A stretch of 45,040 nucleotides of DNA, the filler included, from Catajapyx aquilonaris (Eukaryota): NCBI GenBank assembly GCA_000934665.2. It is 2 parts of 2 records of this genome, joined end to end, with 100 filler letters (N's around TTAATTAATTAA, not from the genome) between each part and the next. Parts side by side here need not be neighbours in the genome. Positions count along the whole stretch, not along the records: positions 22,573 to 45,040 come from JYFJ02005864.1; 1 more part is not named here. One strand, written 5' to 3'. The first letter of the stretch is position 1. Each line of letters begins with the position of its first letter. Below are positions 1 through 45,040 of this stretch, one piece after another. The notes beneath the pieces were generated by a model that saw nothing but the letters and a program-made list of their open reading frames with translations, ran no database searches and had not been told where the DNA came from. Position numbers and translations under genes: made by a program.

Positions 1-3000
1 ATGTAAATTCTTGTTCTTGATTAGCCTTTGAATAATTGTGGATGATGAGATACATTGGCGCGGGGCCTTTATGGTCGGGTCGCCGTAACTCTGACACAGT
101 CTTTATTAATTACAGGTTTTTCACATCCGTTGTGTACTGAAAGTTAGTAGGAAGCTTTAAATAAAATATTTTCTGTACTAGAATGGATTGATCGTGATAA
201 GTCGTGATGTTATAGTAACCTTTCATAAAACTAACATCACTGTCACTGGGAGGAAATGTGGTAAGCATTTTCTGTCTACAGGTGATTAGCTTGGTTGCTC
301 CGCATACATCATCCTTGTCTCTCTGTTTCTTAGTGATGGTCAGTCTCTTTGATTGGAAAATTCGTAAGTTTAGCACATCTTTGCTACTAAGAGCGCTGAT
401 GGCTTCGATGTGCTGCCGGTATCCTCCTCAAAATAGTTCATAGAATGCTCCTCAAGGTTGACTGCAGGATGCACTTGAAGAAGGCGGAATCATTTTCCCA
501 CCATGGTTCCTTTATTAGTCACGTCCAATTATGTTGTGATGGATAACTTTTGTCTGGATGGTAGACAGATATTTTCTTTTTATTTCTACTTAAAGTATCT
601 CCATTGCCTCTTAAGTCGCATTATGCTCTCAGTACTCTCACGTATTGTGGTATTCTGATTATTTTATGTCATCACATAGCACTTCTCTACTGAAGTTGGA
701 CCAGTTTATAGAGGATTTGTTTTGTCATAAACATTCAGACGTAGTGGAGAGGATTATCATTTATGATTGTGGTAGATACTTGTGTTCGTTAATAATCATA
801 CGTTATTTGAAGCAGTCGGTGGAATAGAGTCTGCACTAGAAGTAAGTGGTGGTGGTTGGTAGAATTGCGAATTGGTCAAAACACGGGGTGCAGCGTTGAC
901 ACTGCCTAAGACAAGATTCGTAGTTTTTCAGGAAATGACGAAAACGGCAAACTTATAACGTCACATTTTCTTAGGTATGCTGTCATGCTTCGCCAATCTG
1001 TGCTCTTGACACTCCACGTCCTGACGTCCATCTTGACAGTCTACATTGCCTCTCTACGTATCGTGCGTAAAAGTCGCGTTTCTCCATCAGATATGTCTTT
1101 TTATGGGGTGTCAGCTGAGGAAATTCAGTCTTCCTGAGTAGATCAAATAGGACTCTGATCCACTACTTAATCATGAAAAGAGTTAATTGTCGCGAGGAAG
1201 TTGACATGCAGTCATGTCATCAGATGTCATTCTGGCCAGATATGATGCTGTTGGGTATATTTTTATTTGTGTTTATATCTAGTCACTGGGATTAATAGTT
1301 GGTTCAGGTTGGAGATTACATCTCTGTTATTGTCGTTGCTTTCGTGAAGATGAAGTGACATGTCTTTGATTCCACAGCGGCATCAGTGCGATCCTTCTTA
1401 TCAGCAGAGTGTGCATTGGTAGTATATTAATGAATATTTCTCCACCTGAGACTGGTCCGATCAACGGCACCAATATCTCCATGAAAACAACTGCTGGCGA
1501 AAGTGGCCTTTGATTGTCGCTTTTCTCTTTCTCCGTAGTTGGGCGTTTTCAGTATGTGAGGGTTTATCAGCTTACAGGCTACCTTTTAGTTGTATTAGTA
1601 TCACAAATGAAAATATGAGAAGTAATAAGTAATGTTTTGTATACTGGCTATACTGAATAATAGCTACCTTATATATTACATGAGTTACTAATCCATATAT
1701 TTAAATGGATAAATCAGGTTACTTATTTCTACATTCTTGATTTTGTATTGTATCTGTATTCCAGACTTTAGGGTCACCGCCATGTATGTGTCCAGACTTT
1801 AGGGTCACCGTTCCAGTCCCGTCACGCTCGAGTTTTCCCTTTTAAAGACGTACTCACGTCGAAAGCTGCGGCTTGTGTCCCCTACACAACCGAATGTATT
1901 TATATTTCTTATCGTGTGATGTCCCACTTCTCCAGTTTCTTTAATGTGGGTGGGTGTGAATACCTTTCTAGATCCGACACTTATACTACTTCTGACTTTT
2001 CTGATGATTATCCATTATTTTATCCTTCTTTGGTTGGTCCTGAAGACAGTGGAATGCGTAGATAGAAGAGTAACTTCGAGGAATAAAACAGTCCAGGAAG
2101 CATGAACACCAAGGCGGCTTCACTTCCTGGGACCAGGGTTTGTCCCAGAGCGACGCAGTCCATCTCCATGAATTCCTCAAGCGTTTGGTAAACGAAACCA
2201 ACCTAAACCAAACCTCAAGCGTCATTATCTTATTTTGTAACGATCGTCCCAAGGTCGCCAATGTTTGTGGAATTCTGATTTAGTAGTTGAGTAATCATGC
2301 ATGTTATGTTCCGTTTTCTTTGCTTAATTGACCTCTTTCATCTATCTGAATAACTTGTAGCGAGCATTTATATGTTTATTGTGCTCCATCTCCAGCTTTA
2401 TCATGCTTTATCATTCCCAGTATAGCACTCTTCACTTCGTAGCAGTGTTGTTTGTTTTTTCGGCGTGATCCTGAGGATAGATGAGTCAGGTTCATATGTA
2501 ATATTATTCAGCCTGAGAAGATTATTATCGATGACATAATGAGAGCTAAACAATAATTTGGCTGAGCAACAATCATTTATTCAATACCTAAATACGAAGA
2601 AACAGTAACAGTATTCATTCCCAACAACGTCACTCGAACTGAGCAGATTTAGAAACCATGTAGGGAAGACCACCTACGACGCCACCTCTTCTGAAGTTTA
2701 TTATACGTAGCACTCCTGTCTGAGTCTCGTTCACAGGAAATTGGCTGTCTCCAGCGCCAGTTACTTAGTATTAATCACGGTATTAGCCCCTGCCATCTGT
2801 ATGGAATTTAATGGCATATTTTCGGATATTATAAGAGCCTGCCACCTCCTGGAAATATGTATAGTATTAATGAGAAATGTGTGTGAGTGATAATATACAG
2901 TTGGAGGTGGTCACTGATCAAAATTGCACTCTTAATTCATCAGTAACTTGAGTGAAGTAACAAATAAGGTACTTTAAATCACAGTGATTTCAATAAAAAA

Positions 3001-6000
3001 ATTATCTGAGATAATACGGAAGTGGGAAGACAATTTTGGTTGCTTTGAAACTTTGAAACATGAAGTTATAATATCAGAAACTATAGTTACAGTAATTTAA
3101 ATATTGTGCATGGCTGAATGTTGGATTGATATGCATTGTTAGTTTACAATAGCTTGGTGCAATAGATATCTAAAGTATATTAAATGCTAGTTGTACGCTG
3201 AAATTAAAAAAATACTTGTCCCAGATGATTTTAAGCTCTCATGCCGTGTATGATCCTGACTATGCCGATTGGGGGTAACTGTGGTCTTTCCTGTATGGTT
3301 TTGCTTTGTCTTTCTGGATCCATCATTCCATACCTCGTCATGTTCTGTAGTAGGATGTCCCAGCTTCTTTAATGCTGTTCGGTGTGGGTACCTTGCGGGA
3401 CTGTACGTCCGACTCAAGCCGATTTAAGGCTGCACGTGAAGTGATCACCTAAATGAATGGATCTACAGCAGTTGTGGTGCAGTTTGCATTATACGATTGT
3501 CTTTTTCTGTCCTCCCCTTTCGTTAGAAGACATTCTTCCATCCCTCTAAACTATTAGAAAGTGTTGTGCGAGCATAAAATATTGACACGGTTTTTGATAT
3601 TCCATTTCCCCGGACCTTTGCTGTGTCATTCCGGCTATAGCACGTGCTTCATTTCAAAGTTCTGTCGTTTGTTCGGCGTGATGCTGAGGAGAGATGAATC
3701 AGGTTCATGTGTGATATTATTCGGGCTGAGGAGGCAATTACACTGCAAGTTTGGAGGTGATTATAGTTTCCATAACATGACGACCATGATGATTAGTTGC
3801 AAAGGCGTATGTTCTTTTATCTTGCCTCAACAGAGTTGGAATGAAACGCCTAAATTATAGCAGATGGTATACCTCATGGTTATGTTTAAATGGTATAGTA
3901 CTACTGGATAAAAATTAGGCACGATATTTGCTAAGAGTTTGTGCAGCTTTGACAATTGAAATCTTTTTCAATGCGCTTCCTGATAACCCATCTCCAGCCA
4001 CTGATCTTCATCATGCTAAGACTGGTACCACTAATTCAGTTTGCGCTTTATTAATGATGGAATGGAGTTACTCTCACCACTGGTAATTCCGAAATGATCT
4101 GGTACTGGTGGTGGTGGGGATGATATTAATTCTGGCAATTATTGGTCTTTACATGATATCAAATCGCCTTTTGACTTCGCTGGCCCAACTCATATAAACA
4201 GAGGGAGTTTCATTATTATTGTGGTAGCACCTTCTTGGTCGAGATTAAATTAAATGTTGCTACAGTTGTTGACGTGGAAGTGAAATGTCAGGAAGGAATG
4301 CCCATTAACACTCTTGCCATTAAGAATGCTCCCGCTGCGGCATCAGCTCGATGAGAAAGTGCACTCGTATCGTAATGAAACAGGCGTGATTTGTTCGTAA
4401 AATGGCCTCTTGAGTCATTGTTATTGCCATTAATTGTTCAATACAATTGGTAATATACAGTGTAGGATCCGTCACTAGCCGTGAATGTTTATGGATAGCC
4501 ACCCGCTTCTGAGACTTATGGGAATGTGGATGCAATGAATGGCACCCACAGCTCTGGGAAAACCAACTAAAAATGCAATTCATTGCCTTTTCTCGATTTC
4601 TCCGGCGTTGGGCGTTTTGGGTTTGGGTCCCTTCCGTGGTAACCCTTCTGAGCTCATAAGCTGAGTGCAGTATGATAGATCCGCCAGCTCAATCGGTATT
4701 TGCCCTATTGTACCTTTTGAGTGTGCGTGTGTACCCCATGGTCGGTGCCCCATTGTCTGGTGCGAATGGCTGCCGATCATGGGGATGAGGGTATATAAGC
4801 TGTATCTTCCTACTGCCTCAGGGCAGGAGGTAAAGGGTCGGTTGAAACTAACTGCTTGTACCTGCATAAAAATAATGTGTACATATCATCAGTATTAAAT
4901 AAACATTATATGCACGTGCTGTTTTTTTTTGTTTCTCTACTGTCACGTCAGCGTCAGTTAGAGGTCTACAGTTTGTATCTGCCTGTCACATCATAATGTT
5001 GCCACGAATATAATATGTCAATACGGAAATGGCATGAACTCTTCTTCTGTGATGATCTATGTTATACTTAGGTGAATGCCAAAATTATTTTATTTTCAAT
5101 TTTTTTGCATTACCAAAATGGTCACCCGAATTTTCAGTGGCAAATGTGGTGGTAAAAGAAACGGTCCGTCCAATATGAATCTCTGTTACATTTTGCAGTG
5201 TATCTCTGTATGTCTTCCCCGTGGTGCGTTCATTTGTTGCTGCGTAGGCTCTTCCGTCGAACTACAGCCACGAGAGATGTGCCACAACAAGGTCCCTAAA
5301 ATATATACTGTATACCGTATTCCTTCCATATTTCAGTGACCAGTCTTTCCTCTCCACGCACCATGAACATGCCCACTTGGTTTTGGTGTGTCCGCCTCTG
5401 TCCCAATATCCCGTGCGATTTATTATTATGACAATAATTGAAACATATGCTTTCTGTCATGTTTTCATAATCCATGTAAGTGTGCGTTGGGGTTGGTTTC
5501 AAATTATGCTGATGGTGGACCAGTTTCCTGAGATGTTTCGTCCTGAGCGGGGATGGGTTGATCTTCGGTACATCGGTTTCCATTAATTCAGTCGTAGGAT
5601 ACAGTGTTTGGGGTCCTACATTTTGGAAAAATATTTTGGTGAGATTTGCAATGATGTCATGGTTTGATTGGTTGTTGGTTTCCGTGCAGTGGAAACTGTT
5701 GGATGCTCTACAAGTAGCTTCAGCTGGTGTTTGTGTGATCCTTGGTATCTGGTTCTACCAAGTTGACTCTGATTGACAGTAAGGCAATGAAAATACTCTT
5801 GTTGTGTCTGTATTTTCGTGTTTTTGGTTCCATTTTTTTTGCGTCAGTAACATTTTAATGACCAGAGAATATTAGTCAGTTATGTTGTCTTGAGTTCATG
5901 CTGTGATGTGGGTGACATCCTTTTACCATGTGCCAATAAGTTCCATTTTATTAAAATGTGAATCTGTGGAAGCCCATAATTTTCACTGTATTGTTTTCTC

Positions 6001-6600
6001 AACTTTTAATGAGATGGATATGCTATTTGATATGATTTTGGCCCCAGCTTAGTTCTTAGAATTAACTCCTGTCTTCCTCCACCATTCCTGTTGTCGTCAA
6101 TGTTGATATTTAGGAATGGATGGATCATCCAATCCGTTATTTGAAGAGGAAAAACGGTCAGCCAGATCTTGATGGATCTCACTCAGGTGTGCACAATGCA
6201 CTTTAAAGGTCGTCATCCGGTATATTCTCCTCTCCACCGCCTCCCGCGTTAGAGAGGCTTGGAAACTGCGTGACATCACGATAGTCTTAGTTACACCGCT
6301 TCACTACTTGGAGGAATATGGCTGATGTCTTGAACTTCACCTGTCCCACCTTTGCGTCTATGGACGTATGCGTAATCAATATTACGCAAGCAGTGTTTTT
6401 TCACCTCATATTTATTGTCACGTCAGTGTCAATGACATGCATTCAGTGATTATTATCTGTCTTGTCACATCAGAATATTGTCAAGAAGTGCAATCAATAG
6501 TAAATGACATTGAACTCTTCTTCGGTGTACGCCAAATATTATTTTGAGTTTTTCACATTGCAAAAAATGGTAGTCCCAATTTACAATGGACAAGCGGATG
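1..6600 (-). mobile_element. Degenerate repeat region, possibly nested LTR-retrotransposon relics
   Basis: No intact ORFs. Internally repeated diverged segments (2461-2520 vs 3675-3733; ~4910-5120 vs ~6385-6575). PBS-like ACA-TTGGCGACC (minus, ~2265-2254) and TGGTGCCG (minus, ~1472-1465). No pol domain confidently recognised. Confidence 0.3.
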
Positions 6601-7922
6601 CTGGTGTTTGAAATAAGTGTGAGTTATATTTTACCATTGCCGTATTGGTTGATGAAGATCCACAGCGTTACGTCAGCCGTGAATGGCAGTCTGCGATTTA
6701 TTATGCAACTTTTTTATGACCATGATTATTTACGGCTTTTAAAAATCTGCGAACGGATATTTTACAGGTATTCCAGATATCTGGGGTGGATTTTGTGAAA
6801 AAATATGTAGGTCTTCACGGATCCTCTGTAAGATTAGCATGTCTGCTTGGTATACCTCACCGTTCTTAAACGTAATGGGAAGTGACCCTACTCGTAATTC
6901 GCAGTTATTGTCTCATTTCAGGTATTTCGACACTTTCTGATTGGTCCTAAATCATTGAATATTCCAAATATAAATAACACACTTTATATTACTCTCATCT
7001 ATAGATGTAGTAAGGTTGTGGGTATGTTTCAGTTTTCAAAGTTTGAATATATGATATATTAGCAAGGTAATAGTTCCTTGCATGGGATCCAAAATAGCGC
7101 GTTAGAGAAGAGCACTGCCTTGATTTAAGGTTGATTTTTTTTCCACATAAGACGGTCGTAAGTTGATTTCAAATATAACTTCTATAGGCACAATTCTTTG
7201 CGTCAGTATATTATGTAATCCATTGTACAGAAAATTAATAAGGACACCCTTTACTTCTAAAAATTGTGCAACTGTATGTTTTTCCGCTAAAAACACTCAT
7301 GTTCCAGTTATATTTTTCGAGTTAATATGTCATATATATCATACATTAAAAAAAGTAAGATTTCGTGAATAAAAGAACTTAGGTGAACGGATATTCTACA
7401 GTAGCCTACAAGTGTACAACCTACCCATTTTGTATGCGTGTGGAGCTTTACTCTGTATCTTTTCTGTGATGTTGGTACTGTACAAGGTACATCCAGGTTC
7501 AGGAACTCGTCGTCTGGAAAATGCGACTTGCAGGTCGTAAAGATCTCTTCGGTTTCTGTAATGGAAAATAGCATGAACTTTGAACACCGACCAAAAGATG
7601 GGAAAACAAAATGTAAAGTCCACCATGTCGATACCACAACAAGTTCAGAGCAAGTCACACACGCTCTTATTATACTAATTGATGCATACCTGGACTGTAA
7701 CAGCAAGCCTTGAAGATTTTCCATTTGAAGCGTTTACCTGGCTCTGATGTAGGTGAACTAGGGCCTTGTGAGCAGAGGTCTAGGAACTCCCCATTTCCTA
7801 TCCCCACCACGTCGTCATTTAACTCAATACCTAAAGCTGCTATTAGTATGAAATAACAATTAGTGTCAAAATGAAGTACTGTGAGGTACTCATTAATTTA
7901 GGCGAGTTTTTAATTTCATTTA

Positions 7923-7978
7923 GGGCCGGTTCTATGAATATACGTTCTTAAGGTAACCTTAGCCCATACTGCCGGCCC
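7923..7978. mobile_element. Tiny PIF/Harbinger MITE derivative
   Basis: TTA-GGGCCGG...CCGGCCC-TTA; same termini as the 8093 element. Confidence 0.6.
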
Positions 7979-8092
7979 TTAATTTTAACTTAAATCCCAA
8001 TAATACTAGGTCTATACTGCAGTTTTTCCCAAAAGAAGGGAAAAGAGGCATCAGAATAACCCGATGACCCTCAACCAGGAACATCCCATTAA

Positions 8093-8219
8093 GGGCCGGT
8101 TTCACCGAGCTTGGTATATGATAAAACCAAGTTTCTTTAGGAAAATCCCATACAAATAGATAGGGATTTTGAGAAAGAACCCTGGTTTTATCATATACTG
8201 AGCTCGGTGAAACCGGCCC
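8093..8219. mobile_element. PIF/Harbinger (Tourist-like) MITE
   Basis: TIRs GGGCCGGTTTCACCGAGCT / AGCTCGGTGAAACCGGCCC, almost fully palindromic, TAA target duplication on both sides. Confidence 0.85.
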
Positions 8220-8715
8220 TAAATGTGCATAATAAATGTTTCAAATAGTCAGCAATATAAGTACTGTCAGATATATATATATATATATATTTTTTTTTGA
8301 GATCTTGGAACCTATGTCATTTACTTCTATAATTTTGTCTCGGTTTACGCCTTTTCTGCTCATTTCGCCACGTTGACTTAAAATTGCAAATGGAAATGGC
8401 CACCACCATGAAATCGCGGTCCTGCAATTGTTGCCGACGAAATGGCCACCACTCTCGCCCCCACCTCCCAATTTAGCGTGCCGAATAACCTGCTAATTAC
8501 ATACCTGCGTCGGGGTGTGCTTCTGGGAACAAACTAAGCAATTTTGCTGTCCCATAAACTATTCTCGCCCAGCACATGCGACATTCTCAGCATTACCTAT
8601 TCCACAACATAATACTTATACACCTTTAAAAATTGATTGCCCTTTCAGGTAGTGTGAATCGACATTGAGAAAAAGCAGTATAGTGTACGTGGCAAAATTC
8701 AGTTGCGTCGCAGCC

Positions 8716-10713
8716 ATGGAAACAGTTAAACTTGTGTTGTTGGACCTCCTGATGGCCAGTGTTGTTACTGCTGGGACGAATCATAACATATCTCTCATTG
8801 TGGAAAATAGTGAGGAAAGCCAAGGAATAGAACTGCTGGCAGAGCTGGTGATACATATTTTCCAAAGAGAGCACTTGAATTCGTGCTCACTGGTGGTGTC
8901 CACAGACTGGGATCCGTCAGAAGTGGCGACTGTCCCCATGGACAGACTGTTGATCGGACAGTCTGCCAACTACCTCCCTTCTCTCTCCGTGCTGATGAGG
9001 TCCTTTCCCCACTCCTTCAGAGACTACCCCTGGCTGACCAAGGAGGAACAGCTCCTGGACTTCAGGACTGTCCCTCCCTCCCTCCTGTCCAGACTCTGGT
9101 CTGGGACGTCCTGCACCTTCCACGTCCTCATGCCATCCATCCCTTCCTCGCTCCCACAGCTCCTCATCCACACAGCCTCTCTCGTCAAGGTGTCTCCGGG
9201 ACTGGATCGGTTCCTCGTACACTTCCCGTCAGACCAAGTGATTCACCGGGTGCTGATGTCACCACCTGTCAGTGCTCTCAGGCTGAGGGTGTCCACCAGA
9301 ATGGATTCGGGACAGCTTTTGGTGGAGACGGTCTGCAATTTTTGCGGAGGAGGAGGCCAGCAGGAGATCCGGACAGTGGGACACTACTGTGGTGGAAATC
9401 CGGGTAATGTAAAGGGCGTCTTCACTGGACGCGAATTGCACGCGAATGGAAAATCTGTGAGAGTTGGGATAATGCTTAACCTTGATATTGAAAAGGTCAG
9501 AAAGACTAAGAAGGTAGAAGGAGAAATGGCTCTTACTGCATATGAACGAGGATTCGTAATTGCAGAAGAATTAACACGAACACATTTAGTACCTACATTT
9601 ATCCCAGTCAAAGAGGCAAAATTCGACAGTAGAAGTGAAAACGGCTCTTGGGACGGGGTGACGGGTCATATTGTGGGAGATCTAGCTGATATAATTCCTT
9701 CCATCTTCATGTTCGACGAGTCTTTGTCGCTTCTTCTCACTACCTCACCTTATGTGGCTGCCTTTGGAACATTTGTGACCAGAAAGCCTAAAGGAATCGT
9801 AACTTGGTTGTTCATTTTCCAGCCATATGAATTGTCCTTTTGGATGGTGTTTTTGTTGTTCATCGTTATCTGTAGTTTATTCTTGTGCATTAATTCAAAC
9901 CGCAGCGGGGATACCTCAGTGAGTTCAAATTTCTCAAAGTCTTTGACTCTTGTGCTACGAGAAATGGTAGAGCAGCCGGAAAACTACTCCAGAAAAATGC
10001 CTCTTTCATTTGCTCTTGCATTTTGCCTGTTCTCGACAGTGATTATTTGCGGATACAAAGGAAAAGTAGTCTCATTTCTGACGTCACCTCCTCGGGAAAT
10101 AGTGCCTACCACTTTTCAGGAATTGGTAGACTCCAACTGGCGAATTGAAACTACCATAATTGAATACTTGATTTTGCAAATATTGGCATGTAACCTTAAA
10201 AACTCCGCTGCGAACAGGATACTGGAAACTGCAGTTATAGCGAAGAGTGTTCCAGATTGTTTAGACAAAACATATCAGCAACAGATAGCGTGCGGTGGAA
10301 TCAATAATTTACTTAACCTAGAAGTGTATCGATACAAAAGCAACGATGGGGAATCTCGAGTTCAGTTTGCTGAGGATAATATCTTTCCATCTTACACGGT
10401 CAATATTGCCTCGAGAGCAAATTCTGCAATGATTCAAGTAATGGAATCATCATTTGTCAGAGTTGTTAATGAAGCCAACCTTATTGACAAAATTTTAAAA
10501 GATGAGCTTTACATGAAGTTGTTGCACAATTTGAAAGAAATTATTGCCTTGGAAAATCGAAATTCACAAATCAAGTTTGCAGAAGAAATAGTAAACTTGT
10601 ACAAGTGTTCAGCAGTCTTTGAAATTTGGGTTTTAGGATTGGCAATCAGTTTTTTAGTGCTTGTTGTGGAAACCCTGAATCCGCAATGTTTCTGTCCAAA
10701 GTATTATTGGTAA
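8716..10713 (+). CDS. Divergent ionotropic receptor (IR; variant iGluR family chemoreceptor), intronless, ~665 aa
   Basis: Long ORF with first ATG at 8716 and a signal-peptide-like N-terminus (METVKLVLLDLLMASVVTAG). S1-lobe motif NGSWDGVTGHIVGDLADI, M1 region FIFQPYELSFWMVFLLFIVICSLF, M3 region YKGKVVSFLTSP..PTTFQELVDS, and a C-terminal TM segment (VFEIWVLGLAISFLVLVVE). Confidence 0.88.
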   Translation: METVKLVLLDLLMASVVTAGTNHNISLIVENSEESQGIELLAELVIHIFQREHLNSCSLVVSTDWDPSEVATVPMDRLLIGQSANYLPSLSVLMRSFPHSFRDYPWLTKEEQLLDFRTVPPSLLSRLWSGTSCTFHVLMPSIPSSLPQLLIHTASLVKVSPGLDRFLVHFPSDQVIHRVLMSPPVSALRLRVSTRMDSGQLLVETVCNFCGGGGQQEIRTVGHYCGGNPGNVKGVFTGRELHANGKSVRVGIMLNLDIEKVRKTKKVEGEMALTAYERGFVIAEELTRTHLVPTFIPVKEAKFDSRSENGSWDGVTGHIVGDLADIIPSIFMFDESLSLLLTTSPYVAAFGTFVTRKPKGIVTWLFIFQPYELSFWMVFLLFIVICSLFLCINSNRSGDTSVSSNFSKSLTLVLREMVEQPENYSRKMPLSFALAFCLFSTVIICGYKGKVVSFLTSPPREIVPTTFQELVDSNWRIETTIIEYLILQILACNLKNSAANRILETAVIAKSVPDCLDKTYQQQIACGGINNLLNLEVYRYKSNDGESRVQFAEDNIFPSYTVNIASRANSAMIQVMESSFVRVVNEANLIDKILKDELYMKLLHNLKEIIALENRNSQIKFAEEIVNLYKCSAVFEIWVLGLAISFLVLVVETLNPQCFCPKYYW

Positions 10714-13700
10714 GACATATGCACAGGAGACATCCATAAATTTCCAGTAGATATTTATTGAGATTATTCCTTGTACAGTATGCATCTCTGATATCCAGCA
10801 ACATTCAGAGCGAATCGAAATCTTTGCCCAATTTTTAATTGTCACCAAGCTGCTTATTTCTTTTACCAGTTCGTCTTTGTGTTTGAAGAGTTACCCTGCT
10901 AATGGTAATAAAAGGTGTTAGCCGCTAATATTATGCCGAACTTAGTCATCCATCCTTGAAGCACACAGAATATAATAAAATTATCGGATCACGACTGACC
11001 CATTTGAACAATTTGCATCTCATGTATTTTGGATCACCCTGCGTAATGCAATATGAAGTTGTTGCAACAGATACAGTATGTAGTTAGATACACTTGCAAG
11101 TAATGTTTAGCCTTCATCCAGCAATATTTTCACCACCATAATTATGCATCACAAGCCCACACAGTGTCTCGTTGTGTATTATAATATTATATGAATGATA
11201 TTTCTAATAGTTACACGCCAATGTATAATAATTATATTATAGTTATCTGTGAATGTCACCACGATATCTGCAGAGCAAGATGTATATTCTAACTATCACA
11301 TGTATATAGGAAGCACTACTGCTCAATATACGCAATCAACATAAATGCCATTTTAAATGTACTAACATGAAATGCAATAAAGATTACCGTATTCTTCACA
11401 TTATGACCCATGCTCCTTATTATAAGTCCTAGCTAGCTATTTCTCTGTTCGAGTCTCGTATACGTAGTACAGTGTAATATGACCACCACATAATTACTAA
11501 GTATCTACGTATACATGTCAATGTCTAAAGTAGTATATTATTTTTATTCAAAACAGTAAGATTGAAGGAGAGAGGCCTATACCTTTACTTGTAAGTGATA
11601 TTCCATTGAAATTCGATTTGACCTAACCGGAAATGAAAATTCATTGCGCTGTACTTGTGAACTGACACGACCAACTTACATGAACCTACAAAGAGTGCCG
11701 AACTCAAATTACCGTCCAGCAAATTGTGTCTTTCTAACAACTCTCACGTCAGCGAAATCAAAATGCCAATAGCTAGTTGATTCAAATAACAGTTATTCAT
11801 TGCAGACGATTTCCTTTCCAAAATATTTTGTGAAATTCCAGGCGGAGACCTCAACAGTCAAGGTAGGAAAACAGTACACAGTTTCAGTACACAAACAATA
11901 ATATTATGTTATGTTCGTACAATGCTTCGTGGAATTCCGACTTCTCATATTGACACAATCTTCTCAATCCATCTCCTTTGACGGACACTGTGGCAATCGC
12001 AAACTAATTTCATTGTCACATATTCTATTCTCTCCAACCTACGCGCGTATGTACGGTACCGGCCTGGTACCGGTATGTGTCATGTCATATAGTAATTACA
12101 CCTTTTCACGAGATTGATCGGCTTTTTCAGCTGGGTCGACAGCCCAGAAAGCATAATACGTCGGAAATTCCTGTGGAGTGGCACCCATGGCAGTCATTAA
12201 GTATGGCAGTTATTAAGTACACCGTATGTGTTGTTTCCATGCTTACAAAATAAAACGCACAAAATAATGAGGTTAAAAGAGACCTTTTCTCATTGGGCTG
12301 CGGGAAATAATGCTGAAAAACCCGATATGATACAATACTATACGGCATGATCCGATTCTAATTGGACAACAATGACAGCATTGATAGTCAGTCTCATTAT
12401 CCATAGCCAAAGAATCCAATTTAAATGGTAACCTGCTTGTAACTTGACCTTGGCGGATCGAGGGAACCTGGAAAAGCTGAAGTTGGCTATGAAACATATT
12501 TTGGCCACGCTAAATCCGAATCCGAAAACAGTTGGTCGCTATCTCTTGCGATTTAGGCCCTGATGATACCAGTCTACGGACAGACGGACATAGCATTTTA
12601 AAAGATTTCAACAAAAAAAGGGGGAAAAAAGTAAATCTAAATTTCCAATGCCTAATAACTGAGATTACATCTCCATTACACTGTAGTAGCAAGAATAATA
12701 TTATAATGTTGCTTTTTATCAATAATAAGTAGTGGTACACTATGTAAAAAGCGTATAAGTGGCGCGTGACTGTAAAGGACCAAAGTAGCTCAGGATGTCG
12801 TCGCCTTGGTCGTCGCTGTATTCAAAAAGTGTGACCTAAGGATCCGATTTGTCAGACTGAATTATATATACATAATTATGCAGTGTGTGGGGGTATCATT
12901 AGGCCAAATATTCATTATTTTCCGTGCCTATGAAGTGTACGGTATGTTATGATCCGGTAGGTCTCCAATGTGTACCTGTCGGTTACTGTCATCTCTGCTG
13001 GTCTCCCTTTGGTATATGCTGTAGATGTTCCACCCTTCGCATTCAAGCGTCATTGTGTGGGACGGGCTTTATTCTGGCTACGTGGACACTATATAGTAAG
13101 TAGGAACACTGATGCATGCGGGATGTTTGGAGAAGCGACGGTCATCTCTGCAGTATTTAACAGGAACAATATAATCATTTGAATTTGGGGTAACTTAGGT
13201 GCTCGTTGCGATTCATCATACAGTGACTGAGAGGAGCCCTTTGCACTGCTTCTTGCATGTTGACACATAATAAGTTCGCCTTCAGATGGAAAAGTTGTGC
13301 TTGGTACAGTTGCCTTTGGTACTTCGGTCTTATCTTATTGTCTGCTGATGTTCTAAGACAGACTCATAAGAGTATCATTCTGAAGCCCTGTCACTACTGA
13401 CGTCTGGTGCAGAGACCCTGATATTTTTCTCACGTTACGTGCTTGTTAACGTGAAGCTTGTGGCAATAAAGGGCAAGTAATAAGGGAGCTGAATCTGGCT
13501 TGTTGGTCTTGGGGTATTTTATTTGAGATTTTGATACAAAGCGGGGAGCGTGAGCTGTAGGACATCAAAAGTTTTGGTCGGTCCTTATGCCCTTATAATA
13601 GTAACTAAAAAATCAGTTGTTGTTGAACCTTTCAGTTGAACATTAGGAAAAATTGTATTCAGCCTCAAAATGCTGGGCTCTACACCACATCTGAGTACTT

Positions 13701-13729
13701 TCCCCGTCAGCAGAGGCACTTCCTTCATC

Positions 13730-14040
13730 ACTTCGTCATTAACGACTGGTGCACTAAAGGGGACATCGGCAGCATTGCAGCAGTCGCAGACGATTTTATG
13801 AATCCGCTGGGAAGGTGGTTGTCATAAAAATGTCCCAATCCACGAATCTGGAAGAAACAGTTCTCCAGGCAATCATGGTTCAGAAGTGCTGTGAGTATGT
13901 AGAAGTCTGAAGTGCATGTCCCCTCCATGTCTTCGTAAAGGCTCTGCAGAGCTTTTATAGACTGCATCATGGCCCGTTGAAATGGCAGCAGTGACCATTT
14001 TGGCCAGTTGTGGGTTGGTGAATGACTAAAAGAGAGGTGC
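13730..14040 (-). mobile_element. P-element/THAP9-like transposase remnant
   Basis: LLPFQRAMMQSIKALQSLYEDM...FYILTALLNHDCLENCFFQIRGLGHFYDN resembles the P-transposase LPFQ...YILT.RLNQD.LEN.F..IR catalytic-Glu region. Confidence 0.75.
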
Positions 14041-14052
14041 CGGTCTTTCAAT

Positions 14053-14303
14053 GCTATTCTGCATTTACTGCACAACCTTCAATTTTTCATCACATATTTT
14101 TGTTGGACTTTTAAGGCGTATTGTGTATTTTCTTACAACCTGACATCCATAGTGTGTTGTATGGACTTCATGCACATGCAGTAATTATGCTCCATGTGCC
14201 AACATTGTGTAGCCATAATTATTGCAAAGGCTACTACCACATCAATGAGTCACTCCTATGAAAAAGTATTTCATAACCCGAGCAACGCCGGGTATCCTGC
14301 TAG
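14053..14303 (+). mobile_element. Helitron 3' end (copy 1)
   Basis: Subterminal hairpin ACCCGAGCAACGCCGGGT then ATCCTG-CTAG|T; ~250 bp homologous to 22575-22852. Confidence 0.75.
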
Positions 14304-14770
14304 TTATAACTATTTATTATTTGTCATTAATCATTATAACTATTTATTATTTGTCATTAATCATTATAACTATTTATTATTTTTCATTATTCATTATTAC
14401 TATTTATTATTTGTCATTATTCATTATTACTATTCATTATTTGTCATTATTCATTATTACTATTTATTATTTGTCATTATTCATTATTACGATTCATTAT
14501 TACTATTTATTATTTGTCATTATTCATTATTACGATTCATTATTACTATTTATTATTTGCCATTATTCATTGTTTGATTTATTATTTGTCATTATTCATT
14601 ATTACGATTCATTATTACTATTTATTATTTGCCATTATTCATTGTTTGATTTATTATTTGTCATTATTCATTGTTTGATTTATTTATTATTTGTCATTAT
14701 TCATTGTTTGATTTATTTATTATTTGTCTTTATTCATTGTTTGATTTATTTATTTATTGCCATTTCATTA
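14304..14770. repeat. AT-rich minisatellite (~30-bp unit TATTTATTATTTGTCATTATTCATTATTAC, degenerating)
   Basis: Visible tandem periodicity; explains the low-complexity I/Y/L/F ORFs in the track. Confidence 0.9.
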
Positions 14771-15773
14771 TTTACAATTGTGTATTTTTATTCTATTTCT
14801 GTCTTATTATAATTATAATTATCTTATTGCAATCACTTATTATATTGATGCCCTATAACATTTTGGCTTTACTTTTACATTAAAATTTGGAATTGATGCG
14901 ATATGTCAATCAGGACGACTAAGCCATCCAGGACACTCCCAACAATCAAGTAATGATAATATTAACAGTGGATGTACTGCACGTGCAGCGAGGTCCACAG
15001 GCATATTTATTGCGCAAATTCATACTTGAAATGGGCGCGGCCACGTTGGACACAAGATGGCGTCGCCCACCACGTTGGACACAAGATGGCGGCTGTTCAA
15101 CAGCAACGCGCGCTCTCTGTCGGCATGGTTACGAACTAATCGCACAAGTGACACAACAGAACAAGCAACCCGTATATGAATTTACGTCCAGTTAATACCC
15201 CGGTGTCTTCTGGATGGGTACTTAGCGTGTATAAGTACGCACAATTTGCACACGCGCAATGAGCCTCACGCCCATCCGTTTCCGACATACTCCCATATTC
15301 CCGACTAGAGTAATCCGAGCGGGAATGGCTCTTCCCTCCGCGGGGTTCATATGCCCCCACCCGTCGCTGGGCTCCAGTGGAAGCGTGGGCTGCGATGGCG
15401 CAGACAGAGCATCACCCCACACCCGATCGTCAGTCCCGTCTGGCTGATCTGCTCAGTTCGTGTAGTCGCTGCTAAACCTGGTGTGGCAGCCTTCCACCCT
15501 TGATGGGAGGAAGACAAACCCCGAGAGAGACCCAGGATTGGTTGCAGTACCTCAGGGGCGACCGCTGATTGGCTGCCGTTCCGCTACCCTCCGACCGACC
15601 CCAGGCTCAAAAATTGGCTGTGCGCGCGCACTAGTTCCGCTCCAATCAAAACCGGGGGGGATCCCGTAGGTGCGCGCATTACAGCCGTACGCTTCCACGA
15701 ACAAATGGGCGTCGCTCGAGGCGACAATGCCATACTTTTTGGACTTTTCCAACTGTATATGTAATATGTATAT

Positions 15774-17645
15774 GAGGCATTCCACGTCAAGCGGGCCACC
15801 TTTCCGACAAATCTTCGAGGACTTTGACCAAATTGTAATGACATGTACTACTCATCGACCTATGCCGGAAGCCAAAATATTATACCTCTGCGTTGCGTGG
15901 TTGCGTAACTACAGGGTGCGGAATCTACCAATTTTTGCGGATTTTTGCAACGCATGCAGTCACTTGGATTACCATAACTCCCAGAGGATAAGTGCAAATG
16001 CTAAACTTGATGTATGCGTTGGATACGTATTTTATCGCTCTATAAGATGGCCATACCGAGGATTAAGAGAATCAAAAATTTAAAGTCAAAAATTGGCGCT
16101 CCAATTTTGATTGTGATTTTTCTCAAACTTGGACCTTTTTGATTTTTTTTGAATGACTCTTAAAATGAAGCTGAACATGTCTGGCCGATATTTTCGAAAA
16201 CTCCCCGAGACCGAAATTGGTCTTTCTCGCGCTATAAGCCGCAACGCAACCCGTGTACGGATTTTTGCTTAGCATGCAGTCACTTGGATTACCATAACTC
16301 CCAGAGGACAAGTGCAAATGCTAAACTTGATGTATGCGGTGGATACGTATTTTAACGCTCTATGAGATGGCCATACTGATGATTACGAGAATCAAAAATT
16401 TAAAGTCAAAAATTGGCGCTCCAATTTTGATTTTGATTTTTCTCAAACTTGGACGTTTTTGATTTTTTTAAAATAACTCTTAAAATGAAGCTGAACATGT
16501 CTGGCCGATATTTCCGAAAACTCCCCGAGACCGAAATTGGTCTTTCACGCGCGATAAGCCAAAACGCAAACCGTGTGCATGCACGTGGACCATCCAAACG
16601 AAGATCTATCGTTCGTACTGATCTGAAATAAATCATAAGTGCCTACGTCATGCGTATGCTAATATGACAGAACTCGCGCTCTCTAAGTACCGGGTACAGT
16701 GGGAGTATAATTTGACACCAAACACTGACATGATTAGATCTGTCCAATGCAGTACTAGTGTATTGCTCTTTGTTGGTCACTTATGATTTATTTCAGATCA
16801 GTACAAACGATAGATCTTCGCTTGGATGGTCCACGTGCATGCACACGGTTTGCGTTTTGGCTTATCGCGCGTGAAAGACCAATTTCGGTCTCGGGGAGTT
16901 TTCGGAAATATCGGCCAGACATGTTCCGCTTCATTTTAAGAGTTATTTTAAAAAAATCAAAAACGTCCAAGTTTGAGAAAAATCAAAATCAAAATTGGAG
17001 CGCCAATTTTTGACTTTAAATTTTTGATTCTCGTAATCATCAGTATGGCCATCTCATAGAGCGTTAAAATACGTATCCAACGCATACATCAAGTTTAGCA
17101 TTTGCACTTGTCCTCTGGGAGTTATGGTAATCCAAGTGACTGCATGCTAAGCAAAAATCCGTACACGGGTTGCGTTGCGGCTTATAGCGCGAGAAAGACC
17201 AATTTCTGTCTCGGGGAGTTTTCGAAAATATCGGCCAGACATGTTCAGCTTCATTTTAAGAGTCATTCAAAAAATATCAAAAAGGTCCAAGTTTGAGAAA
17301 AATCAAAATCAAAATTGGAGCGCCAATTTTTGACTTTAAATTTTTGATTCTCTTAATCCTCGGTATGGCCATCTTATAGAGCGATAAAATACGTATCCAA
17401 CGCATACATCAAGTTTAGCATTTGCACTTATCCTCTGGGAGTTATGGTAATCCAAGTGACTGCTTGCGTTGCAAAAATCCGCATAAATTGGTAGATTCCG
17501 CACCCTGTAGTTACGCAACCACGCAACGCAGAGGTATAATATTTTGGCTTCCGGCATAGGTCGATGAGTAGTACATGTCATTACAATTTGGTCGAAGTCC
17601 TCGAAGATTTGTCGGAAAGGTGGCCCGCTTGACGTGGAATGCCTC
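15774..17645. mobile_element. Non-autonomous DNA transposon with 868-bp terminal inverted repeats (Sola2-like/foldback)
   Basis: Arms 15774-16641 and 16778-17645 are near-perfect reverse complements around a 136-bp spacer. Termini GAG...CTC flanked by ATAT on both sides. Each arm contains a 320-bp tandem duplication. The superfamily call is inference from termini, 4-bp flank and long TIRs. Confidence 0.8.
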
Positions 17646-20360
17646 ATATGTATATATATATATGTATATGTATATGTAAACCTTGACGTCAGATCGTTGT
17701 TTAGTTTCCCGCACTGTACCTGGTTGATTTTTGAAATTCGGGATGGGGTCATACGAGTAACCAGAGGTCCAGAAAAGGTTGTCCTTAGGGTCACGTCGAA
17801 ATAAGGTAGGGAAAACTACTGGGCATTGTGGATGAACATTTCGTCCATAGAGTCATGCGCCATTCTTTATGAGCTGGACTGCTATTTGTGGACGTCGCGA
17901 CGTCCATAAGAGTATCAGTCGTTGCGTCGCGAAGTGGAGCTTTTCATCGGAAATGTTGGCCAAAATATCATCTGGGTTGTTGTCGATATAAAGATTATGC
18001 ACTGAGGGATGACGGAGTTATTTATAAGTCGAATCATAGTTAACATGCAAAAAATGTGGCCTCATCACAAGGGAATTAATACATTTATTCATTAACATAC
18101 AAAAATGGTCGGCTAAAGTGATGATAAGGCCCAATCTGCATCCATATTGGCTTCCTCTAATTCGTCATCATCCTTGTTTTCTTCTGGCACGCCTCCTCAG
18201 TCGCCGACCTCAACTGTTCTGGCAGTAACAGGGCCAATGTTTCACTACAAAATGCTTTGCTCCTTTTCCGTGGCTGAGGGCGTAGACTGGTTACTGTAGA
18301 CTGGTCAGAAGAAGCATGTGTATGTATCACTATTGCAAGCTTTTCTCATGAATTTGCGCCAATATCTTTGCAAGGCATACACAAATTCACTGAAATGGTG
18401 GTGTGACCGTCGCAGGTGCACATAAAATGATAGTGGGTTCTCCAGTTCAAGACAGTGTTTATTAAGCCAAGCAGGTGAGGGTTGAGAGAGGGGGAAAAAA
18501 GGGAAGGGGAACGGGATGGGCAGTGGCCAGCCATGTGGCGGCTGGACCGAAAGGCCCCGAACAAAGCGAGACCTCCCTATTTATAGGTGGTACAAACGAA
18601 GTGCATGATGGGAAACAGATGTGATGTATAACGTGTCGAAATGCAACGGAAACACTTGTGTATAATGGAAGGTAAGAGATTTTATGGTAGTCATACAAAA
18701 AGAAACAAAAGGAAATATTACAAACTTTTCCATGATGAAAAAGCACTTCATGAACATAAATTACTGGTGCTGAAATAAAATCAACTTTGACAAGTTCGTC
18801 ATTATGCGTTTTGGCTATAACAGCAATGTTTGTTTTTTAGCAATGTTGTGCAGACAAATAAACTTTTGCGAAAACGTCTACTATAACTTTGACCAACCAA
18901 TGTACATGATTGTTTTCTGGTGGGCTATCAAACATCATATGACGGTACAATTCAGGAAAAACATTTTTCAGTATCATTCAAAACAGCAGTGCATATTGCA
19001 GGTGCTATTCTTGACATCTGAGGAAGTCTCCCACCATTTATTTTTATCATGTGGCGAATACATTTTCCTGTCGATTCACAAACAATAGTGACACTCTTAG
19101 ATGGTAGAGAGTAATTCCACGCCGGAAGAGTCATTATCCAAAAAATTAAGTCGCTTATTGTGAGGTGGCTATGACTTATTGAAAGCAGATCATTACTTCA
19201 TTTTGTCAGATGAAGAATAAGGCGTAGCAACGTTCTGATACCAGATAGCAGCAGAGCTATGGAATAGTCGAGATATAATAGTCGTAACCGGTACCCATGT
19301 AGTAACTGACGCAACTTCGCAAGGTTTGTTGTGTCAGTTACGTGTTAATCCTAATTTCTCCTGAAAATATGAACATGAACAGGCGTGATCTAAAGCAATC
19401 ACAAAATTGTTCCCGAGGAGTAGATTGCATATCAGTTGTAACATTATACTTCTAAACACATTCAGCTCACAGGGTTTCATATCATTACAGCACCCCCCAA
19501 AGAGCTTGTCCTATTCATGTTGCGTCACTTACATCACATTAATATTTTACAGAGTCCATTGAAGTCATTGTTGCGAAATTATAAAAAATATGGCAATAAG
19601 CGGCATGCCCAATAAGCAACCAGGAGGCAGGCACATGGGAATAATTTTAAATTCCCTATCCATTAACATTTGCCATTGCAATAAATATCAATCCAGGGTG
19701 AATCCTGTCCACGGGTTGCGTCAGTTACGGTGGAATTGGGACCCTAGAACTAATATACCGGCATGTATATTGCATGGAACGTAGGGCTGAAAGACTATGG
19801 TCAAAGTCACGGATGCTGCAGTCGAGTCCCAGCTAATTAGACTAGTTCAAACCTACTCAATATTGCTTCAGCTTCAGAAAATACAGGTGTTTGAATTTTA
19901 ACGCAGGAAATAATGGCTGCAACTTCCTGTTCTGAATATGATTAGTAATTATTAATTTTCTAATATTGATTAGGGTTATAAGTTATTTATTGTTTGTAAT
20001 ACTCTGAAAACTTATGAATGATGATGTCCATGGGGAAATATAGGCATATTTTTTTACTTTCCTTGTCTGAGAGTAGTGCTGTAATCATTCTGGTGTCCCC
20101 TCTTGGGAACACAAGAGGCAAATGCATCCACATTTGGACAAGTAAAATATGTGTGGTGATATTGTACAGTCCCGCTCATAAAGAATGGTACGACTCTATA
20201 AACGACGTGTTTATTCTGACTATCCAGCATATTCCCAACCTGATTTCGTCGCGACACTATATGGACTACTTGTCCTGGATCTCTGGCGACCCATGTGACC
20301 CCCTCCCGACTTTTTCCCAATTTTTTTATTAATACCTAAATGTTCAACCTGGTGTACAAT

Positions 20361-21120
20361 GGGGTCATTCCATGTCAGTTCATCCAGCCATGTCACCCAC
20401 CATCTCAGATTTTCTTGAAATTTTAACTGGGCAAATTGTGTACTGAGAAACTAATATCCTGAAAATTTTAGCCTCCTAGCTCTTATAGTTCTTGAGCTAT
20501 GGCCAGGCAAATGAGGGTGAAAATGGCTACGGCAGAGTTGTGTGAAGGCACGACTTGTTTTTCAAAATATTTTATTGTGTGTTAACTAATTGATGTAGAA
20601 AGTTGAAAATATTTGTAATTATGCACAGAAACCTTCCGATTCCAACAATGCTGTCAGATTTGTGGTTGAGATCATATCTTCACACATTAATCAATACCAT
20701 TTGTTGGCATGACCTTGAAACTTTCACAGCTCATTCCCAAAATGCGTATCCTCCAATTTTAATGAAATTGCACCAAAAGAAAGGTCTGGAAGTCTACTTT
20801 CAGGAGGTGTAAAAATTTGTCTGTGTATTTGGGTTTTTCACCTTGATAATGGTACATTAACACAAAGGTTCAATCAACAAGACTGTTCTCTTGACACACT
20901 CTTTCAGATTGCTATATATAATTACTCCAGTATCTGAACATGATAATTTGAGTCTCATTCATTGGCCTAAAGAGGACACAATTACATTTTACAGTGTCTA
21001 TTTGGCAACACCCCACTTATACAAGTGGCAACACAGTTCCTAACTATAGCAGCATGGTGTGAAACTGGCAACATGTGGGCAGGTGAATCACTCACTCTAG
21101 ATCCTAAGTTCATCATTGTG
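20361..21120 (+). mobile_element. Solo terminal arm of a long-TIR DNA transposon (Sola2-like)
   Basis: Begins GGGGTCATTCCATGTCA, similar to the GAGGCATTCCACGTCA terminus of the 15774 element. No partner arm seen; inner boundary approximate. Confidence 0.4.
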
Positions 21121-22035
21121 CCCCTGCACATTCAACATGGCCAGTTCACATTGTTCAGTTGGCCTATTAGTGAATGATCCCTGCCATAAAACCAGTTATA
21201 CCAGTGTTGTGGGGCATGACCAACTTTTCCTCAACAGATGTGAGTTTCTCACTCATGTTGTCCAGGTTTTCCAGGTTATGTCCCTTCCCTAGTCGAAATT
21301 TTTCCATCTTCTTGTTACCTGCTTGATGTCTTGCATTCTTATTCAGGTTTATATAGGTTGTCTGTGTCTGCTGCCATACACTCTGCAAGTTAAACACGCC
21401 ATCAAATTGTCCTAATTCCTTGCATTACTGCTCTAGGCCCTTGTTGACGGTGACTTCATCCACAGCTTTATTTACCAGTACTACCCAGTCCTGGAAGTCA
21501 GAGTTGACGAGGAGATGCTGCTCCATGGCCTGTAATTTGGCACATGGAAACTGATACTTTGACTTACATTCTCTCTGCACCTAATCCACATGGCAGTAAA
21601 CATGATAATGTGCTCTCATGAACCTCATGACTGCAATATGAGTCTGCAACTGTTCCTCTCAAGCAGCACCCCAAATGGGAATATTAAAATTTTAAATGGC
21701 AAAATTCACATTTTCATTGGATCAAGCCTTGTACATCCATAGCTCCACATTGGCTCCACCACCCCTGATGGCATCTCTACCTTGCCGTTGGGAGCACAGT
21801 TCCCTGATGGCCCAGATAGCTATATCCCCAGAAGCTTCACCTGCTGGCAATCGCAATGTCACCCATGCAGAAAAAGGTCATTTTGTGGTAAGAGATAGAG
21901 AGAGACGGAAGTCTTTCCTCTCTTCATTTCTATCTCCACCTACCCCACATTTGTATCATTTAATAACCAGGTAACTAGAGTTGATCTCCTCACTCATAGA
22001 AAGACACAAAAATACCACCTTTCCCCATATTAATA

Positions 22036-22852
22036 TCTATATCTATAAATAAGGAAGTTTGTCAGATGTTTGTCCCTTATAGAAATCCGGGGAAGGCCCC
22101 TACACCGCCTTAAATTAGCATATCGGGGGTTACATTTTTCAAGGAATTTAATGCCGCATGTTTCAGCTTCCGAAAATGTACCTAACTCCCACAACACGCA
22201 TATTCCCGAATCTTCTCTCTTCTCGGGCCTTAACAATTAAATTACAACAATATATCAATTCAAATTCCCATGGAAATGCCCTTATGCAAGTTCAATACCT
22301 AGCAAATTAAACCATGGAGGAAGGAATACTGTGGAGGTGGGGCCCCCTATCCCACCCATTATGGAAAATTGTACCCCCCTTAATCTGGAACTTGGAGGAA
22401 GGAACGGTCCAAGATCTGGAACGGCGGCCATCTTTCTAGGCACAGAAACTTGGAGCTTGCTTGGAGGAATGANNNNNNNNNNNNNNNNNNNNNNNNNNNN
22501 NNNNNNNNNNNNNNNNTTAATTAATTAANNNNNNNNNNNNNNNNNNNNNNNNNNNNNNNNNNNNNNNNNNNNGCTTCTACATTCTACATTTACTTCTACA
22601 TTTACTGCACAACCTTCAATTTTTCATTACATACTTTTGCTGGATTTTGGAGGTGCATTGTGTATTACCATTACCTTACAATCTGACATCCGCAGTGTGT
22701 TGTTTGGACTTCCATGCACATGCAATATGCTCCATGTCACTGGTATGCCCACATTGTATAGCCATAATTATTGCAAAGGTTACTACTAAATCAATGAGTC
22801 ACTCCTATGGAAAAGTCTTTCATAACCCGAGCAACGCCGGGTATCCTGCTAG
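22036..22852 (+). mobile_element. Non-autonomous Helitron (5' TC ... hairpin-CTAG 3'), spanning the assembly gap
   Basis: A|TCTATATCTATAAATAAGG at 22036 and CCCGAGCAACGCCGGGTATCCTGCTAG|T ending at 22852, consistent with A/T insertion and no TSD. The two ends may belong to different copies joined across the gap. Confidence 0.65.
22473..22572. other. Artificial scaffold gap (44 N + TTAATTAATTAA + 44 N)
   Basis: 100-nt spacer whose central 12-mer has stops in all six frames; an assembly linker. Confidence 0.95.
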
Positions 22853-23206
22853 TTTGACATAATTGCATTACATAGATTTTATGAGATTATTGCAATGAAA
22901 AAATTGCAGTTGAGTAATTAAAAACTCCGGGTGAAGGGATGTACGCAGGTAGCACGATGAGTATCCAGGAAATATTCCCAGAGACGTTCTTGGTAATTGG
23001 ATGTCATGCGGATATTCCACAGACACCCACAAATCATGCAGGAATGGGATCCAGATCGTTATGGTGATTTACAAAATGAAATAAAATATATATTGTTTTC
23101 TTTTGCGAATCAGCATACCAGGACTATAATATGGTACATCAATATGCGACAAACAAACAAAAAAAAAATCAAAACTAAAGACCGTTACGTAATGAGGCAA
23201 ATATTA

Positions 23207-23294
23207 TACTTGAAGGGAATGTTAAAAATTCCAAGTTCCACCGGGTTAATTCTACCTTTATGTGGAGCTCATCATACTCAGTCCTCTAGAAGTA
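23207..23294 (-). promoter_or_regulatory. Eukaryotic SECIS element, form 2
   Basis: Minus strand reads ATGAT-GAGCTCCAC-AT-AAA-GGT-AGAATTA-ACC-CG-GTGGAACTT-GGAA. AUGA at 23275-23272, AAA 12 nt later (23259-23257), helix II GAGCTCCAC/GTGGAACTT (8/9 paired), 3-bp apical minihelix GGT/ACC, 3' core GGAA at 23232-23229, lower helix TACTT..AGAGGA/TCCCTT..AAGTA. Lies ~50 nt after the SELENOL stop. Confidence 0.88.
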
Positions 23295-23344
23295 AAAGAT
23301 ACGCCCGCATTACAATCAACAGCCCTACATAACGTCCTTAATCA

Positions 23345-24592
23345 TTACTGAAGGACTTTCATTATTTGATCTAGAGTGGGCCTATCAAAAGGATTTTCAG
23401 TCACGTGACAAAGACTAATCTTTCCATGGGCATCTACGATGACGTCAGCACCCATTTGCAGAAAATCATCCATGATGGCAGAATACTGAGGCATTGCCAC
23501 GGAACCCATCGTCTCGCTGTATTTTATGAGTCCATCTATCCGTACTGTCTGAAATGGTTTTTAATAAATGGCACTGGGTTAATTGTCATTTCATCTTACC
23601 ATGTGAAAGTACAATTCTATTTACCTTATAAATGGACCTTTCTAATCCAAGCATTCTGTACAGCTTCCTCTCTGGATCAATGTACAAGTCAAATGGGCAC
23701 TTGGTGTCTGAAAGCCATTGGAGCAGTCCCTCCCGATGCCCAAAGGACACAATCAGCACTGAGCAGCCAGCCTTATGGAGTTCATCCTGCAACAGTATTC
23801 ATGATGGTAATAATGGCGATAATCATTATCGACAACAATTGCATACCATATGTTGCTGGACCATGCTCACGTGCTGACGTCATGGTAATCAGCTGAGATG
23901 GCGCAGAAACAGTAAGAGGCAGTGCTTTTCTTTGCCAATTATGTCTGAGATTTGTTGGTGTTGTCCTGTGTTGAAGTTGGTAAGAAGCATGTCTAAAGGC
24001 AATTGATGTCCCTTTCGTAGAGGTGACTTCTGTGTGACTTCTCTTTTAAGTTTCGTATCCAGCTCTTTCAGAAACTCATCCCAAGTAGACTGAAAAATAT
24101 AGCATGTTTGGTAGTACATGTTGCAAATCTTCAAAATTCTGCTCTACCTCATGCTTTTTCATACACAAGCGAATACTTACATGTGCATCATACAGTTCAT
24201 CAATGGCATCCTTAACTTCCATAGAAGGATCTCTCTCCACAGCCACACGAACTGCATCGTTGAATGTCTTGACGCCAAATCTGATAACACGTGAAAAATT
24301 TCTGGGTGAATGCCTCCCAATTATTGTAATATTACTATTGAACAATGTGAATCTCTTTAAGAAATGTGCGACTGATTGAGTGATGAATGCTGTAAGCCTA
24401 CACTTACTTTTCAAAAATATTAATGTAGATTTTCACGAAATCTAAAAATTGCGGAAATGGCTTTCCATCTGCAGGGAACAATATTGCTGGATCTCCTCGA
24501 CATTCCTGTCGCGCCTTTTCCACCACACCTAGAAATGCTTCAGTTGCTGAGGTGAATACACCTGCAGTTGGTGAGGATGCTGCCACTGCCAT
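23345..24592 (-). CDS. SELENOL: Selenoprotein L (thioredoxin/AhpC-TSA-like fold, UxxU motif), 297 aa; exons 24592-24408, 24280-24181, 24089-23847, 23786-23625, 23548-23345
   Basis: All four introns are GT-AG and phase-consistent (185+100+243+162+204 = 894 nt). Exon 3 reads ...HCLLLFLRHLS-TGA-L-P-TGA-RQHV (TGAs at 23891-23889 and 23882-23880). Downstream exons continue with family-like sequence (VLIVSFG..GLLQWL..T.CPFDLYIDPERKLY.MLGL.RS; DDFLQMGADVIVD..GKI...H...NPFDRPTLDQI). SECIS present in the 3' UTR. Confidence 0.93.
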
Positions 24593-25055
24593 GGTGCTCC
24601 TTCCTTCGTCTAATTCAAGCAGCTGACAACATTTATCTCTTGGCCTTTCTTTAAAAGCAATCTCAAGGCCAATCCACTTGACTTGTTTACCCTAGCAGAT
24701 GATTTCAAGGCTATGGCTCTCACAGTGATAGAAACGCACACAATTCTGTGATAATGTTGGAAGTACTAGTGACTTTGCTACGATATCTAGAGCTCAGAGG
24801 AATAATAAGGATACTTTAAAGTGGTTTGAATTAGATTTCTGGATAAATCAGATTAGTGCTGATTTTCCGTATGTGAAGGGTGTTTCTCTGCCCAAGGCGT
24901 TCATAAATGTTCAACATATCATCACCTAATGACTTACAACACATTTCTCTGCAATTTCTGAATTTCTTTATTGATAGCCATGTCCCAAAAAGTAGAATGA
25001 ACTACAGTAATATATGAAAAGGAAACGTAAAAATTTAAAGCCAGCTGACGGCACT

Positions 25056-28000
25056 TCACACGATGACAGCCCAGGGTGTAAAAGTGCTCTTGTCAGGAAG
25101 AGGTGGCACCTGGAAGTGCAAGTATTGTCATAAGTACATGCTGATAATTGCAACAACTACTTTTAATAGTATCAAGCAGTTACCTTTGCTGTCAAATGAT
25201 CAGGGCAGGCCATCCTAATCCTCTCGGCAGTGGCAGGTGAATCGAGCCTGAAGTGTCCTTTGCCTACACCTGCATCGTCTCTAGCAGCTCTCAGAGCATC
25301 CTTCAAGGCGAAGAACACTGAAGAAGCAAGGAACAGGGGTGGTTCCCCAACTGCCTTTGACGACATCACTGCTCTGGGATTTGGGGCTCCCCTCAGCAAG
25401 GAAACATTAAACTCCTGAGGCACATCTGCAAATCCAGGAATCTTGTATGCTCCAGGTCCTCTTGTCAGCAAATGGCCCTTTGGAGAATACAGCAGCTCTT
25501 CCAGTGTGAACAAGCCCATTCCCTGGACAAAGGCACCCTCCACCTGCCCAATGTCAATGGCAGGGTTCATGCTCTCCCCAACATCCATCACTATGTCCGT
25601 CTTGAGGACCTGGTGGTCTCCTGTGAGACAATCCACTTCTACCTCACAGAAGGCTGCTCCAAAGCAGAAGTAATCGAACGGATTGCCACTGTTTGTTTCC
25701 CAGTTGTATCCTATATCAGGTGTCCTGAAATTGCAACGAGGATATTTTTAAAAAGTGCATCAAAACGGAGTGTATAAAATTTTAAAATGTCGATCCCCAA
25801 CCTGTAGAATCCGGTGACAGCAAGAGACACTCTCTCCATGTATGCCTCGGACACCCAATCTTCCCAAGTTCCTTTAGGATTGGCTGCAATGAAGGGCTCC
25901 AAACGCTCCATCAGAATCTCACAAGCATTCTGTAAAAATGTTTGATGACACAACGTTGACCACAATCTGCACATTTATAGTAATTCCAAGTGTTCCACAG
26001 AATTTCTGAACCCATATTATACAGCTTGAGGATATGACTGACCTGAACGGCCATTCCATTGAGATCTGAGCCAGAGCTGGCGGCAGTGGCAGATGTGTTC
26101 GGTACTCTGTCTGTTGCAGTCTCTGCCACATGTATCCTCTCAGGTGGCACACGCAAAACCCTGCAGGCCACCTGCACCATTTTTGTGTGTAACCCTTGGC
26201 CCATCTCTATGCCTCCATGACTAAGCAAAACGGAACCATCTCGGTAAACAAGAAGAAGAGCACCAGCTTGGTTCAGAAACTTTGCCGTAAAAGCGATGCC
26301 AAACGTGGTAGGGATCATGGCAATGCCCCTCTTCTTCCAGCGATTCTCACTAAAAAGGAGCAGTAAATGACGGATTATAGCAAAATATCAGTACGCCTCA
26401 TAGCCGTCATTTACCAGTTAAACTGATCCACATCCCTCCTGCGCTGGTCATAATTGGCCCTCTGGTAGCATTCCTCCCAGCATCTCCTCACCGTGCATCT
26501 CTCCAGCAGCTGATGGTAATGAGTTTCCTGGCCCTCCTGATAAAGGTTCAGCTGACGAACCAGAGCGGGCTCCACTCCAAGACGGGCTGCCACCTGGTCC
26601 ATCATATTCTCCCCTATAAACATTCCCTGAGGACCTCCAAAACCACGGAATGCAGTGTTTGAAGGCAGGTTGGTTCGACAGCATGCACCAGTCACCCTAA
26701 TGTTGGGAATCATGTAGGCATTCTGCACATGGAAGACTGCCCTCTCCAACACTGAGATGGACAGATCAGTAGTGTTTCCAGCATTGGCATAGAGTTGTAC
26801 ATCCAAGGCAGTAATGCGTCCGTCACGAGTGAAGCCAGCTCGGTACCTCCCCATGAAAGGATGTCTGCCGCCAGTGATAGCCATGTCTTCATCACGATCC
26901 AGCATGCAGCGAATTGGACGTTTATATCTGCAAGGGAAATATGTCAGTAGTTTTTGTGGCCAATTACATCACATGTACAACTTACTTGTTGACTGCTACT
27001 GCCATGGGCAATGCCAGCAGTGCAAACCTGCTCTCTTTCCCTCCAAAACCACCACCAATCCTCTTGATTCTGACATACACCTTATTTGCAGGTAAGCCTA
27101 ACGCATGAGATATTAGGTGCTGCAGCTCGCTTGGGTGCTGTGTGGAGCACACAACCTCCAACTCCTCTTCCCTCGGCACCACCATGCAGGCATGAGTCTC
27201 CAAATAGAAGTGCTCCTGGCCCCCCATTCGTACCTCTCCTTCTACTTCACCATCAGACTCTGCCCATCCTTGCTGCAGACTACCCCTCTCTATGCAACGA
27301 TGGAAATCCTCGTAGAATGACTTTTTCTCAACAGCCTCTTCTATGGTCAAGATAGTTGGGTGGATATCCTCATAGTCCACTTGAACTAGGCGGGCTGCAC
27401 GAAGAGCCAGGTCACGATCCTCTGCTATCACTGCACCAACGACCTGCCCGACACAAGTCACTGTTTCGGAGGCAAAGATCTCATCATCCTGGAAGATTGG
27501 GCCAGTACGGTTGCTCTCTGGCATCAGATCAGCAGCACTCACGAAGCCAACCACACCTTCCAAGGAAAGTGCTTTGGAAGCATCCACCTAGATTGAAGCA
27601 TGGGTGTTAACAATGCATTTCAAAACAGCTCAGCATAATATCCAGCATATCGGCTTAGACAGTTACAGACGAATTCATCGAACCTGCAAGACCCGAGCGT
27701 GTGCCCTGGTGCTAGTGACAAGAGCCATTGCTAACTCTTTCTCAAGGCGGGGAAAATCATCACAGTAAAGTGCCTCTCCAGTGGCCTGCTTGAGACCAGA
27801 CATGTGGACAAGGGGTCTTCCTATTGGGTCCCGTTCTGGCTGCCCTTTTGGAACTATCTGGTACATTTGAGAGCTTTTGGGAATATCAGTGTGAAGGGGG
27901 GAAGAAGCAGACATCTCCCTGGCTGAAGGGAGGATTGTGATGGTTGGAAAGTGCGGGTTGAGAGCTTTGCGGATATGATGATGGAATTTGAAAAAGAAGC

Positions 28001-31000
28001 TGAGAACGAGGGAACGGCGGTAGGCAACCATGCCTCCTGGGACTGACGGTGGTAGGGGAAGCTCTTCCACAAGGCTGCTGCAAACATCTTCAAGCAGAGA
28101 TTCATCCCATGACCTGCAACAAGCAAGTTCAGTCAATAATAGTCCAATCGTAAAATCAAAGTATTATTCAGTTTCACAGATTGTTCAGTCTACGGTGTAC
28201 CTATAATACTCAACATATGTACGAGCAATTGTCATTTACATATTCAAGGATCAAATTCATTATTACCTTCCCACAGCCAATTTAGCAGTCTTGAGTGCCA
28301 TGACGGCTGTGGGAGCCATCCCTCCAAAGGCCATGCTGAGCTCTTTCACCTTGGTCGTCCCAGGCTGGAAAACTACTCTCATCCCTGCATTTACAATGGC
28401 AATGTCATCATCACGACGCCTTGCCTGCTTGTAGCCCACAAAGTATTCGTTCTCTTGCATGTAAGGGAGGAACACATTTTCCAGCACCTCTTCCTGACGG
28501 ACAACGTTTCTGCGATATCCAGTGAAGAAAGTGCTGTCCAGAGGAACCTGCCTCTGTCCACCTGGGATGACAACAAAATGGATTTACTGTGTGGATCTTT
28601 TATGAACAATGAGTCGTGCAGTGAATATGCATACAATAAATGTGTGCACTCATTATAACTGGTGACTTCAGTGTCACCTGCAATTTTTTTTATAACGAAC
28701 CACTTTGAATATGGGTTCTTACTTTTACTGCGAAGAGTGAGTAGGCAGCCTGCAGCCATCATCAAAGGGATGAGGTCCGAAATGGGGCTTCCAGTCATTA
28801 TGTTGCCACCTATGCAACCAGCATTACGAATCTGCTTCCCAGCAAACCAGTGCAGCATGTCCACTATGGCGGACATCAACCAAGTCTTGCGCTCTGTAGA
28901 AACAACCAAAACAATTAAACTCATATAATAACTTAAAGGCAAGTGAATGGAATTAAGTCATAATAATGGAGATGGCAGTGTACTGTACCTGGTTCTCTAG
29001 CTATGGCCACTTTGAGTTCCTCCTCCATGTCGGACAAGCTGACTGAAGCTCCAACAGTAATTCCATGGCCATTGTGATCAACTCGGTTCAATTCCTTCAC
29101 TTCTCCAGGGTAGATTAAAACTGGATAGTAACAGTTCTTGAACTTCACTTCCACTCCTACAAACATGACATAAAACAATAATAATAATTAGAGGGCCTGT
29201 GTAGCAACAATAATGATTTAATTACAAAAATTAGTATTTAATTACAAAAATTAGGAGTTTCAACATTTCCTTAACTCACCTATTTCTGTGTTGCCCACTA
29301 CAATCTTTGCCTGAGGGTTCTTCTCTTTCAGATCAAGCAACTGGTCCATGGAAATTGGTCTAAACCACGCAACTCGTTTCCCATGTATGGACAAGTACTC
29401 CTCATCCAAATGAGACTGCAGCTGCAGCTCTGGAGGAAAGATTGGCTCCTGAGAAGGATCCAATGGCAAGTAGTGGGAAGGGTCAAACAGATGTCGCCCG
29501 ATCCCATCCTTCCTGTCCTCTTCCAGTGCCTTCTTGCAGCACCCATCCGCCTTGCCGCATCCACCACCACCACAGCATCCCCCATTCATCATTGGCGTTG
29601 GGTAACCGTTGCTCAGTCCCTCAGACGTCAGGGTCCTGTATCCTTCCAGAATGGGGCGGTAACCAGTGCAACGGCAAAGGTTTCCTGCATGGCGGCCAGA
29701 TGTCAAAGCATGCCTCCCAAATGATTAATTCAAGATACGCTGAGACCCACCTTGAAAGGCCACCTCAACCTCCTTCATGGAGGGCACAGGCTGATTCCTG
29801 AGGAGGGTGTACATGGACATGACTATCCCAGGAGTGCAGAAGCCACACTGGGATCCGTGGCTCTTGGCTATTCGTTCCTGGGCCGGATGCATGCCCTTGG
29901 CCACGCTGCCAATGCCTTCCACTGTGGTGATTGCAGTGCCATGGGCAGCACATAATGGGAACAGGCATGCATTCACTGCTATGTGGCTGCTAAGCGCTAA
30001 GGAACCCTCACTGCTGGCTCGCTAATGTTTCCTATGTTACTTATAAAGTCCAAGGCTTCAGATGACGAATTGAAATTTTCAAGAAATAACCAGTTAAAAA
30101 ATAATTATGATTTTGTATCTCGTATGTTTATAATAGGTCTTTAAATATCAGAGTGGGCTCATTCATTTAACAATATATTATTTGAATTATTACTTCTCAG
30201 CAGTTAATGATGGTATTTATGTTAAACAACAACAACAAGTTGCAACAGCAAAGGATACACAACTTTTTTCTTCTTTCGATCCATTTTTGAAAGCATCACT
30301 GTGCAGGCGCCACATCCACCTTCACCACATCCCAGCTTTGTACCAAACAGGTGCACTGTTCTCTCGATTAAGGAATAATTACATATAACCATGTTGTCAC
30401 CATGTTATGCCTAAGAATCAACTAAGAGATTGGAGATAAATGAACAAAGGAAGCAAAAACAATAGATTACCATTCTCCACACATTTCCTAGATAAGAAAG
30501 ATCGTTATTCCAGGAAAAAACCAGACCTGGATAATTGTCCTTTTACCAAGAAAACTGTCAATGCGTAAGCACTGCTTAATAGCAGGTGTACCCTACCTAC
30601 TTTCCTGGTCTCAAACATTGGGTATTTTTTTTAAACTTTCTTACCCATGTCCTGCCAAATGCTGTGAGAGAAAAAAAACTAATGTAGTTGGAAGATATCA
30701 AAGTTGGGCAATAGTCTTACCGAGTAATTTTTTTAAATGCACTTGAGAGAGTGAAATGAAAGTTCAACAAGTGTCAATTGTGTAAGTCGTTAAATGAGGA
30801 AAGATGTCTGGCAATATTCCAAGGTAATGATGGCACATAAAGAAGTCGCATTTGTGAGTGATCTTTGAACATGTCATGGTGTCCTTGAACAATGCCAGTA
30901 AACTTCAATCACAAGAAATTTCATAGACGAAAAAAAAAGTCATCTCTGACATTGTATCTTTCTTTGAACATACAGTACACTCAAAATCTGCCACTGAGAG

Positions 31001-31193
31001 GGCCACACAATCAGCCTTTAGGTGCAATCTGTTACGTAAGACAACTTTGAAAGTTATGACTGCGGCAATAAATATGTACACAGCAAAGGATACACTTATT
31101 CCGTAGGTATTGCAGCAAGGTCCATTCTGGCTCCACGTGTTCATCTTCAACTTTCTTCCCATTCACAAAAAACACTAACTTCTCGCTATCCAT
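25056..31193 (-). CDS. XDH: Xanthine dehydrogenase, copy B (canonical active site), 14 coding exons
   Basis: Starts [15 protein letters not shown]. Fe/S motifs [42 protein letters not shown] motifs [25 protein letters not shown]; Moco motifs [44 protein letters not shown]. Last exon 25109-25056 [21 protein letters not shown] boundaries traced. Confidence 0.95.
29987..30258 (-). other. U12-type (minor) intron 2 of XDH-B
   Basis: Donor GTATCCTTT (30258-30250); branch-like TTCCTTAGC (30004-29996) 9 nt before the 3' end; no polypyrimidine tract. Confidence 0.85.
30356..31093 (-). other. U12-type (minor) intron 1 of XDH-B
   Basis: Donor GTATCCTTT (31093-31085); branch site TTCCTTAAT (30375-30367) 11 nt before the 3' end; no polypyrimidine tract. 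Confidence 0.92.
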
Positions 31194-32227
31194 CTTGAAT
31201 CCTCAGATGAATTCCACAGCCGCACTCGCCCTAAAATTACGTACCAATTCGTGCACTCTGTTTGCACATATTTAATGCAGATTCACGTATAACAACATGC
31301 AGTCGTGCTTTAAAAGAAATCTAATCACTTACCTGCCCTTATATGCAAGGCAATATAATCTCTGGCAGACGATAAGCACACACTGGAAGGAAAACGTCTG
31401 GTTGCAGCAACATCCAGGAACCTACTGGCCAAGAGAGGGAGGCAAAATTGTCCTTGACCTGAGAGGTTGCCCTGAAGCTGTCGAATCGTAACCTTTCTCT
31501 TGAAATGCGAGGCCCACTATCAGGTTCCTGCCCTTATCTTGCCCTTGACATCCTTTTTTTCTGTGAAGCTTAAGATGTGGTTGTGTAACCATGTGGAACA
31601 AAACAGGGGAAGGGATTGGCACAACCAGCCAAGGCACATGATTGCACTGATTATGTGGGTTTGGGAACAGATGCAATATATTGTGCACTGGAATATGTAG
31701 GAAAAAAACCAAATTTTTTCACCTTGTGTGGGTAAAATACACCATTAATGGTAAAATACATCCGTAAGATTTATGAAATATGTACTGAAACAAGCATGCA
31801 TTACAAACAGGTTATTTCTTCCAAAGTAACGTGCTGATGCAATACAATGGACAGTATGGGGTATTGACAGAGAAGCACTTTCGTTTATGAACAGATTATG
31901 TCACTTTATCTAATGGGAAAGTGAGAGGTTATCAGCTAACTGTTGCAAATAATCAAACTAAAACTGATCATAAAACAAACCTGCACTTCCTTGATAGATG
32001 TACGAATAAACAATGGTAAGATATGTTCTGAGGGGTCGATGACATTTGATATAATCACACTGTCACTTTCAGTTATTAATGTGAAGTCCTACGACAACAT
32101 GGCACATGCAACATAATATCAACAGAAATGAAAAGTTATGCAAATTATGTTGAAAATAAGTCCCCTGCAGTACTGGTGCCACAATAAGTCCTGACGATGC
32201 AATTATATGCTCTTTGGTCCTGATGCT

Positions 32228-35200
32228 TCATACAGTGATAGACCATGGCGTAAAAGTGCCCTTGTCTGGAACAGGCGGCACCTAAAAGACCACATAATGA
32301 ATTTACATAAGCAGTTACATAAAAGCAAAGATGACTGTCTCATTTTGATTTTTTTTTGGACACAAAGATCTAGAATTCAGAAGATTGAAGCAACGTTAGC
32401 AACACTGTGTTACCTTTGCTGTCAGATGATCACAACATGCCATTCTAATTCGCTCCACAGTGGCAGGTGAATCAAGCCTGAAGTGACCTCGGCCAACCCC
32501 AGCATCTTCTCTAGCTGCCTTCGCAGCCTCCTTAATGGCGAAAAAGACAGAGGACGACAGAAATAGCGGTGGTTCCCCAACTGCCTTCGACGACATCACT
32601 GCTCTGGGATTGGGAGCTCCCCTCAGCAAGGCCACGTTGAACTCCTTCGGCATATCTCCAAACCCCGGTACTTTGTACATCCCAGGTCCCCTTGTCAGAA
32701 GCTCCCCTTTTGGTGAATACAGCAGCTCTTCCAGTGTAAACAGGCCCATTCCCTGGACAAAGGCACCCTCCACCTGCCCAATGTCAATGGCAGGATTCAG
32801 GCTCTCCCCAACGTCCATCACTATGTCTGTCTTAATAACTTGATGGTCTCCAGTGAGACAATCAACCTCCACTTCAGAACAGGCTGCTCCAAAGCAGAAA
32901 TAATTGCATGGCTTGCCAGTCTTAGTATCCCAGCTGTAGCCGATGTCAGGTGTTCTGCAGAGAATAGGGTGGTATGGGAGCAACTATTGACATTTCCTTA
33001 CTCAATCATATAACGTCGCCTGCATCTTACTGCCAGATATAATTAATTTACCCGTAGAATCCAGTTGTTGCCAACGACACTCGATCCAAGTATGCCTGCC
33101 TCACCCAATCTTCCCAACTTCCTTTTGGGTCCGACTTCATGTACGGTTCCAGACGCTTCATTAATGCCTCACAAGCATTCTACAAAATATCAACATTTCA
33201 AGTGTAGGTAAATAATGAGAGTCAATTTTAAATCAGTCTGACCTGCACTGCCATTCCATTAAGATCTGAGCCCACACTGGCTGCTGTAGATGTTGTATTG
33301 GGGACTTTGTCTGTTGCAGTCTCAGCCACGTAAATCTTTTCAGGGGGGACCTGGAGAACCCTGCTGGCCACTTGCACCATCTTTGTGTGCAATCCTTGGC
33401 CCATTTCAACACCACCGTGGTTCAGCAGAATTGAACCATCTCGGTAAACAAGAAGTAGAGCCCCAGCCTGGTTCAAGAATCGACTTGAGAAACCTATGCC
33501 ATATAGCGTAGGGATCAGGGCTATTCCTCGCTTCTTCCAGCGATGCTCCCTGCGGTACGACAAGTAACATTATGTAGAAAATTCTACATGTTTAACAATT
33601 CAAATCCTTACTGATTGAACTGCTCCACATCCATCCTCCGCTGGTCATATTTAGCCATCTGATAGCACTCGTCCCAGCAACTCTTTAGTGTACATCTTTC
33701 CAGAACTTGTCCGTAAGGCATCTCCTGCCCTTCTTCATACAAATGTAGCTGTCGAATTCTCACTGGGTCTATTCCTAGTTCTGCTGCCACATGGTCCATC
33801 ATGGTCTCCGCTATGAACATGGCTTGGGGTCCACCAAAAGCTCTAAATGCGGTGTTTGATGGCAGATTGGTTCGACAAGACACTACATCGACCCTAATAT
33901 TAGGAAACATGTAAGCATTCTGTGCATCAAAAATGGCCTTCTGTACAACAGGTGAAGAGAGGTCAGCAGTATTGCCAGCATTTGAATACATGTGAACTTC
34001 CAAAGCGGTGATTCGTCCCTCATGAGTGAAACCAACGTGGTACTTTCCCAAAAAGGGGTGCCTACCACCAGTAATGCACATGTCTTCATCACGGTCAAGC
34101 ATGCAGCGAACTGGACATTTATACCTGCAGAAAGAGAAGGAAACTACCATTATACAAAAGCCTAGTTTGTACGACTTACACAATTAATCATGACCATAAC
34201 GGGCACGAACACTGATACAATTCATGGGAGGTGCGTTAAAGGCACAGCAACTCACTTATAAGCAGCCACAGCAACAGGTAAAGCCAGCACTGTACATCTG
34301 GTCTCCTTTCCTCCAAACCCTCCTCCAATCCTCTTGACTTTTACATACACCTTGTTGGTAGGCATCCGCAGCACTTGAGAGACAAGTTGTTGCAGCAGGG
34401 TTGGATTCTGAGTGGAGCATGTGATTTCCATCTCATCTTCCCTCGGCACCACAAAGCAGGCTTGAGTCTCCAAGTAGAAGTGCTCCTGCCCCCCTATCCG
34501 CACCTCCCCTTCCACCTCCCGGTCTGAATCTGCCCAACCCTGCTGCATGCAGCCTCTCTCTATGAAGCGAGAAGAGTCTCCTAAAAACATCTTGTGCTCA
34601 ATGGCTTCCTCGATGGTCAAGATCGTTGGATGAATGTCCTCGTAATCCACATGCACTATTCGAGCAGCACGACGAGCCAGATCACGGTCACAAGCCAGTA
34701 CTGCACCTATGACCTGGCCTACACAGGTCACAGTCTCAGAGGCAAAGATCTCATCGTTTGAGAAGGTAGGAGCAGTGTTGTTGTTCTCTGGAGCCAGGTC
34801 TGCAGCACTGACGAAGCCAACCACGCCTTCCAGGGAAAGGGCTTCTGAGGGGTCCACCTGGGTGTATACATGTGTTGAGCATTAGATCTGATTTAAATAA
34901 ACAGTGATATAAGCACATCCTTGATGACATACCTTCAGGATGTGAGCGTGTGCCCTGGTGCTAGTGACAAGAGCCAGTGCTAACTCTTTCTCCAGACGGG
35001 GAAAGTCATCGCAATAAAGTGCCTCTCCGGTGGCTTGCTTGAGACCTGACATGTGGACAAGGGGTCTTCCTATCGGGTCCCACTCTGGCTGTCCTTGTGG
35101 AACTATCTGGTACAGCTGAGAGCTTTTGGGAATGTCTAAGTGAAGGGGAGAAGAGGCAGACATTTCCCTGGAGGGTGGGAGGGTGGTGATGGTAGTTAGG

Positions 35201-38066
35201 TGTGAGCTGAGGACTTTGCAGACGTGAAGATGGAACTTGAAAAAGAAGCTGAGAACAAGTGACTGACGGTAGGCGACCATCCCTCCTGGAACTGAAGGCT
35301 CAAGGGGGAACTCCTCCACCAGACTGGAGCATACGTCCTCAAGGAGAGATTTGTCCCATGCCCTGTAATTGATAAGTTCTGCAAGATACTTGGCGGTAAA
35401 GAAACTCCACAAGATGCACAGTATATCCTGACCACTAACATTGTCTTGATATTTGTACATGTAGTACAGTACTTACCTTCCCACAGCCAATTTAGCAGTC
35501 TTGAGTGCCATGACGGCTGTGGGAGCCATCCCTCCAAAGGCCATGCTGAGCTCTTTCACCTTGGTCGTCCCAGGCTGGAAAACTACTCTCATCCCTGCAT
35601 TTACAATGGCAATGTCATCATCACGACGCCTTGCCTGCTTGTAGCCCATGAAGTATTCGTTCTCTTGCATGTAAGGGAGGAACACATTTTCCAGCACCTC
35701 TTCCGGACGGACAACGTTTCTGCGATATCCAGTGAAGAAAGTGCTGTCCAGAGAAACCTGCCTCTGTCCACCTGGGATGAAAATAAAAATGGATTTACTG
35801 TGTGTATCTTTTATGAACAATGAGTCGTGCAGTGATTATGCATACAATAAATGTGTGCACTTATTATAACAAAGTGACTTCAGTGTCACCTGCAAATTTT
35901 TTCATAACGAACCACTTTGAATATGGGTTCTTACTTTTACTACGAAGAGTGAGTAGGCAGCCTGCAGCCATCATCAAAGGGATGAGGTCCGAAATGGGGC
36001 TTCCGGTCATTATGTTTCCTCCTATGCAACCAGCATTACGAATCTGCTTCCCAGCAAACCAGTGCAGCATGTCCACTATGGCGGACATCAACCAAGTCTT
36101 GTGCTCTGTAGAAAAAACCAAAACAATTAAACTATGAAGAAAATTTCTGTATCAAAAGTCCTAAGAATGGAGATGGCAGTACGTGCTGTACCTGGTTCTC
36201 TAGCTATGGCCGCTTTGAGTTCTTCCTCCATGTCGGAGAGGCTGACTGAAGCTCCAACAGTAATTCCATGGCCATTGTGATCAACTCGGTTCAATTCCTT
36301 CACTTCTCCAGAGTGGATTAAAACAGGATAGTAACAGTTCTTGAACTTCACTTCCACACCTACAAACATGACATACGTAGAGCAATAGTCAGAGCAAATA
36401 TAATTGGACGGCTTCACTAGCAACAATTAGGTTGCAAAAAGCACGCAGTTTCAACATTTCCTTCTCACCTATTTCTGTGTTGCCCACTACAATCTTTGCC
36501 TGAGGGTTCTTCTCTTTCAGATCAAGCAACTGGTCCATGGAAATGGGTCTAAACCATGCAACTCGTTTCCCATGTATGGACAAGTACTCCTCATCCAAAT
36601 GAGACTGCAGCTGCAGCTCTGGAGGAAAGATTGGCTCCTGAGAAGGATCCAATGGCAAGTAGTGGGAAGGGTCAAACAGATGTCGCCCGATCCCATCCTT
36701 CCTGTCCTCTTCCAGTGCCTTCTTGCAGCACCCATCCGCCTTGCCGCATCCACCACCACCACAGCATCCCCCATTCATCATTGGCGTTGGGTAACCGTTG
36801 CTCAGTCCCTCAGACGTCAGGGTCCTGTATCCTTCCAGAATGGGGCGGTAACCAGTGCAACGGCAAAGGTTTCCTGCATGGCGGCCAGATGTCAAAGCAT
36901 GCCTCCCAAATGATTAATTCAAGATACGCTGAGACCCACCTTGAAAGGCCACCTCAACCTCCTTCATGGAGGGCACAGGCTGATTCCTGAGGAGGGTGTA
37001 CATGGACATGACTATCCCAGGAGTGCAGAAGCCACACTGGGATCCGTGGCTCTTGGCTATTCGTTCCTGGGCCGGATGCATGCCCTTGGCCACACTGCCA
37101 ATGCCTTCCACTGTGGTGATTGCAGTGCCATGGGCAGCACATAATGGGAACAGGCATGCATTCACTGCTATGTGGCTGCCAAAGAGATAAAGAGGTGAGT
37201 TAATTTGTTGGTCACAGGACTTCCTTATTACGAAAAATCTATTTTGTCATTTCCTTTGCTCGTTACTGTCAATTTTGTTATAACCAATGTTCCAAGAAAT
37301 AACATCATTAACATGCATTAATATGTAACTTTTTTCACAATGATCAAAAGTGACTGAATGTTAAAAGAATACATACACAATTACGTTCTTCCGGCGATCA
37401 ATTTTCGACATCATCACAGTGCAGGCTCCACATCCACCTTCTGCACAGCCAAGTTTTGTACCATACAAGTTTACTATTGTAATGGTTAAGAAATTTTCTT
37501 TGAAATGGAACAGAACTGTGTTGCTAGATAATAAATTGACAAGAAACAATTTAAATCTACACTACACCAATGATTTTTTAAATAGAAATTGTGGAAATAT
37601 AGTTTCCGAGTAAACTCTGGATTTACATTAGGGCCTACTGTAACACTACAAATGTCATAAGGAAAATTGAAATTGCATTTGGCAGTATCACTTTATCGTT
37701 ACTATTGACAAGCTTTCTAGTTAATCGGCAGAAGATAGTAATGTCCTCGGAACTTAATAAATCAAGGCCAAATGTTATTGATTCCTGAGAAGTTCTAAAG
37801 CTACCATGAGGCAGACACTCTTATTGTTGTTCACTTATGCTACAAAATCAGAAACATGGAAGTGCAGTAATGCAAAACACTGCCAATTTTCAAAATTCCC
37901 TGCATGAACTAATTTTACACATCTTCGGTAAATACTTGTCACTAAATCAAAATGCATTAAGGATACATTTAGTGCGCAGATACTGCAGCAATGTCCATTC
38001 CGGCTCCACATGTTCATCCTCCACCTTCTTTCCATTGACATAAAACACTAGCTTGTTACTGCTCAT
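32228..38066 (-). CDS. XDH: Xanthine dehydrogenase-like paralogue, copy A (divergent substrate pocket)
   Basis: Starts [15 protein letters not shown]. Same exon structure and motifs as copy B (exon 1 100 nt, exon 2 97 nt). Ends [17 protein letters not shown]. Moco domain has VVQKAIF and AFRAFGGPQ in place of VLERAVF and AFRGFGGPQ. Confidence 0.93.
37474..37966 (-). other. U12-type (minor) intron 1 of XDH-A
   Basis: Donor GTATCCTTA (37966-37958); branch site TTTCTTAAC (37493-37485) 11 nt before the 3' end. Confidence 0.88.
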
Positions 38067-38542
38067 CTTAAAACTGAGGAGTCACCCAAGCACACAGCAC
38101 AGGTATAAGTGAACACCATTGCACAATGTGAAGCAAGGTTGCGTCCTTGTTTTTTTCCTGATAACTGAACTCATTATATAACTCAACCACTAAACAAAGT
38201 CATGTCAATAACATTCACACCTTCAATAGAGTGCAGTATTCCACCTAATAGTAATCACTTACAACCTTATGTACATGATTAAAAAGTGCAGTTTACAGAA
38301 TGATGTCACTAGTTACACTCTGGCGTCTCCGTATTGCCTCTTACACTGGCCAATAACCAATTGTATTTGCACATATAAGGTAGATTTTTTGGGGGAAAAA
38401 AGTGTATCTTATATGGCGCCAAATACAGGCCTGTGCAATTATTAAAAGGGACGTTTTCTGAAATTGTCATCCAAGAAGACACATATTATGCAAAAAACAA
38501 TATATTGTCAATACCTAGGACTGTACAAACGCATTTAAAAAC

Positions 38543-39031
38543 CTAGCCATTGTCACCTTTTCTACTACTACTGTCACTAATGTCCAATTCCGTGCCTTCA
38601 ACAGCAATATATTTCTTCATTCCTGCCTTCAACTGGTTATGCACAAACCTCCGTTGAGACCAATTCCATCTGCACCAAATCCTGCAAAAATGATGCAAGT
38701 TTAAAAACCCAATCTTGACTTGTGACAACAACAGCCTGTCACCAGTATCCGGACGTAACGACAAGAAAGGTCCCCATGGCCGTATGGGACGCCAGACGAG
38801 GCTTGGAAGTGAACATGAAAGTGGCCAGTCCTCCACCAAACCCTGAGCCGATCCCAGTCAGAAAAGTGCTTCGAAAACATGGGATCTCACCCACATCACG
38901 TCCAAACACAACCAACTGCAAGGAAAAAGTTAATTAATATGTAATCATAACCTTTTGTCCTATGCAATGCAACAAGTGACCTTGCAACTGACCTTTCTCC
39001 TGTCCCGTCCGTCCTCCTGGTCCCCCTCCAT
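38543..39031 (-). CDS. COX20: Cytochrome c oxidase assembly protein COX20; exons 39031-38993, 38915-38743, 38681-38543
   Basis: Spliced product MEGDQEDGRDRRK/LVVFGRDVGEIPCFRSTFLTGIGSGFGGGLATFMFTSKPRLASHTAMGTFLVVTSGYW/IWCRWNWSQRRF...EGTELD matches the COX20 pattern (IPC.R, two TM helices, W..CR). Introns GT-AG and phase-consistent. Confidence 0.9.
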
Positions 39032-39124
39032 TTTTACCACCTCAATTCACTATCTATAAAACTATAAAACGTCTAAAATGCCTGCAGAAAGTGAGGAGAC
39101 ACAAATGCAACGAGGTCCACGGGC

Positions 39125-39136
39125 GCCGCCATCTTG
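39125..39136 (-). promoter_or_regulatory. YY1-like motif upstream of COX20
   Basis: CAAGATGGCGGC on the minus strand ~95 bp upstream of the ATG; a related CAAAATGGCG lies upstream of CCDC97 (40691-40700). Confidence 0.45.
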
Positions 39137-39457
39137 GAAATGTGCTGCTTAACAGTGGTGCCAACAGTGAAAGAGGGCCATTTAATTGCCCAGTAAAATA
39201 TTAACTACATTTTTCATTCATAAAATATTATCGTTCCATCTTCATTTAACCTCCAATTCCTACCATACTAGTGTGAACATATTCGCAAAATTAGGCAACA
39301 CTGTAAAAGTAGTCCCATACCTCTCACATAGATGACTCGCAGCAGACGGAGTCACATACCCAAGCCAATTCTATATATGAAAACGGCAAATTCCGCCCAT
39401 GCATATTCATAAGAAAAATCCTAACTACAAAATACTAAACTTTTATTCAACTGGACA

Positions 39458-40626
39458 TCAGCAGTCCTTTTTTAATGTGGACATAAAATTATCCAGTTCG
39501 TCCGATCCGCTTTGGTCATCCCCGTTTTCCATGGCGTCTTCTTCGTCGTCGTCTTGCTCGAAGTATTTCTCCTCCGCCTCCCTGTCCAGGGCGTCCATGT
39601 CGTCCAATCCGGCGTCGCTGTCCACCTTTCCGTAATCAAAGTCCTTGTCCTTACCCATCAGGAAGCTCTGATGCATTGCGGACACATACTCTTGCCTGAA
39701 CAGCATCTTTTCCTCCTCCGTGATTTCAGTCTGGACATCCATCTCGTCAAACCCTGGATCTGAATCGGAATCTGAGTCCCTCTCTTCCACATTGTCCTCG
39801 CACTCTTCCTGCCACCTCTCCCTCCTCTCCAGTTCCTTCCTATCTATATGCTCCAGGAGGATATGAGCAAGGCTGTTTGAGGTTCTGACCTCCGCTCTCA
39901 TTTGTAGATCAGCCTCTTCCTTTTCCTCAGGCGTCAGGTATCGCCCCACAAGCTGCGTGTACAAGTGAGGGTTTCTCCGCCGCATCTCGGGGACGCTGAA
40001 GTACGGGGAGTTTGAGTCCAACATGTTTTGTAGGGCACGAAACCGCCGGTTTTTCACTCTCACGTTGCTGGAGTTGACGGATAAACTGCTGCTAATGTAA
40101 TTGCATTATGGTTAGTAATTGTTTAACATTATGATCTCACGTGTGTATACCTGCATCCTGGAGCGGTCGGTGCATTCGCTTGCAGCTCTTTGACCCAAAA
40201 GTCCACCTCGTAGTCTCCCCTGCAGGGATCAAACACTGAGAGCAACTCAGTGGGCAAGAACTTTCCAAACCTGGCTAGGAACTGTGCCGGCCTGCAGTCA
40301 AACAGCTGCCCTGCAATCCGAGCCTTCTCCTTCAAGCTGAGATCCGGCTCATCTCTCTGCTGGCTGCGGAAGAAGCCGTCGCTCAGGGCAGCCGCTCTGA
40401 TGGCCCTGGCCCTTGGGTCAGTCGGTGGAGGCAACTCAGACTCATCCGGGGCTGGATGAGGAACCGGCTGGATTGTAGTGGTGGAAACAGTCTCAGTGCT
40501 GCTGCTGTCAGGTATGGTTGGAGGGCTGCAGGTTCGTCCTGACGGTTCTTGTCGGTTGCTGGCCGATTCGCAGTCGTCGTCGTACTCGCCCCACAGACGC
40601 CTGGACTTCTTCAATCCGCCTGACAT
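39458..40626 (-). CDS. CCDC97: Coiled-coil domain-containing protein 97 (DUF2052); exons 40626-40151 and 40085-39458
   Basis: Motifs FRSQQRDEPDLSLKEK, PAQFLARFG, DYEVDF, VKNRRFRAL, YFS..EMRRRNP.LY.QLVGRY, MHQSFLMGKDKDFDYGKVD, EEKYFE. AATAAA just after the stop (39447-39442). Confidence 0.9.
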
Positions 40627-41315
40627 AACCCAATGTTTGGAAAAACGAGCCGAAAGACGTCGGTTTTGCGTTTCAGCGACGATTCGCAAGCGCCATTTTG
40701 AACCACAATGTTGCCAATCTCAACAGGGGTGCCAATTGATAGGTATGTACTGTACTGTACGGTACTGTATAAATGTATATTTATTTGATATTTATGTTAC
40801 TTATGTACATTTACATGTGTATTTAAGACACTTCAAACACTCAAATCAAATTAGCTGTGAATGCCAGAAGCACTGAAAAGACAAACATATGGAGCGGGCG
40901 CATTAGAGGTACAGTGCTGGACATTGGCAGTCCCTATGTTTACTATAGTAAACATTTAGGGACTGCTACAATGTCCAGCATTGTGCATTGTACCAGTACT
41001 ATGACAGAAAATGTGATACCATTGATATGGGTTTATTTAACAAAATGGATACAAACTTCGGGACGTTAGTCACGATCATTCACGAGTAAGAGCTAGTATT
41101 TTTTTTTTTTTAAATACCCCATTATCAGCCCTTTAGGCTTTATTAGGGGGGGATTTCTCCCAATTTTTTTGTCTGGAACTCTTTCCATTTTTACTATACT
41201 TTTCATCGGAATTGAAGCAAGGATAGGTAAGGAAGGAAGCGGCTGTGGCGTATAATTACGGTAACGACCCCAGAATTATCCTGCGGTGACCATGGGAAAC
41301 CACAGAAAACCATGA

Positions 41316-42635
41316 TCACACCATATCACACTGTGTCACACCATACTTGGCCATAAACTCTTCTTCCTGCATTCTCTTACCTGTGCTTAGACGATGGTAA
41401 TATAACACCATAAAGGCCACGCCAATAAAAAATGCCAGGAAAGCACATACAAACAAGAGGGTGTCGTACCATCTGTGTTCGTACAGTTGCACATACCAAC
41501 ATATGAGCAGTCCTGCATTCGTCAAGAAATATACAACATACGACACACCATGCTTCCACGTTGGGATATCATCGTCCAAATCGGTGCAGCAAAAAATTAA
41601 CATAAATCCCTTGGAAGTGTTCCAGAGGATCCAATTCAGGCACCTGTTAGTGCAGCCTCCTTCCATCTGCCACATAATCCAACATGTCATGACCAACCAA
41701 TGGCCTCCGCACATTATGACCAGTAATCCTGGTAGTACTACGCCAAAGAGGGCAAGTGCGATAAGTCTCATGGCCAAGACCCCCAGGAACCCAAAGAACT
41801 GCAAGGCTGTTGCACTCCACGTGAAGTTTCTGTAGTTCGTGAGGAAATAATGCCTGCTTCGGTGATAAGATGCAACAGACCATGCCAGGCTCAGCAGGGA
41901 TATTGCAAGCCCAATGCCGAGCCCAACACGTTTGTAAAAGTCGTCATCACCTGTGTGGTCCGCCTGCAATGGTGCATGTTCTGCGTTAGACATAATTATA
42001 CCAGCGTGCACACGCAAAGAACCAACTCTTACCTTGTAAATATACAAGTGTAACACAAACTGCGGTCCAGATTCCATGAAGGCTTCAAACAACCTGAGAG
42101 ACGCAGCAGCAGAATCTTCATAGACCATCAGGGCGAAGAAAACCACCTTTTCTTTTCTGTTTGCCGCCTTCCTGTTCTTCCAACCATACCAGAAGGACTC
42201 GCAATATCTCGGAATTGGTGCCAACAGAAACACCATACAAACTCCTCTGCAGAGCTGTCTTGTTCGACTGACAGGGGGCAGATATTCCTTGTCCAGATCC
42301 AGCTGGTACCAGTATAAGCTCATAACGGACATGACCATGCCGGGGACTAGAGCGAAGATCAATGTAAGGGCATAGTACCAGGTCTTGTCCTGCTGGTAAA
42401 ACTTGTATACCAGGTACATGTCCATGCCAAGATCACCAAGGTACAGGAAGAGTGAGAGAAGAGTCAAAACCAGGCTCCAACCACTCACATTCACTGACTC
42501 GTCATCCGGCTTCTCCACACCATTCGACCCTGGCTGCGTCCCATTTGTAGGACCTTTCTCTTCAGCAGGGGGTTGTCCAAGTTCAATACTCAGTGTCCTC
42601 CGAAAAAGCCTACCACAGATTTTGCTCAACCGCAT
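41316..42635 (-). CDS. XK-related protein (Xkr scramblase family); probable 69-nt intron at 42032-41964
   Basis: Multi-TM ORF with YLGDLGMDMYLVYKFY, SLYWY, LRLFEAFMESGPQFVLHLYI, SLLSLAWSVASYHR, RLIALALF, HWLVMTCWI, FMVLYY. The true start may lie further upstream. Confidence 0.88.
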   Translation of the reverse strand: MRLSKICGRLFRRTLSIELGQPPAEEKGPTNGTQPGSNGVEKPDDESVNVSGWSLVLTLLSLFLYLGDLGMDMYLVYKFYQQDKTWYYALTLIFALVPGMVMSVMSLYWYQLDLDKEYLPPVSRTRQLCRGVCMVFLLAPIPRYCESFWYGWKNRKAANRKEKVVFFALMVYEDSAAASLRLFEAFMESGPQFVLHLYIYKVRVGSLRVHAGIIMSNAEHAPLQADHTGDDDFYKRVGLGIGLAISLLSLAWSVASYHRSRHYFLTNYRNFTWSATALQFFGFLGVLAMRLIALALFGVVLPGLLVIMCGGHWLVMTCWIMWQMEGGCTNRCLNWILWNTSKGFMLIFCCTDLDDDIPTWKHGVSYVVYFLTNAGLLICWYVQLYEHRWYDTLLFVCAFLAFFIGVAFMVLYYHRLSTGKRMQEEEFMAKYGVTQCDMV

Positions 42636-42972
42636 GATGAGCAGGTTTCTCCAACCTTTTAAGTGCTAACAGTAACGTAAACTAGGGCAATCAACCAACA
42701 AATTTAAACTAAAGGTAACAGCAATGGCATCTTCTCCCTGCTCCCTCTCGTACGACCCTTTACAGCGATGCCAATGGTCCGGTACCAGGTATAGAAACAA
42801 GACATTGTTATTATTATTAGTTTAACTCGTAATTTTAATTCAGACACTTCAAACAATGGAATATAGTAGCAATCCCTATGGCAAAGTTGTTCATAAATTT
42901 TTGTAAGGAATGTTTCGGAAAAGTGTTTCTCCCATGTTTCCCCCCAGTTGGTGACAATAAGCTGCCGAAAAC

Positions 42973-43034
42973 GGGCGGGAAAAGCGGCCTAATGACGTCA
43001 TCAGGGCGGGAAAAGCGGCCTAATTACGTCATCA
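42973..43034. promoter_or_regulatory. 31-bp tandem duplication carrying GC-box/E2F-like and CRE/ATF motifs; candidate XK-gene promoter
   Basis: GGGCGGGAAAAGCGGCCTAATGACGTCATCA twice (the second has TTACGTCA), ~340 bp upstream of the XK ATG. Confidence 0.5.
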
Positions 43035-43524
43035 GGGATCAGTCTCTGCTCTCTGAACAGCAAACTACTACAGAATTGGGTGAAATGTGGTAAGGCCCTG
43101 TGTGTGACTACAGATTTTTGTGGTGTACATTTGTCACATTTGTTGATGAAGCGATGGATGCTATCAGGAATTTGGCATACTCATTGCCATTTCATATGAA
43201 ATGAACAATTTCAGCTTTGATTTGGAATGAAAAGCAACCTACCCATCAGTGGCCTTGGGCAATTAAGAGTAGTGGTGGATGGATTAGGAAAATTAAACCA
43301 ACAGTTGTTTGCTGACATTTTGGTTTATGTTCATGGAAATATCCACATCTTGAATATATGCAGAATGTGCTTACAACTTTGTGCAAGTTCCTTCACATTC
43401 ACTGACAGATTTGCATGCTAAAATTGGCACAGGAATATGAGGGCCAGTGGTCTCCTATGTCCGTGAAATATTTGGATGTTGAAAAATTGAGAAAAAAACA
43501 ACAACAACATTCACATGCTCGTCG

Positions 43525-43900
43525 ATGGATTGGAGAGCTGCAGGTTCGCCTGGAGGCTTCTTGTTGGGAACTGGCCGATTCACAGTCGTCGTCATACTCG
43601 CTCCACAGGTACCTGAACCTCTTCGGTCTGCCTGACATGATCCAATTTTCCAAAAACGAGTCGAAAACAGTCGCTTTTGCTTATATTCACAGGCGCCATT
43701 TTGAACAACTGACAGTCGACCACAATGGTGCCAATCGATCAGCTCAACAGGGGTGCCAATGGAATCGTGCGTACTGTACGGTACTGTATGATTGTTTTAA
43801 AGCTATGTTTTAAAGAACTTCTAACGCCCATTCAAATTAGATGTGGGCATGCCTAGATGTGAATGCAGAAATACTGAAAATTCATTCAGATACATTTAGG
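43525..43900 (-). pseudogene. Partial duplicate of the CCDC97 5' region (upstream sequence plus first ~36 codons)
   Basis: MSGRPKRFRYLWSEYDDDCESASSQQEASRRTCSSP vs CCDC97 MSGGLKKSRRLWGEYDDDCESASNRQEPSGRTCSPP. Non-coding similarity continues upstream (CGCCATTTTGAAC, CTCAACAGGGGTGCCAAT, GTACTGTACGGTACTGTAT). Confidence 0.8.
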
Positions 43901-44166
43901 GGTGCGAGTTTTTATGGCAGAATATATACAGCATATTTAAATATAATCGACATTTATTTAACAATGATACCAACTTACAGAGACTTAAGTTACTGCCCGT
44001 TGCAGAGTAGTGTTTTGTGTTGAACCATCTCTCATAAAATGTCTCCTACAAATAAAGCGTTACAAATACAGGCTCTTATTGGCATAACTTGAGCTCGCTG
44101 TCTTTTCCATCGCAGACCCCTTCAGCTGACTGGGGTCTCAATGGATAAGAATAATGTTCACTGTAA

Positions 44167-44321
44167 AGCTGTGTTTACATGTGAGCGATTAGACGAGCGA
44201 AATCTTCGAGGAGGCTGAAATTAACAATTTTGAGTTTCGCCTCAAACAATATTGGTAACGTTGGGTTGCTCAGCCTAGGCGAAGACTTCTATCGTCAAAT
44301 CGCTTACATGTAAACAAAGCT
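44167..44321. mobile_element. PIF/Harbinger-type MITE
   Basis: TIRs AGCTGTGTTTACATGTGAGCGATT.GACGA / TCGTCAAATCGCTTACATGTAAACAAAGCT with TAA on both flanks. Confidence 0.8.
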
Positions 44322-44650
44322 TAACTGTAATTCTGAAGTACTGATGATGAGTCTCACCAGTATTTTTGAGATATTTGCAGAAAACTCTCAATGGACACCA
44401 AATTTAGAATCCCTGGCATACTGAACACACTATATTGCACATTGGCCAGAAGTCATTATATATAGTTACATCTTTTCATATTGCAATACAAAAGTTTTCA
44501 CTCTGGTAGGAAAAATCACAAATATTTCCCAACATTATCAAACAGTCCCGCTTCCTACACTGACTGAGATGAACTTTTGTTTTGCACATTTTCATACATT
44601 CATTCCTTATAAAAAATAAAGGAACATTGCTGATATATTTTTCTATTCTT

Positions 44651-45040
44651 CCTCCCAGCCAGTGGCCCAGCGAAGCTGGGCCACTGGCTGGGAGGTAACT
44701 CCACCTGCCGGATGGCCCGCTTCGCGGGCCATCCGGCGCGTGAAACGAATAGTAGGTTATCGCTACGCTGCCAATGCAATTTTCCCGACTTCATAACTCG
44801 CGATCGGGTTAATCGATTTCTAATCGGAAACAAGATTTACACTCCGCTCACTCCAGTTTCAAACTTTAGCTGGATAAACAACAACTAGGGCCATTACCGG
44901 GGTCATTAGCCGGGGTCAAAGTTCAAAAAAGTGTCTTTAGTCGCACCGGGGTACAGCCTAAACGGTGCGTCGTAGAGGGTCATACAATCTGTTATTCGAA
45001 CCGCAATGTTCCCAGGGGGTGCCCTCCTGCCTACCTTTTT
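44651..45040. mobile_element. Probable Helentron-associated (HINE/DINE-like) element end with two perfect hairpins
   Basis: 21-bp stem with GAA loop (44651-44695), 14-bp stem with TTC loop (44707-44737), T-rich flank, and GGGGTCA repeats downstream. Confidence 0.45.

Follow-up and report, generated by a model that had tools for sequence, protein, structure and literature searches.

Does the minus strand of this locus, where a five-exon reading frame stays open only across two in-frame TGA codons, carry a functional gene, and are the two codons read as selenocysteine (Sec)? The question was raised for a 45,040-nt stretch of Catajapyx aquilonaris DNA (assembly GCA_000934665.2, hereafter the window), in which the original prediction had placed a hidden selenoprotein L (SelL, SELENOL) gene at 24592-23345. 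The evidence presented here indicates that the locus is very probably an intact, expressed five-exon gene of the SelL/SELENOL family, 297 residues in length, with both active-site residues encoded by UGA. All coordinates, phases, and GT-AG borders of the predicted model were verified. The five exons join into an 894-nt spliced coding sequence (CDS) of 297 codons plus TAA, which starts with the ATG at 24592 in the context caccATGg. The introns are 127, 91, 60, and 76 nt long, and all four carry GT..AG borders with a pyrimidine-rich tract before the AG. Frame 0 of the spliced CDS contains two internal stops, both of them TGA and both at the predicted positions (Table 1), and the other two frames contain 16 and 20 stops. 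Read through, the TGAs give the motif context LLLFLRHLS-U-LP-U-RQHVSMV, with U162 and U165 at either end of U-L-P-U. Ordinary gene finders and standard annotation pipelines would cut this two-TGA gene short.

Table 1 Features of the SelL-type gene, with positions counted along the window
Feature	Positions	Strand	Remarks
Exon 1	24408..24592	-	185 nt; residues 1-61 and 2 bases of codon 62; X1 contig 3 spans 24408-24597
Exon 2	24181..24280	-	100 nt; residues 62-95; X1 contig 3 joins 24280/24408 and 24089/24181
Exon 3	23847..24089	-	243 nt; residues 96-176; start of the thioredoxin-fold domain and putative U-L-P-U redox motif
Exon 4	23625..23786	-	162 nt; residues 177-230; Pfam AhpC-TSA_2 and NF040769 matches
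Exon 5, coding part	23345..23548	-	204 nt including TAA (23347-23345); residues 231-297; NF040769 match
First in-frame TGA, putative Sec162	23889..23891	-	Aligned to first Cys of bacterial C-L-P-C; present in X1 contigs 2 and 3
Second in-frame TGA, putative Sec165	23880..23882	-	Aligned to second Cys of bacterial C-L-P-C; present in X1 contigs 2 and 3
3'UTR	22919..23344	-	At least 426 nt, as far as X1 contig 1 extends
SECIS-like element	23217..23283	-	Sub-threshold Rfam SECIS_1 match and pattern scan

Upstream of the gene, on the same strand, is a tandem pair of aldehyde oxidase/xanthine dehydrogenase genes, whose last exon is ~580 nt away. Further animal-type genes nearby include a CCDC97-like gene, an XK-related gene, and a weak ionotropic-receptor-like frame. 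An antisense ORF at 23375-23896 on the plus strand matched no Pfam family, and no tRNA genes were found in the 45-kb window.

Positions 22900-24900 were compared with the contigs of X1, one public run that is kept as assembled contigs and may share its source animal with the assembly. Three contigs matched the stretch with no differing letters and no gaps. They skip 23549-23624, 23786-23846 (a cut that can be shifted by one), 24090-24180, and 24281-24407, which are the four predicted introns, and the resulting joints fall at 23548/23625, 23785/23846 (+1), 24089/24181, and 24280/24408. The skipped segments read CT..AC on the plus strand and therefore GT..AG on the gene strand. Contigs 2 and 3 span both TGAs in unaltered form, and contig 1 runs unbroken from 23548 to 22919. 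All four predicted junctions, with the TGA-bearing segment retained, are thus found in a run whose library type is unrecorded and which behaves like an RNA assembly, because none of the four introns is covered by any of its contigs over the gene. The gene is expressed, and its mRNA is spliced as predicted with the two UGAs retained. The intact splice sites and the spliced form in X1 argue against a reading of the TGAs as real stops, under which the locus would yield a 161-residue product without the redox domain, or would be a decaying pseudogene with a transcript targeted by NMD.

The translated exons were then placed by family searches. Exon 4 alone matched Pfam AhpC-TSA_2 (PF13911) with 45.3 bits (E 1.3e-11), above the gathering threshold of 27 bits. 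Among the NCBIfam models, NF040769 ('SelL-related redox protein') was the sole match of exons 3, 4, and 5, with scores of 35.6 bits (profile positions 11-50), 38.7 bits (53-103), and 32.4 bits (119-172), respectively. The three exons are colinear on this model over positions 11-172 of 173, and their scores sum to 106.7 bits against a whole-protein cut-off of 120, the exons having been scored separately and not as one chain. NF040769 is a model of bacterial Cys forms, not of animal SELENOL. No family was matched by exon 1, exon 2, or the opening 39 residues of exon 3, and the first ~134 residues form an N-terminal extension outside known families. Within it, a WDxFLxxxD motif where exon 3 begins recurs in the eukaryote-type homologues described below. 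In the protein-cluster atlas, exon 4 fell into generic AhpC/TSA_2 clusters only and exon 1 into unnamed clusters only, with few shared features. Word-index searches with exon 3 or exon 4 alone, which covered longer proteins only, returned no match.

Three bacterial relatives of the protein were identified. The first is a high-GC bacterial gene from metagenome contigs (L001, encoding P0018), which has the motif FLRHLA-C-LP-C-REH, its cysteines encoded by TGC, and scored 141.5 bits against NF040769. Four further loci came from a scan of prokaryote genomes, and two of them were retained, namely L002 from a Thermoleophilaceae MAG (encoding P0019; NF040769 149.2 bits) and L003, a clear relative from a Planctomycetaceae MAG. 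The remaining two were discarded as chance pattern matches: the matched stretch of L004 lies within an unrelated-looking cytochrome-type frame, and L005 contains no ORF of at least 80 aa. C-L-P-C occupies the aligned positions in all three relatives. The spliced Catajapyx protein aligned with P0018 over residues 153-296, with 43 of 145 positions identical (30%; E 2e-20, with 11 sequences in the database). This alignment is continuous through exons 3, 4, and 5 and pairs U162 and U165 with the two Cys.

As a control, a profile was built from the three bacterial Cys-form relatives only and searched against six-frame pieces of the whole 45-kb window (1,283-1,450 pieces). The best three matches were the pieces with exons 3, 4, and 5, which were colinear at profile positions 4-54, 56-105, and 132-169. 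With TGA treated as a stop, the match of exon 3 broke off at profile position 39, for a score of 8.8 bits (E 0.079). Reading TGA through raised this score by 25.5 bits to 34.3 bits (E 1.1e-9). The E value of the exon 5 match was 8.4e-6. The two-TGA pattern is more than expected by chance. The TGAs had been predicted to sit at the CxxC position of a thioredoxin-like fold, with homologous coding sequence continuing beyond them, and both expectations held: the two codons coincide exactly with the CxxC cysteines in the relatives, and exons 4 and 5 match NF040769 as well as the bacteria-only profile. Real stops are difficult to reconcile with this placement, or with a frame that remains open and homologous for 132 further codons over three exons.

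Eukaryote-type relatives were recovered as unnamed fragments only. Searched by phmmer with exon 3, a set of 1.84 billion representatives yielded three matches at E <= 0.001. Two of these were real, and the third, the top representative match (P0005, a repeat protein of 2305 aa), was rejected as spurious since it lacks the matched stretch. A profile search gave eight matches among 27 candidates, and pooling with cluster members resulted in 12 unnamed eukaryote-type sequences, 64-158 residues long. LLRHFA-W-LP-W-R[QKHD]H is present in nine of them, a count to be read with the bias toward W forms that came from search words containing W (two of the three query rows). The other three stop exactly at ...LLRHFA, just before the first motif position, and none of the 12 carries Cys at either position. 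The homologues thus bear out what the original prediction implied, in that the aligned positions hold either Cys, as in the bacteria, or a TGA-type reading. The similarity of six fragments to the present gene stops eight residues past the motif His, with V (codon GTN) as the following residue, which suggests an intron at the position of intron 3 of this gene.

The W residues in these public homologues might be taken to indicate that a near-cognate tRNA places a standard amino acid (Trp, Cys or Arg), and not Sec, at the UGAs. However, two fragments that stop at the motif (P0009 and P0010) share one 90% cluster with two that read W (P0006 and P0008), and W at these positions is therefore best explained as TGA translated with a TGA=Trp table (code 4) in automatic gene calling. 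Trp, moreover, could not replace a redox Cys. The double TGA-type reading in nine of the 12 divergent homologues, at 26-38% identity, also bears on the reading of the TGAs as real stops, because decay would not keep it.

A candidate for the element that would direct Sec insertion was found in the 3'UTR. An E-value scan of positions 22000-25500 (3.5 kb) against 4,227 Rfam families gave a single SECIS_1 match, on the gene strand and 62 nt past the stop, which scored 20.1 bits and so lies below the gathering score of 35. Its E value was 2 for the stretch against all families and, by our arithmetic, ~5e-4 for the one family. The SECIS-like element has an AUGA core at 23275-23272, an apical AAA at 23259-23257 (12 nt past the core), and a 3' GA at 23231-23230. 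Nine of the ten pairs of helix II are formed and the apical stem is small, giving a type-2-like shape, and both helix II and the apical stem are included in the MFE fold. The distance from the first UGA to the core is 478 nt in the mRNA, and X1 contig 1 shows the element to lie within the transcribed 3'UTR. A SECIS pattern (ATGA, AA at 10-13 nt, GA at 35-80 nt, and at least 9/10 helix pairs) was matched once on both strands of the whole window (90 kb), at 23283-23217, compared with a mean of 0.46 matches in 100 Markov-resampled windows; we calculate that ~0.002 chance matches would be expected within the 426-nt UTR. The SECIS region was no more stable than its shuffles (z = +0.50), with 140 of 200 folding at least as well. 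The Rfam gathering-threshold scan of the whole window gave no match, and SECIS was not listed in the whole-window E-value scan because a 20-bit match exceeds E 10 at that search size.

Among the long domain-bearing frames of neighbouring genes, three of five end in TGA. TGA is therefore an ordinary stop elsewhere in the window, and the two in-gene TGAs are exceptions rather than signs of a variant genetic code. This normal use of TGA, together with the sub-threshold SECIS score, is consistent with real stops in the present gene as well, but the SECIS-like element sits at the place where it would be needed, and given the continued homology, the splicing, and the divergent homologues described above, we regard real stops as very unlikely. 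The presence of the SECIS-like element and the termination of neighbouring genes at TGA also weigh against read-through with Trp, Cys or Arg, which is extremely unlikely.

With decoding as Sec preferred, the question of family membership was considered. The protein could be SelL-like instead of a true SELENOL, that is, a member of the wider AhpC/TSA_2 'SelL-related' group that has UxxU and the same decoding and is non-orthologous to vertebrate SELENOL. Of named models, the exons matched just one, the bacterial 'SelL-related redox protein', with a summed score under its cut-off, and the exon 3 phmmer matches at E <= 0.001 include nothing tied to fish SELENOL. None of the sequence searches returned a named SELENOL sequence among its matches, which is explained by the shortness of the exon queries. 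The founding paper of SelL is said to have set this family apart from distant SelL-like proteins. The putative orthology to SELENOL is here drawn indirectly, through NF040769 'SelL-related'. On the other hand, all 12 eukaryote-type fragments share the motif, and an intron at the end of exon 3 is apparently common to six of them. The portions of PMC13134290 and PMC2397514 available to us give UxxU in this fold as the SelL hallmark. In addition, a table row of PMC4411767 labels a Macrobrachium prawn unigene as Selenoprotein L with Ciona Selenoprotein L as its best match, which shows that a recognisable SelL exists in crustaceans. A non-orthologous, SelL-like identity is accordingly judged unlikely. 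The SELENOL-family assignment of the original prediction is supported by the AhpC-TSA_2 match of exon 4, the colinearity of exons 3-5 on NF040769, the UxxU motif, and the SECIS-like element.

The fold of the redox site was modelled on the bacterial relative P0019 (AlphaFold, seven-row alignment) and not on the Catajapyx protein itself. The model had a mean pLDDT of 81.0 and a pTM of 0.77. It contains a strand at 34-39 (TLIVFL), followed by R-H-L-A-C44 and a helix at 45-56, which starts from L45 and holds C47 in its first turn; in the model, C44 and C47 take the place that CxxC classically has in thioredoxin folds. U162 and U165 align to these two residues, between the strand and the helix. Foldseek matched the model to PDB structures of the peroxiredoxins AhpE, Tpx, and BCP/PrxQ, of the CxxC thiol-disulfide oxidoreductase ResA, and of human prostamide/prostaglandin F synthase at E values of ~1e-8 to 1e-7, the last structure being a C44S/C47S mutant with 22% identity. 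By sequence, the nearest solved protein was ResA (E 2.7e-4), and a PDB sequence search with P0018 gave no match at E <= 1.

For the SELENOL-family gene preferred here, a plausible mechanism can be outlined. The single SECIS would recruit SBP2 and eEFSec with Sec-tRNA, whereby both UGAs would be decoded as Sec, as reported for fish SelL; one SECIS serves two Sec in SelL according to the available part of PMC3316567. The UGA codons would place the two Sec in a thioredoxin fold of the peroxiredoxin-like AhpC/TSA_2 type, where strand beta-1 ends and helix alpha-1 makes its first turn, as predicted from the bacterial model. The U-L-P-U pair may cycle between diselenol and diselenide, given that the two Sec of SelL can form a diselenide (PMC2397514 and PMC13134290, in the parts available). 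By comparison with CxxC in ResA and PRXL2B, it could constitute a very low-potential redox centre, and the protein may be a low-potential oxidoreductase. In the accessible text of PMC13134290 and the preprint bioRxiv 10.1101/2025.10.02.680026, no animal family other than SelL is reported to have a natural diselenide within a redox motif, and the function of SelL is given as unknown.

The gene adds a member to the known SelL family of aquatic animals and is a sound annotation fix, neither a discovery nor a new mechanism. SelL has been reported from sponge, Trichoplax, sea anemone, annelid, and amphioxus and not from the limpet Lottia (Table 1 of PMC3473315, a partly available source), and from Ciona on the basis of ESTs (PMC2874816, available portion). 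Among vertebrates, it is described as restricted to fishes in the parts of PMC3316567 and PMC13134290 at hand. For the centipede Strigamia, 20 selenoproteins are listed, and SelL is not among them (PMC4244043, Table S26). In the available text of the 2025-26 preprint bioRxiv 10.1101/2025.10.02.680026, the Selenoprotein L orthogroup is described as confined almost entirely to aquatic animals. With the exception of the prawn unigene label, no SelL gene model for an arthropod genome was described in this literature, and the supplements of the preprint, which may name the species with the SelL orthogroup, could bear on novelty. The two-TGA model presented here, with its exons, transcript support, and SECIS candidate, provides a data point on aquatic-versus-terrestrial selenoprotein loss. 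It also illustrates how SelL genes vanish from databases, in that none of the 12 eukaryote-type relatives has a name and each is a stub that ends at the first TGA or bears Trp at both Sec positions.

A near-invariant R-H-[FL]-[AS]-U-L-P-U-R signature (with U deduced from W or a stop), the N-terminal WDxFL, and the apparent shared intron recur in at least eight unnamed eukaryote-type clusters. Animal SELENOL may thus, as a tentative and still rather doubtful proposal, be far more widespread and uniform than annotated. If this were true and the host of the present gene an arthropod, the gene would be the first arthropod SELENOL with genome and transcript support. The family would then have persisted in arthropods that live in water and disappeared from centipedes and insects, and SELENOL would be a clean marker of the loss of diselenide chemistry from water to land.

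Several known systems resemble the present gene in part. The NF040769 bacterial proteins share the same domain end to end, with FLRHLA-C-LP-C-REH corresponding to FLRHLS-U-LP-U-RQH here, whereas they have Cys at the motif, no introns, and no N-terminal extension. PRXL2B (human prostamide/PGF synthase, PDB 9usa) and ResA (PDB 1st9 and 2h1b) likewise adopt an AhpC/TSA_2 or thioredoxin-like fold, with CxxC at the junction of strand beta-1 and helix alpha-1 as predicted for UxxU here, the folds having been compared via the model of the bacterial relative. Unlike the present protein, these two enzymes have Cys rather than Sec and known substrates, and the identity is only 14-22%. In prokaryotes, the SECIS lies within or adjoins the coding region. 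The Lokiarchaeota PrxL.1 (PMC4989117), a prokaryotic Prx-like protein with UxxU, reportedly also has two Sec at the CxxC position. Finally, SelL of fish and aquatic invertebrates, as portrayed in the accessible portions of PMC2397514, PMC3316567, PMC13134290, and PMC3473315, is an animal gene with UxxU in a Prx-like thioredoxin fold, and its single 3'UTR SECIS is paralleled by the one SECIS-like candidate in the 3'UTR of the Catajapyx gene.

The eukaryote-type relatives of the selenoprotein L (SelL) gene product in public collections were all unnamed stubs (12 of 12 proteins, P0006-P0017). Nine of them carry Trp at both selenocysteine (Sec) positions, and the remaining three end at the first. 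On contigs of this kind, public gene calls appear to switch to a genetic code table in which TGA encodes Trp, or to truncate the protein, so that a whole selenoprotein family is hidden. Two of the relatives (P0016 and P0017) continue, without an intron, into the counterpart of exon 4 of the SelL gene in the window. In a bacterial homologue from a Planctomycetaceae metagenome-assembled genome (MAG; locus L003, 1411-1836), likeness to the family extends as far as approximately ...PFPVVSDPARG, beyond which the open frame loses its family resemblance; this loss may reflect a frameshift in the MAG.

The transcript-like contig covering the SelL 3'UTR ends approximately 350-450 nt short of two runs of 44 N each, which were classed as assembly gaps and lie in the filler between the two records. 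These runs could have a bearing on where the gene really ends on its 3' side. On the other side, SelL starts approximately 580 nt past the end of the downstream member of a tandem pair of aldehyde oxidase/xanthine dehydrogenase-type genes, which was recognized in the window from domain matches of exon-sized frames on the minus strand. Both copies exhibit an identical domain order of Fer2_2, FAD_binding_5, CO_deh_flav_C, Ald_Xan_dh_C, MoCoBD_1 and MoCoBD_2. A weak U6atac-like match within the copy nearer SelL is probably due to chance.

Features located around the SelL gene in the window
Feature	Position	Strand	Evidence
686-codon open frame	8653-10713	+	Lig_chan, weak, sub-threshold (20.6 bits vs cut-off 30.8; E 4.3e-4)
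N run (44)	22473-22516		
N run (44)	22529-22572		
Aldehyde oxidase/xanthine dehydrogenase-type gene, copy nearer SelL	25172-29800	-	Domain matches
U6atac-like match	26936-27049	-	20.5 bits vs gathering score 33; E 0.53
Aldehyde oxidase/xanthine dehydrogenase-type gene, other copy	32396-37000	-	Domain matches
CCDC97-like C-terminal domain	39458-40105	-	PF09747, E 8.6e-33
Hairpin	40901-40992	both	Several microRNA precursor families; top match mir-883, 30.2 bits, E 0.029
XK-related protein, single open frame	41316-42665	-	PF09815, E 2.9e-66

The adjoining XK-related and CCDC97-like frames both close with TGA as the stop codon. Between these two genes sits a hairpin that matched several microRNA precursor families, with all the matches falling far under the gathering scores; this feature could represent either a palindromic hairpin or a miRNA not yet classified. 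Finally, the 686-codon frame with the Lig_chan match may encode a divergent ionotropic receptor.

Follow-up and report, generated by a model that had tools for sequence, protein, structure and literature searches.

Apparent U12-to-U2 switch of an intron in one of two tandem XDH genes of Catajapyx aquilonaris, possibly through a four-base duplication at its donor

Two neighbouring XDH genes of Catajapyx aquilonaris interrupt the same codon with introns that appear to belong to different splicing classes, which raises the questions of which class came first at this position and how one could have replaced the other while the reading frame was preserved. Here we analyse these genes within a window of 45,040 nucleotides from GenBank assembly GCA_000934665.2 (two records joined end to end with 100 filler letters between them, positions 22,573 to 45,040 being from JYFJ02005864.1; all features described below lie on the minus strand). 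Based on the signals at this locus, we suggest that a tandem duplication of GTAT made a U2 donor at the old junction of the second intron of one copy, that this intron thereby switched class, and that it is now spliced by the major spliceosome, a reading to which we assign a probability of roughly 0.65.

Gene models were built by tblastn and protein-to-genome spliced alignment with two references, both of which returned the same model for copy A, the upstream member of the tandem pair. Copy A (32228..38066) and copy B (25056..31193) each consist of 14 coding exons and 13 introns with an intact frame, and all 14 coding exons are equal in size between them. Exon 2 of copy A (37377..37473, 97 nt by spliced alignment), which aligns with residues 35-65 of human XDH in a PDB search, has the U12-type intron 1 upstream and the switched intron 2 downstream of it. 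The first introns of both copies carry U12-type signals, with GTATCCTTA at the donor and TTCTTAAC near the 3' end in copy A (37474..37966) and GTATCCTTT and TCCTTAAT in copy B (30356..31093), in each case 11 nt from the AG. A further occurrence of GTATCCTTA at 24814, past the AATAAA of copy B and without gene context, was set aside as chance.

Intron 2 of copy B (29987..30258; 272 nt, phase 2, U12-type GT-AG) starts GTATCCTTTGCTGT and ends GGTTCCTTAGCGCTTAGCAG. Its donor is GTATCCTTT at 30258-30250, without a mismatch at offset 0 and in agreement with the RTATCCTT rule (Turunen 2013, PMC3584512; PMC2846911), and its branch motif TCCTTAGC (30003-29996) has one mismatch, with the A located 12 nt from the 3' splice site, where the published optimum for U12 branch sites is 11-13 nt (Turunen 2013, PMC3584512). 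A distinct pyrimidine tract is absent, the 20 nt before the CAG being 50% pyrimidine, the lowest value among the 26 XDH introns and tied with intron 1 of the same copy; these two introns also have their first 14 nt in common. Its orthologue in human and mouse XDH is catalogued as a minor intron. Judged by its splicing signals, copy B intron 2 is a U12-type intron and represents the ancestral state.

Intron 2 of copy A (37376..37176; 201 nt, phase 2, U2-like) lies between an exon 2 ending ...AAGAACGTAATTGT and an exon 3 starting CCACATAGCAGTG, and begins GTATGTATTCTTT / GTATGTATTCTTTTAAC. Spliced alignment confirmed what the initial annotation had claimed for its position and phase, as this intron and its counterpart in copy B (30258..29987) are both in phase 2 and split the same valine codon, GT/C. 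At the junction itself the sequence is GTATGTATT, which departs from the RTATCCTT form of U12 5' splice sites. The intron opens with GTATGTAT (37369..37376), a perfect two-copy tandem repeat of 4 nt whose first six bases, GTATGT, form a U2-type donor at the ancestral exon junction; copy A intron 8 has the same six-base donor. The repeat shares seven of its eight bases with GTAAGTAT, the U1-complementary sequence. At +4 follows GTATTCTTT (37364..37372), one mismatch (C>T) from GTATCCTTT and the only near match to a U12 donor, which may be viewed as the displaced former donor; the major-type donor with a near-U12 motif 4 nt later, also pointed out in the initial annotation, is thus present as described. 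DNA contigs from three runs of one sample showed 0 differences from the assembly over 37150-38400, and the arrangement is therefore not an assembly slip.

The 3' end of the intron, CTCACCTCTTTATCTCTTTGGCAG, contains the pyrimidine tract TCACCTCTTTATCTCTTTGG (37179..37198), and with 80% pyrimidine in the 20-nt window 37198-37179 the intron equals the highest of the 26 XDH introns, as against 50% in copy B intron 2; a distinct polypyrimidine tract is thus present. Within the tract, TCTTTATC (37193-37186) has two mismatches to the branch motif TCCTTAAC and sits 10 nt before the 3' end, near the position that TCCTTAGC occupies in copy B, so that the initial annotation was right about the tract and too categorical in stating that there is no U12 branch consensus. 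Two mismatches to the motif were also reached by 4 of 22 control U2 introns, and as a branch-site relic TCTTTATC is indistinguishable from chance. A candidate U2 branch site is TTAAC (37199..37203), whose second A lies 25 nt from the 3' splice site. Intron class was scored by mismatch counts with the 22 other U2-type XDH introns as in-gene controls. The GT-AG termini, the G at +5, the pyrimidine tract (Y = 0.80) and a yUnAy candidate upstream of it are all consistent with U2-dependence of copy A intron 2, the class to which we assign it from these features.

As to the route, the duplication of GTAT proposed in the initial annotation is well supported, if not proven, by the sequence at the donor. 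GTAT GTAT is followed by TCTTT with the displaced motif in register, as a tandem duplication would leave it, and over the first 13 bases of the intron one indel and one substitution (C>T) suffice, whereas changes in place would take at least three substitutions and leave the +4 motif to chance. A single GTAT is found at this position in copy B and in all 30 outgroup loci described below, in the latter by construction of the search. In a simulation of 400,000 draws, a match within one mismatch arose after GTATGT with P = 0.0021 at +4 and P = 0.0034 at any offset from +1 to +12. Among the 31 occurrences of GTATGT in the window, the one that opens copy A intron 2 is alone in having a one-mismatch motif at +4, and a U12-donor match with fewer than three mismatches within +0..+12 was seen in none of the 22 other U2-type XDH introns.

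These figures bear on the explanation that the switch was real and went by point mutations in place (C>G at +5, then others), through intermediates of the GTATGCTTT and GTATGC types, with GTATTCTTT at +4 a coincidence of a T-rich intron start. In-place substitution is the route given in the literature (Burge 1998 via Lin 2010, PMC2831892; Turunen 2013, PMC3584512; Baumgartner 2019, PMC6865273), and the remainder of the intron has changed to saturation, such that any short similarity is to be read with care. We nevertheless consider it unlikely, given that the substitutions needed fall within the first seven bases (GTATCCT to GTATGTA), that a one-mismatch 9-mer at +4 is expected by chance at a probability of about 0.002-0.003, with no control intron coming close, and that GTATGTAT is an exact tandem repeat.

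Beyond the donor, introns 2 of copies A and B are unalignable (z 1.5), the alignment yielding no further relics, and dS between the copies exceeds 1. The survival of a neutral relic of 9 nt since the duplication would be somewhat lucky; we estimate at about 10% the chance that it would carry at most one change if the switch had been immediate, which argues for a later switch or for some constraint on the relic. An intermediate allele, with the duplication and an intact relic, was not seen in the DNA contigs of one sample, from which rare variants are dropped.

A different reading is that the minor spliceosome continues to act on the intron, in whole or in part, by way of GTATTCTTT and TCTTTATC, the intron then being dual-class and twintron-like. 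Nested U2 and U12 signals make prospero a twintron. The dipteran dURP twintron offers another case of such nesting (Lin 2010, PMC2831892), the displaced donor GTATTCTT fits the U12 rule RTATCCTT, which allows a T for one of the Cs at +5/+6 (PMC2846911), TCTTTATC is at a suitable distance from the 3' end, and GTATTCTTT is better preserved than the intron around it. The predicted products speak against this reading. Joined to the normal acceptor, the +4 donor would add 4 nt and, when the frame is read on, bring in a stop within exon 3, while joined to an AC four bases downstream it would keep the frame and change His to Tyr, at a position where 14 of the 14 outgroup exon-3 starts examined have histidine after the valine codon; GT-AC combinations are, moreover, described as disfavoured (Turunen 2013, PMC3584512). 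Considering also that the branch look-alike is matched by 4 of the 22 controls, that an 80% pyrimidine tract is a U2 feature and that copy A is under purifying selection, we regard dual recognition as quite improbable.

The evidence for selection comes from comparison of the copies. A and B are sister copies inside arthropods (tree support 1.0), and a gene-conversion block in copy A (35473..37182, spanning exons 3-7 and introns 3-6) is 94% identical to 28263-29993 of copy B, with a dS of 0.043 within the block against 1.1-1.7 outside it. The block starts at the intron 2 acceptor, intron 2 itself being situated just beyond it. In exon 2 the copies differ by about 20%. Outside the block dN/dS between A and B is 0.07-0.12, and both copies are intact and under purifying selection.

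Sequencing data for the sample comprise four DNA runs, and a small run of unstated kind, X5, behaves like RNA; its coverage takes in the 3' end of copy A, the sequence between the genes, the 5' end of copy B and a piece within intron 1 of copy B, and does not reach exons 2 and 3 in either copy. An RNA-like contig from X5 confirmed the joint of the last intron of copy A (32413-32282), and spliced RNA-like contigs cover the 5' UTR and exon 1 of copy B. A protein search with exon 3 as query returned no transcript-derived fragment from this species across the exon 2-3 junction (best identity 74-78%), and a first protein search had given no match above 56%. The possibility that copy A is decaying, with intron 2 a defective U12 intron no longer spliced out, would be in keeping with its slightly longer branch (0.194 against 0.141 for copy B), but it is very unlikely in a gene whose frame of 1349 codons has 0 internal stops, whose exon sizes are all kept at a dN/dS of about 0.1, whose transcribed 3' end, with the last intron spliced out, is seen in X5, and whose new donor and pyrimidine tract in intron 2 are good U2 signals.

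The direction of the change is indicated by the outgroups. Human and mouse XDH have two catalogued minor introns flanking a 97-nt exon, the 5' splice site of the downstream one being CGT/GTATCCTTT and the second minor intron lying 97 nt upstream (Olthof 2019 supplements, PMC6717393). A metagenome scan that required GTATCCTT, and so shows that the U12 state is widespread rather than how frequent U2 introns are here, gave 34 matches, 30 of which are eukaryotic XDH and carry GTATCCTT at precisely this site (gap 35, phase 2); the other four are bacterial xdhA and were discarded as chance. The 30 loci form 18 sequence clusters, insect-like and coral-like ones included, and among the 14 whose AG acceptor is clear, 12 carry a U12 branch motif with at most two mismatches 4-22 nt upstream. 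The initial annotation depended on outgroups being free of a U2 intron at this site, and human, mouse and the 30 metagenome loci show a U12 donor instead.

With U12 donors in the outgroups and a sister relation of A and B within arthropods, the duplication is younger than the U12 state at this site, and the U2-like state of copy A is therefore derived. Judged by these comparisons, the switch of copy A from a U12-like to a U2-like intron followed a lineage-specific duplication, and we regard the polarity as settled. In the usage of Burge 1998 the pair is a U12-to-U2 conversion, with the same codon and phase, one intron of each class and U12 as the ancestral one. The reverse polarity, in which the ancestor was U2 like copy A intron 2 and copy B gained U12 signals, for example by losing four bases, can be dismissed, for while one U2-to-U12 conversion is on record in dURP (Lin 2010, PMC2831892) and the likeness of copy B introns 1 and 2 at their starts could hint at donor copying, it is refuted by the outgroup donors, if the positions are orthologous, and by a U12 state older than the sister copies.

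We infer the following order of events. Two neighbouring U12-type introns would have stood around the 97-nt exon 2 of XDH long before the arthropod-vertebrate split, and the gene would later have been duplicated in tandem in an arthropod-like lineage, with copy B retaining both U12 introns. In copy A, intron 2 would have had its first four bases duplicated in tandem (GTAT to GTATGTAT), so that GTATGT came to stand at the unchanged junction and the former donor was displaced inwards by 4 nt, one C>T change then turning it into GTATTCTTT. At the 3' end, a pyrimidine tract and the TTAAC candidate at -25 would have appeared and a clear U12 branch site would have disappeared; as this end also had to change, the switch was not literally one of a single mutation. 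Most likely the major spliceosome would now excise the intron, using the original junction and keeping the valine GT/C and the conserved histidine. Because use of the +4 donor breaks the frame, the transitional state may have been tolerable through redundancy after duplication.

Any GTATCC donor is one slippage from GTATGTATCC, a strong U1-type donor on an unchanged exon junction. It is conceivable, and we propose it only tentatively, that GTAT duplication is a general, recurrent and frame-preserving shortcut from GT-AG minor to major introns of which this locus is the first caught example; the displaced donor would then still be readable and would possibly compete for the minor spliceosome. 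If true, the duplication route avoids the "valley" of weak intermediates assumed in the literature, and the locus offers a concrete, testable alternative made up of a short tandem duplication, a new donor on the old junction and a duplicated gene that tolerates a transitional defect. The case is well anchored, as the intron is among the most deeply conserved (human, insects, corals), and it comes with internal controls in the unswitched copy 7 kb away and in the U12 intron that the same gene retains 97 nt upstream. Should GTATGTATYC recur at other former U12 positions, models of conversion rate would change; otherwise the locus is a neat single example of a known process.

Both the conversion itself and the minor introns of XDH are already known, while the duplication route was not found described. 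Minor introns persist over a billion years and their deletion outnumbers conversion (PMC2831892, PMC3584512, PMC6865273), the mechanism of conversion being "relatively understudied" (Olthof 2024). A duplication or indel route to conversion was not found in the literature searched, and Burge 1998 and Zhu and Brendel 2003 could contain a similar case. Human and mouse XDH, as catalogued by Olthof 2019 (PMC6717393), resemble the locus in the split valine (CGT/GTATCCTTT, with TTGT/GTATCCTTT in copy B), the 97-nt exon and the GT-AG subtype, and are unlike copy A in being unswitched, copy A having lost the minor-type signals of the second intron and retained those of the first. In mammalian AOX1, an old paralogue of XDH, the same catalogue has one minor intron against two in XDH, with 5' splice sites AGC/GTATCCTTT in human and ATC/GTATCCTTT in mouse (Olthof 2019, PMC6717393). 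By analogy, AOX1 is a possible independent parallel, with fewer minor introns after duplication. The exon-final C of AOX1 presumably fits a phase-1 leucine codon, which would make its minor intron intron 1.

Conversion by point mutation (Burge 1998 via PMC2831892, PMC3584512, PMC6865273) was likewise recognised by comparing homologous introns in duplicated genes, and the GT-AG subtype is the one reported to convert most often (Lin 2010, PMC2831892). That route passes from C to G at +5 through weak intermediates, whereas in copy A a duplication would give the G at +5 and the T at +6 at once and leave the old donor readable. The Drosophila dURP twintron (Lin 2010, PMC2831892) is similar to copy A intron 2 in having donors of both classes within a few bases; both of its signal sets are reported as active, in contrast to an inner U12 donor that is putative here and frame-breaking with the normal acceptor. 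Conversion through a cryptic U2 5' splice site (Zhu and Brendel 2003 via Turunen 2013, PMC3584512) likewise has a nearby U2-type donor taking over, and between Trichinella and C. elegans a conversion went together with a shift of the splice position by three amino acids (Bartschat and Samuelsson 2010, PMC2846911). Such cases move the exon boundary, whereas the new donor of copy A lies exactly on the old junction and leaves the protein unchanged.

The second introns of the two tandem xanthine dehydrogenase (XDH) genes on the minus strand, copy A (~38066-32228) and copy B (~31193-25056), occupy the same place and look quite different. Intron 2 of copy A (A2; 37376..37176, minus strand, 201 nt, phase 2) begins GTATGTATTCTTTTAAC and ends CTCACCTCTTTATCTCTTTGGCAG, and intron 2 of copy B (B2; 30258..29987, minus strand, 272 nt, phase 2) begins GTATCCTTTGCTGT and ends GGTTCCTTAGCGCTTAGCAG. 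Both split one valine codon (GT|C), with a conserved histidine next, so the homology in position and phase claimed in the initial annotation holds. Among the 26 introns of the pair, 23 are short and U2-type (major spliceosome), and three, intron 1 of each copy and B2, start with GTATCCTT. U12-type (minor-spliceosome) introns are defined by a conserved 5' splice site, a branch motif near the 3' splice site and the lack of a pyrimidine tract, with a published optimum of 11-13 nt between the branch A and the 3' splice site (Turunen 2013, PMC3584512). Judged on sequence, B2 fits this definition, with the conserved 5' splice site, a branch motif TCCTTAGC with its A at a distance of 12 nt, and no pyrimidine tract (50% pyrimidine).

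As originally described, A2 has a GTATGT donor, a pyrimidine tract (80% pyrimidine before CAG) and a U12 donor with one mismatch at +4; this shifted site, GTATTCTTT, is its sole good U12-donor match. Spliced alignment gives intron 8 of copy A a GTATGT donor too, and A2 has a branch candidate, TTAAC, at -25. DNA contigs from three runs of one sample show 0 differences over 37150-38400, and the eight bases GTATGTAT at the start of A2 are therefore not an assembly slip. The further claim that A2 has no U12 branch consensus needs qualifying: a two-mismatch TCTTTATC lies 10 nt before the 3' end, near the position of TCCTTAGC in B2, a level of match also reached by 4 of 22 control introns. Present-day U2 dependence of A2 is predicted from sequence features; the displaced donor still agrees with a published rule for U12 5' splice sites (PMC2846911), and some minor-spliceosome use of this inner +4 donor may occur.

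Both genes are complete by tblastn and lie in eukaryotic DNA. A purpose-written protein-to-genome spliced aligner returned the same model from insect and amphioxus references: 13 coding introns per copy, matching in position and phase, 14 of 14 coding exons equal in size, and no internal stop in either frame. Outside exons 3-7 the copies differ by a dS of 1.1-1.7 with dN/dS of 0.07-0.12; the two are old, and each is subject to purifying selection. Both also appear to be transcribed, since GT..AG joints (minus strand) in a small RNA-like sequencing run, X5, bear out the final intron of copy A (32413-32282) and show two spliced introns in the 5' UTR of copy B, upstream of its start codon; X5 cover and joints (30854-31082, 31230-31331, 31383-31458 and 32282-32413) have a depth of only 2-3. 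One X5 contig lies entirely within U12-type intron 1 of copy B and could be retained intron or pre-mRNA. Adjoining the pair is a 449-codon open frame at 41316-42665 (minus strand), a multi-pass membrane protein in the ORF list, which we take to be XK-related.

Exons 3-7 and introns 3-6 (37182-35473 in A, 29993-28263 in B, minus strand) form a 1.7-kb block of recent gene conversion, with 94% identity and a dS of 0.043 (against 1.1-1.7 elsewhere). Its edges, at the 3' splice site of intron 2 (GCAG|) and four bases into intron 7 (GTAA), both coincide with exon/intron borders, and intron 2 lies immediately outside it. Apart from their starts, A2 and B2 are unalignable (z 1.5); intron 2 and the likewise unalignable intron 7 may block homogenisation between the copies. 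DNA contigs also contain 35724-35933 in an alternative form that differs at 10 positions and has 2 one-base gaps, as well as a joint omitting 88 nt around intron 4 of copy A (36375-36464); these are probably cross-laid pieces of the converted block of copy B or a second haplotype.

That the U12 state came first had been named beforehand as the point on which the proposed conversion could fail, and it is upheld by two lines independent of each other, the vertebrate catalogue and 30 metagenome loci. XDH and AOX1 are catalogued minor-intron genes, XDH in both human and mouse (Xdh), with the 5' splice site CGT|GTATCCTTT and, in human, the branch ATGACCTTAATC; each species has two XDH minor introns with 97 nt between them (in human, chr2:31401329-31403047 and chr2:31403145-31405906; Olthof 2019, PMC6717393). 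Both copies have a 97-nt exon 2 (37473-37377 in A, 30355-30259 in B, minus strand) that aligns with human XDH residues 35-65, which makes the split codon the valine of ...KIV|HFSANACL. In copy B this exon has a minor intron on either side, as catalogued for human and mouse XDH.

A scan of metagenome contigs for codons spelling C-G-A-C-T-V-M with GTATCCTT 20-50 nt further on yielded 34 loci. Four were bacterial xdhA chance matches, with a gap of 37 and a frame that stays open; the remaining 30 (18 clusters when exon 2 is grouped at ~90% identity) have a gap of exactly 35 nt and phase 2, and their frame upstream is that of a eukaryote-type XDH exon 2. The closest named proteins belong to ants, bees, an orthopteran and a mayfly, and several loci match proteins adjoining coral sequences in the protein match list. 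Exon 3 is present in 17 loci, 14 of which have an in-frame AG acceptor that can be placed unambiguously; in 12 of these 14 a branch motif with no more than two mismatches lies 4-22 nt before the intron end (L003, L012 and L022, with no clear acceptor, were omitted from this count). Since the scan demanded a U12 donor, it shows that the U12 state is widespread, not how often it was lost. In a FastTree phylogeny built from the part of the protein that lies outside the conversion block (34 sequences, 852 columns), copies A and B are sisters (support 1.0) within pancrustacean arthropods; with U12 donors in the outgroups, it is strongly supported that the U12 state is older than the A/B duplication and that the U2-like state of A2 is derived.

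Intron 1 (37966-37474 in A, 31093-30356 in B, minus strand) is U12-type in both copies, and 15 of 28 outgroup loci have AG or AC at -97 together with a branch motif within one mismatch. In four related metagenome loci, L017, L021, L022 and L024, the intron preceding exon 2 ends in CTG|, after a good CCCTTAAC branch motif, and in their close relatives L020 and L033 it ends in CAG|; the four may have U12 introns that end non-canonically in TG. Introns 1 and 2 of copy B share their first 14 bases, GTATCCTTTGCTGT, each after an exonic GT (31093-31080 and 30258-30245, minus strand), five bases past the consensus, and outgroup donors have no consensus at +10 to +14; this shared start may reflect micro-conversion between donors 835 nt apart.

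We propose that an ancestral junction ...GT|GTATCCTTT became ...GT|GTATGTATCCTTT by a four-base tandem duplication, and that the displaced donor then underwent a C>T change to give the present-day GTATGTATTCTTT, at a cost of one indel and one substitution. A switch in place by point mutations would need at least three substitutions and would leave the +4 motif to coincidence. In intron starts simulated under a first-order model trained on XDH introns, the probability of at most one mismatch to GTATCCTTT is 0.0021 at +4 after GTATGT and 0.0034 at any offset from +1 to +12. The window has 31 GTATGT sites, with the +4 motif after that of A2 only, and no U12-donor match at +0 to +12 in the 22 other U2-type XDH introns is better than three mismatches. 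Within one mismatch of GTATCCTTT there are 23 9-mers in 90,064 window positions, four of them the XDH sites discussed here. An extra GTATCCTTA at 24814-24806 (minus strand), 3' of the copy B AATAAA and without exon context, most likely matches by chance. Parsimony and a chance level of ~0.002-0.003 thus support the GTAT duplication, as first suggested, as the route to the A2 donor.

The sequence complementary to the U1 snRNA 5' end is GTAAGTAT, with which GTATGTAT agrees at 7/8 bases. The new donor brings G to +5 and T to +6, two positions at which change is held to convert GT-AG U12 donors (Lin 2010, PMC2831892). The 3' end of A2 must also have changed, acquiring a pyrimidine tract and a distal branch candidate, so the whole switch took more than one mutation. 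Just after the four-base duplication, the +4 donor was still intact and could have served the minor spliceosome; as the frame reads, this would add four bases and reach a stop close to where exon 3 ends, and we infer that the transition was tolerable because copy B supplied redundancy. An in-frame variant on paper, joining the +4 donor to an AC four bases into exon 3 (His to Tyr), is opposed by the disfavouring of GT-AC combinations (Turunen 2013, PMC3584512) and by the histidine kept in 14/14 outgroup exon-3 starts examined. Under the duplication route, the C>T change in the relic donor and loss of the branch site would have been favoured afterwards, an order of events that we offer as a proposal. 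A relic neutral since the A/B duplication has an estimated ~10% chance of carrying at most one change, which suggests either a switch younger than that duplication or some constraint acting on the relic.

Conversion of U12 to U2 introns between orthologues or paralogues has been on record since Burge et al. 1998 (via Lin 2010, Turunen 2013 and Baumgartner 2019), and conversion through a neighbouring cryptic U2 donor or a shifted splice position has been described (Turunen 2013, PMC3584512; PMC2846911). Full-text literature searches, with Zhu and Brendel 2003 and Burge 1998 outside their scope, did not find a short tandem duplication setting a new donor on an unchanged junction. The A2 case is of moderate interest for researchers of intron evolution, and of more if the pattern proves recurrent. 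The mechanism of conversion has been called understudied, and 'minor-like' intermediates have been proposed (Olthof 2024); conversion is said to need sequential single-nucleotide changes through weak intermediates (Baumgartner 2019, PMC6865273), and the dURP twintron is a known case of nested U2 and U12 signals (Lin 2010, PMC2831892).
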